Assembly (NCBI GenBank): GCA_902770735.1
Contig: CACXUB010000001.1
Span: 4,687-68,686 of the forward strand
Reading direction: 5' to 3'
Length of the DNA stretch: 64,000 nucleotides
Source: an uncultured Bacteroidota bacterium
Lineage (GTDB): Bacteria > Bacteroidota > Bacteroidia > Bacteroidales > WCHB1-69
Shown here: piece by piece, positions 1 through 64,000 of the stretch
How the letters are laid out: the number at the start of each line of letters is the position of its first letter
How positions within the stretch are numbered: position 1 is the first letter of the stretch
Made by a program: the position numbers and the translations under genes
The notes under the pieces: model-generated
Seen by the model: only the letters and a program-made list of their open reading frames with translations
What the model was told of the DNA's origin: nothing
Database searches by the model: none

Positions 1-146
1 TCAAGGGTAAATACGAGGAGGTTTCCGACATTCTCACCCAACTCACCGGCACAAAACCTGAGCAGGTTTACCAAATTTGCAGGAAATGGAATTATAATGG
101 ACTGACAATCAAGCTGTATGATAACGGACGCATGGTTATTTACTGA
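1..146 (+). CDS. 3' end of a hypothetical exported protein; paralogue of the next gene
   Basis: Frame 3 reads ...KGKYEEVSDILTQLTGTKPEQVYQICRKWNYNGLTIKLYDNGRMVIY* (stop 144-146). It is colinear with the C-terminus of ORF 258..1886 (...AEVSAILTQITGNTPQQGKNHKKWTHKNLTIELYDDGRMVIY*). Confidence 0.6.
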   Translation, partial: KGKYEEVSDILTQLTGTKPEQVYQICRKWNYNGLTIKLYDNGRMVIY

Positions 147-257
147 TTGTTTTACCCGCAGAACTCGCAGATTTCCGCAGAAAAAAATCACATGCAAATA
201 CGCGCGATACGCGGAGATAAAAAAATCGTATTTTCGCACCAGCAAAATAAAACTGTT
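147..257. repeat. Intergenic spacer, copy 1 of a duplicated spacer/promoter module
   Basis: Similar throughout to 1887..1996. The 33-mer atacgcgcgatacgcggagataaaaaaatcgta is identical at 198-230 and 1938-1970. Confidence 0.85.
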
Positions 258-1886
258 ATGAATCACCACCGACATACACCTTTGGTTATGATTCTAGCCT
301 CTTTGCTGCTACTATTGGCGGTACAGCCTGCGAAGGGGCAGCAGCAGTTCTCTGTGATACGGGACACCGTCCAAATCAACGCAGCGGACTATTTCAACCC
401 CATCTCCACTGTCGGGATGAAATGGTCGGTCGCCTACCAGGATTGGTATTTCTGCATTTTTGACGAGATGGATGTCTTTGAATTTTGGAGAAGGCAGAAC
501 GTCTTTCTAGCTATTTCCAAAGACGGAAAGACAATCCGAAAAGTAGATTGTCCCGACAATTTCAAAAACAATTACTACGGGGATTTGTATGTATGGCACG
601 ACACCCTCTTTCTCCACACTTACTATTCTACCCATGATCCACTCGGCTACTATTTCGATTTGAAACAATGGGAATGGGTGCCTACCAATGGCGTTTCCAA
701 CCTTATCTACGAGGATGATTCATATCAAGTCGCTTTCGAGGATGTGGGAGAATGGGGTATGTACACCTGGTTCATGGAAAAGACTGGCAGAAGTGGTAAA
801 AAACTGGGTGACAATCCCAATCAATATATACGGTCTGGCAGAATCTCAAGAATTATCCGAATGGATAGCGTCTACTATTTTATTCACTCGAACAGTGTTG
901 TCAGCACGCCTGTCGCTGGGGCAAAAGGAATCCTCTGCAACGACACGACAGCCTACTATGTCGGTGCAAATTTGGACTACGCCTTTTTAGACTTTTACCT
1001 TCCGACACAAATCAAAAACGAAAACAAAGAGGAACCTTTTCCCACATTATTCAAATTCACAGGAAAAAAAGTTGTCAGTACGGATTGGTGGAATGAAGGT
1101 AAAACTGTCACGAAATATGACACCCTTTTTAATCAGGCATTCCGCATCAAAGACCAGCTGTACTGCATCACCACTGCGCCAAAAACCACATTTATTGCCC
1201 AAATTAGGAACAATAAAGCGGTGAAAGTCTATGATTTTGGCCAAAAATATGACTTTTTCTATCCAAATGGAATGTTTCGAGGCAAAAACCTTGCCAACAA
1301 CAGATGTTTTCTTCAATTCAACAAGGATTTTTACACCTATGGCATGATGGACGTGGAGGATTCAATCATCCGCATCCGATACCTGGTTCACAATCAGGAT
1401 ACGTTGCCCATTGTCGGAAAGGACAACATCAAACCGCTGTTAGAGTACCTGCTGAACCATTTGGACAGCCTTTCCTTGGATGACCTCCGCCGCTACGAAT
1501 CACAGTTGAACGGGACAGGCAATCATTTGTTTCGTGAAGTAAACGGCTATTTTCCAAACAAATATCAGAAAAACGACAAATACAAGTGTACTTCTTTTTA
1601 CAAAATAGTCAATAAGAAGCAGACACTTATCACTGAATATTGTGTCCATTTGCCGGATTCCATGGTCAAGGGCGTTTATCTGGAGTGGGTGAAGACAAAT
1701 TTCTTCGATTCGGATCATTATAGTGGTGGCGCATGTGACAATGTGGCGTCCAAATGTGCTGAGGTCTCTGCTATACTTACCCAAATCACAGGCAACACGC
1801 CGCAGCAAGGGAAGAATCACAAGAAATGGACTCACAAAAACTTGACTATTGAGTTATATGACGACGGCCGCATGGTGATCTACTGA
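258..1886 (+). CDS. Hypothetical exported protein (about 540 aa), tandem paralogue family
   Basis: ORF 147..1886 trimmed to ATG 258 (MNHHRHTPLVMILASLLLLLAVQPAKG signal peptide). I recognise no family. It looks AT-richer than the neighbouring galK. Confidence 0.6.
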   Translation: MNHHRHTPLVMILASLLLLLAVQPAKGQQQFSVIRDTVQINAADYFNPISTVGMKWSVAYQDWYFCIFDEMDVFEFWRRQNVFLAISKDGKTIRKVDCPDNFKNNYYGDLYVWHDTLFLHTYYSTHDPLGYYFDLKQWEWVPTNGVSNLIYEDDSYQVAFEDVGEWGMYTWFMEKTGRSGKKLGDNPNQYIRSGRISRIIRMDSVYYFIHSNSVVSTPVAGAKGILCNDTTAYYVGANLDYAFLDFYLPTQIKNENKEEPFPTLFKFTGKKVVSTDWWNEGKTVTKYDTLFNQAFRIKDQLYCITTAPKTTFIAQIRNNKAVKVYDFGQKYDFFYPNGMFRGKNLANNRCFLQFNKDFYTYGMMDVEDSIIRIRYLVHNQDTLPIVGKDNIKPLLEYLLNHLDSLSLDDLRRYESQLNGTGNHLFREVNGYFPNKYQKNDKYKCTSFYKIVNKKQTLITEYCVHLPDSMVKGVYLEWVKTNFFDSDHYSGGACDNVASKCAEVSAILTQITGNTPQQGKNHKKWTHKNLTIELYDDGRMVIY

Positions 1887-1996
1887 GGTTGTTTTCTCGC
1901 AGAACGCGCAGACTTTCTTAGAAAACATTACGCGCAGATACGCGCGATACGCGGAGATAAAAAAATCGTACCTTTGCCCCCTGAAAAATTCCAATT
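1887..1996. repeat. Intergenic spacer, copy 2 of the duplicated spacer/promoter module
   Basis: Matches 147..257, including the identical 33-mer at 1938-1970. It carries the galK promoter. Confidence 0.85.
1969..1976 (+). promoter_or_regulatory. Bacteroidota -7 promoter box (TACCTTTG) for galK
   Basis: Matches TAnnTTTG, 21 nt upstream of ATG 1997. Confidence 0.6.
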
Positions 1997-3142
1997 ATGC
2001 AGAAAACCGAACGGCAATTTTTCGCCCCCGGGCGCGTGAACCTCATCGGCGACCATACCGACTACAACGGCGGACTCGTGTTCCCCGCCGCGCTCAATAT
2101 GGGCACCTACCTCACCGTAAGTCCCTCGGAGGACGACTGTTACCATTTCTCCTCCAAAAACGATCCCGCCGCCTTCACCCTCCGAAAAGAGGAGTTGACG
2201 CAGCGGCACCACAGCTGGGTGGATTACCCGCTTGGTGTGCTCAAAGAATTTACGGACAGAGGGTTATCCGTGCCGTATTGCCGTTTTCACTACCGCGGCG
2301 ACCTGCCCATCGGGGCGGCGCTTTCCTCGTCAGCTTCTATCGAGGTGGTGACTGTCGTTGCCCTCAACGCCCTTTGCGGGGAACCGTTCACGATGTTAGA
2401 GCTCGTGCAGATGGCACAACACGCGGAGAACGACTTCGTGGGGATGAACTGCGGTATCATGGACCAGTTCGCCTCGGGATTCGGGAAGAAGGATTGTGCT
2501 ATCGCGTTGGACTGCAATACGTTGGAGTACGAACACGTGCCGTTGGAAATGCAGGGGCTGAAGTTCATCATCGCCAACACCAACAAGAAACGCGGACTCG
2601 TGGATTCGGCCTACAACCAGCGACGCAGCGAATGCCAGCAGGCGTTGGAGCTTATCCGTGCGCACCGACCGGTCGATTGTCTTTGTCAACTCACGATGGA
2701 TCTGTTTAATACGGTTGCGCCATATCTTGCGGGCAACGTGCTCAAGCGGGCGCGGCACGCGGTGCGCGAGAACGAGAACGTGCGCGAGGCCGTCACCGCG
2801 CTCAAGGCCGGCGACATGGTCCGCTTCGGGCAGCTGATGAGCGCTTCGCACGCCACCCTGCGCGACGACTACGAGGTCACCTGTCCCGAACTGGACTTCT
2901 TGGCCGAACGGGCGCAGCATTTCCCCGGCGTGCTCGGCAGCCGCATGACCGGCGCGGGTTTCGGCGGCTGCACCGTCACGCTGATTGCTGAAAACCAGGT
3001 GAATGCGTTTGTCGAAACCCTCGGCAAGGCATATGAGGAAAGATTCGGCCTGCGTGCTGATTTCTATGTGGCGGAGATTGGAGCTGGTGCAGATAGTGTA
3101 TCTTTGCTGTCGAAACTCGTTAGAAAAAGTGCGACGCAATAG
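1997..3142 (+). CDS. galK: Galactokinase
   Basis: 381 aa. Galactokinase signature FFAPGRVNLIGDHTDYNGG and GHMP-kinase motif GDLPIGAALSSSAS. Confidence 0.93.
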   Translation: MQKTERQFFAPGRVNLIGDHTDYNGGLVFPAALNMGTYLTVSPSEDDCYHFSSKNDPAAFTLRKEELTQRHHSWVDYPLGVLKEFTDRGLSVPYCRFHYRGDLPIGAALSSSASIEVVTVVALNALCGEPFTMLELVQMAQHAENDFVGMNCGIMDQFASGFGKKDCAIALDCNTLEYEHVPLEMQGLKFIIANTNKKRGLVDSAYNQRRSECQQALELIRAHRPVDCLCQLTMDLFNTVAPYLAGNVLKRARHAVRENENVREAVTALKAGDMVRFGQLMSASHATLRDDYEVTCPELDFLAERAQHFPGVLGSRMTGAGFGGCTVTLIAENQVNAFVETLGKAYEERFGLRADFYVAEIGAGADSVSLLSKLVRKSATQ

Positions 3143-3345
3143 TAATTATTCGTTGGAAAAAATGTAACGATAGAGTGTTTTTTCGTTGGAAAAAGTGTAT
3201 TTTTGCCGCGTGAAAAAACACCGCTACGTTATGTTAAAGAGAAGAATATCAGATACTTTGAAAGCGTGGAAAGAAACACCAAACCATAAGCCACTCGTCA
3301 TCATGGGCATTCGGCAGTGTGGAAAGACCTTCATCGCTCAACATT
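3117..3345. repeat. Copy A of a ~0.2-kb dispersed duplication (galK 3' end, 33-nt tandem units, 5' end of an ATPase gene)
   Basis: Roughly 85% identical by eye to 6484..6656. The unit TTCGTTGGAAAAAGTG... recurs at 33-nt spacing (3117, 3150, 3183). Confidence 0.8.
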
Positions 3346-4085
3346 AAGGCTTACAAATCCATTATCAAGGAGTATCGTGACGATATTGTGAAATACGCCC
3401 GGAGAAAGACAAACCTCATATCCGTGAATGTTTCAATTCCATTCCAAAACAGCTGGCCAAGGAAAACAAGAAGTTCCAATATAGCAAGATAAAGCCTGGA
3501 GGGCGAAGTGAGAACTATTTGGGTTCGCTCCAGTGGATGGAAGACGCTGGTATCATTTGTCGCTGTTACAATACCGACATCACGGGGTTGCCGATGGAAG
3601 GCAATGCAAAGGACAATGTGTTCAAAGTTTATTTGGCCGATATTGGGTTGCTCGTTGAGATGTTGGGACCAAGTACTCGTGCCGACATCCTTCAAGGGAA
3701 CCTGGGCGGGTTCAAAGGGGCCATTTACGAGAATCTGATGGCCGACACCCTTCACAAAAAAGCTCAAAACCTCTATTACTTCCAGAAAGATTCAGGTTTG
3801 GAGTTGGACTTTTTGGTGCGGATGAACGGCGAATGTGTCCCGCTTGAGGTCAAAGCCAAATCAGCCAAGTCGAAAAGTGCGAAAACCGTGTTGAGCCATC
3901 CCGAGAAATATCAAGTGAAGCACATCATCAAGTTCGGCGACTACAACATCGGACGGGCCGGAACCCTGCTCACCCTGCCCAACTACATGCAGTTCCTGCT
4001 CGATCTCGAACCCGAAAAGGTGGTGCTGGAGAAGATTGACACGGATGAGCTTACGAGATTGGCGAAAGAGGCTTTGGAAAAATAA
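3231..4085 (+). pseudogene. Degraded AAA+ ATPase (DUF4143-type ATP-binding protein)
   Basis: The N-terminal P-loop piece MLKRRISDTLKAWKETPNHKPLVIMGIRQCGKTFIAQH ends at a stop at 3345. Homology resumes at ...AYKSIIKEYRDDIVKY, shifts frame near 3420, then continues as ...IPKQLAKENKKFQYSKI...WMEDAGIICRCYN... to 4085. The middle third is missing. Confidence 0.7.
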
Positions 4086-4099
4086 AACCTAAAAATTCG

Positions 4100-4107
4100 T
4101 ACTTTTG
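4100..4107 (+). promoter_or_regulatory. -7 promoter box (TACTTTTG)
   Basis: Lies 21 nt upstream of ATG 4128. The whole 40-nt leader is nearly identical to the galK leader. Confidence 0.6.
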
Positions 4108-4127
4108 CCCCCTAAAAATTCCCAATT

Positions 4128-4943
4128 ATGAAAAAAGACCTTAGAACACTGCTTATATGTGCTGTCGCGTTGTGTTTCACCTTGACAGTCAGCGCCCAAA
4201 ACGGTCATGTTGTCGTGGCCGGGGTTGCGCCTTGCACGTCCGCCGCTTCCAGCACAACCGTGAAGCCTGAGCAGGACGCCAGCCAGTTCGTGAACATCAC
4301 CGACGTGGTGCCGGACGCGATTCTGGAAATCCGCTATTTTGGAACGTATAACTTTGTGGGTCAGCGCATTGACGGCTACCTGCAGCCCACCGCGCTGATG
4401 ACCAGACGCGCCGCCGACAGTCTGAAGGCCGTGAGCGACGACGTGATGCGCATGGGCTACCGGCTGAAGATCTACGATGCCTACCGTCCGCAGATGGCCG
4501 TTGACCATTTCGTGCGCTGGGCCGCGGACATTCCCGACACAATGATGCGGCGCTACTTCTACCCTGAAGTCGATAAGAGCCTGTTGTTCGTCCAGAATTA
4601 CATTGCGGCGAAGAGCGGCCACACCCGCGGCTCCACTGTCGATCTCACCCTTTTCGACATGACCACCGAGAAGGAGCTCGACATGGGCGGCACCTTCGAC
4701 TGGTTCGGCGAGGAGAGCCATCCCGACTTCGGCGGTAACCCCGAGACGGGCGAGTTCAGCGGGAAGCCCTCTCCTGCCGGCCGTACCATCACCGAAGAGC
4801 AGTTCCGCAACCGCATGATTTTATGGGCCGCGATGCTCCGCCACGGCTTCAAACCCATCGACAGCGAATGGTGGCACTTCACGTTGAAGGACGAGCCGTA
4901 CCCTGCAACGTATTTCGAATTCCCAGTGAAGGAACTGAGGTAA
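4128..4943 (+). CDS. D-alanyl-D-alanine dipeptidase (VanX/DdpX, peptidase M15D) with signal peptide
   Basis: Motifs YRPQ, SGHTRGSTVDL and EWWHF. N-terminus MKKDLRTLLICAVALCFTLTVSAQ. Confidence 0.85.
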   Translation: MKKDLRTLLICAVALCFTLTVSAQNGHVVVAGVAPCTSAASSTTVKPEQDASQFVNITDVVPDAILEIRYFGTYNFVGQRIDGYLQPTALMTRRAADSLKAVSDDVMRMGYRLKIYDAYRPQMAVDHFVRWAADIPDTMMRRYFYPEVDKSLLFVQNYIAAKSGHTRGSTVDLTLFDMTTEKELDMGGTFDWFGEESHPDFGGNPETGEFSGKPSPAGRTITEEQFRNRMILWAAMLRHGFKPIDSEWWHFTLKDEPYPATYFEFPVKELR

Positions 4944-4944
4944 A

Positions 4945-4986
4945 CTATTAGCTGTTGGCTTTTAGCTATTGGCTATTGGCTGTTGA
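4945..4986. repeat. Oligomer array, GCTATTGGC family
   Basis: ctattagctgttggcttttagctattggctattggctgttgac. The same family occurs at 21305, 56291 and 61464. Confidence 0.85.
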
Positions 4987-5001
4987 CCAAAAACAAAAAT
5001 G

Positions 5002-5009
5002 TATTTTTG
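5002..5009 (+). promoter_or_regulatory. -7 promoter box (TATTTTTG)
   Basis: Lies 15 nt upstream of ATG 5024. Confidence 0.55.
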
Positions 5010-5023
5010 CCAATTATAAAAAG

Positions 5024-6439
5024 ATGAACAAACGAGGCTTTCCAATCCAAATCATGCTCGTGATTCTGAGCTTCATCCTCTTGGTTCCCGTGGTGAAGGC
5101 TGCGGGACCGAAGAAGCCGCTCAAGTGTGTCGCTCCCGCCTACCTGAAACCGGGCGACAAGGTGGCGCTCATCTCCCCGTCGTACTACTGTTCGATGGAG
5201 ACGGCTTTCCGAGCGGCAGATACCCTGCGCAGTTGGGGGTACGAGCCGGTCATCGGACCGAATGTCGGCAAACAGTATCTTGAACATTACGCCGGAACCG
5301 TGGAGGAGCGGCTCGCCGACCTCCGCTGGGCACTCAAAGACCCCGACATCAAGGCCATCCTCTGTCTGCGCGGCGGTTACAGTACCCTGCACTTGGTGGA
5401 AGGTCTGTCCCTGAAAGAGCTTGCCGCCTCGCCGAAATGGCTCATCGGGTACAGCGACATCACCACGTTGCTCAGTATGGAGGCCTGCGCCGGCGTGATG
5501 AGCATCCACGGCGTGATGGGCTGCAACATAGCCAAGCAAGACAGCGTCAACGTACAACAATCCTGCACGTTGATGCGCAATCTGCTCCAGGGTCAGGTGC
5601 CGCGCTATGAGCTGCCCGCCCACAACGAGAACATCCTCGGTCGGGCCACGGGCACTCTCGTGGGCGGCAATCTCGCCACCTTCGCCCCGCTGCTCTGCTC
5701 CCAGGTCAACGAAATCGGCCAGTCCGACATTATCCTCTTCGTGGAGGAAGTGGAAGAAACGCACCATAACATCGACCGCCTCTTCAACATGCTGAAAATG
5801 AGCGGTGTACTCGCTCATTGCAAAGGCATCATCTTGGGCGATTTCACCGATTGTGAAAACGATGTCGGCTATGAAAGTGTGGAGGCGATGCTGCGCCAAT
5901 ACATCGAACCTTACCACATCCCGTTGCTTTGCGGCTTCCCCGCCGGTCATGAAAAGTTGAACCTGCCGTTCGTGATAGGCGCGCCCGTCACCCTCGACGT
6001 GCGTGCTGACAGCGCCACGCTCTCTTTCGACATCCCTGGCGAACAACGGGAAATTTACCCTCGGGAGATTATCTTTCAAGACGCGGAATTTGCCGAATGC
6101 CTAAACATTCAGCCATCCAAAGACACAATTTTGGTGAAATTGTACTGGAGATTAGCGAAAGCGGAACTCTTAGAGTCCTCACTGGCAGAGTTGGACAGCG
6201 TTTTACAAACCGTCTGCACAGAAAGTAACCGTTTTGAACTCACCTACTGGGATTACACCATCGCGGAATCCTCATCATATCCTGCTACCAGAAGAGGTGC
6301 GTTTTTGTACCAACGAATGGAATCCATTTGTCCAAACAGCCGCGTCACAAAAATGACTATCAAGCATGAAATCATCGAAAGATATACTGAAAAACAGCCC
6401 GGTTACCGTGTTTTGATGATTTGCCCGGTGCGGGAGTGA
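5024..6439 (+). CDS. LD-carboxypeptidase family protein (peptidase S66) with signal peptide and a ~125-aa unknown C-terminal extension
   Basis: ORF trimmed to MNKRGFPIQIMLVILSFILLVPVVKAAG. S66 nucleophile context IGYSDITTL and His context GFPAGHE. The tail after ...LSFDIPG is unrecognised. Confidence 0.8.
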   Translation: MNKRGFPIQIMLVILSFILLVPVVKAAGPKKPLKCVAPAYLKPGDKVALISPSYYCSMETAFRAADTLRSWGYEPVIGPNVGKQYLEHYAGTVEERLADLRWALKDPDIKAILCLRGGYSTLHLVEGLSLKELAASPKWLIGYSDITTLLSMEACAGVMSIHGVMGCNIAKQDSVNVQQSCTLMRNLLQGQVPRYELPAHNENILGRATGTLVGGNLATFAPLLCSQVNEIGQSDIILFVEEVEETHHNIDRLFNMLKMSGVLAHCKGIILGDFTDCENDVGYESVEAMLRQYIEPYHIPLLCGFPAGHEKLNLPFVIGAPVTLDVRADSATLSFDIPGEQREIYPREIIFQDAEFAECLNIQPSKDTILVKLYWRLAKAELLESSLAELDSVLQTVCTESNRFELTYWDYTIAESSSYPATRRGAFLYQRMESICPNSRVTKMTIKHEIIERYTEKQPGYRVLMICPVRE

Positions 6440-6483
6440 AAAATCAGCCTACAAAACTAAGGATGCAATGCGAGTTGTTACAT

Positions 6484-6656
6484 TCGTTGGAAAAAGTGCA
6501 ACGAAGTAGCAATTATTCATTGAAAAAAATGCTGTAATGTTGTGTTAAAGAGAAGAATATCAGACACTTTGAAAATATAGAAGATAAAACTAAACCATAA
6601 GCCACTCGTTATCACAGGAATTCGACAGTTTGGAAAGACTTTCATCGCTCAACATT
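6484..6656. repeat. Copy B of the duplication: galK-3'-like 33-nt units plus a dead 5' fragment of the DUF4143 ATPase gene
   Basis: Aligns to 3117..3345. ATG is replaced by GTG and there is an in-frame stop (..LKRRISDTLKI*..KPLVITGIRQFGKTFIAQH). Confidence 0.8.
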
Positions 6657-6999
6657 TTGCTTCATGATTTAAGGGAGCCTACCCTATGCCTCATTCGTAT
6701 CTATCGATGTTAGTTTTGCATGAAACAGCCGTAAATCCCGCTAAAAACCAACAAAATAATTTAACTATTGAAAAAATAAATTGTTAATATTGTTGGTATT
6801 TCGTTGGTTTTTAACAACAAAGAAAATCTCACCAAAATCTTGATATTCGTGAGATTTATTCGTATGTTTGCGTGGTGATTTTTTTGCGTTTTTATAGAAA
6901 TGCAATCGTGAAAAGTCGCAAATAATAATCACAAAAAAATATTGTTTTTTTTGTTGAGAAATCAACATTTATGTTTATTTTTGCAAACCAATATGAACT

Positions 7000-7482
7000 A
7001 TGACGAAGAAAAACTTACTAATTGAATTACTGGAAGATAGCGGAAAAGTCAGCTTGTATTCTCCACGTTTTGAAGGCGAAGAATTCACAGAATTTGAGAA
7101 ATTTTTGATCCGATTTAAGGATACTTATCCTAACGACGTGGCTCAGCTCGTATATCGCTTAGATATCATTAAGCGTGATGGAGCGGCGGATAGGCACTTC
7201 AGATATGAGGGAACTCTACATGATCGAGTGATGGCATTACCTTCTCATTTAGAAACGACATCTTTGCGACTCTATCTTCTTAACATTCAGTCTAAAATTC
7301 TAATACTTGGAAATGGCGGGCTAAAAACCACTACCACGTATCAAGAAGATAATCATTTGAATAGATGTGTGCAAACATTGCAAAAAATCGATATCGAATT
7401 GAAACAACTTGAAAGGAAGAATATTCTTACTATAAAGGGCACCCAAATCATAGGTCCTATATTGCTTGAAATTAACGATTAA
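7000..7482 (+). CDS. RelE/HigB-like (Gp49/DUF891-like) putative toxin with N-terminal extension
   Basis: 160 aa. The C-terminal half ...LRLYLLNIQSKILILGNGGLKTTTTYQED... resembles the Gp49/HigB core. It sits directly upstream of an XRE HTH gene in an AT-rich context. Confidence 0.45.
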   Translation: MTKKNLLIELLEDSGKVSLYSPRFEGEEFTEFEKFLIRFKDTYPNDVAQLVYRLDIIKRDGAADRHFRYEGTLHDRVMALPSHLETTSLRLYLLNIQSKILILGNGGLKTTTTYQEDNHLNRCVQTLQKIDIELKQLERKNILTIKGTQIIGPILLEIND

Positions 7483-7492
7483 ATATAATGAT

Positions 7493-7795
7493 ATGAAAAC
7501 CAATAAGTTGATGGATGAAATTAGACAGACCATGACTCCTGAAATGAAAAAGCAGATGGAGTTGTCGGTGAGCATAGCCAATCGTATTTATGAGATTTTA
7601 GATGAGAGAGGGATGAGTCAGAAGGATTTGGCGCGTGCACTGGGCAAAACAGAAACCGAAGTTAGCAGATGGCTTTCCGGAACGCACAACTTAACCACCG
7701 CCACCATCGCGAAGATATCTGTTGCCCTTGGCCAGGATATTATCCAAGTTGTCCGTCCTCGCAAGAAAATGAAGTTGGCAGCGGCTGTATTGTAA
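7493..7795 (+). CDS. XRE-family helix-turn-helix protein (HigA-like putative antitoxin)
   Basis: MSQKDLARALGKTETEVSRWLSGTHNLTTATIAKIS is a classic XRE HTH. ATG 7493 lies 11 nt after the upstream stop. Confidence 0.75.
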   Translation: MKTNKLMDEIRQTMTPEMKKQMELSVSIANRIYEILDERGMSQKDLARALGKTETEVSRWLSGTHNLTTATIAKISVALGQDIIQVVRPRKKMKLAAAVL

Positions 7796-7958
7796 CCTCA
7801 ATTCTTTGGACTGATTCGCGACCGAAGCATCTCCCATAATGTCGCAATGTGTTGATAGCGTTTTTTTCGCTCGCGAGACTCCGAAAAAAGAGTGAAGGGC
7901 TTTGCAGAAATTACTTGCCACAAATCACAATTCCCTGTTCATTAAAACCAAAAAATTG

Positions 7959-7966
7959 TATCTTTG
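7959..7966 (+). promoter_or_regulatory. -7 promoter box (TATCTTTG) for gcvP
   Basis: Lies 50 nt upstream of ATG 8016. Confidence 0.55.
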
Positions 7967-8015
7967 CCTTTCCTAAAATTTGTACAAAAGTATTAATAAC
8001 AAACTGATAATCAAT

Positions 8016-10874
8016 ATGATAATTAAAGACGATTTTACGTGCAGACACAACGGTCCTGCCGTGAGCGAACAACAGAAAATGTTAGATGTCATCGGCGTCA
8101 AGACGATGGACGAACTGATTGAGAAGACGGTTCCCGCCGCCATCCGCCTGCCGAAGCCGCTGGATCTTCCCGACGGCATGACCGAGGGTGAATACCTCAA
8201 CCACATTCACGCTCTGATGGCGAAGAACAAAATCTACCGCTCCTACATCGGTATGGGTACCTACAACACCTACACCCCTGCGGTGATCCTGCGCAACATT
8301 TTCGAGAATCCGGGTTGGTACACCTCCTACACCCCGTACCAGGCGGAGATTTCCCAAGGCCGTATCGAGGCTTTGCTGAACTACCAGACGATGATCAGCA
8401 GCCTGACCGCCATGCCGCTGGCCAACGCTTCCATGCTGGACGACGCCACCGCTGCCGGTGAGATGATGCTGATGTTCTTCCGCAGCCGCAGCCGCGAGCA
8501 ACAGAAGAACAACGTGGTGAAATACTTCGTCGCTGAAGGTGTTTTCCCGCACTCCATCGGTGTGATGAAGACCAACGCGGCTCCTCACGGCATCGAAATC
8601 GTGATCGGCAAACCCGACCAGGTGGAGCTCGACGAGACCTTCTTCGGCGCGATGATCCAGTACCCGAACTACTGGGGCGGTATCCACGACTACAGCGCAT
8701 GGGTCGAGAAAGCGCACGCCAAGAACATCTTCGTGGGCGTGGCCACCGACCTGCTGGCTCTGACACTGCTCACGCCTCCGGGCGAGTGGGGCGCTGACTG
8801 CGTGGTCGGCTCCACCCAGCGTTTCGGTATCCCGATGGGCTACGGCAGCCCCGCCGCCGGCTTCTACGCTTGCCGCGAGAGTTTCCTGCGCCAGATGCCC
8901 GGCCGTATCATCGGCGTCACCGTCGATGCACAGGGCAACCGCGCCGTCCGCATGGCCTTGCAGACCCGCGAGCAGCACATCAAACGCGAGCGCGCAACCT
9001 CCAACATCTGCACCGCCAGCGCCCTCACCGCCATTATGGCCGGCTTCTACGGCATGTGGCACGGTGCCGAGGGTTTGAAGAACAAAGCCGTGAAAATCAA
9101 CGTGTTGGCTGGCGTTCTCGCCGAAGAAGCAGCCAAATACGGCTTCAAACAGTATAACGAAAACTACTTCGACACCCTCTGCCTCGAAACGCCCGAAGGC
9201 ATCACCTGCGAGGACGTGAAGAAGGTGGCCCTGTCGAAGGAGATCAACCTCTGCTACCACTGCGAGCGTTGCTTCACGATTTCGTTGGACGAGACCGTCA
9301 CCCACGACGATGTCAACGACATCCTCGAAGTGCTGGCCATCGCCGCCGGCAAGCCGTTCACCCCGCACGTGTGCGACGGCAGATGCGGCATCCCCGACCT
9401 GCACATTCCTGCCGAACTGACCCGTAAGAGCCCGTTCATGCAGCACAAAATCTTCAACCAGTATCACTCCGAAACTGAGATGATGCGTTACATGAAGATG
9501 CTGGAAGTCAAGGATTTGTCGCTGAACCGCGCCATGATTCCGCTGGGTTCCTGCACCATGAAGCTCAACGCCGCCGCCGAGATGCTGCCGCTGAGCTGGG
9601 CAGAAGTCTGCAACATCCACCCGTACGCTCCCGCCGACCAGGCCGAGGGCTTCAAGGAGATGTTGGATGAGGTCTGCAACTGGCTGGCCAAGATCACCGG
9701 GTTCGCCGCTATCTCCCTGCAGCCGAACTCCGGCGCCGCGGGTGAGTATGCCGGCATGACCGTCATCCGCAACTATCACCTCAGCCGTGGCGAGGGTCAC
9801 CGCAACATCTGCCTGATCCCGTCTTCCGCACACGGCACCAACCCCGCATCTTCTGCCAAGGCCGGCAACAAGATCGTGGTGGTGAAGGCTACGGAGCACG
9901 GCGAGGTCGATATCGACGACCTGCGTGCGAAAGCTGAACAATACAAAGACAACCTCTCCTGCTTGATGATCACCTATCCTTCCACGCACGGCGTGTTTGA
10001 GGAGGGCATCCTCGAAATCATCAAGATCATCCACGAGAACGGCGGTCTAGTCTATATGGACGGTGCCAACATGAACGCCCAGGTGGGTCTGACCTCTCCG
10101 GGCACCATGGGCGCCGATGTCTGTCACCTCAACCTGCACAAGACCTTCGCCATGCCTCACGGCGGTGGCGGTCCTGGCGTTGGCCCGATCGGCGTGTGCG
10201 AGAAGCTCGTTCCGTTCCTCCCGAACCACGCTACCGTGAAGGTCGGCGGTGAGCAGGGCAGCCAGGTGGCCACGGCTCCTTACGGCAGCGCCTACCTGAT
10301 CCCGATCACCTACGGTTATCTGAAGATGCTGGGCGGCAAGGGTTTGACGGAAGTCACCAAGACGGCCATCCTGAACGCCAACTACATGCGTGCAAGATTG
10401 GAGAAGGATTACAAGATCCTCTACACGGGCACCAACGGCATGTGCGCCCACGAGATGATCCTCGACTGCAACGAGTTCGACAAACATGCGGGCGTGCAAG
10501 TCGGCGACATCGCCAAGAGACTGATGGACTATGGTTTCCACGCTCCCACGGTGGCCTTCCCGGTGCACGGCACCTTGATGGTGGAACCCACTGAGAGCGA
10601 ACCGCTGAGCGAGCTCGACCGTTTCTGCGACGCGATGATCGCCATCCGTCAAGAGATCCGCGACATCGAAGAAGGCAAGGCCGACCAGGCCAACAACCTC
10701 ATCAAGAACGCCCCGCACAGCATGAACGTGGTCTGCGCCGACACGTGGGATCGTCCCTACACCCGTCAGCAGGCTGCCTTCCCGCTGCCGCACACCGAGA
10801 AGTACTGGCCGACCGTCGGCAAGATCGACGACGCTTACGGCGATAGAAATCTCGTTTGCGTGCTGAGCGAGTAG
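8016..10874 (+). CDS. gcvP: Glycine dehydrogenase (decarboxylating), fused P-protein
   Basis: About 950 aa. ORF trimmed to MIIKDDFTCRHNGP. PLP-lysine region HLNLHKTFAMPHGGGGPG. Confidence 0.93.
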   Translation: MIIKDDFTCRHNGPAVSEQQKMLDVIGVKTMDELIEKTVPAAIRLPKPLDLPDGMTEGEYLNHIHALMAKNKIYRSYIGMGTYNTYTPAVILRNIFENPGWYTSYTPYQAEISQGRIEALLNYQTMISSLTAMPLANASMLDDATAAGEMMLMFFRSRSREQQKNNVVKYFVAEGVFPHSIGVMKTNAAPHGIEIVIGKPDQVELDETFFGAMIQYPNYWGGIHDYSAWVEKAHAKNIFVGVATDLLALTLLTPPGEWGADCVVGSTQRFGIPMGYGSPAAGFYACRESFLRQMPGRIIGVTVDAQGNRAVRMALQTREQHIKRERATSNICTASALTAIMAGFYGMWHGAEGLKNKAVKINVLAGVLAEEAAKYGFKQYNENYFDTLCLETPEGITCEDVKKVALSKEINLCYHCERCFTISLDETVTHDDVNDILEVLAIAAGKPFTPHVCDGRCGIPDLHIPAELTRKSPFMQHKIFNQYHSETEMMRYMKMLEVKDLSLNRAMIPLGSCTMKLNAAAEMLPLSWAEVCNIHPYAPADQAEGFKEMLDEVCNWLAKITGFAAISLQPNSGAAGEYAGMTVIRNYHLSRGEGHRNICLIPSSAHGTNPASSAKAGNKIVVVKATEHGEVDIDDLRAKAEQYKDNLSCLMITYPSTHGVFEEGILEIIKIIHENGGLVYMDGANMNAQVGLTSPGTMGADVCHLNLHKTFAMPHGGGGPGVGPIGVCEKLVPFLPNHATVKVGGEQGSQVATAPYGSAYLIPITYGYLKMLGGKGLTEVTKTAILNANYMRARLEKDYKILYTGTNGMCAHEMILDCNEFDKHAGVQVGDIAKRLMDYGFHAPTVAFPVHGTLMVEPTESEPLSELDRFCDAMIAIRQEIRDIEEGKADQANNLIKNAPHSMNVVCADTWDRPYTRQQAAFPLPHTEKYWPTVGKIDDAYGDRNLVCVLSE

Positions 10875-10900
10875 GAGATTCTTTGGATACGATAATGAAC

Positions 10901-10937
10901 AGCGGGGAGGACGAAGGTTCTCCCCGCTTTATTTTTC
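10901..10937 (+). terminator. Intrinsic terminator after gcvP
   Basis: Stem agcggggag / ctccccgct followed by ttatttttc. Confidence 0.7.
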
Positions 10938-11019
10938 TGCGAAAATCCGCGAGTTCTGCGTTTTTAACATTTTCCTTTCTATGCAAAAATGCCGATGCGT
11001 TTATGTTTGGAAAAAATTG

Positions 11020-11027
11020 TACTTTTG
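11020..11027 (+). promoter_or_regulatory. -7 promoter box (TACTTTTG) for the RND operon
   Basis: Lies about 67 nt upstream of ATG 11094. Confidence 0.5.
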
Positions 11028-11093
11028 CTTTTTTATTTTCAGCGTTATTTTACAATAAGATAATCTAATAAAACAGTACAAAAACATAGTAAT

Positions 11094-12212
11094 ATGAAAA
11101 TGTTAAAATGGTTGTGCTTTTTCGGCATCATGGCCGGATTGGTGTCTTGCGGGGTGGATGTGCCCAAGGAAACGAAAACTTCGTACGAGACGATAGTTGT
11201 GGAAAAACAGGACATCTCGGTGCCCGTGAAGTTCAGCGCGAAGCTGAAAGGGCAATCTGACGTGACCATCTCGCCACAGGTGAGCGGTCAGCTGATGAAA
11301 ATCTGCGTGAGCGAAGGTCAGCAGGTGAAGAAAGGCACGACGCTGTTCGTCATCGACTCCCGCAACGCACAGCTGGAACTGGAGGCCGCGCAGGCGAACC
11401 TGCAGGCCGCCGAGGCATCGGCGAGAAGCGCGAAATTGGAGTACGAGTCAAACAAGAACCTGTTTGAAAAGAATATCGTGAGCCGCTACATGCTCGACAA
11501 TTCGGAAAATTCCTACAATCAGGCGCAAGCGGCTGTGAGCCAAGCACGTGCAGCCGTGAGCCGTGCCAAAGTAAATCTGGGCTTCTGTACCATCACCTCA
11601 CCCGTGGAAGGTGTCATCGGTGAGATCCCCGTTACGGAAGGCATTCAGGTGACACCGGGCACCCAACTCACCATTGTCAGCGGCAACACGATGATGGACG
11701 CCCTCTTCTCCATACCTGAGTCTGTGCTGGAGCAGGCCGTTGCCAGCGGCTACGAGGGGAAGATAGAGGATGCGCTGAAAAAATTTCCGGACGTGACCTT
11801 CGTGATGAAGAACGGCACGGAATATCCGCACAAGGGACGTGTTTCCAGCGCCACCGGTGTGGTGAACGCCTCTACGGGTACCATCGCCTGCAAGGCCACC
11901 TTCCCCAACCCCGATGGCCAGCTGTACAGCGGTATCCAGGGCACTATCATTCTGCCTGCCGACAAGAAGGACGTGATGGTAATTCCGCAAACCGCCGTGG
12001 TACGTCTGCAGGACAAGTCGCTGGTCTATAAGGTAAAGCCGGACAGCACCGCCACCGCCGTCGCCGTGACATATTCGGATGCCGGCAACGGTAAGGACTT
12101 CATCATCACGAGCGGCCTGGAAGTCGGCGACAAGATTGTGACCGTTGGAGCGAATAACGTGCAAGAAGGCGAACAAGTTTTGTTCTCCGCAGCACCGAAA
12201 ACCGAAAAATAA
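11094..12212 (+). CDS. RND efflux periplasmic adaptor (membrane fusion protein)
   Basis: Lipoprotein signal ...GLVSCG. HlyD/AcrA-like coiled-coil and barrel regions. First gene of a 3-gene operon. Confidence 0.88.
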   Translation: MKMLKWLCFFGIMAGLVSCGVDVPKETKTSYETIVVEKQDISVPVKFSAKLKGQSDVTISPQVSGQLMKICVSEGQQVKKGTTLFVIDSRNAQLELEAAQANLQAAEASARSAKLEYESNKNLFEKNIVSRYMLDNSENSYNQAQAAVSQARAAVSRAKVNLGFCTITSPVEGVIGEIPVTEGIQVTPGTQLTIVSGNTMMDALFSIPESVLEQAVASGYEGKIEDALKKFPDVTFVMKNGTEYPHKGRVSSATGVVNASTGTIACKATFPNPDGQLYSGIQGTIILPADKKDVMVIPQTAVVRLQDKSLVYKVKPDSTATAVAVTYSDAGNGKDFIITSGLEVGDKIVTVGANNVQEGEQVLFSAAPKTEK

Positions 12213-12215
12213 GCC

Positions 12216-15200
12216 ATGAAGGGAAACATTTTCATCAACAGACATGTGATGGCATGCGCTATTGCGATTGTCATCATGCTGGTGGGCTTTATCTGCATCA
12301 CCTCGCTGCCCATCGAGCAATACCCGAACATCGCCCCGCCGACAGTGCGCGTCTCGACATCCTACACCGGTGCTGACGCGAACACCATTATGAAGTCGGT
12401 GGTGCAACCGTTGGAGGAGAACATCAACGGCGTGCCCGGTATGACCTACATCACCAGTTCGGCATCCTCCTCGGGTGATGTTTCCATCCAGGTCTATTTC
12501 GAGCAGGGCACCGATCCCGACCTCGCCGCAGTGAACGTGCAGAACCGTGTCAGCAGGGCTACGGCATTGCTGCCCGCGGAAGTCACGAAGGTGGGCGTGC
12601 AGGTGATGAAGCAACAGAGCAACATCCTGCACATCGGCGCGCTGAAGAGCGTTGACGGCAAGTACGACGCCGACTTCATCGCCAACTACATCGACATCAA
12701 CGTGCGTCCCCACCTGATGCGTATCACCGGCGTGGGCGACGTGATGGCGCTCGGTAACACCTACGCCCTGCGCATTTGGCTGAAACCCGATGTGATGGCA
12801 CAATATGGGCTGGAACCGAACGACGTGTTCGCGGCCATCGGCGGACAGAGCTTCGTCGCCGCCACGGGTTCGTTGGGCGAACAGAGCGAAAACGCCTACC
12901 AATACTCGTTGGAGTACAAGGGCACGCTCAAAACCGTCGAGGAGTTCAACGACATCGTGTTGCGCACGAGCGACGGCGGACACTTGCTGCATCTGAGCGA
13001 CGTGGCGGATGTGGAGATCGGCGCTGTGAGCTATAACTTTACCTCCAATATCGACGGCAAACCTGGCACCATCTACATGGTGTTCCAGGCCCCTGGCGCC
13101 AACGCCACGGAAGTGAACGCCCGGATCAACAAACTTTACGAAGAGCTGCAGCCGACGATGCCCGCTGGTCTGGAGTTCGAGATATTGGAAACTTCGGATG
13201 ACTTCCTCTTCGCCGCTATCCACAATGTGGTGGAGACGCTCATCATCGCCATCCTCCTCGTCATCCTTGTGGTTTACTTCTTCCTGCAAAGCTTCAAAGC
13301 GACGATTATCCCCTCTGTTTCGATTATCGTGTCGCTGTTGGGCACCTTCGCCGTCGTGAAGGTGGCAGGTTTCTCCCTGAACATCTTGACGCTATTCGCC
13401 TTGGTGCTCGCCATCGGAACGGTGGTGGATGACGCCATCGTCGTGGTCGAAGCGGTGATGGCGAAGATGGAGGGCGGCATATCGGACGCCCGAGAAGCCA
13501 CGCGCCAGGCCATGAGCGATGTCTCCATAGCGGTCATCTCGTGTACGCTGGTCTTCATGGCCGTGTTTATCCCCGTGGCCTTTATGCCCGGCACCTCGGG
13601 TTCGTTCTTCCTGCAGTTCGGTGTCACGCTGGCATCGGCCGTAGGTTTGTCGTGCGTTTCTGCTCTGACACTCTGTCCGGCCTTGTGCGGCCTGATGATG
13701 CGTTACTCGAAGGATGAACAGGAGAAGAAAAATCTGAACTACTATGTGAAAAAGGCCTATACGGTCAGTTATAACGCCATCCTCAACAAATACAAATCAG
13801 GTGTCGCCAAGTTCATCAAGCGTCCGTGGGTTGCGGGCGTGCTGTTGGCCTGTGCCGCCGTGCTGCTCATCCTGTCCATGCGCGGTCTGCCGTCAGGTCT
13901 TGTGCCGCAGGAAGACCAAGGCGTGTTCTTCGCCGAGGTCCGTGCGCCGGAAGGCTGCACCCTGCATGAGACGGAGGAGATTGTGAAGAAAGTGGAGGAA
14001 AAGGTGAAGAAAATTCCCGAGCTGGAAAGTTACGCTGTGATCAACGGTTACGGTATGATGGCCGGCCGTTCGGGCAGTTGCTACGCCACGCTCATCATCC
14101 GCCTGAAAAACTGGGACGACCGCCCGGGCATGAACCACAATATCATGCTCGTCTATGGTCGTTTCGCCATGGACTGCAAGGACATCAAGAACGCCAAGGT
14201 CATCCCCTTCCAGATGCCGCAGGTGCCAGGCTACGGTTCGAACAGCAGCGTGAACCTGGTGTTGGAGGATATGCAGGACCGCCCGATGTCGGAATTCAAC
14301 GCCGACGCCACCAAGTTCCTCGCCAAGCTGAACGAGCGACCGGAGATCATGGCGGCGATGTCCACCTACTCCGAGCGTTTCCCGAAGTATGATGTCAGCG
14401 TCGATGCGGCGCAGTGCGACCGCGCCGGTGTGTCGCCCGCGGCCGTGCTCAAGACGCTCGGTGCCTACTGCGGCGGCTCGTATGTGGGCAACTTCAACCA
14501 GTTCGGCAAGGTGTATCGCATCATGGCGAACGCTGCGCCGGAATATCGCCTCGACCCGTCCGCGCTGAACAACATCTTCGTCCGCGTGCGTGGCGGCAAG
14601 ATGGCTCCCATCTCGGAGTTCGTCACGCTGAAAGAAATCGTCGGTTCCGCCTCCGTCGATCATTTCAACCTGTACCAAAGCATCACTTGCGGTGTGATGA
14701 CCGCCAGCGGATTTTCGGAGGGCGATGCCCACGAGGCCATTGCTGAGGTGTTCAAAGAGGAGATGCCCGCCGGCTATGGCTACGAATACGGCGGCATGTC
14801 GCGCGAAGTGGAGGAGGCCGCCGGCTCGAACGCCACCGTTCTCATCTACGTCATCTGTGTCATTCTCATCTACCTCATCTTAGCTTCGCTCTACAACTCC
14901 TGGTTCACGCCATGGGCCGTGTTGCTTTCCGTACCCTTCGGTTTGTTGGGTTCGTTCGGTGTCGTGTGGCTCGTTTCAAGACTGCACCTGCCGGGCATGG
15001 AGAACAACATCTACCTGCAGACGGGTGTCATCATGCTCATCGGTCTGTTGGCGAAAACCGCCATCCTCATCACCGAGTTTGCCTCGGAGCGCCGCGCACA
15101 GGGCCTCAGTATCCGCGATGCCGCCTTCGCCGCCTGCGAAGAGCGTCTGCGTCCTATCTTGATGACTGTCGTCACGATGATTGCGGGTATGATTCCGCTT

Positions 15201-15491
15201 ATCATCGCCGGCGGTGCGGGCGCCAACGGCAACCGCGTGCTCGCCCTCGGCGTCACCGCCGGTATGGCCGTCGGCACGCTGGCACTGGTCTTCGTCGTCC
15301 CCGCCTTCTTCATCGTCTTCCAGAACCTGCACGAGAAAGTTCACGGAGTGCCGGTAGCGGTGGAGTCCGGTGAAGTTGCGGTTCCTGAGACGATGCCTGA
15401 GATGGCAGCAGAAGAAAAAACGGAAATGAAGGAGATCGGCGAGAGCGAAAAGATAGAAGGAAAGGATAACGAAAACAAGTCAGAACAATGA
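12216..15491 (+). CDS. RND efflux permease (AcrB/MexB family)
   Basis: 1091 aa with 12-TM architecture and typical AcrB N-terminus FINRHVMA..AI. Starts 4 nt after the adaptor stop. Confidence 0.92.
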   Translation: MKGNIFINRHVMACAIAIVIMLVGFICITSLPIEQYPNIAPPTVRVSTSYTGADANTIMKSVVQPLEENINGVPGMTYITSSASSSGDVSIQVYFEQGTDPDLAAVNVQNRVSRATALLPAEVTKVGVQVMKQQSNILHIGALKSVDGKYDADFIANYIDINVRPHLMRITGVGDVMALGNTYALRIWLKPDVMAQYGLEPNDVFAAIGGQSFVAATGSLGEQSENAYQYSLEYKGTLKTVEEFNDIVLRTSDGGHLLHLSDVADVEIGAVSYNFTSNIDGKPGTIYMVFQAPGANATEVNARINKLYEELQPTMPAGLEFEILETSDDFLFAAIHNVVETLIIAILLVILVVYFFLQSFKATIIPSVSIIVSLLGTFAVVKVAGFSLNILTLFALVLAIGTVVDDAIVVVEAVMAKMEGGISDAREATRQAMSDVSIAVISCTLVFMAVFIPVAFMPGTSGSFFLQFGVTLASAVGLSCVSALTLCPALCGLMMRYSKDEQEKKNLNYYVKKAYTVSYNAILNKYKSGVAKFIKRPWVAGVLLACAAVLLILSMRGLPSGLVPQEDQGVFFAEVRAPEGCTLHETEEIVKKVEEKVKKIPELESYAVINGYGMMAGRSGSCYATLIIRLKNWDDRPGMNHNIMLVYGRFAMDCKDIKNAKVIPFQMPQVPGYGSNSSVNLVLEDMQDRPMSEFNADATKFLAKLNERPEIMAAMSTYSERFPKYDVSVDAAQCDRAGVSPAAVLKTLGAYCGGSYVGNFNQFGKVYRIMANAAPEYRLDPSALNNIFVRVRGGKMAPISEFVTLKEIVGSASVDHFNLYQSITCGVMTASGFSEGDAHEAIAEVFKEEMPAGYGYEYGGMSREVEEAAGSNATVLIYVICVILIYLILASLYNSWFTPWAVLLSVPFGLLGSFGVVWLVSRLHLPGMENNIYLQTGVIMLIGLLAKTAILITEFASERRAQGLSIRDAAFAACEERLRPILMTVVTMIAGMIPLIIAGGAGANGNRVLALGVTAGMAVGTLALVFVVPAFFIVFQNLHEKVHGVPVAVESGEVAVPETMPEMAAEEKTEMKEIGESEKIEGKDNENKSEQ

Positions 15492-16867
15492 AAAGAGTAA
15501 CCATTTTCATCGCCGTCAGCGTATTGTGTCTTGCGTTCGCAGGCTGCGGCATATATAACAAATACACTTCGAAATCGGAAATCTCCCCGGATGCTTTTGG
15601 GGTGACGGAAGATGTGAAAGCTGCGCAGGGCGAGAATTCCATCGCGGAACTGTCATGGCGTGAGTTCTTCACGGACCCGCTGTTGCAGCAGCTCATCGAC
15701 TCCGTTCTGGCCCGCAACACCGACTTCAACTCAGCCCGTATTGCCGTGGAGCAGGCGCAGGCCTCCCTGAAAGCCACGAAGTTGGGCTACCTGCCATCCG
15801 TCACGTTTGGCCCATCCGGCTCGGTGTCGAGTTTCAACTTCAGTTCTGCCAGCTGGACCTACAATTTACCGTTGCAGCTGGATTGGAATCTGGACTTTTT
15901 CGCGGTCAACACCAACCAAAAGCGCAAGGCACAGGCCGTTCTTGCGCAAGCCGAGGCGCGGAAGCAGGTGGTTCAAGCCAACCTCATCTCCGCCGTGGCG
16001 CAACAGTATTGCATGTTGCAGCTTTTAGACCGCCAATTGGAAATTCTGCTCTCCACCGACAGCTTGTGGAACGCCTCTTTGGAGACGCAGCGGGCACTTT
16101 GGGAGAATGGCAAGGCATATTCCACTTCAGTCAATCAGATGGAATCCTCCTATCTGAATGTCAAGACGCAGATTATCGATGTGAGACGCAGCATCCGAAG
16201 CGTGGAAAACGCTATCTGTCAGTTACTTGCCATTACCCCTCAGCATATCAACCGCAATCGTTGGAACAACTACGAGTTGCCGCAGCGGTTAAGCACGGGT
16301 GTGCCGGCGCAATTGCTCGAGAACCGTCCCGACATCCAGATGGCGGATCATCTGCTGGAAGAGGCGTTTTATAACACGCAGGCCGCCCGTGCCGCGTTTT
16401 ATCCGAAGGTTTCATTGCAGGGCATCATCGGCTGGACCAACAATGGCGGCAGTGTGACGGTGAATCCCGGTGCCATGTTGCTCAACGCCGTGCTCTCCCT
16501 CATGCAGCCCGTCTTCGCCCAAGGCAAATTGAAAGCCAACCTCAAAATCAGCAAGTTATCGCAAGAAGACATCGCCCAGCAGTATGTGCAGACCGTCATC
16601 AACGCTGGCAATCAGGTGAACGAGGCGTTGGCCGACTGCCAAGCCGCCCGCGATAAAGATGTGTACTACAAGCGTCAGATTGTGGTTTTGCAGGATGCTT
16701 ACGTGGGCACGCACGAGTTGATGGACAACGGCAAGGCCAGCTATTTGGAGGTTTTGACCGCACAGGAAGGTCTCCTCAGCGCGCAGATTAGCGAAGCCAC
16801 GAACCTCTACAACGGCGCCCGCGCCATCATCGCCCTCTATATCGCATTGGGCGGGGGGACGAAATAG
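15488..16867 (+). CDS. Outer-membrane efflux lipoprotein (TolC/NodT family)
   Basis: ATGA overlap with the permease. Lipobox AFAGCG and two TolC-type repeats. Confidence 0.88.
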   Translation: MKRVTIFIAVSVLCLAFAGCGIYNKYTSKSEISPDAFGVTEDVKAAQGENSIAELSWREFFTDPLLQQLIDSVLARNTDFNSARIAVEQAQASLKATKLGYLPSVTFGPSGSVSSFNFSSASWTYNLPLQLDWNLDFFAVNTNQKRKAQAVLAQAEARKQVVQANLISAVAQQYCMLQLLDRQLEILLSTDSLWNASLETQRALWENGKAYSTSVNQMESSYLNVKTQIIDVRRSIRSVENAICQLLAITPQHINRNRWNNYELPQRLSTGVPAQLLENRPDIQMADHLLEEAFYNTQAARAAFYPKVSLQGIIGWTNNGGSVTVNPGAMLLNAVLSLMQPVFAQGKLKANLKISKLSQEDIAQQYVQTVINAGNQVNEALADCQAARDKDVYYKRQIVVLQDAYVGTHELMDNGKASYLEVLTAQEGLLSAQISEATNLYNGARAIIALYIALGGGTK

Positions 16868-16884
16868 GCAAACGCGGTATTATC

Positions 16885-17679
16885 TTACTGTTTTTTCACG
16901 CTGAAAACATCCCTCCCGTTTTCGCGCAGCACCTCCTGCGCCTCGCGGTTCTGCATGATGCTGCCGCCGAAGATATTGAAATCGAAAATGTAAGGGTTTG
17001 AGAACCAGGCGTTCACGTTCATCTGCAGGGTGAGCTCGGCGGTTTCTTTGTGGATGACCGCGAACTGCTCCAACGGCAGCGTCACGGTAAAGTTGTTGTC
17101 GGCGAAACCACTGTCGGTGGCGATTTTGCCCGAATGCAGGTTGAAGGGCTGCCGCACGCCGGAGCCATCGATCCAGCGACCGTTGATCTTCATGTAATGG
17201 TAGCCACCGCCGAGGATGTCGGGCCAGCTCATGTTGTTCTCCGGCGGATTCGGGAAAAAGCCGGTGGCGTTCTGTGCCCCCTCCAACCCGAACACAAACG
17301 TGATGGATTTGTACTCGTCGGCGGGCAAGAGGTCCGAGATGCTCCACGAAAGCGTTTTTGGAATACGGATGTCGGTGTAGTGAATCCCTTGATTATCGGC
17401 AATTTCCACTATCTCGCCGGAGGTGGTTTCCAACTTCACATGCGAAATGAAAAACTGCACGTCGTTGACTTCATACAAATTCCCTGCGGCATTCCGATAC
17501 ATGCAAGTATCCAACCGCAGGGAATCATTATCAACGACAAAAGAAAAATTCAGTTTGAGATGACCTGTTGGAGTACGCGTGCAGGCACAACACAGCAGAA
17601 CCAACGCTGCATGCAAAAACTTTCTGCTAACTCGGGAAAGCCCGCTCACGCTTAGATTTCGTCTATCGACATTGTACAT
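16885..17679 (-). CDS. MbnP-like lipoprotein (putative metal-binding protein family)
   Basis: Lipobox LLCCAC. The pattern LKLNFSFVV...YRNAAGNLYEVNDVQFFISHVKL...GGGYHYMKINGRW...NAWF resembles Bacteroidota MbnP-family proteins. No MbnH-like peroxidase is adjacent. Confidence 0.5.
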   Translation of the reverse strand: MYNVDRRNLSVSGLSRVSRKFLHAALVLLCCACTRTPTGHLKLNFSFVVDNDSLRLDTCMYRNAAGNLYEVNDVQFFISHVKLETTSGEIVEIADNQGIHYTDIRIPKTLSWSISDLLPADEYKSITFVFGLEGAQNATGFFPNPPENNMSWPDILGGGYHYMKINGRWIDGSGVRQPFNLHSGKIATDSGFADNNFTVTLPLEQFAVIHKETAELTLQMNVNAWFSNPYIFDFNIFGGSIMQNREAQEVLRENGRDVFSVKKQ

Positions 17680-17702
17680 TGTACATTATACATTATACAT
17701 TG
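17668..17702. repeat. Heptamer tandem array (TACATTR)x5 overlapping the start codon of the MbnP-like gene
   Basis: gacattg tacattg tacatta tacatta tacattg. On the minus strand each unit carries an ATG. Confidence 0.9.
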
Positions 17703-17706
17703 AAAA

Positions 17707-18261
17707 TCACCATTCGTCCACGAACTCCTCAGCCGGCTGCATGCCCTCCTCCAGCGATTCGATGAGCTTCTGCATCTCCTCGTCGATTTGGGAAAGGTAG
17801 CCGTACATGCTGGGGGTCCAGCCGGAGGCGGAGGTGTCGAACCAGACTTCGATAGGTGCGGAGCCGGTGGCCTTCTCCTTGAAATCGGTGATGGTGTAGC
17901 GGTAGCGGTTGTCGCGACACTCGAGCTTGAAGTTGTAATAGACAATGTTCTTGAAACGCATGGTGCCCTCTTTGTCCTTGTAGAAAATACGGACACTGGA
18001 GCGCATGTTGATGACGCATTTCTCCGGATCGGCGCTCTTGATGACCTCCCCCGTGTTCTTATAATATTTCTTTGCCCATTCCATGGCTCTGTCGTACAGG
18101 ACTTTAGGTGTTCCTTCCTGTTTCACGACATCTTGGTATGTCACCAGGTTGGTGCGTTCATCGATGGGAAGATAAGGAGGATCTGGTATCGTTTCGGTTT
18201 TTTGGGCGAGTGCGGCTATGCAGGTGAAAACGGCCGCCAGGATAATGATGATTTTTTTCAT
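17707..18261 (-). CDS. DUF4468-like exported protein
   Basis: ORF trimmed to MKKIIIILAAVFTCIAALAQ. The body (...YQDVVKQEGTPKVLYDRAMEWAKKYY...) resembles DUF4468. Its start overlaps the folA stop by 4 nt. Confidence 0.5.
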   Translation of the reverse strand: MKKIIIILAAVFTCIAALAQKTETIPDPPYLPIDERTNLVTYQDVVKQEGTPKVLYDRAMEWAKKYYKNTGEVIKSADPEKCVINMRSSVRIFYKDKEGTMRFKNIVYYNFKLECRDNRYRYTITDFKEKATGSAPIEVWFDTSASGWTPSMYGYLSQIDEEMQKLIESLEEGMQPAEEFVDEW

Positions 18262-18746
18262 TTTTGTCTTATTAAGGTTTGGAAATATAAATCGTAAGCG
18301 TTTTTTTCGTCTTTCGGCACGAATTCGGATTCCACAATCTTCCACTCTTTTTCGTCGATTTCGGGGAACCAGACGTCGGCAGTGAATTCAGAGACTATGC
18401 GGGTGAGGTAAAGTTTATCGGCGTGGGGCAGGAAAAGTCGGTACATGGTGGCGCCGCCCATCACGAAGGCTTCCTCGTCGTCGGCCACGAGCTTGAGCGC
18501 GGCGTCAATGGAGTGCACCGTTTCGACCCCTTCGAACTCGATGTCTTCGAGGGTGATGACGATGTTCCGGCGGTTCGGCAGGGGCTTCTTGGGCAGCGAG
18601 TCCCACGTGCGGTCGCCCATCAGCACCGTGTGTCCGGAGGTGATTTCCTTGAAATGTTTCAAATCCACGGGCAGATGGCACAGCAGCTGGTTCTGGTAAC
18701 CCAGCTCCAACCGTTGACCCACAGCCGCAATCATACTTATACTCAT
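18258..18746 (-). CDS. folA: Dihydrofolate reductase
   Basis: MSISMIAAVGQRLELGYQNQLLCHLPVDLKHFKEITSGHTVLMGDRTWDSLP... A TATCTTTG box lies just upstream of ATG 18746. Confidence 0.9.
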   Translation of the reverse strand: MSISMIAAVGQRLELGYQNQLLCHLPVDLKHFKEITSGHTVLMGDRTWDSLPKKPLPNRRNIVITLEDIEFEGVETVHSIDAALKLVADDEEAFVMGGATMYRLFLPHADKLYLTRIVSEFTADVWFPEIDEKEWKIVESEFVPKDEKNAYDLYFQTLIRQK

Positions 18747-18863
18747 AATACGTAATTTTGCGCAAAGATACGATTGTCGCGGGGACAACCATTCGCTTTC
18801 GGAGAATTTTATTAACGCGACGTTGTTCGTAGAGACGTGCCATGGCGTGTCCCTACATCTACG

Positions 18864-19877
18864 TCACGGATACAACACATACATTTTCCGTACCATGTCC
18901 CGCATCGTTTTGACGGCGGCCTCGGGCGCGAGGATTTTGACACCCGGCCCGAAAGAGAGGATCTGCGCGTAAAATTCCACATTCAACACCACTTTGATTT
19001 CGAAAATCACCTTCCCCGTGTCCTCGTCGCGTTCCAAAACCATCTGCGATGCATGTAACGGCTTGGTTTCCACGTAAGGCGCCTGATCTTTGTCGGCCTC
19101 GAAACGAACCGTCGCCAAAGGGGTTTTGCGCGTCTTGGTCACCCCAATCACATCCTTGAAAAAAGTGCGGCTGTCAAAGCCTTTCTTTTCGACAAATTGC
19201 TCATTATCGGCTGGTTCAATTCCTTTGATTCGGTCCAAAGCCATCGTCAGCAATTTTCCGTCGCGATGCCGCATGCCGAGCAAAAACCAACGGTTCCGAT
19301 ACTCTTTCAGCAAGTAGGGCGAAACCGTCCATGTTTTGGTTTCCAGGGACGTAAAAGACTGATAATGAACATTTATGACTTGCTTTCTGGAAATATAGTT
19401 GTACAAAGGGTTGAGGTATTTCAGTCCGATGAGGTTGCTGTTCCGCTCGAAATCCACTATGGGCTTGCGATTCGACTTGGAAACGGCCAACTGGTCCTGC
19501 ATTCGGTTGACCACATCGCTCATCTCCGTGAAGAAGTCGAAATCCTGAAACTGCCGCAACATGCCCACAGCCTCCTGCATCATCTCGTAATCCCGCTGTG
19601 ACAACGGCAAATTGGTGATGGAGTAGTCGGGATCGGCATAACGGTAGTACTTCTGTTCATAAACCTCAATCGGGGCGTTGTATCCATAGCGGTCGCTGCG
19701 CATCATCTGCAAATCCAGTTGAACCGTCCGTTTGGAGATGTTCCCGACCCCTTCATAGTCGTACAGCGCTTCGGAGCAGGCATCTACCAGCATGTCCAAA
19801 GTCCACCGCTTGCACCGGTTGCGCAAACAGTTGTCTATGGTCTTATATCGGATCAGTGCATTTTTTGTTAAAGGCAT
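18864..19877 (-). CDS. WYL-domain transcriptional regulator (HTH-WYL)
   Basis: ORF trimmed to MPLTKNALIRYKTIDNCLRN... (338 aa). WYL core SPYLLKEYRNRWFLLGMRHRDGKLLTMALDRIKGI. Divergent from rtcB. Confidence 0.82.
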   Translation of the reverse strand: MPLTKNALIRYKTIDNCLRNRCKRWTLDMLVDACSEALYDYEGVGNISKRTVQLDLQMMRSDRYGYNAPIEVYEQKYYRYADPDYSITNLPLSQRDYEMMQEAVGMLRQFQDFDFFTEMSDVVNRMQDQLAVSKSNRKPIVDFERNSNLIGLKYLNPLYNYISRKQVINVHYQSFTSLETKTWTVSPYLLKEYRNRWFLLGMRHRDGKLLTMALDRIKGIEPADNEQFVEKKGFDSRTFFKDVIGVTKTRKTPLATVRFEADKDQAPYVETKPLHASQMVLERDEDTGKVIFEIKVVLNVEFYAQILSFGPGVKILAPEAAVKTMRDMVRKMYVLYP

Positions 19878-19930
19878 ATTACTAATATTCAGAATGTTAT
19901 AAACTTCGTCAAAGAAAAAAATCACTTTTG

Positions 19931-19938
19931 CAAAAATA
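19931..19938 (-). promoter_or_regulatory. -7 promoter box (TATTTTTG on the minus strand) for the WYL regulator
   Basis: The plus strand reads caaaaata. It lies about 54 nt upstream of ATG 19877. Confidence 0.5.
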
Positions 19939-19946
19939 ATTTTTTT

Positions 19947-19969
19947 ACTACGCAAAAAGATTGCGTAGT
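19947..19969. promoter_or_regulatory. Perfect 9-bp inverted repeat (candidate operator) between divergent promoters
   Basis: ACTACGCAA-aaaga-TTGCGTAGT, lying between the two -7 boxes at 19931-38 and 19977-84. Confidence 0.55.
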
Positions 19970-19976
19970 GGGGTTT

Positions 19977-19984
19977 TATTTTTG
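19977..19984 (+). promoter_or_regulatory. -7 promoter box (TATTTTTG) facing rtcB
   Basis: TAnnTTTG match about 114 nt upstream of ATG 20098. The leader contains the TAAGTC array. Confidence 0.45.
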
Positions 19985-20039
19985 CCGCCGAATTTAAAAG
20001 TGAAACGTTTCCACCTAAATTCAAAAACAAAAATGAGCT

Positions 20040-20083
20040 TAGTCTAGGTCTAAGTCTAAGTTTAAGTTTAAGTCTAAGTCTAA
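20040..20083. repeat. Hexamer array (TAAGTY)n upstream of rtcB
   Basis: tagtctaggtctaagtctaagtttaagtttaagtctaagtctaa. Confidence 0.9.
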
Positions 20084-20097
20084 AAATTATCGGAATT

Positions 20098-21270
20098 ATG
20101 AAAGAATTTATGATTGAAAACACACCGGTCAAGATGTGGGCGTCCGTATGTGACGTGAAGGCCTGGAGAGAGATTTCGAACTTGTGCAGTCTGCCGTTTC
20201 TTTTCCATCATCTCGCGCTGATGCCGGATGTACACGGCGGTGTGGGGATGCCCATCGGGGCAGTGTTGGCCACGAAAGGGGTGGTCATCCCCAATGCGGT
20301 CGGGGTTGACATCGGTTGCGGAATGTGCGCGGTGAAGAGTTCGCTCCGTGTGGAGGATCTTCCGCAGGAGACGCTGCGCAAGGTCATCATGCGCAATATC
20401 CGCAAGCGCATCCCAGTGGGTATGGAGCATCACAAAACCGCTCAGGATGAAGCACTTATGCCGCAAGATTTCGACATCGAGCAGACGACAGTGGTGAAAC
20501 GTCAGTATGTGGCCGCCACCAAGCAGATCGGCACGCTGGGCGGTGGCAACCATTTCATCGAATTACAGCGCGACGAGGAGGGCTTTGTCTGGATTATGCT
20601 GCATTCCGGATCCCGAAATTTGGGCAAGCAGGTGTGCGACTACTACGACAAGCTCGCCCGCCAGCTGAACGAGCGATGGTTTTCCACCGTCGATCCAGCG
20701 ATGGAGCTTTCGTTCCTGCCGGTGAGGAGCCCCGAGTTCCACCAATATTGGGCGGAAATGCAGTATTGCGTGGCATTCGCGTTAGCCAACCGTTCGCTGA
20801 TGATGCAGCGCATTATGGAAATTTTGCAAGATGCTTATCCGGACATCACGTTCGAGCCGATGATCAACATCGCGCACAACTACGCCGCGTGGGAGAACCA
20901 TTTCGGGGAGAATGTGATCGTGCACCGCAAGGGAGCCACCCGTGCCCGAGTCGGCGAGGTGGGCATCATCCCCGGGTCGCAGGGAACTTGCTCCTACATT
21001 GTGGAGGGCTTGGGCAACGAGAACAGTTTCCTGAGTTGTTCGCACGGTGCCGGACGACTGATGAGCCGTACGGAAGCACAGAACACCATCGACTTGCAGG
21101 CGGAAATCGCCTTCCTCGACGCGCAGAACATCGTCCACGGCATCCGAACCCGCAGCGACCTCGACGAGGCACCTTCAGCGTACAAAAACATCGACGAGGT
21201 GCTGGCGCAGGAGTCCGACCTCGTGAAAATCCTGACCAAGCTGCACCCCATCGCCGTCATCAAAGGATAA
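20098..21270 (+). CDS. rtcB: RNA 3'-phosphate ligase RtcB
   Basis: 390 aa. Motifs MPDVHGGVGMPIG, GGGNHFIEL, HSGSRNLG, HRKGAT and SCSHGAGR. Confidence 0.92.
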   Translation: MKEFMIENTPVKMWASVCDVKAWREISNLCSLPFLFHHLALMPDVHGGVGMPIGAVLATKGVVIPNAVGVDIGCGMCAVKSSLRVEDLPQETLRKVIMRNIRKRIPVGMEHHKTAQDEALMPQDFDIEQTTVVKRQYVAATKQIGTLGGGNHFIELQRDEEGFVWIMLHSGSRNLGKQVCDYYDKLARQLNERWFSTVDPAMELSFLPVRSPEFHQYWAEMQYCVAFALANRSLMMQRIMEILQDAYPDITFEPMINIAHNYAAWENHFGENVIVHRKGATRARVGEVGIIPGSQGTCSYIVEGLGNENSFLSCSHGAGRLMSRTEAQNTIDLQAEIAFLDAQNIVHGIRTRSDLDEAPSAYKNIDEVLAQESDLVKILTKLHPIAVIKG

Positions 21271-21304
21271 GGCTGTCCGTCTGAGCTATGGTGGAAGGAG
21301 GAAA

Positions 21305-21397
21305 GCTAACAGCCAACAGCCAAAGTCTATGTCTAAGTCTTAAGTCTAAGTCTTAAGTCTAAGTCTTAAGTCTTAAGTCTATGTCTAAGTCTAAGTC
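21305..21397. repeat. GCTAACAGCC motif followed by a long (TAAGTC/TTAAGTC)n array downstream of rtcB
   Basis: gctaacagccaacagccaa + agtctatgtctaagtcttaagtctaagtcttaagtctaagtcttaagtcttaagtctatgtctaagtctaagtc. Same orientation as the array at 20040. Confidence 0.9.
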
Positions 21398-21426
21398 GTA
21401 GTGGAATTTTGGTCCGGTCGCGCGAA

Positions 21427-21456
21427 CTGCTCACTATTCACTACTCACAGTTCACC
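21427..21456. repeat. TCACT-family oligomer block upstream of the smpB promoter
   Basis: The 16-mer ctgctcactattcact is identical to 25328-25343. Confidence 0.85.
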
Positions 21457-21490
21457 AAAAAAACGTATCTTTGCCGCCGATTAAAACACT

Positions 21491-21946
21491 ATGGGCAAGA
21501 GAAAACAGGACACTCAGATCGCGATCAAGAACAGGAAGGCGGAATTCCTCTACTATCTGCATACTTCCTACACGGCGGGCATTGTGCTGACCGGCACGGA
21601 GATCAAATCCATCCGGGCGGGGCGCGCCAACATTACCGATGCTTATTGTTCGTTCATTAACAACGAGTTATGGGTTCACAACATGCACATCAGCGAGTAT
21701 GCGCAGGGCAGCTACAACAACCACCAGCCCAAGCGCGACCGCAAGTTGCTGCTCCAGCGCAGGGAGATGCGCAAGCTGATGACCAAGCTCAACGAACGCG
21801 GCTTCACCATCATCCCCACTTTGCTGTGGATCAACGAGAACGGGTACGCCAAGCTCGACATCTGCTTGGCCAAGGGTAAGAAAATGTACGACAAACGCGA
21901 AACCATCAAGGAGCGCGACCAGCGTCGCCGCACCGACGAAGAATAA
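21491..21946 (+). CDS. smpB: SsrA-binding protein SmpB
   Basis: 151 aa. [11 protein letters not shown]...[33 protein letters not shown] box lies upstream. Confidence 0.92.
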
Positions 21947-21951
21947 CCGCC

Positions 21952-22320
21952 ATGGAAGAGAACCTGCCCATCACCGACACGTTGCCCGAGTCCATCGCGT
22001 CCCAGGAGAAAATCTGGTACGGCATCGGCGAAACCGCTGAGGCATTGGGTGTTCCCGCCTCCACGCTGAGGTTTTGGGAGAAGGAGTTCGACATGATCAA
22101 GCCGCGCAAGAACAGAAAAGGTGACCGTTTCTATTCCAAAAACGACATCGCCATCCTGCGCACCATCCAGTATCTCACCAAGGTGAAAGGCTTTACCCTC
22201 CAAGGCGCGAAAACCGCCATCAAGAACAACTTCATGAAAGAGGCCGAAACCGCCGCCATCGTCACCACGCTGACGCAGATTAGGGATAAATTGTTGGAAA
22301 TCAAAACATTATTAAAATAG
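21952..22320 (+). CDS. MerR-family transcriptional regulator
   Basis: WYGIGETAEALGVPASTLRFWEKEFDMIKPRKNRKGDRFYSKNDI. Starts 5 nt after the smpB stop. Confidence 0.8.
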   Translation: MEENLPITDTLPESIASQEKIWYGIGETAEALGVPASTLRFWEKEFDMIKPRKNRKGDRFYSKNDIAILRTIQYLTKVKGFTLQGAKTAIKNNFMKEAETAAIVTTLTQIRDKLLEIKTLLK

Positions 22321-22456
22321 ACGTAAGACGTTTGACGTAAGACGTTGGGATTTTACGTCTGTTATTTGCGGATCGTTTTACCATCCTTCGTTTTTCACCC
22401 TTCGTTTTACAACAATTTCTCACGTCACACGTCACACGTCTTACGTCTTACGTCTA
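22318..22456. repeat. Inverted pair of ACGTCTTACGTC-type arrays spanning the convergent-gene gap
   Basis: tagacgtaagacgt (22318-22331) is the exact reverse complement of acgtcttacgtcta (22443-22456). Each arm starts on the stop codon of the adjacent gene. Confidence 0.9.
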
Positions 22457-23682
22457 TAATACAAGGTATTCCCGCACTCCCTCTTGAACATCGTCTCCGT
22501 AATCCGTCGTATATCATTCTCGGTCACGGCGAAATAGCCTGTGCGCTCGTCGGCGAAATCCTCCGCACGACTGTAGAACTCGCCCGTGGCGAGGGTGTTG
22601 GCGCGATCCTCCACTTTCAGATTCCGTTCCAAAATGATGGACTCGGCATTGTTCTTTACCTTCTGTAAATCGTAGGATAGCTTATTATCAAACTGAAAAT
22701 CAACGAGATATTTTGTTAATTGTTCGTCGGCTTGTTCGATGGTGATTCCTTCGGCGGGGCGACCGTTGATGAAAAACAGGCCCTTGTCGGCAGAGCCGGA
22801 CACCGAGGCGGAAATGTCGGTGAAGAGGCGCTCTTCTACCACGAATTTCCGGTAGAGGTAAGAACTTTGTCCGGTGCCGAGGATGTCGGAGAGCAGGTCG
22901 TAGGCGCAGTAGTCGGCGTCGGTGCGGGCGGGCATCAGCCAACTCTTGAAGAGCATGTCGTCGGGGACGGGCTTTTCCACCACCTTCAAACGGTTTTCCT
23001 TTGAGGGGGACTCCTGAGGGTAGCGGTGGGGGTTCTGCCTTCCAGGCAGAATGTCCCCGAACCACTTGTCCGCCATCGCGAAAATCTCCTCGGCATGGAC
23101 GTTGCCCGCCACCACGAGGATGGCGTTGGCCGGACAGTAGAACGTGTCGTGGAAACGGCGGATGATGTTCATGTCAACTTGCTCGATATGAGACAGTTCC
23201 TTGCCGATGGAAAGCCACTGGTAGGGATGGTACTGATAGCTCAGTCCGTACATTTGCATCATCAGGTCGCCGTAGGGTTGGTTGAGGCAGGTCTCCTTGA
23301 ACTCTTCCATCACCACCTGCTTCTGCACGTCGAGGCCCTGCTGGTTGAAGGAGAGGGCGGCCATGCGGTCGGACTCGAGCCAAAGAGCGGTCTCTATGTT
23401 GTTGGCCGGCAACACGATATAATAGCAAGTGAGGTCCTGCGAGGTATAAGCGTTGTTGATGCCCCCCACCTTTTGGAGAGCGAGGTCGAAGTCGGGCGCG
23501 TGGTCGGAACCGCTGAACATGAAGTGTTCCATCAGATGGGCGAGACCGGTGCAATCGGGATTTTCGTCGCGCGAGCCCACGCGATAGACGATGGTGCAGG
23601 AGGCCAGCGGGGTGGTGCGGTCTTCGTGTACCAGCACGTGCAACCCGTTGGGGAGGATTTGTCGGATGAAGGGTATTGCCAT
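22441..23682 (-). CDS. M16 (insulinase/pitrilysin) family zinc peptidase
   Basis: ORF trimmed to MAIPFIRQILPNGLHVLVHED. HxxEH motif in GLAHLMEHFMFSG. A TACTTTTG box lies upstream. Confidence 0.88.
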   Translation of the reverse strand: MAIPFIRQILPNGLHVLVHEDRTTPLASCTIVYRVGSRDENPDCTGLAHLMEHFMFSGSDHAPDFDLALQKVGGINNAYTSQDLTCYYIVLPANNIETALWLESDRMAALSFNQQGLDVQKQVVMEEFKETCLNQPYGDLMMQMYGLSYQYHPYQWLSIGKELSHIEQVDMNIIRRFHDTFYCPANAILVVAGNVHAEEIFAMADKWFGDILPGRQNPHRYPQESPSKENRLKVVEKPVPDDMLFKSWLMPARTDADYCAYDLLSDILGTGQSSYLYRKFVVEERLFTDISASVSGSADKGLFFINGRPAEGITIEQADEQLTKYLVDFQFDNKLSYDLQKVKNNAESIILERNLKVEDRANTLATGEFYSRAEDFADERTGYFAVTENDIRRITETMFKRECGNTLYYRRKT

Positions 23683-23718
23683 ATCGTTTGTCAATTTTCG
23701 GCGGCAAAAGTACGATTT

Positions 23719-23752
23719 AATTATGAATGCTGAATGCTGAATTATGAATTGA
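23719..23752. repeat. Oligomer block (AATTATGAAT / GCTGAAT units)
   Basis: aattatgaatgctgaatgctgaattatgaattga, located immediately 5' of the M16 peptidase promoter. Confidence 0.8.
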
Positions 23753-23984
23753 AAAAGCGGCGGATGGCGTGTTTTCTTCCTAAAAAGCGGCCACAAAAGG
23801 GTATGCCGTTTCTCAAAATCCTTAGAAACGACATTGATTCACAACGAAAAAGAAAAGTATATAACATTGACAACCAGTTGTTTACAAGAGAAAAAGGTGT
23901 CTGACGGAAAATAATTTGAAAAAAAATGCCGGAGTGGTGTACGATATCAAAAAAAGTGTATTTTTGCGCCATCAAAAACGGAAC

Positions 23985-24058
23985 GCTTCCTTAGCTCAGT
24001 TGGTTAGAGCATCTGACTGTTAATCAGAGGGTCCAAGGTTCAAGTCCTTGAGGGAGCG
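23985..24058 (+). tRNA. tRNA-Asn (anticodon GTT)
   Basis: The cloverleaf folds by hand. Acceptor gcttcct/agggagc (one G-U pair), anticodon loop CTGTTAA, T-arm caagg-ttcaagt-ccttg. No encoded CCA. Confidence 0.9.
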
Positions 24059-24066
24059 CAAAAAAA

Positions 24067-24097
24067 GAAAGCATCGATATCGATGCTTTCTTTTTTT
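24067..24097. terminator. Bidirectional terminator (perfect 24-nt palindrome)
   Basis: gaaagcatcgat/atcgatgctttc flanked by an A-run and a T-run. It serves tRNA-Asn (+) and prfA (-). Confidence 0.8.
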
Positions 24098-24130
24098 ATT
24101 CCATTTCACGTTCCATATCAGGGAAACCTG

Positions 24131-25210
<1,080 letters not shown>

Positions 25211-25270
25211 ATATAAGCCTTTCTGTCTTTTCTATTTAAGACCGCAAAGATACACTTTCTTTGGAAATGT

Positions 25271-25350
25271 TGAGTGGTGATTAGTGATGAGTGATTTGTG
25301 AATGGAACCCTTACAAATCACTGTTCACTGCTCACTATTCACTGTTCACT
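25271..25350. repeat. Imperfect inverted pair of GTGATT / TCACT oligomer blocks
   Basis: tgagtggtgattagtgatgagtgatttgtgaatgg ... caaatcactgttcactgctcactattcactgttcact. Confidence 0.85.
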
Positions 25351-25385
25351 AAAAAATCGTACTTTTGCCGCCAATTTACAACGGT

Positions 25386-26462
25386 ATGCTGAGATACATC
25401 GTCAAAAAGATCGGTTACGGGCTGCTGCTGATGCTCGGGGTGACGACACTCGTGTTCTTCCTGTTCACGGTGCTGCCGTCCGACCCGGCACGCATGATCA
25501 TGGGTCAGCGCAGCGATTTGGAGACCGAAGAGGCCATCCGCAAGGAGATGGGCCTCAACCTGCCCCTCGGGGTGCAGTATCTCGCCTACCTCAACGATGT
25601 GTCGCCGATTTCCTGGCACAAAACCGACGACGCGAGCTCTTTTTTCTACCTCAATGACGACAACTACCACTATGTCAAGCTGATACCGATGAAAAAGTCG
25701 GCTATCGTGCTGAAAGCGCCATACTTACGAAGATCGTACCAGAGCAAGCGTCCCGTGACGGAAATCATCGGCGAGGCGTTTCCGAAAACCGTGTTGTTGG
25801 CGGTGGTCTCCATCGTCTTCGCCCTCATCGTGGGCATTATCATCGGCATCTTCTGCGCCCTGAAGAAGGGAACCTGGTTCGACAAAAGCGCCTTGGTGGT
25901 CTCGGTGTTGGGCATGTCGGTGCCGTCGTTCTTCGCGGCCATCCTCTTCGCGTGGGTCTTCGCCTTCCTGTTGGCCGACTACACCGGACTCAACATGTTC
26001 GGCAGTTTATACACCGTAGATGACTATGGTTCAGGACAATACGTCAACCTCAAGAACCTGATTTTGCCTGCGCTGACGTTGGGCATCCGACCGTTGGCGG
26101 TGGTCATCGAGCTGACGAAAAACTCGCTGCTGGACGTGCTGTCGCAGGACTACATCCGCACGGCGAAGGCGAAAGGCTTGGCACGGAAGACCATCATCGT
26201 GAAGCACGCGCTGAAAAATGCTCTGAACCCAGTGGTGACGGCCATCTCGGGTTGGTTGGCCGGATTGTTGGCCGGCGCAGTCTTCGTGGAGTACATTTTC
26301 GACTGGAAGGGCATGGGCGTGGTCATCCTCGACGGCCTCGACAAATACGACTTTCCCGTGGTGATGGGCTCGCTGCTGTATGTTTCCATTATTTTGGTGA
26401 TTATCAATATTGTATGTGATATTATCTACGGTTGGTTAGACCCGAGGGTGAGCCTGAACTGA
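25386..26462 (+). CDS. ABC transporter permease (DppB/OppB-type)
   Basis: ORF trimmed to MLRYIVKKIGYG. Six TM segments and an EAA-like loop ..YIRTAKAKGL.. No partner ABC genes are adjacent. Confidence 0.85.
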   Translation: MLRYIVKKIGYGLLLMLGVTTLVFFLFTVLPSDPARMIMGQRSDLETEEAIRKEMGLNLPLGVQYLAYLNDVSPISWHKTDDASSFFYLNDDNYHYVKLIPMKKSAIVLKAPYLRRSYQSKRPVTEIIGEAFPKTVLLAVVSIVFALIVGIIIGIFCALKKGTWFDKSALVVSVLGMSVPSFFAAILFAWVFAFLLADYTGLNMFGSLYTVDDYGSGQYVNLKNLILPALTLGIRPLAVVIELTKNSLLDVLSQDYIRTAKAKGLARKTIIVKHALKNALNPVVTAISGWLAGLLAGAVFVEYIFDWKGMGVVILDGLDKYDFPVVMGSLLYVSIILVIINIVCDIIYGWLDPRVSLN

Positions 26463-26753
26463 ACCTATTTTTTTCGGCAAATTTTTTTCTTCAAGAATAA
26501 GTCGCTAATAATCAATTCGAAAAAAATATTAACGGCTTTTTGTTAATAAATATCGTCATCGGGAAGAGTGAAAATCCGTTACAAATTTCTATTTTAGCAA
26601 CCTTGAAACAGAAGTTTCGTTTTCTTTTTAGAACTCTGATTCTCAATTATATAACAAAAATGATGATGGATGAAAAAGGGAACGCTGCTCATGTTTTCAG
26701 AAAAACGGGTGAAAACCCGCATTGAATTTGCCAAACCAAAAACCGCCGTAAAT

Positions 26754-29471
26754 ATGAACGAAGATTTATCTCTTTTCAGTGCAGTGAATGAAGATAACGT
26801 AGAGCAGGAGCTGACAGACCAGCAGTTGCAGCAGTCCATGAGCGAACTGATTGCCAACCGCAGTTCGGCCTTGCAGAAATATGCGCATGAGACAGCCGCC
26901 GTCATGCCAGAGCAACACCATGAAGACCCCGTGCAGGAACCTGTGACCTACACCAAGGAGGAAATATTCCAGGACGTGGCCCGCTATTTCGGCGGCGACG
27001 AGCTGGCGGCGGGCGTCTGGATTGACAAATACGCGCTGAAGAATGCCGATGGTCAGCTGGTAGAACGCACGCCGGAAGACATGCACCGTCGCATGGCCCG
27101 CGAGTTCGCCCGCATCGAACGGAGATACGCCAACCCCATGAGCGAGGAGCAGATCTTCAACCTTTTTGACCATTTCAAGTACGTGATCCCGCAAGGCAGC
27201 CCCATGGCCGGCATCGGCAACAAGTACCAGGTGGTCTCCCTTTCCAACTGCTTCGTCATCGGCAACAGCGGCAGCGCGGATTCCTACGGCGGAATCATGA
27301 AAATGGACGAGGAACAGGTGCAGCTGATGAAACGCCGCGGCGGCGTCGGCCATGACATGTCCGACATCCGTCCCTCCGGCAGCCACGTGCAGAACTGCGC
27401 GCAGACCTCCACCGGCATCGTTCCCTTCATGGAACGCTTCTCCAACTCCACCCGCGAGGTGGCGCAGGACGGTCGCAGAGGCGCCCTCATGCTCTCCATC
27501 TCCATCAAACATCCTGATGCAGAACAGTTTATAGATGCAAAAATGACGCAAGGCAAAGTCACCGGAGCCAATGTCTCCGTCAAAGTGGATGATGAATTCA
27601 TGCAAAGCGTCCAAAACCATACCTCTTATACCCAACAATATCCCATCGACAGCGCCGACCCCAAGGTTTCCAAGGAGATTGACGCCAAGAAATTGTGGGA
27701 CAAGATCATCCACAACGCGTGGAAATCCGCCGAACCCGGCGTCCTTTTCTGGGACAACATCCGCAGAGAGTCTATCCCCGACTGTTACAAGGACGAGGGC
27801 TTCGAGACGGTTTCCACCAACCCTTGCGGCGAAATCCCGCTCTGTCCGTACGACAGCTGCCGCCTCATCTCCATGAACCTCTACAGCTACGTCGACAACC
27901 CGTTCACCGACCAAGCCGTCTTCAACATGCCGCGCTTCCGCCAGCATGTGCAGTACGCGCAACGGCTGATGGACGACATCATCGACCTGGAACTCGAGAA
28001 GATCGACGCCATCCTCGCCAAGATTGAGAGCGACCCCGAAAGCGAGTCCGTGAAACGCGTGGAAAAAGAGCTGTGGCTCAAGATCCGCAAGCAGTCGCTG
28101 AAGGGCCGCCGCACCGGACTGGGCATCACCGCCGAAGGCGACATGCTCGCCGCCCTCGGGCTCACCTACGGCACCGACGAGGCCAACGCCTTCTCCACTG
28201 AAGTGCACAAACAACTCGCCCTCGCCGCCTACCGCTCCTCCGTCACCATGGCCAAGGAGCGCGGCGCCTTCCCCATCTACAGCTGCATCAAGGAGGGTCA
28301 CAACCCCTTCATCCAGCGCCTTCGCGACGCCGACCCGAAACTTTACGACGACATGATCCGTTACGGCCGCCGCAACATCGCCCTGCTCACCATCGCCCCG
28401 ACGGGAAGCGTAAGTATTTGTACGCAAACCACTTCTGGCATTGAACCGGCCTTCAACGTAGTCTATAAACGCCGCCGCAAAATCAATCCCAACGACATGG
28501 CCGCCAAGAAAACCGTCGTGAAAGACGCGGTGGGCGACATGTTCGAGGAATACATGGTCTTCCATCACAAATTCGTGGTGTGGGCCGAAACCAAGGGCTA
28601 CACGTTGGAGCAAATGAAACAGATGAGCGAGAAGGAAATCTTCGCGCTCGTGGAACAGTCGCCCTACTACAAAGCCACCGCCGCTGACACCGACTACATC
28701 AAGAAGGTGGAGCTGCAGGGTTCTGTGCAGAAGTGGGTCGATCACAGCATCTCCGTCACCGTCAACCTGCCGTCCACCATCACTGAAGAGGTGGTCGGCG
28801 ACCTCTACATGAAAGCTTGGGAGGTGGGTTGCAAGGGCCTCACCGTCTATCGCGAGGGCTCCCGCGACGGCGTGCTCAACTCCATCGATAAAAAGCCGGA
28901 AGAGCAGAAGGAGAAACCCAAGAATTTCAAACGTCCGAAAGAACTGCATGCCGATGTCATCCATTTCAAGAACAACAACGAGGACTGGGTGGCCTACATC
29001 GGAATCTATGACGGCAAGCCATACGAGATCTTCACCGGCAAGACCGGCGACGAGAGTTTCCTGCTGCCCAAGTGGGTCGATCACGGCACCATCGTGAAGA
29101 ACCGCCACGAGGACGGCACCAAGTCTTACGATTTCATCTATCAGGACAAAGCCGGCTACGAAGTGATCCTGCGCGGTCTGGACCGCTGTTTCGACCAGGA
29201 GTTCTGGAACTACGCCAAGATGACCTCCGCGCTGCTGCGCAACGGCATCCCCGTGAATCACATCGTGAACATCATCTCCGGCCTCAACTTCCGTCAGGAG
29301 AGCATCAACTCGTGGCGCAACGGCGTCTGCCGCGCCCTCAAGAAATTCATCCAGGACGGCACCAAGCAGAAAGGCGTGGAATGTCCCAACTGTCACCAGA
29401 AAGACACCATGGAGTTCAAGGAAGGCTGCCTGACCTGCTCGAACTGCGGTTATGCCAAGTGCGGGAATTAA
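26754..29471 (+). CDS. nrdJ: Ribonucleotide reductase, class II (adenosylcobalamin-dependent)
   Basis: About 905 aa from ATG 26754 (TGAATTTG box 25 nt upstream). Active-site loop STNPCGEIPLCPYDSCRL. C-terminal CPNC...CSNC zinc-ribbon-like tail. Confidence 0.88.
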   Translation: MNEDLSLFSAVNEDNVEQELTDQQLQQSMSELIANRSSALQKYAHETAAVMPEQHHEDPVQEPVTYTKEEIFQDVARYFGGDELAAGVWIDKYALKNADGQLVERTPEDMHRRMAREFARIERRYANPMSEEQIFNLFDHFKYVIPQGSPMAGIGNKYQVVSLSNCFVIGNSGSADSYGGIMKMDEEQVQLMKRRGGVGHDMSDIRPSGSHVQNCAQTSTGIVPFMERFSNSTREVAQDGRRGALMLSISIKHPDAEQFIDAKMTQGKVTGANVSVKVDDEFMQSVQNHTSYTQQYPIDSADPKVSKEIDAKKLWDKIIHNAWKSAEPGVLFWDNIRRESIPDCYKDEGFETVSTNPCGEIPLCPYDSCRLISMNLYSYVDNPFTDQAVFNMPRFRQHVQYAQRLMDDIIDLELEKIDAILAKIESDPESESVKRVEKELWLKIRKQSLKGRRTGLGITAEGDMLAALGLTYGTDEANAFSTEVHKQLALAAYRSSVTMAKERGAFPIYSCIKEGHNPFIQRLRDADPKLYDDMIRYGRRNIALLTIAPTGSVSICTQTTSGIEPAFNVVYKRRRKINPNDMAAKKTVVKDAVGDMFEEYMVFHHKFVVWAETKGYTLEQMKQMSEKEIFALVEQSPYYKATAADTDYIKKVELQGSVQKWVDHSISVTVNLPSTITEEVVGDLYMKAWEVGCKGLTVYREGSRDGVLNSIDKKPEEQKEKPKNFKRPKELHADVIHFKNNNEDWVAYIGIYDGKPYEIFTGKTGDESFLLPKWVDHGTIVKNRHEDGTKSYDFIYQDKAGYEVILRGLDRCFDQEFWNYAKMTSALLRNGIPVNHIVNIISGLNFRQESINSWRNGVCRALKKFIQDGTKQKGVECPNCHQKDTMEFKEGCLTCSNCGYAKCGN

Positions 29472-29481
29472 GACGTGAAAA

Positions 29482-29507
29482 TTAACCTTTAACCCTTAAC
29501 CTTTAAA
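29482..29507. repeat. Oligomer array (TTAACCY)n abutting the next start codon
   Basis: ttaacctttaacccttaacctttaaa, immediately followed by ATG 29508. Confidence 0.85.
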
Positions 29508-30263
29508 ATGTCAGAAGAGCAACAGAAGGTTTTTTTATACGTTCCATGCCAAATGGACCTGTTCCAGGCGGAGACGGTCACCAGTGTGATCACGGTGCTG
29601 GACCGGCTGGGGCTGTTTTGCCATTATGACCCGGAGAGTACCTGTTGCGGCCGCCGTTTCTTCATGGAAGGGGAAATACAATATGCCAAAGATCTTGGCT
29701 ATCAGGTCATCCACTCCTATACGGAATATTGCGATCTTCACAGCAAGAAGTTCCCGGTGGTCGTCCCTGACGCGGCCTGCGCGGGCTTCATGCGCAGCCA
29801 TTTCGACATGATTCTGAAGAACGCCACGTTGCCCAGCGAACTGAACAATTTCGTCGGGAACTTGTACGAACTTTGCGATTTCATCGTCAATGTTTTGAAT
29901 GTGAATTATTTAAATAATGTTTTCCCTCACCGCGTCTTCTATTTCAAATCGTGTGCGGCCAAACATCTCTATCCCGAAAACAATGCTCCTGAGACATTGC
30001 TTCGAAACACGAAAGGGCTGGATTTAATTGAAGACACGGAAGAAAAAAACTGTTGTTGCGGCGCCAACGGGCGTTTTGCCATGCTCAATCCTGACACGGC
30101 GGAAAAGATGACGGGTTCCATTATGGCCCGCGCCTACGAAAAGGGGGCGGAATACATCACTTCCACCGACATTCACTGTCTTCAGCTCATGGACGCCTAT
30201 AAGCAGCAGCACGGCGTGGATATCGACATCATCCACATCGCTGATATTCTCCGCGGCGAATGA
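29508..30263 (+). CDS. (Fe-S)-binding CCG-domain protein, LutA/GlpC-like
   Basis: Two Cys-rich CCG-type modules (VPCQMD...TCCGRRF; FKSCAAKH...NCCCGANG). No lutB/lutC are adjacent. Confidence 0.72.
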   Translation: MSEEQQKVFLYVPCQMDLFQAETVTSVITVLDRLGLFCHYDPESTCCGRRFFMEGEIQYAKDLGYQVIHSYTEYCDLHSKKFPVVVPDAACAGFMRSHFDMILKNATLPSELNNFVGNLYELCDFIVNVLNVNYLNNVFPHRVFYFKSCAAKHLYPENNAPETLLRNTKGLDLIEDTEEKNCCCGANGRFAMLNPDTAEKMTGSIMARAYEKGAEYITSTDIHCLQLMDAYKQQHGVDIDIIHIADILRGE

Positions 30264-30272
30264 TGATGTACA

Positions 30273-30357
30273 ATTAAGAATTAAGAATTAAGAATTAAGA
30301 ATGAAGAATTAATGATACTGATCACTAATCACTAATCACTGATCACTAATCACTAAT
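30273..30357. repeat. Two adjacent heptamer arrays, (AATTAAG)n then (ATCACTR)n
   Basis: aattaagaattaagaattaagaattaagaatgaagaattaatga ... ctgatcactaatcactaatcactgatcactaatcactaat. Confidence 0.9.
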
Positions 30358-30389
30358 AAACAATAGAGTCACAAATAAAAAATAAGAAT

Positions 30390-31586
30390 ATGAAGATATT
30401 AGTACTTAACTGCGGAAGTTCCTCCATCAAATACCAATTGTTGGAGATGGAGCCGCAACCTGAATTGTTGGCAAAAGGTTTGGTCGAGCGTGTCGGCTTG
30501 GAAATGGGCGAGTTCACCCACAAGCCCGTCGGCAAGGAAAAATGCTACGTGCAGACCCCTATCCCCACCCATGAGGAAGGTATCAAGTTGGTTCTTAACA
30601 TGTTGACCGATCCCGAGCACGGCGTCATCAAATCCCTTGACGAAATCGGCGCGGTCGGTCACCGTGTGGCCCACGGCGGTGAATATTTCAAGAAGAGCTG
30701 TGTCATCGGCGACAAAGAGCGCGAGGAAATCGCCAAACTGTGCGCCTTGGCTCCGCTGCACAACCCCGCCAGCCTCACCGGCATCGACGCGATGAAGAAA
30801 CTGCTTCCCAACGTGAAGCACGTCGGCGTGTTCGACACTTCCTTCCACCAGACCATGCCTTCGGAAGCATTCCTCTACGCACTGCCTTACGAATATTATA
30901 CCGAAAAGAAAATCCGCAGATACGGCTTCCACGGCACGAGCCACAAGTATGTGGGTCCGAAAGCCGCTGAACTGGCCGGTGTCCCCTACGAGAACTCCAA
31001 GATCGTGAGCTGTCACCTCGGCAACGGCGCTTCCATCTGCGCTATCAAGAACGGTAAATCCATCGACACCTCCATGGGCTTCACCCCGGTCGAGGGTCTC
31101 GTGATGGGTACCCGCGTGGGCGACATCGACGCCGGCGCGCTGCTTTACATCATGGATAACGAAGGCTTGAATACCAAGGAGATGAACACCCTCATCAACA
31201 AGAAGAGCGGTCTGTTGGGCATTTCCGGCAAGAGCGTTGATATGCGTGACATCCGCGCGGGCCGCGATGCCGGCGACGAGCGCAGCACCGACGCCTTCAA
31301 CATGTTTGCCTATCGCGTGCGCAAGTACATCGGCGCGTATGCGGCAGCCATGGGCGGTGTGGACGTCATCCTTTTCACCGGCGGCATCGGCGAGAACGCT
31401 TGGTTCCAGCGCGAGAAGATTTGTGAGAACCTCGAATGGCTCGGCGCGAAACTCGACCCCGAGGCCAACCAGAAATACTGCGGCGAAGACGGCATCATCT
31501 CCACGCCTGACTCCACCACGAAACTCGTGGTCGTGACCACCAACGAAGAATTAGTGATTGCAACGGATACGTATAATCTGCTGTAA
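30390..31586 (+). CDS. ackA: Acetate kinase
   Basis: 398 aa. MKILVLNCGSSSIKYQL and full-length AckA features. Confidence 0.93.
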   Translation: MKILVLNCGSSSIKYQLLEMEPQPELLAKGLVERVGLEMGEFTHKPVGKEKCYVQTPIPTHEEGIKLVLNMLTDPEHGVIKSLDEIGAVGHRVAHGGEYFKKSCVIGDKEREEIAKLCALAPLHNPASLTGIDAMKKLLPNVKHVGVFDTSFHQTMPSEAFLYALPYEYYTEKKIRRYGFHGTSHKYVGPKAAELAGVPYENSKIVSCHLGNGASICAIKNGKSIDTSMGFTPVEGLVMGTRVGDIDAGALLYIMDNEGLNTKEMNTLINKKSGLLGISGKSVDMRDIRAGRDAGDERSTDAFNMFAYRVRKYIGAYAAAMGGVDVILFTGGIGENAWFQREKICENLEWLGAKLDPEANQKYCGEDGIISTPDSTTKLVVVTTNEELVIATDTYNLL

Positions 31587-31603
31587 AACAAATAATTGCA
31601 AAT

Positions 31604-31646
31604 AAAAAAGCAGCCGACCTGATTTCCAAGTCGGCTGCTTTTTTTT
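31604..31646. terminator. Bidirectional intrinsic terminator
   Basis: A-run + gcagccgac ... gtcggctgc + T8, between convergent ackA and the small membrane gene. Confidence 0.8.
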
Positions 31647-31662
31647 GCGATGAATGAACTTC

Positions 31663-31974
31663 CTACAGCAGGAATTGCGCCGCCAAGAAGACAATGGCAC
31701 AGACGAAGCAGGCGATAATGATACCGCGGCCTGTCTTGTCAAATTTCAGCTTCAGCAGATAATAGCGCAGGATGAAAAGGTTGGGAATCATCGCAAGAAG
31801 GATGAACTTCGGAACCAAAACTTTCGTGAGTTTGGGATTATTGACCAGCATTTGCGGGTTGCCGTTCAAAACCAGCGCATAAATCCCGTAGATGATGCCG
31901 AAAATCACCACGGGGATAACAATTCCCATAATCACTCCTACCGCATAGGAGTCCCTTCTGAGTTTCTCCATCAT
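31663..31974 (-). CDS. Small hypothetical membrane protein (about 104 aa, 3 TM)
   Basis: ORF trimmed to MMEKLRRDSY. Its ATG overlaps the surE TGA (ATGATG). Three hydrophobic helices. Confidence 0.55.
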   Translation of the reverse strand: MMEKLRRDSYAVGVIMGIVIPVVIFGIIYGIYALVLNGNPQMLVNNPKLTKVLVPKFILLAMIPNLFILRYYLLKLKFDKTGRGIIIACFVCAIVFLAAQFLL

Positions 31975-32744
31975 AATTCCAAATGTTTTAGTGATTCCAT
32001 ATATTGATAGGCTGTCAAGTCGTATTGCACCGGCTGAATGGAGACGTAGTTGTGTTGCAGCGCCCATTCGCAGGTGTCGTCCTCCTGTTCCAGCCGCTCT
32101 AACCAGCCAGTCAGCCAGTAGTATTTGCGCCCGTAGGGGTCGGTGCGCTCCTGCAGATCCTCATGCCAGGTAGCGTGGCACTGCCGCGTGATGCGGATGC
32201 CCTTGATTTCTTCCACCGGTACTTTCGGAAAGTTGACGTTCAGGCAGATATGGGGCGGAAGACCCTTTTCCAGCACCTTTTCCACAATCGGACGGCCGTA
32301 GTGGACCGCAGCGGTGAAGTCCGCGTCGGGCATATAGTCCAGCAGCGAAAGTCCCACGGCGGGAATGTTGTCGAAAGCAGCTTCGATGGCCGCGGCCATC
32401 GTGCCGGAATAGATCAGGCTCACTGAAGAGTTGGACCCGTGGTTGATGCCCGACAACACCAAATCGATTTTGCGGTCGCGCAACACCACCTTCTCGCCCA
32501 ATTTCACGCAATCCACCGGCGTGCCGTTGGTCTTGTAGTAGGCGACCCCGTCCTCGTTCTTGTAGTTGGTCAGCCGCAGCGGCTCGCCCATCGTGATCGC
32601 GTGTCCCATACCGGAACGCGTGCGGTCGGGGACCACCACCGCCACTTCACCCAACGGTTTGGCAATCGACACCATCGCCTCCAAACCTTTGGCTTCGTAG
32701 CCGTCGTCGTTGACAATCAGAATTAACGGTCTGCTCTCTGCCAT
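31971..32744 (-). CDS. surE: 5'/3'-nucleotidase SurE
   Basis: MAESRPLILIVNDDGYEAKGL...SGINHGSN. Confidence 0.92.
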   Translation of the reverse strand: MAESRPLILIVNDDGYEAKGLEAMVSIAKPLGEVAVVVPDRTRSGMGHAITMGEPLRLTNYKNEDGVAYYKTNGTPVDCVKLGEKVVLRDRKIDLVLSGINHGSNSSVSLIYSGTMAAAIEAAFDNIPAVGLSLLDYMPDADFTAAVHYGRPIVEKVLEKGLPPHICLNVNFPKVPVEEIKGIRITRQCHATWHEDLQERTDPYGRKYYWLTGWLERLEQEDDTCEWALQHNYVSIQPVQYDLTAYQYMESLKHLEL

Positions 32745-32746
32745 AA

Positions 32747-35700
32747 TTATTTCTTGATGATCTTGGCAACCTGAACTTGATGTTCGCGGTTTTCAATTTT
32801 CAGAATGTAAACACCTGATACATAATTTCTTACATCAATTTCTGCAAGATTGTCCGTCAGACGGCCGCCTTGCAGCAACTTGCCGTTCAGCGTGAACAGC
32901 TGGTAGGTGTAATCTTGGTTTTCCGTGCCGTCGCCAAGTTGCACATGCAGTACATCCGTGGCGGGATTCGGCCATACCCGGAACATGGCGGCCTCTTGCG
33001 AAATCTCTTCGATGCCCACGGGATTGTTGATTTGGCCACTGGGGAAGGAGATGTCGTCAAGGTAAGCGCAGTCGCTGCCGTCGCTGCCCCAGTAGTCCTT
33101 GGAATAGGTCCAGGTGTAGGTATGCATGCCCGAATCCACGGGGAAGGAGGCGCAGGTCCACGGGATACTGCCGCTCCATTCACCCATATTTTGGTTGTCA
33201 ATCTTGAAGGTCAGTTTGTCATAACCCTCCTCACTGGAGACTTTGTAGAAGAAGGAGATACTGTCGTTAACCGTGGCAAGCGTGGTTATACGCAGCATGG
33301 TGTTGGCGTTGCCGCCGATATGTCCCGACTTCACGCAAAATGCACCTGAATGCGGTGATTGGCTGACAGCGGTCCAGGGAATGGAGGAGTTGTTCTGCCA
33401 GTCCATGTTGGTGAAATTCCCGGTTTCCCAGTCTTCCACCACAGCCCCGATCTTGATGGGGAACACAGCGGAGGCATGGAAGAAATTCACCCAGAGACTG
33501 GCTTTCAGGAACGTGATGGTCGGCGTTTGGATGTAGCTGGGAGCGGAGACCGGAACAGTGACCGTCACGGAACCGTTGACATCGATGGGTGCGAAAAGGA
33601 TGGAGTCGGTTTGCAGAATCAGTTCTTCGCCGGGATTGAAGAAGAAGATGTTTCCGCCGATAATCGGCATATTGCCCGTGTTGGTGATGGTGATCTTGCA
33701 GTCGAAGGACTCGTTGTAGTCGGCGCGGTGGTTGCCGTTGCCCGACTGGGTGTCGTCAATCGTCATGGAGGTGATTTTCAAAATCGGTGCATACAGTTTC
33801 AACGATTTTTTCTGCACGATGGTGTCGTTGTTTAAGATGATTTCCATCTTGATGATCGCGTTGTGATTGGCGGGCACCACATCGGCCACCTTGAAGGCGA
33901 AAGTAGGAGGTGCGGCCAACGTGTCGTGCGAAGCCAGCGAGGGAATTGTCAAAACACTGTTGTTCAGCGTGATATATTCATCATCCGTGAAAAGATTGAT
34001 TTTGATGTTGGAAGCGGCCTGGTTGCCGATATTGACGATTGTCGGGGTGACCTTCATAGTCTTTCCGAACTCGGGCAGATTGTTGGTGCGGTTGTTCACG
34101 AAAGGCACAACCTGGTCGGTCAAGGCGATGTCACCGACAATCACGTAAGGTCCATTGTTGGGGATGAACGCAATCGTGCCATCGTAAGGCAGGTAGTTGG
34201 GGGCCGTGGCAAGAACCCGGAGCGTGTCGGTCGGGAGGTAGGTGTTGTCAAACGTGATCGTGAACTCGCCGTTCGTGATTTGTCCCGACGCCAAAATTTC
34301 GCCACCGTGGGTGACGGTGATTTTCGCGCCCTCCACAGCTGAGGAGAAGGTGATGGACGGCACGCCGACAGGGACAATGTCGTTATAGGTTACCTCAAGC
34401 TGCTCGGGAACTGCGGTGCGCACCTGAAGCGTCGGGTCGCCGAAGAGAATCCAGGTGCGGAAGACTTCCACATCGTTGTAGTTGTCCAGCATTTTGATCA
34501 TTCCGTTGAAGAAAATGCCGCCGAAGGTGAATTTTTTCTGTGCCGGATTGGTGCCGACGAGCAGGTCGATCATAGCGTCTTGGGCGCACATCGGCGAGTT
34601 CCACGGCTGGTTGATGGTGGAACCGGTCATGCCGACGGCACCGGTCGGGTTGCCCTGATGTGTGGCCCGCAGCCAAGCTTCCGCGAAGCAGGTGCCCGTG
34701 TGGTATTCTCCGTTCACACAGGCGACGGAAAGGATAAACGGCAGCTTCCCGACATTTGTCAACGAATTGACATTGGAGTTGTTGAAGCTGGTCGTCACCC
34801 ACATCTGCACGTCGCCGTGGCCGCAATAGCTGATGATGCCCACGCCGCTGTTCACTGCGGTGCTCACCATAGACGCTGTCGGGTTGCCGGAAGCGTCCAG
34901 ACCGCCTTGGCTGCCCTCAAACAACTCATAACCAGATGTATAGGTGTAATTCTGCAACTTGTTGTCAATGTTGCGGATATGCTGGTAGTCGTATTCGTTG
35001 TTGTCACCAGGACCCTGGTTGGAGGCGATGCCTAAGAACGACGGGAAATGGGAGGTTTCCGACGGATTTTGCTCATATTCGATGAAACGACGGACCTGTG
35101 TCTCCAATTGCGTCACCGTTTCGGCAGAAAGTTTGCCCAAAATGATGTCAGGATAGGAGTCGTTGCCGGCGATTTCCGTGAAATAGTTGTCGGATTTGTT
35201 GCCGCTGACAGTGGGGGTGGGGAATTGGGAGTTGTCGCCCACGATGAGCACAAAAGCCAAGTTATGCTCGTTGTAATAGTTTGAAATATAAGTCTTTATA
35301 GAGTTAGCGTTGTTTCCGGCGGCGGCCACAGTGACCATCTCCACCTTGAAGCCGTTGCGGGTTTTCCAATCGGCGTAGGGTTGCAACGTTTCCATGAAGT
35401 TTTCGGGGGCGATGATGAGAATCTCACCTTCCTCGACCACAGGAGTGCTGCGCAACTGATTGTAGTTCAGGAATTGATAAGCATATACGGCATCGAAAGT
35501 GCGGTTGTTCTTCTGGGCGGCGACAAACGAGCGGCCGCTGTTGAAGCGCACCTTGACGGTCACGGATGAGTAGGCTTTCAGCATCTTGGCGACAGGGTTG
35601 TAGTCGAAGGGATAAACCTTGACGCTGACCCCGTGGAAGTCGCGCAACTGGTACGTGCCGCCGATTTCCGCCGCATGACCGTCCAACAGATACTGGGAAG

Positions 35701-36094
35701 TCTGATAATCAGCGCTTTTCGTATATGGGACGTTGTCCGGATTCACGTTGCGGTAGAGTTTTCCCTTAGAGGGCGCAAGTGCGAAATTCGGGATTTCAAC
35801 GAACTGAGCGTCAATCAGTTCTGCTTCCGGTTGACTGCCCTCCGGAATGATGAGGGAGAAGGCGGTCAGCAGCATTTCGGGACTGCCCGCTTTCAGCACG
35901 GGATAGGCTTCCGACATGTGCAATTTCTGCATTTCTTCCCCGTTAACGGTCACTGTTTCAGTGTGGTAGGTGCCGAAATCGACACGCACCACCGCTTCGT
36001 TCTGGTTGGAACTGAGCAGGGTGTAGTTGATGTTTTGCGCCTGGATGAGTGAGATTCCAAGCAGGATGAAGATGATTGTTGTGAGTTTTTTCAT
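32747..36094 (-). CDS. C25 (gingipain-like) cysteine peptidase with propeptide, MAM-like domain and T9SS type-A C-terminal sorting domain
   Basis: Catalytic contexts ISYCGHGD and LSVACVNGEY. N-terminal propeptide-like ...VKVYPFDYNP... C-terminus ...VWPNPATDVLHVQL...VSGVYILKIEN... Confidence 0.8.
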   Translation of the reverse strand: MKKLTTIIFILLGISLIQAQNINYTLLSSNQNEAVVRVDFGTYHTETVTVNGEEMQKLHMSEAYPVLKAGSPEMLLTAFSLIIPEGSQPEAELIDAQFVEIPNFALAPSKGKLYRNVNPDNVPYTKSADYQTSQYLLDGHAAEIGGTYQLRDFHGVSVKVYPFDYNPVAKMLKAYSSVTVKVRFNSGRSFVAAQKNNRTFDAVYAYQFLNYNQLRSTPVVEEGEILIIAPENFMETLQPYADWKTRNGFKVEMVTVAAAGNNANSIKTYISNYYNEHNLAFVLIVGDNSQFPTPTVSGNKSDNYFTEIAGNDSYPDIILGKLSAETVTQLETQVRRFIEYEQNPSETSHFPSFLGIASNQGPGDNNEYDYQHIRNIDNKLQNYTYTSGYELFEGSQGGLDASGNPTASMVSTAVNSGVGIISYCGHGDVQMWVTTSFNNSNVNSLTNVGKLPFILSVACVNGEYHTGTCFAEAWLRATHQGNPTGAVGMTGSTINQPWNSPMCAQDAMIDLLVGTNPAQKKFTFGGIFFNGMIKMLDNYNDVEVFRTWILFGDPTLQVRTAVPEQLEVTYNDIVPVGVPSITFSSAVEGAKITVTHGGEILASGQITNGEFTITFDNTYLPTDTLRVLATAPNYLPYDGTIAFIPNNGPYVIVGDIALTDQVVPFVNNRTNNLPEFGKTMKVTPTIVNIGNQAASNIKINLFTDDEYITLNNSVLTIPSLASHDTLAAPPTFAFKVADVVPANHNAIIKMEIILNNDTIVQKKSLKLYAPILKITSMTIDDTQSGNGNHRADYNESFDCKITITNTGNMPIIGGNIFFFNPGEELILQTDSILFAPIDVNGSVTVTVPVSAPSYIQTPTITFLKASLWVNFFHASAVFPIKIGAVVEDWETGNFTNMDWQNNSSIPWTAVSQSPHSGAFCVKSGHIGGNANTMLRITTLATVNDSISFFYKVSSEEGYDKLTFKIDNQNMGEWSGSIPWTCASFPVDSGMHTYTWTYSKDYWGSDGSDCAYLDDISFPSGQINNPVGIEEISQEAAMFRVWPNPATDVLHVQLGDGTENQDYTYQLFTLNGKLLQGGRLTDNLAEIDVRNYVSGVYILKIENREHQVQVAKIIKK

Positions 36095-36105
36095 TTTTTC
36101 TGTTT

Positions 36106-36240
36106 TTATCCAGGGCTTACTATCGTTTACACTGGGTTGACATTATTTTTCTGATTATCCCAGGGCTCGCTGTCGCTATACTGGGTTGGCTTATTCTCTC
36201 TGATTATCCCAGGGCTCGCTATCGCTCACCCTGGGTTGAC
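36106..36240. repeat. Three tandem ~49-nt units, each a CCCAGGG...CCCTGGG hairpin
   Basis: ttatcc(c)agggct(c/t)(g/a)ct.tcg.t.a(c)(a/c)ctgggttg(a/g)c + spacer, with units starting about 36106, 36155 and 36204. Confidence 0.88.
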
Positions 36241-36274
36241 ACGTGTCGGGCTTGCAGCCCTTTTGGAAGGATAT

Positions 36275-37507
36275 TTAATTTAGGGCAATGACTGCGGCCT
36301 TGATGCGCTTGCAGGCTTCCACGAGGTTGGCCTCGGAGGTGGCGTAGGAGAGGCGGATGCAGTCGTCGTCGCCGAAAGCGGTGCCTTGCACGGTGGAAAC
36401 GCTGCCGTCGAGCAGGAAGTAGAAGGCGAGGTCGGTGGAGTTTTCAATGACCGTCTTGTTGTACTGGGCGGCGAATTTGGAGTCGGCGGGGACGTGTTTG
36501 CCGAACAGGCTGCTCACTTTCGGGAAGAAGTAGAAGGCGCCCTGCGGCAGGCTCACTTCGAAGCCGGGGATTTCCTTCAGCAGGCCATAGACCAGGTCGC
36601 GGCGTTTCAGGAAGGTGTCGCGCATGTTGAGGATGTCCTCGGAAGTTTTCGGATCCATCTCCATGGCACGCAGTGCGGCGCGTTGCGAGATGGAACCCGT
36701 GGCGGACGTGATCTGTCCCTGCAGCTTGTTGCAGGCTTTGGCGACGTCCACGGGAGCGCCGATGAAACCGATACGCCAGCCGGTCATGGCGAAACCTTTC
36801 GCGACGCCGTTCACCGTAACCACTTGATCCTTAATGAAATCGAACTGCGCGATGCTTTCGTGACCGCCCACGAAGTTGATGTGCTCGTAAATCTCGTCCG
36901 ACAGAATCATCATCTGCGGGTGTTTGGCGACGATCTCGGCGATGGCGCGGAGTTCGTCCTTCGAATAGATCATGCCGGTAGGGTTCGACGGGCTACTGAA
37001 CATCATCAGTTTGGTTTTCGGCGTGATGGCCGCTTCCAGCTGCTCGGGCGTGATTTTGAAGTTGTTCTCGATTTTGCAGGGGACGTATTTGATGTCGGCC
37101 TCCGCCATTTGCGCGATGGCGCGGTAGGAAACCCAGTAAGGCGTGGGGATAATCACCTCGTCGCCGGGGTTTACCAAAGCCATAACAGCCTGATAGATGG
37201 ATTGTTTGCCGCCAGTGGAAACCACAATCTGCTGCGGCGTGTAATCCAACCCGTTGTCTCTCTTGAACTTATTGCTGATGGCTTTCAACAAATCAGCATA
37301 ACCGGGCACCGGCGGATAATGGGTGAAGTTGTCGTCAATAGCCTGCTTGGCATATTCCTTCACTGTCTCGGGCGTGTTGAAATCGGGTTCGCCGATACTC
37401 AAACTGATGACATCCTGACCTTTTTCCTTTAATTCGCGAGCCAATGCGGTCATGGCTAACGTTTCCGATGCGGGCATTCCCAGCACTCTCTTTGAAATTC
37501 TCTCCAT
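36275..37507 (-). CDS. Aspartate/aromatic-type PLP-dependent aminotransferase (class I)
   Basis: ORF trimmed to MERISKRVLGMPASETLAMTA...SLSIGEPDFNTP (410 aa). A TATCTTTG box lies upstream. Confidence 0.88.
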   Translation of the reverse strand: MERISKRVLGMPASETLAMTALARELKEKGQDVISLSIGEPDFNTPETVKEYAKQAIDDNFTHYPPVPGYADLLKAISNKFKRDNGLDYTPQQIVVSTGGKQSIYQAVMALVNPGDEVIIPTPYWVSYRAIAQMAEADIKYVPCKIENNFKITPEQLEAAITPKTKLMMFSSPSNPTGMIYSKDELRAIAEIVAKHPQMMILSDEIYEHINFVGGHESIAQFDFIKDQVVTVNGVAKGFAMTGWRIGFIGAPVDVAKACNKLQGQITSATGSISQRAALRAMEMDPKTSEDILNMRDTFLKRRDLVYGLLKEIPGFEVSLPQGAFYFFPKVSSLFGKHVPADSKFAAQYNKTVIENSTDLAFYFLLDGSVSTVQGTAFGDDDCIRLSYATSEANLVEACKRIKAAVIALN

Positions 37508-37625
37508 ATTTTTTTGATTTGAAATATCTTGATAATTTAAGGCGGCAAAGATACGGAAATTTCGAATACAGACAGACAGGTTTTTTCCCCTCGAAACGTG
37601 CCTTTTTATCACATTTCCACTTTTT

Positions 37626-37641
37626 TGGCAAATTTTTTGCT
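37626..37641 (+). promoter_or_regulatory. Sigma-54-like -24/-12 element (TGGCAAATTTTTTGCT) upstream of grpE
   Basis: Exact GG-N10-GC spacing of TGGCAC-N5-TTGCW, 80 nt upstream of ATG 37721. No clean TAnnTTTG box is seen for grpE. Confidence 0.3.
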
Positions 37642-37720
37642 GTAAGAATACCGCGGGCTGAATACAGCATTCGGTTCCGCTGTTTAATTGTGTGTGTAAA
37701 TAATTGAAAATAAGTATAAT

Positions 37721-38350
37721 ATGGAAGAAAAGAACGAAGAACAAGTTCAGGAAGAACAAGTGCAGAATCCTGAAGTGAATGAGGAAAAGCAAGAAAATAC
37801 TGACAATTTGTCGGAAAAAGAAGAAGATACTGACAAAAGTAAAAAAAGTATTTTTTCAAGAAAACGTGACAAGGGCAAGGAAAAGATTCAGGAGTTGGAA
37901 GCGGAAATCGAACGGATGAAAGCTGAGAAAGCCGAACTGAACGACCGTTTTCTGCGCCTTTTCTCCGAGTTCGATAACTATAAGAAACGTGTCAGCAAGG
38001 AGAAGCTGGACCTGATTGCCACCGCTTCCGAAAAGGTGTTGGTAAGCCTGCTGCCTGTCATCGACGATTTCGAGCGTGCCATCGCCGCCAACGAAAAAGC
38101 CGAGAACATTGATTCCATCAAAGAGGGCTTTACTCTGATTTACAATAAGTTGATACAGATGATGAAACGCTTTGACGTGGAAGAGATTCAGGCCAAGGGC
38201 GAGGAGTTCAACACCGATTTCCACGAGGCCGTCACCCATTTCCCGGCCCAGAAAGAGGAGGACAAAGGCAAGGTCATCGATGTGACCGAGAAGGGCTATA
38301 AATTGAAAGACAAAGTGATACGCTACGCCAAAGTGGTGGTGGGGCAGTAG
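37721..38350 (+). CDS. grpE: Nucleotide exchange factor GrpE
   Basis: 209 aa. Acidic N-terminus, coiled coil ...RLFSEFDNYKKR..., GrpE C-terminal domain. Confidence 0.9.
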   Translation: MEEKNEEQVQEEQVQNPEVNEEKQENTDNLSEKEEDTDKSKKSIFSRKRDKGKEKIQELEAEIERMKAEKAELNDRFLRLFSEFDNYKKRVSKEKLDLIATASEKVLVSLLPVIDDFERAIAANEKAENIDSIKEGFTLIYNKLIQMMKRFDVEEIQAKGEEFNTDFHEAVTHFPAQKEEDKGKVIDVTEKGYKLKDKVIRYAKVVVGQ

Positions 38351-38388
38351 TTTTTGGCTTAAAGCCAAAGTAAAATAATAAGATAAGT

Positions 38389-39564
38389 ATGGAAAAAAGA
38401 GACTATTACGAGGTGCTCGGGGTTTCGAAAGAAGCCTCAGCCGACGAGATAAAGAAGGCATACCGCAAGAAGGCTATGCAGTACCACCCTGACCGCAATC
38501 CTGGCGACAAAGAGGCTGAGGAGAAATTCAAGGAGGCTGCCGAGGCTTACGATGTGCTCAGCAACCCTGACAAGAAGGCCCGTTACGACAAGTTCGGTCA
38601 CGCCGGCATGGGCGGTGAAGCTAGCGACTTCTCCGGCATGAACTTCAGCGATATTTTCAGCCATTTTGCAGATGTGTTCGGTGGTGGTTTTAGCGGAGGC
38701 TTTGGCGGCGGTTTTAGTGGATTCAGCGGATTCGGCGGCTTTGGCGGCGGCGGTGGACAGCAGCGGCGCGTGCGTCGGGGCGGCGACATCCGCATCAAGG
38801 TGAAACTGACCTTGGAGGAGGTGGCCGCGCCTGTGGAGAAAAAAGTCAAAATCACCAAGCAGGTGGTCTGCCCGCATTGCCACGGCACCGGAGCCAAGGA
38901 CGACAAAAGCATCACGACCTGTCCCGACTGTCACGGCAGCGGCCAGGTGGTGCGCCAGCAGCGCAGCATGTTCGGCATCATCCAGCAAGCCAGCGTCTGC
39001 CCGAAATGCGGCGGCACGGGCGAGATCATCAAGGATCCTTGTCCGCACTGCCACGGCAACGGCACGGTGTCCGGCGAAGAGATCATCACCATCAACATCC
39101 CGGCAGGTGTCGATAACGGCATGCAGATGACATTGTCGCAAAAGGGACACGCGGCGCAACGCGGCGGAATCAACGGCGACTTGTTCGTCGTCTTCGAAAT
39201 CACCGACCACGAGATCTTCGAGCGCGACGGCAACAACCTGTACCTCAACTACTACGTCAGCATTCCGCAGGCGGCTCTCGGCGCGTCGGTGGAAATCCCC
39301 ACCCTTGCCGGCAAGGCGAAAATCAAGATTGCCGCGGGCACCCAGAGCGGACAGATTCTGCGACTGCAAGGCAAGGGTCTTCCGCAGGTCAACTCGCGCA
39401 TTGTCGGCGACCTCATCGTCAACGTCAACGTGTGGACCCCGAAATCGCTGACCCGCGAGGAAAAAGCAATGCTGGAACAGCTGAGCACTCACGAGAATTT
39501 CGTGCCGAAGCCCGGTAAGAGCGAAAAAAGCTTTTTCAAAAAGGTGCGTCAGATTTTTAGCTGA
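38389..39564 (+). CDS. dnaJ: Molecular chaperone DnaJ
   Basis: J-domain with HPD (YHPDRNPGD), G/F-rich region, four CxxCxG zinc-finger repeats. Confidence 0.93.
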
Positions 39565-39606
39565 GACGAGGATATCGGTTTTAAAGTGTAGGAGATTATT
39601 TCAAAA

Positions 39607-40497
39607 ATGAAGTTTTTAAGGTTTTTCTTTGTCATGATATTGGGGGCAGTGCTGTTTTTCACGGCCTGCAACTCCCCGAAATCCAATTCCAAGGAGGCGT
39701 TTTTCACGTGGGAGGACTCCTACCATCGGCACGTGCAGCTGGACACTGCCCCGCAGCGCATCGTCTCCATCTCACCTGCCATCACCGAGGTGATGTTCCT
39801 TGTAGGGGCGCAGGACAAGCTGGTCGGCGTGTCCGATTTCTGCAACTATCCACCTGAGACAGAGAAAATTACGAAAATCGGAGGGATGCACAACATCAAC
39901 TTCGAGCAGCTGTTGTCGCTGCACCCCGACGTGGTGCTCATCGGTTCCATGATTTCGCAGAAGGATGTCGATGCCATCGAGAAGATGGGCATCCCGGTGA
40001 TCTGCATTGTCGAGGAGTCGTCGCTGGAGGGCATGGCCGAGATGATGGAGGTGGTCGGAAAGATCACGCAGTGCGAGGGGAAGGGGAACGCGGAGGCGGC
40101 GAAGTGGCGGGAGCGAATTGCGGAACTGCGCGGCAACGCGCCCAATCCCGCCGACCGGAAATGTGTCTATTACGTGGTCGGCTTCGGTGACGGCGGCGAC
40201 TTTACCGCTCCGAAAAACACTCATATTCAAGAAATTATTGAGCTCGCCGGGGGACGCAACGCCGGTGACTCGCTCACGGGCTGGAACATCAGCCGCGAAT
40301 ACCTCTTCAAGGTGAACCCCGACATTATCGTGGTGCGCCGGGAGGACAGGGACGCTTTTGTGTCGCGGCACCCCTACACCCAGCTCGACGCCGTGAAAAA
40401 CGGCAAGGTCTATCCCATTGAAAGCGGCTGGATCGATGTCGTCTCCCTGCGTAACATGCAGGCGGTGGACTATATCCGCGAGATTTGCGAAAAATAG
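39607..40497 (+). CDS. Periplasmic-binding-protein type 2 ABC substrate-binding lipoprotein (BtuF/siderophore-binding-like)
   Basis: Lipobox FFTAC. PQRIVSISPAITEVMFLVGAQDKLVGVSDFCNYP. No cognate permease or ATPase is adjacent. Confidence 0.75.
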   Translation: MKFLRFFFVMILGAVLFFTACNSPKSNSKEAFFTWEDSYHRHVQLDTAPQRIVSISPAITEVMFLVGAQDKLVGVSDFCNYPPETEKITKIGGMHNINFEQLLSLHPDVVLIGSMISQKDVDAIEKMGIPVICIVEESSLEGMAEMMEVVGKITQCEGKGNAEAAKWRERIAELRGNAPNPADRKCVYYVVGFGDGGDFTAPKNTHIQEIIELAGGRNAGDSLTGWNISREYLFKVNPDIIVVRREDRDAFVSRHPYTQLDAVKNGKVYPIESGWIDVVSLRNMQAVDYIREICEK

Positions 40498-40583
40498 CCC
40501 TGACGATCTCTGTTCACAAAACACTATCTACCAATCGCAAAAAATCGTATTTTTGCAGGTTTTTTCAAATAGGGATAATTTCA

Positions 40584-41819
40584 ATGGCAAGACATTTCAA
40601 CAAAGACAATTCTGAGGAGGATTTCACTCCGAGGCGTGCGCCGCGGAAGCCTTCTTTCAACGATAAAAAACGCCCCGGTGCGGGAGGAAAACCGCGTCGG
40701 GAACGCTTCGGCAATGAGGATTCCGAAGACGGCGAACGGAAGTTCACCAAAAAACGCTATCCGCGTGACAACGGCGGGGAACGAAAGTTCGGGCGCGACC
40801 GGAAATTCGGACGTGACCGGAAATTCGACCGCGATCGCGGCTTCGACCGCGAAGACGGGCAGGATCGCGACTTCAAACGTGACCGCCAGAAAGGTCGCGA
40901 CCGTTCCTTCAAGCGCGGATTCCGCAAGGACAACGACGATTCCAAGCCGCGCCGCCGCAATGTGGTCGCTGAATCTGAGATTTTGTCCGAAATCATCGAG
41001 CGTCGCAGGAGCGAAGGCCGTTCCCTTCCGAGAAAGCAGCGCGTGCTTTCGCTGGAATTCGAGGAGAAGCATGGTCCTGTCCGGCTCAACAAATACATCG
41101 CCAATGCCGGCATCTGCTCGCGCCGCGAGGCCGACGTGCTCATTGCCACCGGCGCCATCACCGTCAACGGGGAAGTGGTCACCGAGATGGGCCACAAGGT
41201 GATGCCCACCGATGAGGTGCGCTACGGCGACAAAGTGCTGCAAAAGGAGAAACCTGTTTACGTGCTGCTCAACAAGCCGAAAGACTACATCACCACCACC
41301 GATGACGAGCGCGGACGCGCCAACGTGATGGAGCTCGTGCGCGACGCTTGCGAAGAACGCATCTATCCCGTCGGCCGCCTCGACCGCGACACCACGGGTC
41401 TGCTGCTCTTCACCAACGACGGCGACCTCACCAAAAAACTCACTCACCCGAGTTCCGAAGTCGAGAAAACCTACGACGTGGAACTCGACAAGCCCTTCGC
41501 CTCCGTCGATATGGACATGCTGCGCAAAGGTGTGGAACTCCACGACGGCAAAATCACCCCCGATGAGGTGGAATATGTCGGTGAAGGCAAAAAAGAGGTT
41601 GGCATCACCATCCATTCCGGCAAGAACCGCATTGTTCGCCGTATTTTCGAATCTCTTGGTTATGAGGTGGTTAAGCTCGACCGCGTGATCTTCGCCGGTC
41701 TGACGAAAAAAGACCTGCAGCGCGGCCGCTGGCGTTTCCTCACCAAAAACGAGGTCAGTTTCCTGAAAATGCTGGCCAAACCCAAGGAAAATTCTGAATC
41801 CGAAGAAAAAATCCGCTGA
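40584..41819 (+). CDS. rluB: rRNA pseudouridine synthase (RsuA/RluB family) with ~165-aa R/D/K-rich N-terminal extension
   Basis: ORF trimmed to MARHFNKD (TATTTTTG box upstream). S4 domain RLNKYIANAGICSRREAD. Catalytic PVGRLDRDTTGLLL. Confidence 0.82.
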   Translation: MARHFNKDNSEEDFTPRRAPRKPSFNDKKRPGAGGKPRRERFGNEDSEDGERKFTKKRYPRDNGGERKFGRDRKFGRDRKFDRDRGFDREDGQDRDFKRDRQKGRDRSFKRGFRKDNDDSKPRRRNVVAESEILSEIIERRRSEGRSLPRKQRVLSLEFEEKHGPVRLNKYIANAGICSRREADVLIATGAITVNGEVVTEMGHKVMPTDEVRYGDKVLQKEKPVYVLLNKPKDYITTTDDERGRANVMELVRDACEERIYPVGRLDRDTTGLLLFTNDGDLTKKLTHPSSEVEKTYDVELDKPFASVDMDMLRKGVELHDGKITPDEVEYVGEGKKEVGITIHSGKNRIVRRIFESLGYEVVKLDRVIFAGLTKKDLQRGRWRFLTKNEVSFLKMLAKPKENSESEEKIR

Positions 41820-43063
41820 TGACCCCCGTTGAGATTATGTCTCCGGTCGGCTCTTACGAGTCGCTTTCCGCCGCCATCGCTGCCGGTGCCGGCTCCGTCT
41901 ATTTTGGGGTGGGCGCGATGAACATGCGCTCCCGCTCCGCCGCCAACTTCTCTCTTGACGACCTCGCCAACATCGTCAGCATTTGCCAAGAGCATCACGT
42001 GAACAGCTATCTCACCGTCAACACTATCATCTATAACGACGAAATCGGTAGGATGCACGAACTGTTGGACGCGGCCAAAGCGTGCGGGGCCACCGCCATC
42101 ATCGCCTCCGATATGGCCGTCATCCAATATGCCCGCGAGATCGGCATCGAAATCCACCTTTCCACGCAGTGCAACGTCACTAATGTGGAAGCGGTGCGCT
42201 ACTATTCGCAGTTCGCCGATGTAGTGGTGTTGGGTCGTGAATGCACGCTGCAACAAATCGCGAATATCTGTCAAGAAATTGAAAAACAGCATATTACCGG
42301 CCCTCGGGGCGAACTTTTGAAAATCGAGATTTTCATCCACGGAGCCCTCTGCATGGCAGTTTCCGGTCAATGCTACCTCAGTCTCGACAACTACAACTCG
42401 CCCGCCAACCGCGGCGCGTGCCTGCAACCCTGTCGCCGCGCCTACGAGGTGCGCGACATCGAGGACGGGCTTGAATTGAAGGTCGAGAATCCCTACATCT
42501 TCTCTCCCAAGGACTTATGCACCATCGGTTACCTCGACAAGATTGTGCGTGCTGGGGTTTCCATCCTGAAAATCGAAGGTCGCGGTCGCTCCGCCGAGTA
42601 CGTCAAGATGGTTACGGAATGCTATCACGAGGCTTTGGAATCAATTGAGAACCAAACTTTTAGCGTTGAAAAAATCGACGGCTGGATGGTTCGGTTGCGC
42701 AGTGTCTATAATCGTGATTTTTGGGGTGGCTACTACCTCGGCCGTACCGCAGGCGAGTGGGCTGACAAATACGGTTCGCAAGCCACGCGCATGAAACGGC
42801 GCATTGGCAAGATCACCAACTATTTCGGCAAACTCGGCGTGGCGGAGATCTGCATGGAGGAAGACACCTTGTCCGTTGGCGACGATTTGCTGATTATCGG
42901 CCCCACCACGGGGGTGTATGAGGACTCCGTGCAGGAAATCCGCGTGGAGGACCAATCCGTGGAAACCGTGTCGAAGGGCGTGTATTGTTCCGTGAAAGTC
43001 AAGGAGTTAGTGCGCCGCGGCGACCAAGTGTATCGTTGGATTTGGGTGAAGGACGAGTTTTGA
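41819..43063 (+). CDS. Peptidase U32 family protein
   Basis: MTPVEIMSPVGSYESLSAAIAAGAGSVYFG... Its ATG overlaps the preceding TGA. Confidence 0.85.
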   Translation: MTPVEIMSPVGSYESLSAAIAAGAGSVYFGVGAMNMRSRSAANFSLDDLANIVSICQEHHVNSYLTVNTIIYNDEIGRMHELLDAAKACGATAIIASDMAVIQYAREIGIEIHLSTQCNVTNVEAVRYYSQFADVVVLGRECTLQQIANICQEIEKQHITGPRGELLKIEIFIHGALCMAVSGQCYLSLDNYNSPANRGACLQPCRRAYEVRDIEDGLELKVENPYIFSPKDLCTIGYLDKIVRAGVSILKIEGRGRSAEYVKMVTECYHEALESIENQTFSVEKIDGWMVRLRSVYNRDFWGGYYLGRTAGEWADKYGSQATRMKRRIGKITNYFGKLGVAEICMEEDTLSVGDDLLIIGPTTGVYEDSVQEIRVEDQSVETVSKGVYCSVKVKELVRRGDQVYRWIWVKDEF

Positions 43064-43119
43064 GGGTAGATTCCCATTCATTCCAATAATTTTGTACCTT
43101 TGCAGAAAATTTTGAAACA

Positions 43120-43548
43120 ATGAAAAAAATATTCGTCATTATTGCCACATTAGCTCTTGTTTTCATGTCCTGCGACAGCGGCGACATCATCGGCGGCCGC
43201 TATTTCGGCACTTTCCACAACACCAACAACAACATGCTGGAGGCCGGCGGCTTGAGCTTCACATACAACAACAACGGCGACGGGGTTTATTTCCAGATGA
43301 ACGACCTCATGTCCATGATGCAGGCCGGCAAGTGCCAGTTTACCGGTGTCGCGGAGGGTGCGTTGCTCAACGACCTCCTGAAGACCATGCCCGCCATTGA
43401 CAGCATCCAGGTCTGCGACTCCACGGAAGCCATCACAAACATGGCTGTCGAAGCTGAATTCAAAGGCAACTCCGTGAAAACCAAACTCGTCTTCACCACC
43501 AACACCGACAAAACGGTGAATGTGGACTTTATCGGATGTTACGAATAA
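43120..43548 (+). CDS. Hypothetical lipoprotein
   Basis: MKKIFVIIATLALVFMSCDSG lipobox. No recognisable family. Confidence 0.6.
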   Translation: MKKIFVIIATLALVFMSCDSGDIIGGRYFGTFHNTNNNMLEAGGLSFTYNNNGDGVYFQMNDLMSMMQAGKCQFTGVAEGALLNDLLKTMPAIDSIQVCDSTEAITNMAVEAEFKGNSVKTKLVFTTNTDKTVNVDFIGCYE

Positions 43549-43580
43549 ATCCTTCTATTGAAACGTAGCATGCCGCGTTT

Positions 43581-44456
43581 CTACTTGGCAGGTTCCTCTT
43601 TGTAGGGGCATTCAAGATAATTCGGTTTCACAAACGAATATATCAAAAGGCTTAATCCCATGATTATCAGCGGGATGCTGAGCCATTGACCGTTGTTGAG
43701 CACGTGTCCGATTTCTCCTGCCACCTGCACTTCTTTGAAAAATTCGATGATGAATCGCGCGGTGAAGATCACGGTCAGGGTGATGCCGGAGGTGCGACCG
43801 GCGGCCACTTTCCCTTTCGCGAATTTGAAATAGTAGATGCACATCCCTATGAAAACCAGCAGATAGACAATGGATTCGTAAAGTTGTGCGGGATGGCGGA
43901 ATGTGCCGGCCACACCGAAACCGCCATAGAGGAAGTCAAAGGCCCACGGCACATCGGTGATGCGGCCCACAATCTCGTGGTTCATCAGGTTTCCGATGCG
44001 TACAAATGCCGCCGCCGCCGGCACTGCAATGCCCAAGCGGTCGAGAATCCAAAGGAAGTTGATTTTATGCCGCCAGCAATAATAAATAAGGAACCCGAAG
44101 ATGCCGATAACTCCGCCATGACTTGCAAGTCCTTGATAACCAATGAATTTCCAGTTTTCGTCAATGGGAAGAAGAATTTGCAGGGGCGCCTTGATGAACA
44201 TTTCCGGTTCATAGAAGAGGAAATGCCCCAATCGCAAGCCTATGATAGTCCATACGATAGTCCAGATGGAGATTTTGTCGAGCAATTTTTGCGAAAGATG
44301 TTCCGTTTTGAAAATCCGCTGCAACGTGTAATAAGCCAGCAAAAAACCTAAAGCCAGTAAGATGCCATACCAACGGACTTCCATGGAGCCAAGACGGAAA
44401 GCCACCGGATTAACCTTCCATGTCACCGTTGCCAAAGTGTTGAAAAACATATTCAT
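43581..44456 (-). CDS. lgt: Prolipoprotein diacylglyceryl transferase
   Basis: VRWYGILLALGFLLAY, GLASHGGVIG, FRHPAQLYES. Confidence 0.9.
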   Translation of the reverse strand: MNMFFNTLATVTWKVNPVAFRLGSMEVRWYGILLALGFLLAYYTLQRIFKTEHLSQKLLDKISIWTIVWTIIGLRLGHFLFYEPEMFIKAPLQILLPIDENWKFIGYQGLASHGGVIGIFGFLIYYCWRHKINFLWILDRLGIAVPAAAAFVRIGNLMNHEIVGRITDVPWAFDFLYGGFGVAGTFRHPAQLYESIVYLLVFIGMCIYYFKFAKGKVAAGRTSGITLTVIFTARFIIEFFKEVQVAGEIGHVLNNGQWLSIPLIIMGLSLLIYSFVKPNYLECPYKEEPAK

Positions 44457-44582
44457 ATCCTTGTTTTTTTAAGCGGCGCAAAAGTACGTTTTTTTAGAGT
44501 ATCTTCGCTTTAAATGAACAATGTATTAGAATAAAATGTACTTTTGCCTTCAGAAAAAATTAAACCTTTAAAATTTATCGTT

Positions 44583-45080
44583 ATGGATCTAAACAGCATT
44601 ATCAGCTCGCTTACCGGTAACAATATGATCGGTGAAATTGCAAAAAAATTCAACATTGACCCGACCAAGATTGTCAATGTGATCAAGGCCGCCATCCCTA
44701 AGATTCTGGCTGCCATGCAGAAGAATGTGGGCACTTCAGCGGGGGCCGCTTCTCTGGCTCAAGCTTTGAGCAACCACGCTGGACAAGGTTTCAGCATTAA
44801 TATCGAGGATGGTTTGAAGATTCTGCAAAAGATCTTCGGCGGCAATTTGGGATCCGTTATTTCCGGATTGAGCGGCCAGACCAACACCCCGAACGATCAG
44901 GTTTCCAACATCTTGGCTTCTGTCGCCCCGAACCTGCTCTCCATGTTGGGCAAGCAGAATGCCGGCGGCAATGTCGTCAATCTGTTGGGCTCCATCCTTG
45001 GCGGCGGCGGCAATACCGGCAATGGCAACACTGCAGGCAAGGTGCTCGGCGGCCTGTTGGGAAAGATATTCAAAAAGTAA
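44583..45080 (+). CDS. DUF937-like protein
   Basis: ORF trimmed to MDLNSIISSLTG. The Gly-rich tail LGSILGGGGNTGNG...VLGGLLGKIF is typical of DUF937. Confidence 0.55.
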   Translation: MDLNSIISSLTGNNMIGEIAKKFNIDPTKIVNVIKAAIPKILAAMQKNVGTSAGAASLAQALSNHAGQGFSINIEDGLKILQKIFGGNLGSVISGLSGQTNTPNDQVSNILASVAPNLLSMLGKQNAGGNVVNLLGSILGGGGNTGNGNTAGKVLGGLLGKIFKK

Positions 45081-45110
45081 TTCGGTAAAAACCAGATTTC
45101 CGAAACGAAA

Positions 45111-45146
45111 AAGCCTGCCATTAGATGAAAAGTGGCAGGCTTTTTT
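45111..45146 (+). terminator. Intrinsic terminator
   Basis: aagcctgcca ... tggcaggctt followed by tttt. Confidence 0.8.
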
Positions 45147-45172
45147 AATGTAATAAACTGTATCCGTGATAT

Positions 45173-45718
45173 TTATAGTCCATCGGAAGGGAATTTCTGA
45201 ACGCATAGTTCTTTGATTCGCTCTATGATGGATTCCCGCTGTCTTGGACTCAAATGGTAGCCAAAACGGACTTTTCTTGTTTTCCCTTTTTCCGTTTTGT
45301 AGTGAAGACAAATGGTTGGATCATGCGTGGGCAGCCCGAAATACAGGATAGGTTCGTCGTAGGGTTCAATATGGGAAATGCTGCTCCAAGGAATCACCAC
45401 ATCTCGACGGAATGACTGTTTTTGTTGAATGTAAAGCACTGTGTCAGAGTAATATACGATCTCAATCCCTAAAAATCCCCAGTAGATTTCGATGAGCAAC
45501 ACGATGAAAAACCAAAAAATCGGAGTGAAAAGCACCAAAATAGGCAGGAGGTCGTTAATTGTGAAGTAGTTGTCCTCCAGCATAAACAGGATGAAGGGAA
45601 GGCCAAAAATGGCCAAAATGCCAAGAGCAACGCAATGCCCTAAAGCGGTGCCTGCATCGGGTTTGTTTTGGAGCAGTATCGTGCCGTTTATGGTTGTCTT
45701 TTTGAATAACATACACAA
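45173..45718 (-). CDS. Hypothetical membrane protein (2-3 TM plus a soluble C-terminal domain)
   Basis: 181-aa ORF only 4 nt downstream of the T9SS cargo gene. No family recognised. The start could be M3. Confidence 0.5.
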   Translation of the reverse strand: MCMLFKKTTINGTILLQNKPDAGTALGHCVALGILAIFGLPFILFMLEDNYFTINDLLPILVLFTPIFWFFIVLLIEIYWGFLGIEIVYYSDTVLYIQQKQSFRRDVVIPWSSISHIEPYDEPILYFGLPTHDPTICLHYKTEKGKTRKVRFGYHLSPRQRESIIERIKELCVQKFPSDGL

Positions 45719-45722
45719 TAAC

Positions 45723-48323
45723 TTACCGAATCAATGTGATTGACCCGTTCAAGAGATAATGGATTTCTCCCGCTAACGTGTTGACATACAGCTTGCACCC
45801 GTAGAAGTAAACCCCGTCGGAAGAGGGCAGGTGGGTGGTTTCGTCACTGCCGTCCCACAAGATGTCGGGGTCGGTGGTTCGGAAGACGCGTTTGCCCCAG
45901 CGGTCGTAAATCTCCATCTCGATCTTCGTGACTCCCGAGTAGGGCATGAACGGCGTGAAGAGTTCGTTGATGCCGTCGCCGTTCGGGGTGAAGACGTTCG
46001 GCAGTTGGTAGTCTAAACATTCGAACACGTCAATGCACACGGAATCAGTGAGTTCGGTGATGTTGCGGTTGCTGTCGGCCACGCGCATGGCGTAGCAGCC
46101 GACCAGCACTTCCGATCCGCTCGCGCTGATGGTGTAAGTACACGGCTCCGGATAGCAAATCTGCTCGTTGTCGAACGAGTCGATGCAGGTGAAGGCTCCT
46201 TGCAGCGTCGGTTTGTAATAGATGTAATAGTGCACGGCATCGGTGGCGGCAGAGTCGGAGCTGAACAACCAGTTGAACTCCACGTTTTGGCAGTCGGTGC
46301 TGATAGTGATTTCGGGCAGCTCGGGCGGCTCGTTGTCGTAGGGCGATCCGCAATTCCGCTGCGACCGGTTCCACAACGGACCGATGGTGTCGGGCAACCA
46401 GTAGTAGCCCTCCGCTTTCACGTAATAGCAGTAAATTTTGCCGTTTGCGAGGTTGTAATCCGTGTAGCGGGTCTCCGTGACCGTCGCGATGGAATCCCAG
46501 TCCAAGGTGTGCTCGTTCTGTCTGAAAACGGTGTATTGCACGTTATTCCACGGTTGGCTGTTTGTCCATGTGAGAGTTAACCGCTTGTCGGCCGATGCGA
46601 TGTTGAGGTAGATGGATGTGGCCGGATCGGAATTTTCGATTGTAGTGTCGGAGTTAAGAATGGCCACTTTGTAAGTGTAATCAGAATCCAAAGTATTTAA
46701 ATCATGATCCAGATAGGAAAGTGTATCGTTCGGATTTACGGAAGTTTCGACTGTATGAATCAAGATTTCTTCGTTTAATCCGTTTTTTCTGAACAATTGG
46801 AATTGATACGGAGGCGGGAAAGCGGCGGAATCAACCTCGGGTGGGAAAAGCCAACGCACTTGCAGCGTGCCGTTGCCGGGATCGGTGGTCACGACATCCG
46901 CATTGATGATAATTGGCGCATCGTTGGCGATGTGGGCGCACACTTTTTCGGACACGATGCTTTCGGAACCATCTGGGAACAAGGCAACTACGCGGTAACA
47001 ATATTCGTGACCGTGGTAAAGCGGAAGGGCGGTTCCGTCGTCTGTGAAGGTCGTGTCCGACCAGTCGGTTGTGGTGCCGATTTTCGTGTATCCCGCTTCG
47101 GACGGTAACCCTGTCTGGCAGGAGTCCGGCTCGAAATTGTCCTCTCCGTCCCGACGATAGATATCGTATCCGATTGCATTGGAGCAGGAATCGGGCTGCC
47201 AATCCAAATGAATTACATTGCCTTCCGGAAATGCATTCAAGTTTTTCGGAGCTGGACCGATGATGCGGATACGAAGTGTTTTAAAAGAGACCAGTTCCAC
47301 ATGGGGACCGTTGTCTTTCGCTTTGAAAACGGCTTCGTACGGGTTCAGTTTTATGTGGTTGCACGTTGTATTCCACACAAAATGGGTTGCATACGGAACG
47401 CTGTCGTAGATTTCCGCGAACTGTGCAGGGGAGGTGCTGACGAGAAAAGGTTCGCCAGTGGCTGTCAATCTGACGTGGGTGGATGTGTTGTCGCTGACCC
47501 AAACTAATTGGTCTATTTTGCTGCCTGCGATCACGCATGTGTCGTTCACTTCCACTGTGGGAGGTTGGTTGTTGCATGGCGCCACGGTGATTTGCATATC
47601 GCGAACCATGCTGCCGATTTGTATTCCGTTTCGCCATTCTTCGATAAGAATGGCGATGTTGTATTCCCCAGCCATGGCGGGAGAATCCCATGTCAGGTCA
47701 CCGGTAACCGGGTCTATGGCGATGAAGTTGGACGCGTAGGGTAGCGTGTAGCCTGGAATGTCCTCCCCGTTGTATCCGCGGCAGTTGATCAGCCGGTACG
47801 ACAGACTGTCTCCCTCGGGATCGTAGGCGCCGGGATTGTGATAGAAGGGCACGTTTGTGCAAGCATTGTCCAATGGCGGATTCAGCAGTTGCGGGGACGA
47901 GTTTCCACCTATGAACGGGTTGATAATCAGGATTGTTTCGATGAAAAACGGGATTTCCACCGAGCTTGGGATATTGATGATGCCGGCGTTGCGGTTCGGA
48001 TCCTCAAAGGTGATGTGGAACGTGCCCGCAGCGGAAAAGGTGTGCTGCGCGATATAGATGTTCCGACTGATGTTGTTGTCCAGGTTGATCTTGTTGACAC
48101 GGGGGATTTCCGAGGAGGTTCCGTCGCCCCAGAAAACCTCTATTTCGGGTCGGTCGGCGGGACTTGGCGTGTAGGTGTAGGTGACGATGGTGAATTCGTA
48201 GGTTAAACCGGAAATGTACGTATAGCTGATCTCGCCAGCGCGTTGGTGCGTGGCGCGTGTCAACGGGATAAATGCCGTTAAAACAATGACAGTCAGCAGA
48301 ATACGTAAGAATTTCTGTCCCAT
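45723..48323 (-). CDS. Large secreted protein with T9SS type-B C-terminal sorting domain
   Basis: Signal peptide MGQKFLRILLTVIVLTAFIPLTRA. C-terminus NVFTPNGDGINELFTP...IYDRWGKRVF...WDG...GVYFY matches the gliding-motility-type (type B) CTD. Confidence 0.8.
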   Translation of the reverse strand: MGQKFLRILLTVIVLTAFIPLTRATHQRAGEISYTYISGLTYEFTIVTYTYTPSPADRPEIEVFWGDGTSSEIPRVNKINLDNNISRNIYIAQHTFSAAGTFHITFEDPNRNAGIINIPSSVEIPFFIETILIINPFIGGNSSPQLLNPPLDNACTNVPFYHNPGAYDPEGDSLSYRLINCRGYNGEDIPGYTLPYASNFIAIDPVTGDLTWDSPAMAGEYNIAILIEEWRNGIQIGSMVRDMQITVAPCNNQPPTVEVNDTCVIAGSKIDQLVWVSDNTSTHVRLTATGEPFLVSTSPAQFAEIYDSVPYATHFVWNTTCNHIKLNPYEAVFKAKDNGPHVELVSFKTLRIRIIGPAPKNLNAFPEGNVIHLDWQPDSCSNAIGYDIYRRDGEDNFEPDSCQTGLPSEAGYTKIGTTTDWSDTTFTDDGTALPLYHGHEYCYRVVALFPDGSESIVSEKVCAHIANDAPIIINADVVTTDPGNGTLQVRWLFPPEVDSAAFPPPYQFQLFRKNGLNEEILIHTVETSVNPNDTLSYLDHDLNTLDSDYTYKVAILNSDTTIENSDPATSIYLNIASADKRLTLTWTNSQPWNNVQYTVFRQNEHTLDWDSIATVTETRYTDYNLANGKIYCYYVKAEGYYWLPDTIGPLWNRSQRNCGSPYDNEPPELPEITISTDCQNVEFNWLFSSDSAATDAVHYYIYYKPTLQGAFTCIDSFDNEQICYPEPCTYTISASGSEVLVGCYAMRVADSNRNITELTDSVCIDVFECLDYQLPNVFTPNGDGINELFTPFMPYSGVTKIEMEIYDRWGKRVFRTTDPDILWDGSDETTHLPSSDGVYFYGCKLYVNTLAGEIHYLLNGSITLIR

Positions 48324-48324
48324 T

Positions 48325-48900
48325 TCACTCGATTCTTTTGACTTGGTTGTCGGTTAATATGTATTTTTGGCCGCTTTCCTGACAGACAGCCATATTCGTT
48401 TCGTCAAAGTGTAGCGGATGCCCGTATTCGCTGACCCATCCTGTCTGTTTGGCCGGATTCCCTGTCACCACCGCGTAATCGGGCACATCGTGTGTCACCA
48501 CCGCGCCTGCGCCCACGAGCGCGAATTTGCCGATAGTGTGGCCGCACAGGATGGTGGCGTTTGCGCCGATGGAGGCACCACGCTGCACCAAAGTCGGTCG
48601 GAACTCCTGTTTCCGTTCGATAAAGGCTCTCGGATTGATGACGTTCGTGAATACCACCGATGGACCTAAAAAGACTTCGTCTTCGCACGTAACCCCTTCA
48701 TAGACAGACACATTATTCTGCACTTTCACGTTGTTGCCCAACGTGGCGCGGTTGGCAATCATCACGTTTTGTCCGAGGATGCAGTTTTCGCCGACGACGG
48801 CTTCCGGCATCAAATGGGTGAAATGCCAGATTTTGGTGCCCGCACCAATCCGGCATCCTTCGTCTAAAACGGCTGTTTCGTGAGCGTAAAAATCCTTCAT
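48325..48900 (-). CDS. Hexapeptide-repeat N-acetyltransferase (WbpD/WlbB-like)
   Basis: 191 aa of left-handed beta-helix repeats, ending ...GNPAKQTGWVSEYG. It lies 1 nt from the downstream ATG. Confidence 0.75.
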   Translation of the reverse strand: MKDFYAHETAVLDEGCRIGAGTKIWHFTHLMPEAVVGENCILGQNVMIANRATLGNNVKVQNNVSVYEGVTCEDEVFLGPSVVFTNVINPRAFIERKQEFRPTLVQRGASIGANATILCGHTIGKFALVGAGAVVTHDVPDYAVVTGNPAKQTGWVSEYGHPLHFDETNMAVCQESGQKYILTDNQVKRIE

Positions 48901-50027
48901 AACGGAAAGTTAACGATAGTTTGGCAAATATATTGCAGCTGTTCTTCGGTCAGTTCGGTGTGCATGGGCAGTGACAAAACGTCTTTGCAGAGTTGTTCAG
49001 AAACCGGAAAATCTCCTTCTTGACAGCCTAACGAGCGATAAGCCGGTTGTAGATGAACTGGAACCGGGTAGTAAATCATCGACGGGATGCTGTTTTTCGC
49101 AAGATGTGATTTCACGGCATCTCTTTTTCCATTTTTCACTTTCAGGGTGAATTGGTGGAAGGTGTGGGTAGAGTAGGGGACTTTTGCCGGAAGTTCCAGC
49201 CAATCCACTTCAGATAGTGCTTTGTAGTAGTAGGTTGCGGCGTTTCGTCGTGCCGTGATAAATTCGTCTAAATGTTTCAGTTTGACGTTCAGGATAGCTG
49301 CCTGCAGGGTGTCCAGTCGGGAGTTAAGTCCCACATACTGATGATGATAGCGTTCTATAGAGCCGTGTCGGCAGATGGCGCGTAGTTTTTCCGCCAGTGC
49401 ATCGTCGTCTGTCATCAGTGCGCCGCCGTCGCCGAATCCGCCGAGGGTCTTGGAAGGGAAGAAGGAGGTGCATCCGATTTGGCCGATGGAACCGGCTTTT
49501 TTCACGGAGCCGTCGGGGAAAGTGTATTCCGTGCCCACGGACTGGCAAGCATCCTCTATCACGCTGATATGGTTTGTTTTGGCAATGCATAGCAGCGGTT
49601 CCATGTCGGCGCATTGTCCGTAAAGATGGACCGGGATGATGGCTTTGGTTTTCGGGGTTATGGCACTTTCGACGGCTTGGATGTCCATGTTGAAGGTATC
49701 TTTGCATACATCCACAAAGACGGGTTTGGCTCCGACCAGGGCGATGGCTTCCACGGTGGCGATGAAAGTGAAGGGCACGGTAATGACTTCGTCTCCGGGG
49801 CCGATCCCGAGGGCGAGCAGGGCAGCGGTCAGCGCGTCGGTGCCGTTTCCGCAGCTTATAACATGCTTAGTACCATTGTATTGTGCAAAGTTTTGTTCGA
49901 AATTGGCAACCTCTTCCCCTTGGATGAAGGCGGTGGAATCCAGCACACGTTGGATGGCCGCATCGATTTCCGGTTTGATGCGGAGGTATTGTTTTTTCAG
50001 ATCCACCATGGGAGTCAGGTTCGTCAT
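48897..50027 (-). CDS. DegT/DnrJ/EryC1/StrS-family sugar aminotransferase (WbpE-like)
   Basis: ORF trimmed to MTNLTPMVDLKKQY. The longer ORF would run through tRNA-Trp. The stop overlaps the acetyltransferase start. Confidence 0.85.
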   Translation of the reverse strand: MTNLTPMVDLKKQYLRIKPEIDAAIQRVLDSTAFIQGEEVANFEQNFAQYNGTKHVISCGNGTDALTAALLALGIGPGDEVITVPFTFIATVEAIALVGAKPVFVDVCKDTFNMDIQAVESAITPKTKAIIPVHLYGQCADMEPLLCIAKTNHISVIEDACQSVGTEYTFPDGSVKKAGSIGQIGCTSFFPSKTLGGFGDGGALMTDDDALAEKLRAICRHGSIERYHHQYVGLNSRLDTLQAAILNVKLKHLDEFITARRNAATYYYKALSEVDWLELPAKVPYSTHTFHQFTLKVKNGKRDAVKSHLAKNSIPSMIYYPVPVHLQPAYRSLGCQEGDFPVSEQLCKDVLSLPMHTELTEEQLQYICQTIVNFPL

Positions 50028-50047
50028 TTCGATTTTGATTTGAGGCG

Positions 50048-50055
50048 CAAAGGTA
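50048..50055 (-). promoter_or_regulatory. -7 promoter box (TACCTTTG on the minus strand)
   Basis: Lies 21 nt upstream of ATG 50027. Confidence 0.55.
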
Positions 50056-50077
50056 CAAAAATTCGGGTTAAGATAAA

Positions 50078-50113
50078 AGAAAAAGTCAGGTTTCCGGTAA
50101 CCTGACTTTTTTT
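50078..50113 (-). terminator. Terminator hairpin after tRNA-Trp
   Basis: A-run + agtcaggtt ... aacctgact + T-run. Symmetric, so potentially bidirectional. Confidence 0.7.
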
Positions 50114-50114
50114 G

Positions 50115-50185
50115 CAGGGGAAGAGAGATTCGAACTCCCATCAATGGTTTTGGAGACCACTATTCTGCCCTTAAACTATTCCCCT
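50115..50185 (-). tRNA. tRNA-Trp (anticodon CCA)
   Basis: Hand fold: acceptor AGGGGAA/TTCCCCT, anticodon loop CTCCAAA, T-arm GGGAG-TTCGAAT-CTCTC. The D-stem is short (3 bp). Confidence 0.82.
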
Positions 50186-50236
50186 GTAAAATCGGGGCAC
50201 ATTTAGTACCCCGATTTCATTATTTTTGGTGTTAAA

Positions 50237-51424
50237 TTAGTCTAAGATTTCGGTAACCTGACCAGCGCCGACCGTACGGCCACCCTCGCGGATAGCGAAG
50301 CGGAGGTTTTGGTTCAGAGCGATTTCAGAGAGCAATTCAACGGTGATTTCGACGTTATCACCAGGCATAACCATTTCCACGCCAGCGGGCAGGGTGATGG
50401 CGCCGGTCACGTCCGTGGTACGGAAGTAGAATTGCGGGCGATAGTTGTTGCCAAACGGGGTGTGACGACCGCCTTCTTCTTTCTTCAGCACGTAGACAGA
50501 AGCCTTGAATTTTTTGTGAGGATGGATGGAACCGGGTTTCGCGATGACCATACCACGACGGATTTCGTCTTTGTCGATACCGCGGAGCAGAAGACCCACG
50601 TTATCACCAGCTTCACCTTCGTCGAGGATCTTGCGGAACATTTCCACGCCGGTAACGGTGGATTTCAGTTTCTCAGCGCCCATACCGATGATATCAACGG
50701 GATCGCCAGTGTGGATGACACCAGTCTCGATACGACCGGTAGCCACGGTACCACGGCCGGTGATGGAGAACACGTCCTCAACAGGCATGAGGAAGTCTTT
50801 ATCGATATCACGAGGAGGCAGCGGAATCCAAGTGTCAACGGCATCCATCAGTTCAACGATCTTCTCAACCCACTTGGGCTCGAGGTTCAGGCCGCCGAGG
50901 GCAGAACCGCGGATGACGGGGGTGTTGTCGCCGTCGAAACCGTAGAACGTGAGGAGGTCGCGGATTTCCATTTCAACGAGGTCGAGAAGCTCGGGGTCGT
51001 CAACAAGGTCAACCTTGTTCATGAAGACAACCATTCTCGGCACGCCAACCTGCTTAGCCAACAGGATGTGCTCACGAGTTTGAGGCATAGGACCATCGGT
51101 AGCAGCCACAACGAGGATAGCGCCGTCCATCTGGGCAGCACCAGTAACCATGTTCTTCACATAGTCGGCGTGACCGGGACAGTCAACGTGTGCATAGTGA
51201 CGGTTAGCGGTTTGATACTCGATGTGAGCGGTGTTGATGGTGATACCACGCTCTTTTTCCTCAGGAGCGTTATCGATAGAATCGAAAGATCTGAGTTCAG
51301 AGAGACCTTTTTCAGCCAGCACGGTGGTGATGGCAGCGGTAAGAGTAGTTTTACCGTGGTCAATGTGACCGATAGTACCCACATTCACGTGGGGTTTAGT
51401 ACGTTCAAATTTTTCTTTTGCCAT
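50237..51424 (-). CDS. tuf: Elongation factor Tu
   Basis: 395 aa. [22 protein letters not shown]. Confidence 0.97.
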
Positions 51425-51480
51425 TTTTTATAAATTTATGTTTTTAACTAAAATCCTTATGTTCATTTCAAAAAAAAAAG

Positions 51481-51552
51481 AGCCGTTGATGAGAGTTGAA
51501 CTCATGACCCCATCCTTACCAAGGATGTACTCTACCACTGAGCTACAACGGC
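51481..51552 (-). tRNA. tRNA-Thr (anticodon GGT)
   Basis: Hand fold: acceptor GCCGTTG/CAACGGC, D-arm GCTC-AGTGGTA-GAGT, anticodon loop TTGGTAA, T-arm ATGAG-TTCAACT-CTCAT. Confidence 0.9.
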
Positions 51553-51649
51553 TTTTTTTTTGCTAAAAAAAGAACGTTTCCCGCATTGGGAAATAAGGTG
51601 CGCAAAAATACATTTTTTTTTGATTCTACACCATCTTCCGTAATTTTTT

Positions 51650-52519
51650 TTATTTTTGTTTTAACTTATTGATAGTCAGTATCAAACTATCTCTCCAATA
51701 GGGTATGGAGGTGCCAGTGGCCACCTTGATTTTGCGCAAATTGAAGACGGAAAAGGCAGGTCTGTGTGCTTTTGCGGGATATTCCGACGAGGGAATGGCC
51801 TCCACGCGGCATGGTAATCCGGCGATGTCCATGATCGTTTTGGCGAAGTCAAACCAGCTGCAAACTCCTTCGTTGGCGAAGTGGTAAATTTCTGTTCCTT
51901 GAGTTTCCTCTCCGTTCTCCATCAGTCGGTAAATGACGCGGGCCAGGTCGCCGGCGTAGGTCGGGCCGCCGATTTGGTCGCACACCACGCGCAGACTTTC
52001 CCGCTCCGCGCCCAGCCGCAGCATCGTCTTCACGAAATTGTTGCCGTATTCGGAATAGAGCCACGAGGTGCGGATGATTGTCGCCCGGCATCCGCTCTCC
52101 AAAACCGCTTTTTCGCCGGATAGTTTTGTGCTCCCGTAAACGGAAAGCGGGCCCGTCGGGTCGTCCTCCTTGTACGGAATACACGCGTTGCCCGGGAAAA
52201 CGTAGTCCGTGGAGATGTGGAAAAGGCGCAAATCGTGCTTCCTCGCCGCGTTTGCCAGGTTCCCGACCGCCGTGCAGTTGATCCGGTAGGCGTTCCCTTC
52301 GTCGTCCTCGGCCTTGTCAACCGCCGTGTAGGCCGCCGCGTTGATGATGATGTCGATGCGGTGTTCTATAATATATTGGTCTATCGCGGCTGCATCGGTG
52401 ATATCCAATTCCGCGACATCCGTGTAGAAAAAGCGGTATTTATCCTGATATTCCTTTGCGAGGTCGCGCAGACAATTGCCAAGTTGCCCGTTGGCCCCGG
52501 TGATGAGGATGTTCTTCAT
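51650..52519 (-). CDS. rfbD: dTDP-4-dehydrorhamnose reductase
   Basis: MKNILITGANGQLG... full-length RmlD-like, 289 aa. Confidence 0.88.
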   Translation of the reverse strand: MKNILITGANGQLGNCLRDLAKEYQDKYRFFYTDVAELDITDAAAIDQYIIEHRIDIIINAAAYTAVDKAEDDEGNAYRINCTAVGNLANAARKHDLRLFHISTDYVFPGNACIPYKEDDPTGPLSVYGSTKLSGEKAVLESGCRATIIRTSWLYSEYGNNFVKTMLRLGAERESLRVVCDQIGGPTYAGDLARVIYRLMENGEETQGTEIYHFANEGVCSWFDFAKTIMDIAGLPCRVEAIPSSEYPAKAHRPAFSVFNLRKIKVATGTSIPYWRDSLILTINKLKQK

Positions 52520-52550
52520 AAGTTAATAGTTGATAGATTATAGATAAGAG

Positions 52551-52913
52551 TTATTTCGGAGTATTTTCCTTAGTCGTTTTAACTATAGATGATAACATTC
52601 TGATGAGTTCGTCATTGTCATTCTTTAATGATTTGTATTCCATTTCTGTTAAGTAGTCTGCTGAATAAAGAATTTCAATCCAGTAATCTGTTTCTCCTGC
52701 TTCTTTTAATGCGATATTCATTTTGCTGATGAAATCCTTACGACTTTGGGCAAACAATCCTTCCCTTATGTTAGCACCTATGCTAGTTCCTGATCGAAGA
52801 ATTTGTTTAGACATAATTGTTTCTTTCTTTTTGTCAACTAAAAAACGATAAAGCTTTGCTATTCTTTTTGCGAAAGCCAAACTTTTATCTCCAACTATGC
52901 TCTGCCTCGCCAT
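52551..52913 (-). CDS. Four-helix-bundle protein (23S rRNA intervening-sequence protein family)
   Basis: ILRSGTSIGANIREG...SRKDFISKMNIALKEAGETDYWIEIL. AT-rich. Confidence 0.78.
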   Translation of the reverse strand: MARQSIVGDKSLAFAKRIAKLYRFLVDKKKETIMSKQILRSGTSIGANIREGLFAQSRKDFISKMNIALKEAGETDYWIEILYSADYLTEMEYKSLKNDNDELIRMLSSIVKTTKENTPK

Positions 52914-52958
52914 AACTTTTAACTCTTAACTCTTAACTCCTAACTCTTAACTTAACTC
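52913..52958. repeat. Heptamer array (TTAACTC)n overlapping the stop region of the MBL gene
   Basis: taacttttaactcttaactcttaactcctaactcttaacttaactc. The last codons of 52947..54353 (..IELS*) are encoded by the array. Confidence 0.9.
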
Positions 52959-54353
52959 AATGGTTTCCCGGAACTTCGGCACATACGCCTGCTTGAAACC
53001 GGCGTCTTTCAGATGTTTCGCATACGCGTGGCGGGCGTCGTCCTCGCCGTGTACGACGAAGATTTTCTTCAGCTTCTTGTTCCCCTTCTGGCAGGAGAGG
53101 TAGCGGATGAGCTCGCTGTAGTCGCCGTGACCGGAGAAAGCGTCGATGCGGGCGAGCGTGGCGCGCACTTTGTACTCGTTGCCGAAGATGGAGACGGTTT
53201 CGTCGCCGCGCATGATTTTCGCGCCCAACGTGGTCGGGGCGCAGTAGCCCACGCACAGAATGGTGGTTTTCGGGCTCTCGATATTGTTGGCCAGGTGGTG
53301 TTTGATGCGCCCGGCCTCCATCATGCCGGAGGCGGAGATGATGATGCAGGGACGGTTGTGCTCGTTCAGCGCCTTGGAGTCATCGATGGTGCGCACGTAG
53401 GAGAGTTTGTCGAAACCGAACGGGTCCGGATTCGCCTGCATGAAGGCACGCATCTCCTCGTTGAAGCAGTCGTCGTGCAACCGGAAGATGTTGGTGGCGG
53501 AGCAGGCTAACGGACTGTCCACGAAGCATTCGATGTCGGGCAGGTCGCCGGCGAGTTCCAGGCGGTGCAGTGTATAGACAATCTCTTGCGTTCTGCCGAT
53601 GGCGAACGAGGGGATCAGCAGTTTGCCCTTGCGTTTCGCGCAGGCGTCGCGCACCACGAGCATCAGTTCCTTGTCGGCCTCGTCCAAGGTGGAGTGCAGC
53701 CGGTCGCCGTAGGTGGACTCGGTGATGATGTAGTCGGCGTAGGGGAACGGCTGCGGGTCGGGGAGGATGCGCTTGTCGTAGCGGCCCACGTCACCGGTGT
53801 AGCAGAGCGTGCGGGTCTTGCGTCCCTCCTTGAAGGTGATGTAGATGGCGCTGCTGCCGAGCATGTGGCCGCTGTCGATGAAGTCGATGGCCACCGTCGG
53901 GGTGATGTTGAAGTGCAGCCCGCGCGGGATGCTGATGAAGAGCCGCATGCACTCCACCGCGTCCTTCTCGTTGTAGATCGGCTCGATGGGGGTCTTGCCC
54001 ACGCGCTCGGTCTTCTTGTTGAACTGCCGCGCATCGGCCTCCTGGATTCTGCCCGAGTCGGCGAGCATGATGGCGCAGAGGTCGCGGGTGGCGGGGGTGC
54101 AGAACACCTTGCCGCGGAATCCCAACTTATATATATATGGTATAAGCCCGGCATGGTCGATATGCGCGTGCGAGAGCAGCACGATGTCAATCTTGGTCGG
54201 GTCGAAGCCCAAGTCGCGGTTCATGGCATCGGTCTCCAAACCTTTACCCTGATACATTCCGCAGTCTAACAGTATCTTGATACCGTCTTTGGTGGTCAGC
54301 AGGAACTTGCTGCCGGTGACCTCTTCGGTCGCGCCTAAAAAGTCTAATGTCAT
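52947..54353 (-). CDS. MBL-fold beta-CASP RNA-metabolising hydrolase
   Basis: HAHIDHAGLIP (HxHxDH) and beta-CASP/RMMBL-like C-terminal half. 468 aa. Confidence 0.85.
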   Translation of the reverse strand: MTLDFLGATEEVTGSKFLLTTKDGIKILLDCGMYQGKGLETDAMNRDLGFDPTKIDIVLLSHAHIDHAGLIPYIYKLGFRGKVFCTPATRDLCAIMLADSGRIQEADARQFNKKTERVGKTPIEPIYNEKDAVECMRLFISIPRGLHFNITPTVAIDFIDSGHMLGSSAIYITFKEGRKTRTLCYTGDVGRYDKRILPDPQPFPYADYIITESTYGDRLHSTLDEADKELMLVVRDACAKRKGKLLIPSFAIGRTQEIVYTLHRLELAGDLPDIECFVDSPLACSATNIFRLHDDCFNEEMRAFMQANPDPFGFDKLSYVRTIDDSKALNEHNRPCIIISASGMMEAGRIKHHLANNIESPKTTILCVGYCAPTTLGAKIMRGDETVSIFGNEYKVRATLARIDAFSGHGDYSELIRYLSCQKGNKKLKKIFVVHGEDDARHAYAKHLKDAGFKQAYVPKFRETIELS

Positions 54354-54527
54354 ACTATTGTATTTTATTTTTTCACAATTTTTTGGTGATATTCACGTCC
54401 CTCCGTGTCCGTCACGCGCAACAGGTGCGGAAAGACAACAACATCCGAGAAGTGATACAAAACAAACCAATAAAAAAACTTTCGTTTTCATAATCAGTCG
54501 ATTTTTTTGACACTAATATAAGGGTGA

Positions 54528-55418
54528 CTATTGAATTTTCCTAAAACTTACGTTATAAAATTGTCCTTCCGTAGGAGCGTATGCAGGATACTCCCACGAA
54601 TAAATAAAGAAAACGGTATCATTTATGAATTTTGTTTTGTTTATGTAATTCGGCATATGATAACCGAGATTTTCGCGGAAATAGACAAGATAGGAGCAGG
54701 TGTTTGTGTATTCATAGCCGTTTTCCATGACCCCTCCTCCCTGTTTCTTTTGAATCATCGTGTTTTCTGTGAAAACCAATGTGTCTCCAGGCCATGAATC
54801 TGTACAATTATAATCGGGATCTTCGTTCATGTCTAAAGTCCAGCAACGAGACACCCATGTCCCCAAGTAACGATTAACGGCTGGCACTTCTGGATCAACT
54901 GCATGTGCTTCTGTAGAGGTGTCAATCCTAACGAAACAAGATGTTGTTGTTGGATTGCTTCCTGGGATATTCGCCAGAGTTCCTGTAATTTTTAACTCTG
55001 TATCATCCATACGGAAGCTGTAAACCACCCTGTTGGGCCTTAATTGTTGATTTGTTTCGTAAAAAATCAGGAAAGAGGGCGTGCAATCATACACAAAAGT
55101 CACAGATTCCGAACCGTGCCGAATGGTCAGCACATTGTCAGCCGTAAAAACAATGGTATCAATAGATGTCAGATTATTAGTACAGGCGCATGGGGGCTCC
55201 TCATCTGAGGAAGATTGCCCGCACAGCACCCACGTGCCTATGAATTTGTTGGCAGGCAGGGTGTCCGTGTCCACCACTGGCGGGGTGGGATCCGGTTCGG
55301 GTTCCGGTTCCGGCCGCTCGCACGCGGCGAACAGGGCGGAGAAAGCCAACGCCGCGACGCAAAACACGCCAAGGATACGGCTTCCTCTTTTCGCTAATTG
55401 TAATATCATCTTTCCCAT
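54528..55418 (-). CDS. Hypothetical lipoprotein with an internal two-fold repeat
   Basis: Lipobox LFAAC, PEPEPEPDPTPP linker. The repeats begin NKFIGTWVLCG... and NRYLGTWVSRC... Confidence 0.6.
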   Translation of the reverse strand: MGKMILQLAKRGSRILGVFCVAALAFSALFAACERPEPEPEPDPTPPVVDTDTLPANKFIGTWVLCGQSSSDEEPPCACTNNLTSIDTIVFTADNVLTIRHGSESVTFVYDCTPSFLIFYETNQQLRPNRVVYSFRMDDTELKITGTLANIPGSNPTTTSCFVRIDTSTEAHAVDPEVPAVNRYLGTWVSRCWTLDMNEDPDYNCTDSWPGDTLVFTENTMIQKKQGGGVMENGYEYTNTCSYLVYFRENLGYHMPNYINKTKFINDTVFFIYSWEYPAYAPTEGQFYNVSFRKIQ

Positions 55419-55481
55419 TGTTTTGGGGATTAAATTGGATTATTTGATTCGGCAAAAATACGTTTTTTCGATTTTCGGTCG

Positions 55482-55540
55482 GCGAATTTTGCGAATTGCA
55501 AGTCTGCGAATTTTGCGAATTATGCGAATTGAGAATTGAG
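55482..55540. repeat. Oligomer array (GCGAATT / GAGAATT units)
   Basis: gcgaattttgcgaattgcaagtctgcgaattttgcgaattatgcgaattgagaattgag. Confidence 0.88.
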
Positions 55541-55552
55541 ATCCGAGACGTT

Positions 55553-55580
55553 GTAGGGGCGAATGATTATTCGCCCCTAC
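55553..55580 (-). terminator. Perfect 12-bp stem hairpin after the NarI-like gene (no U-tract)
   Basis: gtaggggcgaat-gatt-attcgcccctac, 22 nt downstream of the stop at 55602. Confidence 0.55.
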
Positions 55581-55601
55581 ATCCCTGAATATCGTTGTTT
55601 C

Positions 55602-56249
55602 TCACTTCTCTCTATTCGGCCACACATTCCGCCAGCCATAGAAGAACCCCAGATGATACCGCGCGGCGAAATAATAGACCGCGTGGCGGAGTTTGCCCAA
55701 CGGCATGTAAAGGAACAGCAGGATGCTGCTTATATAATATAATATTGTAACAGACCCGCAACAGGTCGAGCAGCACAGGTAGAGCGTTGTCATCAGCTGG
55801 AAGAGGGTCACCAGTCCACAAGAGATGTAGTCATCCGGCATAGTGAAGGGCTTCAAATCCTTGGAAACCAGTCTTCTGACGAACAGTATGATGCCGCAGA
55901 TAGTGCCCAAAGCGGTGGGAATCGCTAAAAGCAGATGCCAATTGCAGCCGCTGCCGATCCAGTTGTTGAAGAAGGGGAAGAAGGAGAGCACGAAGAAGAG
56001 CAGGCAGCAGAAGGCGCCGACGTGGAACAGCATGCCCGTGGCGTAGGACGGGATGTGCAGGTAGGCCGACTCCTTCTGGTTGGGCATCATGGCTATGGTG
56101 TTGGCATAAACCACGCCCTCCTTCACACTACCGCTCGGCTCCGACTTGTCTTTCGGGGCACCCAAACGGATGACCTTGACCAAATGTGCCAATAAACTAA
56201 CAGCGCAATAAACTGCTGCAGCTATTGCGAGATATTGCATTATACTCAT
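55602..56249 (-). CDS. 5-TM membrane protein, NarI/DsrM-like (putative b-type cytochrome / quinol-interacting subunit)
   Basis: 215 aa with five predicted helices. His residues lie in TM segments (H21, H76, H105). The C-terminal motif MPLGKLRHAVYYFAARYH resembles the P..KL.H tail of nitrate-reductase-gamma-like proteins. Assigned by eye only. Confidence 0.45.
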   Translation of the reverse strand: MSIMQYLAIAAAVYCAVSLLAHLVKVIRLGAPKDKSEPSGSVKEGVVYANTIAMMPNQKESAYLHIPSYATGMLFHVGAFCCLLFFVLSFFPFFNNWIGSGCNWHLLLAIPTALGTICGIILFVRRLVSKDLKPFTMPDDYISCGLVTLFQLMTTLYLCCSTCCGSVTILYYISSILLFLYMPLGKLRHAVYYFAARYHLGFFYGWRNVWPNREK

Positions 56250-56253
56250 AATT

Positions 56254-56286
56254 GTAAGTTTAGAGTTTAAGGTTTAAGGTTTATAG
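56254..56286. repeat. Oligomer array (GTTTAAG/GTTTAGA)n downstream of dsrC
   Basis: gtaagtttagagtttaaggtttaaggtttatag. It shares the exact 16-mer agagtttaaggtttaa with 56722-56737. Confidence 0.9.
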
Positions 56287-56290
56287 ATTT

Positions 56291-56358
56291 CTGGCTGTTG
56301 GAGTTAACGAATCATTTGTAACCAAAAGCCAATAGCCAATGGCTAACAGCCAATAGCC
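56291..56358. repeat. GCTATTGGC-family block (inverted arrangement)
   Basis: ctggctgttgg ... aaaagccaatagccaatggctaacagccaatagcc, running up to the dsrC stop codon. Confidence 0.85.
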
Positions 56359-56675
56359 TACACGCAACCTTCAGGTTTCGGGAGACCGGCGACGCGGCAG
56401 GCGCCTCTCGCGGGACCGAGCGGGAACAGCTCGTAGATGTCCTTCAGTTTCAGATTGGCGGTCTTGCAGATGGTGCGGACCATCGGGGCGATGCCCTTTT
56501 CCTCGTAGTTGGCGCGGATGCAATCCACCACTTTCCAGTGATTCTCCGTCATCTCCGTGATACCATCGGCTTTGGCGATCTCCGCAGCCAGCTCCTTGTT
56601 CCATTCTTCGGGATGGATCATGAAGCCGTCTCCGTCCATCTCGTAGGTTTTGTTATTGAATTCGATATTTGCCAT
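56358..56675 (-). CDS. dsrC: DsrC/TusE-family protein with both C-terminal-arm cysteines (DsrC-type)
   Basis: 105 aa. It ends ...GACRVAGLPKPEGCV, with Cys93 and penultimate Cys104 spaced 11 apart as in dissimilatory DsrC. Confidence 0.82.
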   Translation of the reverse strand: MANIEFNNKTYEMDGDGFMIHPEEWNKELAAEIAKADGITEMTENHWKVVDCIRANYEEKGIAPMVRTICKTANLKLKDIYELFPLGPARGACRVAGLPKPEGCV

Positions 56676-56698
56676 AATGATGAAATTTTTTAGAGGCG

Positions 56699-56706
56699 CA
56701 AAGATA
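56699..56706 (-). promoter_or_regulatory. -7 promoter box (TATCTTTG on the minus strand) for dsrC
   Basis: Lies about 24 nt upstream of ATG 56675. Confidence 0.55.
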
Positions 56707-56715
56707 CATTTTTTT

Positions 56716-56750
56716 TAGTTCAGAGTTTAAGGTTTAAAGTTTAGAGTTAG
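56716..56750. repeat. Oligomer array (GTTTAAG/GTTTAGA)n upstream of dsrC, overlapping the rSAM stop codon
   Basis: tagttcagagtttaaggtttaaagtttagagttag. Direct orientation relative to 56254-56286. Confidence 0.9.
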
Positions 56751-58321
56751 GGGATATAGTAGTCTGTGCTTGGGGAAAGGGCTTTCGGGCAGTTGGGCGC
56801 GGGGTAGTCGTAGTTTTCGTCCCCGTAGGCGTCAACGGCTAACCGCCAGCAGTTTCCCAACCCTCGTCGGCATTTTTCGAATTCGTCGCAAGTTTTGCAT
56901 GGACTTTCGTCGCGGACCTCTTTTTGTGAGAAATTCCACCGCGTGAGCGCCCTTTTCGAGTCCCACATTTCCATGATCGACTGCCGTGTGAGGTCGCCGA
57001 GGATGAAGAACGGATGCCAGTACATCCGCTCACAGTAGGTCGCCTTGCCGTCGGGGAGCACGAAAAAACCGTGGACGTTGCCGGCGCATATCCGGCGGTT
57101 CGGGAAACCCTCCACCCGCTGCGCCACCGACAAGGGCTCTTCACACTCTGCGAAAGAGATTTCCGCCACGCTGTCCCGGTTCCGCTCCTCCGCGACGGCT
57201 CTCAACCGCGCCAACTGTGATCGGTTGCTGAAGTAGCTGTCGCTCGGCTTGAAACGGCTGAACTCGGCCGGCGTGAAACCGATGTGCGTGACGTTCCGGA
57301 AGGATGTCAGCACGTCTATCGTGTTGTTCAGCGATTGCTCGGTGTCGTTGTACCGGGTAATTACAGACCTCACGGCGACTTCGATGCCGGCCTCGTCCAA
57401 CAGCCGCAACCCGTCCAGCACCCTTTCGAGGTAACTGTTGTCCACGCGGAGCATCTGCTGCAGCTCGTCATTGTCCACGCTGTCGATAGATAGCTGTATA
57501 TTCTTGATATTCAGATATTTCAGTTCTTCAACTGTCTTTTCGGACAAGGGATATTTGGTGGAGATGAGCGGAACAAAGTCATAGTTTCGCATTTCGGCAA
57601 GCAGATTCTGCCAATGCGGGTAGAGAAAAAAATCGCCGCCGTCCACGTCCACGTTGGGCATTCCCAGCAGGTAAGCCTCTTTCAGCAGTTCCAAAAGACG
57701 GGGAAACGGAATGGGTTTCCGGATTACCGGTCTGTCGGCGTAGCAATAGATGCAGTCGGTCGCGCATGTGGTGTTGAGCATCAGGGTCATGCTGTTGGGC
57801 ACGCGCAGTCGGACTTCCGACAGGTCGAAGTGCTGGCGGGCGAAAGGGATGTCAATGTCCACAAGCATATATTCGCGGGTGAACCCAGCCGTGTTGGGAA
57901 TCAGGAAGTTTTTCGGAATCGGGCACCACTGGCCGTCGTCGGCCGGAATCATGATCGGTTCCTCGTTACAGATGCAGGGCTTCACGGTATCGATGAATTG
58001 GGTTTTGTCCATCCCATATTGACCGCAGAAGATCTCCGCCACCTCCTCCAGCGTATAGATTCCTTTAAAAGAGTCGAAAAGGACGGCCAGGTTGGGGTGA
58101 ATGCGCCAGACAAATCCTTCCGTGATGTCGTTCCGTTGCCGGGCGGCGCTGTAGCGCGCGGGGTTGTTGTTCGTGAGGACGACATTGTTCCAATCGCTTT
58201 TGAATTTGTAGGCCGGATTGACCACATACACCTGGTGAATGTCCATTTTCGATGCAAACAAATGTCTGCCGTCGGCGATTTTTTCATTTTCCCGCTTTAG
58301 GGGTTGTGTGTTCTTTTTCAT
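56747..58321 (-). CDS. Radical SAM / SPASM-domain enzyme with ~170-aa N-terminal extension (possible peptide/protein-recognition domain)
   Basis: CX3CX2C at residues 186-193 (CATDCIYC). C-terminal Cys cluster CAGNVHGFFVLPDGKATYC ... CKTCDEFEKCRRGLGNC. 524 aa. Confidence 0.85.
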   Translation of the reverse strand: MKKNTQPLKRENEKIADGRHLFASKMDIHQVYVVNPAYKFKSDWNNVVLTNNNPARYSAARQRNDITEGFVWRIHPNLAVLFDSFKGIYTLEEVAEIFCGQYGMDKTQFIDTVKPCICNEEPIMIPADDGQWCPIPKNFLIPNTAGFTREYMLVDIDIPFARQHFDLSEVRLRVPNSMTLMLNTTCATDCIYCYADRPVIRKPIPFPRLLELLKEAYLLGMPNVDVDGGDFFLYPHWQNLLAEMRNYDFVPLISTKYPLSEKTVEELKYLNIKNIQLSIDSVDNDELQQMLRVDNSYLERVLDGLRLLDEAGIEVAVRSVITRYNDTEQSLNNTIDVLTSFRNVTHIGFTPAEFSRFKPSDSYFSNRSQLARLRAVAEERNRDSVAEISFAECEEPLSVAQRVEGFPNRRICAGNVHGFFVLPDGKATYCERMYWHPFFILGDLTRQSIMEMWDSKRALTRWNFSQKEVRDESPCKTCDEFEKCRRGLGNCWRLAVDAYGDENYDYPAPNCPKALSPSTDYYIP

Positions 58322-58365
58322 TTTGCTTCTTTAGTTTTAGGTTAAATTTTGTTTGTTTGTCGTGG

Positions 58366-58373
58366 CAAAGATA
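58366..58373 (-). promoter_or_regulatory. -7 promoter box (TATCTTTG on the minus strand) for the rSAM gene
   Basis: Lies about 45 nt upstream of ATG 58321. Confidence 0.55.
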
Positions 58374-58625
58374 CAACACAGAAAAGCCTTTGTCAAGTGT
58401 TTTGGAATATTTTTTGTATTTACCTAAAAATCAAACTGATACAAGCCTTTTCGGGCTTTTTTCCGAAAATTTTTTAACAATTAATAGTAAATATTTTGAC
58501 ACACTTTCGCAAAATTTCGCGTGATTTAGTGAAAAACGGACATGATTCGGGAGCGTGTTCGGGGGCGTGTTTCGGCCAAAAAAATAATTAAAAAAAATGG
58601 GTGGCAGAGATATATGAAAAAAGTG

Positions 58626-58633
58626 TATCTTTG
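58626..58633 (+). promoter_or_regulatory. -7 promoter box (TATCTTTG) for rpsO
   Basis: Lies 50 nt upstream of ATG 58683. Confidence 0.55.
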
Positions 58634-58682
58634 CCGCCGATTTAAAAATAGGTAAAAAGATAAATTAAAAGCAGTTAGAAGT

Positions 58683-58952
58683 ATGTATTTGACAAACGAC
58701 GTTAAGAAAGAAATTTTCGCGAAATACGGCAAGAACGAGAAAGACACCGGATCTCCCGAGGCTCAAGTTGCCCTGTTTACGCACCGCATCAAACACCTGA
58801 CCGAGCATGTGAAGCAAAACCAAGGCGACCGCGTGACCAAACGCGCCCTCATCACCCTGGTCGGCAAGCGCAAAAAAATGCTCGAGTACCTCAAGCAACA
58901 AGACATCGAACGCTACAGAGCGTTGATCAAGGAATTAGGCTTAAGAAAATAA
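58683..58952 (+). CDS. rpsO: 30S ribosomal protein S15
   Basis: 89 aa. ...GSPEAQVALFTHRIKHLTEHVKQN... Confidence 0.95.
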   Translation: MYLTNDVKKEIFAKYGKNEKDTGSPEAQVALFTHRIKHLTEHVKQNQGDRVTKRALITLVGKRKKMLEYLKQQDIERYRALIKELGLRK

Positions 58953-58975
58953 TTTTTACAGGCGATTTCAGTATT

Positions 58976-59008
58976 CAAAAAGGCAATTTTGATGAAAATT
59001 GCCTTTTT
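58976..59008 (+). terminator. Intrinsic terminator/attenuator between rpsO and pnp
   Basis: aaaaaggcaatttt-gatg-aaaattgccttttt. Confidence 0.75.
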
Positions 59009-59055
59009 GAATATTTGTTATTGCCCAAACTCGTACAATCTAAAAAAACAGCATT

Positions 59056-61407
59056 ATGAATTTAGGAGTAAGAACAACATTCGATATCGGTGACGGTCGT
59101 ATGGTTACGATTGAAACCGGCAAATTGGCGAAGCAGGCCGACGGCGCCGCTGTCGTCACCATGGGCAACACCATGCTCCTCGCAACGGTGTGTTGCAAAA
59201 AAGAAGCTGTGGAAGGCACCGATTTCATGCCTCTGCAGGTTGAATATCAAGAAAAATACGGCGCTGTGGGTCGTTTCCCCGGCGGCTTCTTCAAACGCGA
59301 GGCCCGTCCCTCCGAGTATGAAATCCTCATCGCTCGTCTGGTGGACCGCGCCATCCGTCCGCTCTTCCCCAAGAACTTCCACGCTGAAACTCAGGTCGTT
59401 GTGACCCTGATTTCCGGCGACAAGAACTTCCTGCCCGATTGCCTTGCTTGTCTGGCCGCTTCTTCCGCCATCGCTGTCTCCAACATCCCCTTCGAGTGCC
59501 CGATTTCAGAGGTGCGCGTGGGCCGCGTGGATGGACAGCTCGTGGTGAACCCCACCGTCGAGGACATGGAACGCTCCGACATCGACATGATCGTGGCCGC
59601 CTCCATGGACAACATCATGATGGTGGAAGGCGAAATGAAGGAGATTTCCGAGGACGACATGGTCGCCGCTTTGAATTTCGCGAAGGAAGCCATCAAGGTG
59701 CAGTGCCAAGCCCAGCTTGACCTCGCCGCTCAGGTGCCCTCCGCCAACCCGAAACGCGAATACTGCCACGAGACCGACGACGAAGCCATCCGTGACCGCA
59801 TGAACAGCGAGCTCTACGACAAAGTCTATGCCGTCGCCAAGTCCTTCAAGGGCAAACAGGAGCGCAACGCCGACTTCGACCAGATCCTCGCCGACTTCAT
59901 CGAGACCATTCCCGAAGAGGAGCGCGACGAGAAGGCCGTCATGGTGAAACGCTACTACGACGAAATCCTCTGGCACGCCATGCGCAACATGATCCTCGAC
60001 GAGCGTATCCGTCTCGACGGCCGCCATACCGAGGACATCCGTCCCATCTGGATTGAGACCGGCTATCTGCCGTCCGCACATGGTTCCGCCATCTTCACCC
60101 GCGGCGAAACGCAGTCGCTGACCACCTGCACGCTCGGCACCAAGCTCGACGAGCAGATCATCGACGGCGCCGTGGTGGATGGTACCAGCCGTTTCCTGCT
60201 GCACTACAACTTCCCGCCCTACAGCGTGGGTGAGGTGAAACGTATCGGCAGCACCTCCCGTCGCGAGGTCGGTCACGGCAACTTGGCCAAACGCGCCCTC
60301 AAACCGATGATCCCGTTCGACGATCCGTCATTCCCCTATACTGTCCGTTTGGTTTCCGACATTCTCGAGTCCAACGGTAGTTCTTCTATGGCAACGGTTT
60401 GCGCCGGCACTCTCGCCCTGCTCGACTGCGGCGTGAAGATGAAAAAGCCCGTTTCCGGTATCGCCATGGGTTTGATCACCGACGAGGCCACCGGCCGTTA
60501 CGCCATCTTGTCCGATATCCTCGGCGATGAGGACCACCTCGGCGATATGGACTTTAAGGTCTGCGGTACCGAAGACGGTATCACCGCTTGTCAGATGGAT
60601 ATCAAGGTGAAGGGACTCTCCTCCGAAGTGATGGCCGAGGCTCTGGCCCAGGCACACCGTGGCAGAATGTTCATCTTGGGTAAGATCAAAGAGGCCATGC
60701 CGGCTCCGAGAGAGGACTATCGTCCGTTCGTGCCGCGCATCGTCCAAATGCAAATCCCGCGCGAATTCATCGGCGCCGTCATCGGACCTGGAGGCAAGAT
60801 CATCCAAGAGATGCAGCGTGAGACCAACACGGTTATTAATATTGAAGAGGTCGGCGAATTCGGTGTCATCGACATCGCAGCTGCCAATGTGGACGACATC
60901 AACGCCGCTGTGGAGCGCATCAAACTCATCACCACGGAACCCGAGGTGGGTGAAATTTACGAAGGCACGGTCAAGACCATCACTGAATTCGGTGCGTTTG
61001 TGGAATTCCTGCCCAACACCGACGGTCTGCTGCACGTGTCGGAGATCGCCTACCGTCGCATCGAGGACGTGAACGACGTCTTGAGCGTGGGCGACAAGAT
61101 CAAGGTGAAGCTCATCGAGATTGACGAGAAGACTGGCAAATACAGACTGTCGCACAAGGTTCTGCTCCCGAAGCCGGAAGGTTACGAGGAGGAGAGACCG
61201 CGCGGCAACGGCGGCCGTAACGGCAACCGCAACGGCGGCCGTGACAACCGCGGCGACCGCGGACCCCGCCTGGGCGGCGGCGACCGTGACCGCAACCGAA
61301 ACAACAACGGCGGCGGCAACCCCCGTCGCGGCAACAGCAACCAGCACGACGGCCAACGTCACCGTCAAGAACGCCGCGAATTGCCCGACTTCCCTGATAT
61401 GGACTAA
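59056..61407 (+). CDS. pnp: Polyribonucleotide nucleotidyltransferase (PNPase) with a ~70-aa R/G/N-rich C-terminal tail
   Basis: Two RNase PH domains, KH and S1 (..[20 protein letters not shown]..), then [47 protein letters not shown]... Confidence 0.95.
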
Positions 61408-61423
61408 GGATTAAATTATTATA

Positions 61424-61455
61424 AAGGTGCCGCAGGAGACTACGGCACCTTTTTT
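61424..61455 (+). terminator. Intrinsic terminator after pnp
   Basis: aaggtgccg ... cggcacctt + tttt. Confidence 0.8.
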
Positions 61456-61463
61456 GACATAAA

Positions 61464-61570
61464 CCAACAGCTATTAGCTGTTAGCCATTGGCTATTGGCC
61501 ATGATCTCACGATCGGAAAGCCGACAGCTGAAAGCTAATAGCTAAAAGCCAAAAGCTAATAGCCGAAACC
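61464..61570. repeat. GCTATTGGC / AGCTAATAGC-family oligomer blocks
   Basis: ccaacagctattagctgttagccattggctattggcc ... gccgacagctgaaagctaatagctaaaagccaaaagctaatagccgaaacc. Confidence 0.85.
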
Positions 61571-61571
61571 A

Positions 61572-62669
61572 ATGACAATCAAACAAGTAACCCAATTTTT
61601 AGAACAAAAATTCCCCTTGTATTTGCAGGAGGATTTCGATAACTGCGGGGTGCAGTGCGGCGACGTGCGACAGGAAATCACTGGCGCGATGGTTTGCTTC
61701 GAGATGTCCGAATTGGTGATTGAAGAAGCCATCCGGAACGACTGCAACCTCGTGATTTCGCACCATCCGCTGATGCTGAAGCGCGGCATCAACAAGATTG
61801 TGCCCACCGACAGGGTAGGGGCGATGATATGCAAAGCATTGGCGCACAACATGGTGCTTTACGCCATGCATACGAACATCGACAGTGGCGAAGGTGGCGG
61901 CAACGACGTTTTCGCGGAGAAACTCGGACTGAAGAATGTGAAGGTTTTGGAACCGCACAAAGGACTTTATCGCAAATTGGTGGTGTTTGTCCCCGCCGAC
62001 CATGCCGAAAAGCTCAAGTCCGCGCTGTTCGCCGTCGGGTGCGGAGTCCAGGGTCTGTACGACAGCTGCGCCTACACAACAGAGGGTTCCGGTCAGTTTC
62101 GTCCGCTCGAAGGTGCGCAACCCTATCTCGGCTTGAAGCATCGGTTGGAGCACGTGAAGGAGGAACGAATCGAAGTGATTTACCCGACTGGTTTGCAACG
62201 CGCTGTGGTTCAGGCGATTTACGACAACCATCCTTATGAAGAACCCGCCTTTGACCTGTTGCCGTTGGAAAACGAAAGCCGTAACATCGGACTTGGACGG
62301 ATCGGGGATCTGCCTGGTGGCATGTTCGGCTACGATTTCATGGATTTCCTGAAGCGGAAACTCGGGATTGAACATCTTCGTTACAGTGGTCAGAAAGATT
62401 GTTTTGTCCGGAAGGTGGCGGTCTGCGGCGGTGGCGGTGCCGGTTTCATCGACTTGGCCATTGCATCGGGTGCCGACGCCTACGTTTCCGGCGATTTCAA
62501 ATATCACGACTTTTTCAAGTCGCATTCCGGCACGCTGTTGGTGGACATTGGACATTACGAGGGAGAATTTTTCATAAAAAACATAATTTTCAATCTACTC
62601 AAAGAAAATTTTGTTAATTTTGCAACTTTGATTTCTAAAATGGAAAAAGTGGAAGTCAAATATTTTTAA
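61572..62669 (+). CDS. Nif3-like dinuclear metal centre protein (YbgI family)
   Basis: MTIKQVTQFLEQKFPLYLQEDFDNCGVQCGD... with an inserted PII-like domain. 365 aa. Confidence 0.85.
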   Translation: MTIKQVTQFLEQKFPLYLQEDFDNCGVQCGDVRQEITGAMVCFEMSELVIEEAIRNDCNLVISHHPLMLKRGINKIVPTDRVGAMICKALAHNMVLYAMHTNIDSGEGGGNDVFAEKLGLKNVKVLEPHKGLYRKLVVFVPADHAEKLKSALFAVGCGVQGLYDSCAYTTEGSGQFRPLEGAQPYLGLKHRLEHVKEERIEVIYPTGLQRAVVQAIYDNHPYEEPAFDLLPLENESRNIGLGRIGDLPGGMFGYDFMDFLKRKLGIEHLRYSGQKDCFVRKVAVCGGGGAGFIDLAIASGADAYVSGDFKYHDFFKSHSGTLLVDIGHYEGEFFIKNIIFNLLKENFVNFATLISKMEKVEVKYF

Positions 62670-62698
62670 CAAACTGATAATCAAATATTTAAGCAAAT

Positions 62699-63754
62699 AT
62701 GGCCAAGAAAAAAGTTGCCGACGAAGAGGTTGAAAGTGGCGCGAAAAAAGTGAAGGTGGTTCCCAAAATGAAGAAAATCACCCCGAAAAGAGTGAAAGTT
62801 CCTCAAGTTGAGGAAGTAAAAGAGGAAGAACCCGTTGAAGTGGTGGAACCCGTTGAAGTGGTGAAAGAAGAGCCGAAACCGAAACAGAAGGCGGCCAAGA
62901 AGCCCGTGGTGGAGACCATCATGCAGGATGACGAAGTGACGGTGGAGAAAACCTCCGACGGCGTGGTGGAAGTGAAGAAACACGAGACCAACCAAAGCAC
63001 CGCCGAGGAGTTGTCCATCGAGCAGAAGCTGCTGTCGCTCTACAACCTTCAGCAAATCTGCACGAAGATTGACGACATTCGGATGGTCCGCGGCGAGCTT
63101 CCCGAGGAAATCCGCGACAACGAGGACGAATGCGAAGGTTTGAAGACCCGTATCGCCAAGTTCACGGATGACATCAAGAACTTGAAACTGAAAATCGAAT
63201 CGGAAAACACCAACATTGAAGAGGCGAAGGCTTCCATCAAGAAATATGAGGATCAGCAGAATTCCGTGCGCAACAATCGTGAGTACGAGGCATTGAGCAA
63301 AGAGATCACGTTCCAGCAGTGCCAGATTCAGATTGCTGAGAAGCACAAGGAGAAACACGAAGCCGAGATTCTCGAGAAACAGGGTAAAATCGCCGAGACC
63401 AACGACCGCGTGAAGGAAATCCAGGAGATTCTGGAGCAGAAGAAGGCCGAGTTGGAAGTCATTGTCGCCGACACCCAAAAGGAGGAAGACGAACTGTTGG
63501 TCAAGGCCGAGGAGCTCCGCGCCAAGGTCGATGACCGTCTGCTCACCGCTTTCGAGCGCATCCGCAAAAACGCCCACAACGGTCTCGCCATCGTGAAAAT
63601 CGAGCGTGACGCGTGCGGCGGCTGCTTCAGCAAGATTCCCCCGCAACGCCAACTCGACATCTGCCTGCACAAGAAAATCATCGTGTGCGAGGCTTGCGGC
63701 CGTATCTTCATCGATGACAAGTTGGTGCGCGAACACGAAAACGATGCACAATAA
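62699..63754 (+). CDS. C4 zinc-ribbon coiled-coil protein (COG1579/DUF164-type) with K/E/V/P-rich N-terminal extension
   Basis: C-terminus ERDACGGCFSKIPPQ...IIVCEACGRIF. It is the conserved partner downstream of Nif3. Confidence 0.78.
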   Translation: MAKKKVADEEVESGAKKVKVVPKMKKITPKRVKVPQVEEVKEEEPVEVVEPVEVVKEEPKPKQKAAKKPVVETIMQDDEVTVEKTSDGVVEVKKHETNQSTAEELSIEQKLLSLYNLQQICTKIDDIRMVRGELPEEIRDNEDECEGLKTRIAKFTDDIKNLKLKIESENTNIEEAKASIKKYEDQQNSVRNNREYEALSKEITFQQCQIQIAEKHKEKHEAEILEKQGKIAETNDRVKEIQEILEQKKAELEVIVADTQKEEDELLVKAEELRAKVDDRLLTAFERIRKNAHNGLAIVKIERDACGGCFSKIPPQRQLDICLHKKIIVCEACGRIFIDDKLVREHENDAQ

Positions 63755-63840
63755 TTGACGAATTTAAACGTTATTTTGCAATTAGTGTCTAACACGCTGT
63801 TTTTGAACTTAATTATTCACCTAAATTAAAAAAAAGTATT

Positions 63841-64000
63841 ATGAAGAAAGTATTAAGCGTATTATGCATGGCCCTTCTGGCCGGAGGTATGATTTTCACC
63901 TCTTGTACGAAAAACTTTACCATTACGGTAAATTCCAACAACGATGCTTGGGGTACTGTGACGGGTACTGGCACCTATGCTGACGGTGCAACAGCCACTC
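63841..64000 (+). CDS. 5' end of a hypothetical lipoprotein (partial)
   Basis: MKKVLSVLCMALLAGGMIFTSCTKN... It runs off the window. Confidence 0.55.
   Translation, partial: MKKVLSVLCMALLAGGMIFTSCTKNFTITVNSNNDAWGTVTGTGTYADGATAT

Follow-up and report, generated by a model that had tools for sequence, protein, structure and literature searches.

An orphaned peptide maturase and a DsrC-membrane protein pair as two independent units of one rumen Bacteroidales locus

The locus described here lies in a window of 64 kb (the whole stretch of DNA analysed) from a rumen lineage of Bacteroidales and is probably best read as two independent units, namely a decaying peptide maturase and a redox pair, made of DsrC and a membrane protein here called M', that would cycle DsrC with the quinone pool. 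An earlier note on this DNA had joined the three co-oriented minus-strand open reading frames concerned into an orphan DsrC module. The frames are present, as are all of the sequence features then listed; the three-gene module fails, and the locus consists of two unrelated units. Its features, in descending order of position, are as follows.

58683-58952, plus strand: rpsO, divergent from the radical SAM gene
58366-58373, minus strand: -7 box TATCTTTG in the rpsO-divergent region, 45 nt before the start codon of the radical SAM gene
56747-58321, minus strand: radical SAM gene, 524 aa
56699-56706, minus strand: -7 box TATCTTTG, 31 nt before the start codon of dsrC
56358-56675, minus strand: dsrC, 105 aa
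56250-56357, minus strand: intergenic spacer from dsrC to the membrane gene, with repeat-built hairpins
55602-56249, minus strand: membrane gene encoding M', 215 aa
about 55545-55585, minus strand: stem-loop after the membrane gene with a 13-bp perfect stem, a putative terminator

The radical SAM gene and the DsrC unit are independent of each other. In the window and in about 17 related loci, this gene and dsrC lie side by side in the same orientation, an arrangement restricted to one rumen clade. Among 78 loci of the radical SAM family, dsrC and the membrane gene occur nearby only in the 11 closest (60-74% identity), and all 67 of the more distant loci carry neither within 6 kb. From the radical SAM gene to dsrC the distance varies between 70 bp and 4.5 kb, with variable inserts of 0-4.5 kb that contain unrelated genes, in part on the opposite strand; in sister genomes 1.2-4.5 kb of such genes separate the two. 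Three contigs (L093, L095 and L099) encode a 100% identical DsrC together with the membrane gene and carry no radical SAM gene. Thus, the trio is not syntenic as a conserved module, and the tie between the enzyme and DsrC gives way to another evident substrate in its family, the adjacent Cys-rich peptides with a GG leader.

The 524-aa protein is a peptide (RiPP) maturase of the radical SAM-SPASM type with a probable RRE, a member of a Bacteroidota family and orphaned at this locus. The radical SAM core and SPASM-like Cys cluster recognized earlier are borne out by PF04055 (53.3 bits against a gathering cutoff of 29.5) and by the SPASM model PF13186 (35.7 against 21.5), with a second SPASM model, TIGR04085, falling slightly below its cutoff (25.3 against 27). 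Both the CX3CX2C motif (C186/C190/C193) and seven C-terminal Cys residues (C412, C430, C475, C478, C484, C491 and C511) are invariant in 21 homologues. The N-terminal extension comprises about 170 residues, of which residues 31-116 are predicted to fold into three strands and three helices of RRE-like shape (AlphaFold2, pLDDT 89); the PqqD Pfam model gave no match to the protein at E<0.1. SuiB, SkfB, PqqE and CteB are the best structural matches of the model, and SuiB aligns with it over about 500 columns, its RRE included. None of the NCBIfam equivalogs (PqqE, ScmE, GeoRSP, SkfB, PapB and others) is reached, the best score being 50.7 bits where the cutoff is 400.

As had been remarked, the window has no precursor-peptide frame beside the radical SAM gene: the gap to rpsO contains none, and homologues of the sister precursors are absent from all 64 kb. 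By comparison, a co-oriented frame for a Cys-rich peptide with a GG leader lies within 1.5 kb of the maturase in 41 of the 78 family loci, and such candidates number 50 in 209 kb near family radical SAM genes versus 7 in 501 kb farther off. The family probably acts on these adjoining peptides by forming Cys-derived cross-links. Sister loci differ in that some keep the precursor and others show it degraded (it is visible in this state in L091 and L100), and in the lineage of the window it has been lost or degraded. The radical SAM gene is under purifying selection (dN/dS 0.12-0.20), with a dS of 0.8-2.1 compared to 0.3-0.7 for the flanking core genes. A maturase cassette was probably inserted between rpsO and dsrC in this rumen lineage and is probably now decaying.

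The remaining two genes appear to form a housekeeping operon of two cistrons that has a promoter to itself and ends in a hairpin. TAnnTTTG is the Bacteroides-type -7 promoter consensus, and in all 27 Bacteroidales loci compared from the window clade and from sister clades, a box of this form precedes dsrC by 27-34 nt regardless of the upstream gene; the box at 56699-56706 is the putative promoter of the pair itself. The flanks agree with the earlier note. Its divergent promoter region corresponds to the interval before rpsO, with a -7 box at 58366-58373, and its hairpin follows the membrane gene, with a stem that measures 13 bp rather than 12. This stem-loop has no U-tract and a predicted dG of -24.5 kcal/mol (z = -6.4; 0 of 200 shuffles fold as well). 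The gap between dsrC and the membrane gene is only 21-23 bp in other Bacteroidales. The spacer in the window folds with a dG of -22.5 kcal/mol (z = -2.3) and its homologue in L006 with -68 kcal/mol (z = -12), and across species its sequence differs while its hairpin architecture recurs. The role of these hairpins may be to attenuate read-through or to make the dsrC message more stable.

By its sequence, the 105-aa protein is a DsrC of the two-cysteine dissimilatory type found in sulfate reducers, and a putative sulfur or electron carrier. It ends in ...GACRVAGLPKPEGCV, which carries Cys93 and Cys104, and it passes both PF04358 (124 bits, cutoff 24.9) and TIGR03342 (104, cutoff 53.5). Full-length alignments score 120 bits with Desulfomicrobium DsrC (2xsj_C) and 111 bits with D. 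vulgaris DsrC (2v4j_C) compared to 44 bits with a TusE-like PDB chain, and the TusE equivalog NF008562 is not reached (63.3 bits against a cutoff of 191), which upholds the earlier distinction from TusE. In DiSCo, a dissimilatory DsrC is recognized by two C-terminal cysteines (CysB-X10-CysA-X) and an AGLPKPTGC-type arm (PMC8477390). Both are found here, the arm AGLPKPEGCV being one residue off the AGLPKPTGCV of D. vulgaris, and Cys93 is strictly kept in the Bacteroidales DsrCs compared. The gene, in a neighbourhood that includes rpsO, pnp and tuf, evolves with a dN/dS of 0.005-0.02, like the genes of S15 and EF-Tu, and the exact protein sequence was found in 265 blocks of the collection.

For M', sequence and predicted structure together point to a NarI-fold anchor distantly related to DsrM, HmcE and TmcC. 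Five transmembrane helices and a C-terminal amphipathic helix are predicted (AlphaFold2, pLDDT 90), and the transmembrane His and C-terminal motif pointed out earlier are confirmed as His76 in TM2 and P183-x-G-K-L-R-H189. The likeness to NarI and DsrM that had been proposed stands at the level of fold. In its favour, the top eight Foldseek matches in the PDB are all NarI (probability 1.00, TM 0.47-0.53; next best below 0.25), the HmcE and TmcC models match weakly and consistently (30 and 28, respectively, of 30 family members), and a natural fusion, P0287, joins the M' membrane domain to DsrK-like Fer4+CCG domains. Against it, PF02665 gives no match at E<0.1, and one of the His pairs is missing. 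The DsrM model matches only 3 of the 30 members (E about 4e-4), and M' itself passes no NCBIfam cutoff (HmcE, 31 bits against 275; TmcC, 30 against 240). In an hhalign comparison of the family with canonical DsrM (E = 1.5e-5), only H76 and H189 align; these residues are invariant across the family, and the other two positions of the four-His, two-heme-b pattern of NarI and DsrM hold no His. M' would therefore probably bind a single heme b. In NarI and DsrM, the pair missing from M' holds the heme beside the usual quinol site, so that quinol oxidation by M' is not assured. The conserved residues of M' face the cytoplasm in the predicted model.

The bond between dsrC and the membrane gene, which the earlier note had also drawn, proves tight and widespread: the two are adjacent in every locus examined, in at least six different upstream contexts, and the pair is far commoner than the radical SAM gene. 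Elsewhere M' belongs to larger arrangements. The order DsrC-M'-K'-cysteine desulfurase, in which K' is a Fer4+CCG protein homologous over its full length to TmcB, HmcF and DsrK and the desulfurase scores above the TIGR01977 cutoff, is found in L085, L086 and nearly all of the 80 loci L101-L180; the human-gut version is assigned to Butyricimonas, a cultured genus. One locus (L087) instead reads dsrAB-dsrMK-M'K'-dsrC-dsrN-like gene, and three (L088-L090) read ArsR-DsrE2-TusA-M'-K'. A DsrK/HdrD-like Fer4+CCG subunit therefore stands beside M' in L085-L090 and L101-L180, and is absent at the window locus and at all loci of its clade, where neither a K'-related CCG protein nor a cysteine desulfurase occurs within 5-6 kb of the pair; nor does either occur anywhere in the 64-kb window. 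Tblastn with the DsrA, DsrB, DsrM and DsrK of L087 found no match in the window, and Pfam annotation of its roughly 45 open reading frames returned housekeeping genes only, in agreement with the absence of dsr genes first reported. The window pair is a cut-down form of the four-gene sulfur cassette of gut and rumen Bacteroidales. No description of this DsrC-M'-K'-cysteine desulfurase cassette was found in the literature.

The most likely function of this DsrC, judged from these sequences, is quinone-linked redox cycling. Cytoplasmic DsrC would gain sulfane sulfur, or be oxidised to a Cys93-Cys104 disulfide or trisulfide, and would be re-reduced at the membrane by electrons of the menaquinone pool passing through the heme b of M'; electrons might also flow in the opposite direction, with DsrC being oxidised. 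In most other Bacteroidales, K' is the expected catalytic disulfide/trisulfide reductase and the TIGR01977-type desulfurase of the full cassette the likely sulfur donor. Since these two genes follow the pair there, a net conversion of cysteine and menaquinol to alanine, H2S and menaquinone is suggested. With no K'-like protein or desulfurase near the pair in the window clade, the catalytic step is left without an enzyme at the locus; both proteins may be encoded elsewhere, or the pair may operate without them. A bolder and more tentative reading is that DsrC functions in gut and rumen Bacteroidales in the absence of DsrAB, that the four-gene cassette couples cysteine sulfane sulfur to the menaquinone pool, and that the window lineage has been pared to DsrC and its anchor, perhaps cycling without a DsrK-type subunit. 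If true, the cassette would serve a kind of respiration on cysteine sulfur, or the release of sulfide.

Other explanations of these genes are less probable. An ordinary dissimilatory DsrC, serving sulfite respiration with a DsrM2-like M' while DsrAB or another sulfite reductase and DsrK are encoded elsewhere in the genome, would account for the high-scoring, full-length alignment with DsrC of Desulfovibrionales, for the retention of both cysteines and the AGLPKPxGCV arm, and for the M'K' paralogues within the dsrAB-dsrMK-dsrC operon of L087; paralogues of this kind, dsrM2K2, are documented in sulfate reducers (PMC6018796). This is nonetheless improbable, as dsrAB lies within 5-8 kb in none of about 110 Bacteroidales loci with the pair or cassette, the partner found in the cassette is a cysteine desulfurase instead of a sulfite reductase, and large surveys count DsrC in genomes lacking dsrAB solely among rare exceptions or false positives (PMC8477390). 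A relay of the TusE kind, in which DsrC takes a persulfide from the desulfurase for tRNA 2-thiouridine or another thio-cofactor and M' is a mere anchor or accessory, is improbable as well, if anything slightly more so. It would suit the database labels of the protein ("TusE" or "tRNA 2-thiouridine synthesizing protein E"), the desulfurase of the full cassette, the overlap of queA with the membrane gene in L079-L083, and the setting of dsrC among translation genes under like constraint. It is opposed by the low scores with the TusE equivalog and the TusE-like chain, by the strict retention of Cys93, a second cysteine that E. coli TusE lacks, and by constant partners of a respiratory type (NarI-fold and DsrK-like) rather than TusBCD or MnmA. 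Butyricimonas, for its part, is a fermenter and is not known as a sulfite reducer, a further point against sulfite respiration.

Both hypotheses of the earlier note had tied DsrC to the radical SAM enzyme, and the lack of synteny within the trio, together with the different evident substrate of the enzyme family, makes both very unlikely. Modification of the C-terminal DsrC arm by the SPASM enzyme, whether by thioether formation at the protein level or by other chemistry on Cys, would agree with the adjacency and shared orientation of the genes, with a window devoid of precursor genes, with continued purifying selection on the enzyme and with the Cys-rich nature of the usual family substrates. 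However, the identical DsrC, arm included, occurs without the enzyme, and the arm is unchanged in cassettes never accompanied by a radical SAM gene; variable inserts part the genes, dsrC has its putative promoter to itself, and DsrC has no GG-type leader for RRE binding; sister enzymes have ordinary leader-peptide precursors, intact or decaying. The same evidence of synteny applies to the proposal that DsrC and the membrane protein feed electrons or sulfur to the enzyme, the least credible of all, for which adjacency speaks in one clade only, against 67 distant family members with no DsrC nearby and a dsrC-M' pair far more widespread than its supposed client.

The preferred reading, a decaying maturase beside a pair that would cycle DsrC with quinones, has counterparts in several known systems. 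With the RiPP maturases SuiB, SkfB, CteB, PapB and PqqE, the 524-aa protein shares the CX3CX2C motif, the seven-Cys SPASM region and, with its predicted RRE-like domain, probably the domain order, and its relatives share the adjacent precursor genes; unlike them, it reaches no curated family cutoff (about 50 bits against 400). In the family, the precursors are GG-leader peptides of Bacteroidota that carry CxxxC-type repeats and match no NCBIfam model; the window has no such precursor. TusE (E. coli YccK) has PF04358 and the penultimate catalytic Cys in common with DsrC, and a cysteine desulfurase would be its upstream sulfur source, as in the full cassette, but the present DsrC differs in its second Cys and DsrC-type arm, falls far below the TusE cutoff and is unlinked to tusBCD or mnmA.

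The five-helix fold of NarI, the gamma subunit of E. coli nitrate reductase A, is shared by M' (Foldseek probability 1.00) at about 15% sequence identity, and the LFH(I/V)G and P-x-x-K/R-L-x-H motifs of M', lined up by eye, presumably correspond to the His56/His205 pair of NarI. M' lacks the second His pair and NarGH partners, and has a long, conserved cytoplasmic loop (residues 29-70) that is specific to its family and absent from NarI. The systems of DsrC with the minimal DsrMK complex, and of dsrM2K2, in sulfate and sulfite reducers share with the window pair a two-cysteine DsrC of the same arm and spacing and a NarI-type partner, with, in relatives of the window pair, an adjacent DsrK-like Fer4+CCG subunit and, in L087, paralogues inside the dsr operon itself. 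Unlike these systems, Bacteroidales show no linked dsrAB, the window locus is missing the DsrK-like gene, the cassette partner elsewhere in the order is a cysteine desulfurase, and M' has a single heme His pair where DsrM has two and falls short of both the PF02665 and the DsrM model. The best HMM relatives of M' and K' are HmcEF and TmcBC of the Desulfovibrio Hmc and Tmc complexes, which are of similar size (M' about 215 aa, K' about 440 aa); K' matches HmcF and TmcB over its full length at about 290 bits (equivalog cutoffs 735-750) and M' matches HmcE at 31 bits (cutoff 275). The Hmc and Tmc complexes differ in their cytochrome c and periplasmic subunits, which have no counterpart in the Bacteroidales module, and the host of the latter is a fermentative member of the order.

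The conserved unit of this locus is a pair of genes, encoding a DsrC-family protein and a membrane protein of the NarI fold (M'), rather than the three-gene module of radical SAM/SPASM enzyme, DsrC and NarI/DsrM-like protein proposed in an earlier note. The underlying observation of three co-oriented reading frames is nevertheless confirmed, with the features described for them, by the ORF listing, Pfam and NCBIfam models and tblastn.

Genes under study, from the ORF listing
56747-58321, minus strand: radical SAM gene, 524 aa
56358-56675, minus strand: dsrC, 105 aa
55602-56249, minus strand: membrane gene (M'), 215 aa

On the far side, this stretch is bounded by the divergent rpsO, and a 13-bp stem lies 3' of the membrane gene (dG -24.5 kcal/mol, z = -6.4 by RNA folding). 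An Rfam scan of 55300-59100 returns nothing but spurious miRNA-like matches on the rpsO terminator hairpin. The absence of dsrAB and dsrK from the window likewise holds, as tblastn with DsrA, DsrB, DsrM and DsrK from L087, a related locus bearing a dsr operon, finds no match there, and the remaining window ORFs are annotated by Pfam as ordinary Bacteroidota housekeeping genes. Unrelated to the dsrC finding are an MbnP-like protein (16885-17679), a WYL-domain regulator beside RtcB (18864-21270) and a gingipain-like C25 peptidase with a type IX secretion tail (32747-36094). A lipoprotein with a PEPEPEP linker (54528-55418) and a 23S-rRNA-intervening-sequence-protein gene (52551-52913) are each present or absent depending on the sister genome, and the region around 52551-55418 is thus a hotspot of small insertions.

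DsrC is generally seen as the defining partner of dissimilatory sulfite reductase, and dsrC genes in genomes lacking dsrAB are commonly dismissed as TusE or as false positives. The 105-aa protein is a clear member of the DsrC family (PF04358, 124 bits) and ends in GACRVAGLPKPEGCV, carrying both Cys93 and Cys104. Its alignments with the DsrC of Desulfomicrobium (2xsj_C; 120 bits) and of D. vulgaris (2v4j_C; 111 bits) span the full length, with only 44 bits for a TusE-like PDB chain, and it falls short of the TusE equivalog model (63 bits, cutoff 191).

The radical SAM gene is very probably independent of this protein. A scan of one genome per species gives 78 loci of its family, and by tblastn just 11 of them, the closest to the window with 60-74% identity in the radical SAM protein, have DsrC beside it; all but one of these carry the membrane gene too, the exception being a sequence that stops just past DsrC. 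Neither DsrC nor the membrane gene is found by tblastn within 6 kb in any of the 67 more distant loci. Even among the close loci, dsrC lies anywhere from about 70 bp to 4.5 kb from the radical SAM gene, and the interval holds unrelated genes, including those for a 226-aa protein, a 608-aa membrane protein and AAA ATPases, as well as one encoded on the other strand; the 71-nt gap of the window is unstructured by RNA folding. In the public collection, 265 blocks contain the window DsrC sequence unchanged, and among ten contexts retrieved are three loci (L093, L095 and L099) with identical DsrC and the membrane gene and no radical SAM gene within 5 kb, where a sodium:solute symporter or purN-like gene lies upstream of dsrC instead. 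With synteny broken in both directions, the three-gene module is refuted. Assemblies of the window clade include GCA_016295295.1/JAEEGK01, with a radical SAM protein 98% identical to that of the window, JBGUPL01 and ONQE01. In L099, a fusion of a CoA-disulfide-reductase-like protein with a rhodanese, of the persulfide-reductase type, is encoded on the opposite strand 4 kb upstream of dsrC (1-682, minus strand).

It had also been proposed that the DsrC arm is the substrate of the SPASM enzyme, or that DsrC and the membrane protein serve that enzyme, but the family keeps different company. A co-oriented small ORF with a GG-type leader and Cys-rich core lies within 1.5 kb of the maturase in 41 of the 78 loci; all 50 such candidates share the maturase strand, and they number 50 in 209 kb nearby versus 7 in 501 kb farther off. 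These peptides are the evident substrate of the family, which comprises about 120 clusters by protein search, almost all from Bacteroidales metagenome-assembled genomes. The closest relatives still bearing a precursor (L003, L008, L010 and L012-L015) share the pattern MK(L/M)SK.ESE.I.GG...C..C..CNT.C..C; the L008 precursor lies at L008:5696-5950. No precursor-peptide gene is present in the window. In two loci of the window clade, the rumen Bacteroidales closest to the window, a degraded precursor gene overlaps the radical SAM start codon (L091:3067-3213 and L100:1224-1370), with a recognisable leader, GG changed to HG and the Cys-rich core gone, evidence that the RiPP cassette has been decaying in this clade. 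NCBIfam holds no family for the precursor peptides, nor for the genes inserted in sister genomes.

The enzyme itself exceeds the Pfam cutoffs for Radical_SAM and SPASM and reaches no curated NCBIfam equivalog (top score 50.7 bits against a cutoff of 400). Its AlphaFold2 model (pLDDT 89) bears an N-terminal domain of three strands and three helices, and in the PDB it is most similar to SuiB (about 500 aligned columns), SkfB, PqqE and CteB, all of them RiPP maturases. An intact reading frame and purifying selection (dN/dS 0.12-0.20) rule out a pseudogene, and a dS of 0.8-2.1, compared with 0.3-0.7 for neighbouring genes, indicates a separate history. The window gene adds an orphaned member to a known type of maturase, and its case illustrates that the adjacency of two plausible-looking genes, here a radical SAM enzyme and a Cys-armed protein, need not mean functional linkage.

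The link between DsrC and the NarI/DsrM-like protein, in turn, is supported without the radical SAM enzyme and reaches into a wider cassette. The two genes are neighbours in every Bacteroidales locus seen, behind upstream neighbours as varied as the radical SAM gene, a symporter, purN, a Fib_succ_major protein, an aldo-keto reductase and a Hnd-type hydrogenase. A Bacteroidetes -7 box (consensus TAnnTTTG) precedes the dsrC start by 27-34 nt in 27 of 27 loci from the window clade and its sister clades. DsrC is 96-100% identical across genomes whose PNPase is 92-98% and radical SAM protein 60-74% identical; its dN/dS of 0.005-0.02 is similar to that of S15 and EF-Tu, and that of the membrane protein is 0.08-0.16. 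In another Bacteroidales clade, queA (tRNA ribosyltransferase-isomerase) begins at the membrane-gene stop codon (L079-L083, near 6648), followed in L082 and L083 by a thioredoxin-like gene.

The intergenic spacers of this lineage are built of short tandem repeats that pair with complementary copies of themselves to give long hairpins (window 56250-56357 and 55480-55545; L006:12153-12290; L005:9211-10076). The L006 spacer folds at -68 kcal/mol (z = -12), that of L005 is an 866-bp array of CCTTAAA-like units, and the motif AAACCTTAAACTCTnAACT is common to both spacers flanking dsrC in the window. Their sequences vary by species, with the same architecture recurring at the same position.

The likeness of the membrane protein to NarI and DsrM is borne out chiefly by its fold. 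Neither M' nor its relatives match Pfam, and the NCBIfam models HmcE and TmcC match M' weakly (E ~1e-7, 30-31 bits against cutoffs of 240-275). Just 316 relatives turn up at E<=1e-3 when 1.8 billion representative proteins are searched exhaustively, mostly stand-alone proteins of about 205-215 aa; of 30 family members tested, HmcE matches 30, TmcC 28 and DsrM 3. The AlphaFold2 model (pLDDT 90) comprises five transmembrane helices and a C-terminal helix, and its top eight PDB structure matches are all NarI (probability 1.00, TM ~0.5), with a wide gap to the next. The family profile finds no PDB match at E<10, so that the NarI likeness is revealed only by fold comparison. An hhalign comparison with the canonical, PF02665-positive DsrM of L087 gives E = 1.5e-5 and pairs H76 and H189 with DsrM histidines; the other two DsrM histidines have no counterpart. 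H76 and H189 are invariant across 27-57% identity, together with P56, K59, G72, R126, D139, D140, K186, R197 and G205, and H65 is nearly so. The two presumably correspond to the His56/His205 pair of E. coli NarI, holding the cytoplasmic-side heme. Since the quinol-side heme pair is missing, coupling of M' to quinone may not follow the DsrM pattern. The positive-inside rule, read from the sequence, places the N-terminus out and the C-terminus in, with nearly all invariant polar residues on the cytoplasmic face, the compartment of DsrC; this conserved face suggests that a partner still docks there.

In loci beyond the window clade, a gene for a DsrK/HmcF/TmcB-like CCG protein of about 430-455 aa (K') comes next after the membrane gene, in three arrangements.

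Arrangements of M' and K' in related loci
L085, L086: DsrC-M'-K'-cysteine desulfurase
L087: ferredoxin-dsrA-dsrB-dsrM-dsrK-M'-K'-dsrC-cbiA/dsrN-like gene
L088 (~5150-7920), L089 (~6150-8960), L090 (~6180-8925): ArsR-DsrE2-TusA-M'-K'

In the last of these, TusA occupies the place of DsrC beside M'-K'. K' is homologous over its full length to TmcB (290 bits), HmcF (290) and DsrK (227), all below the equivalog cutoffs, and the cassette desulfurase passes TIGR01977 (428 bits against a cutoff of 377). One protein of the M' family (P0287) is a natural fusion of the membrane domain with Fer4_8 and CCG domains. A metagenome scan seeded with intermediate M' family members gave 80 loci (L101-L180), nearly all of which, where long enough, carry DsrC-M'-K'-cysteine desulfurase (e.g. 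L160:7672-11181), with the DsrC arm PARGACRVAGLPKPDGCV differing from that of the window by one residue. By exact-sequence look-up, the human-gut version belongs to the cultured genus Butyricimonas and others to diverse Bacteroidales, including strain CF and MB20-C3-3; all carry no annotation beyond TusE/DsrC family protein. The window has neither K' nor the desulfurase, and both are likewise missing from every flank of the window-clade loci. A lone CCG protein (29508-30263, plus strand; 251 aa, two CCG domains), between a ribonucleotide reductase gene and ackA and without lutB or lutC, might conceivably stand in for DsrK but is no more than a lead, being LutA/GlcF-C-terminal-like, 26 kb away and dissimilar to K' by tblastn. 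As K' and the desulfurase are missing while Bacteroidales elsewhere keep all four genes, the window clade carries, on comparison of these loci, a reduced form of a cassette widespread in the order.

In the DsrC-DsrMK system, the DsrC trisulfide is turned back into DsrC by DsrMK(JOP), which acts as terminal reductase with menaquinol (PMC10861901; PMC10504309). By analogy, DsrC would accept sulfane sulfur, supplied in the full cassette by the adjacent cysteine desulfurase, form a Cys93-Cys104 disulfide or trisulfide, and be recycled at the membrane through a CCG subunit and heme-b anchor linked to the quinone pool; at the window locus, this CCG subunit would have no gene alongside the pair. We regard such quinone-linked cycling as evenly balanced between true and false.

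A sulfate-reducer-type DsrC, conserved like a ribosomal protein, occurs in abundant rumen Bacteroidales, always paired with a DsrM-like anchor. Were the cassette to connect sulfur from cysteine with the quinone pool, gut anaerobes would have a hitherto unrecognised pathway for H2S formation and energy metabolism, and the presence of the cassette in Butyricimonas makes the idea directly testable in culture. Searches of the literature on DsrC in Bacteroidales or Butyricimonas, DsrMK and dsrM2/dsrK2, incomplete in coverage, brought up no account of either the pair or the cassette, which is not proof that none exists for the Bacteroidales DsrC-M'(-K'-desulfurase) arrangement. Paralogues of dsrMK are reportedly discussed by Pereira and colleagues in 2011. 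DsrC in dsrAB-less genomes has been recorded solely as a rare case or false positive (PMC8477390), and dsrM2K2 paralogues were noted earlier in sulfate reducers (PMC6018796).
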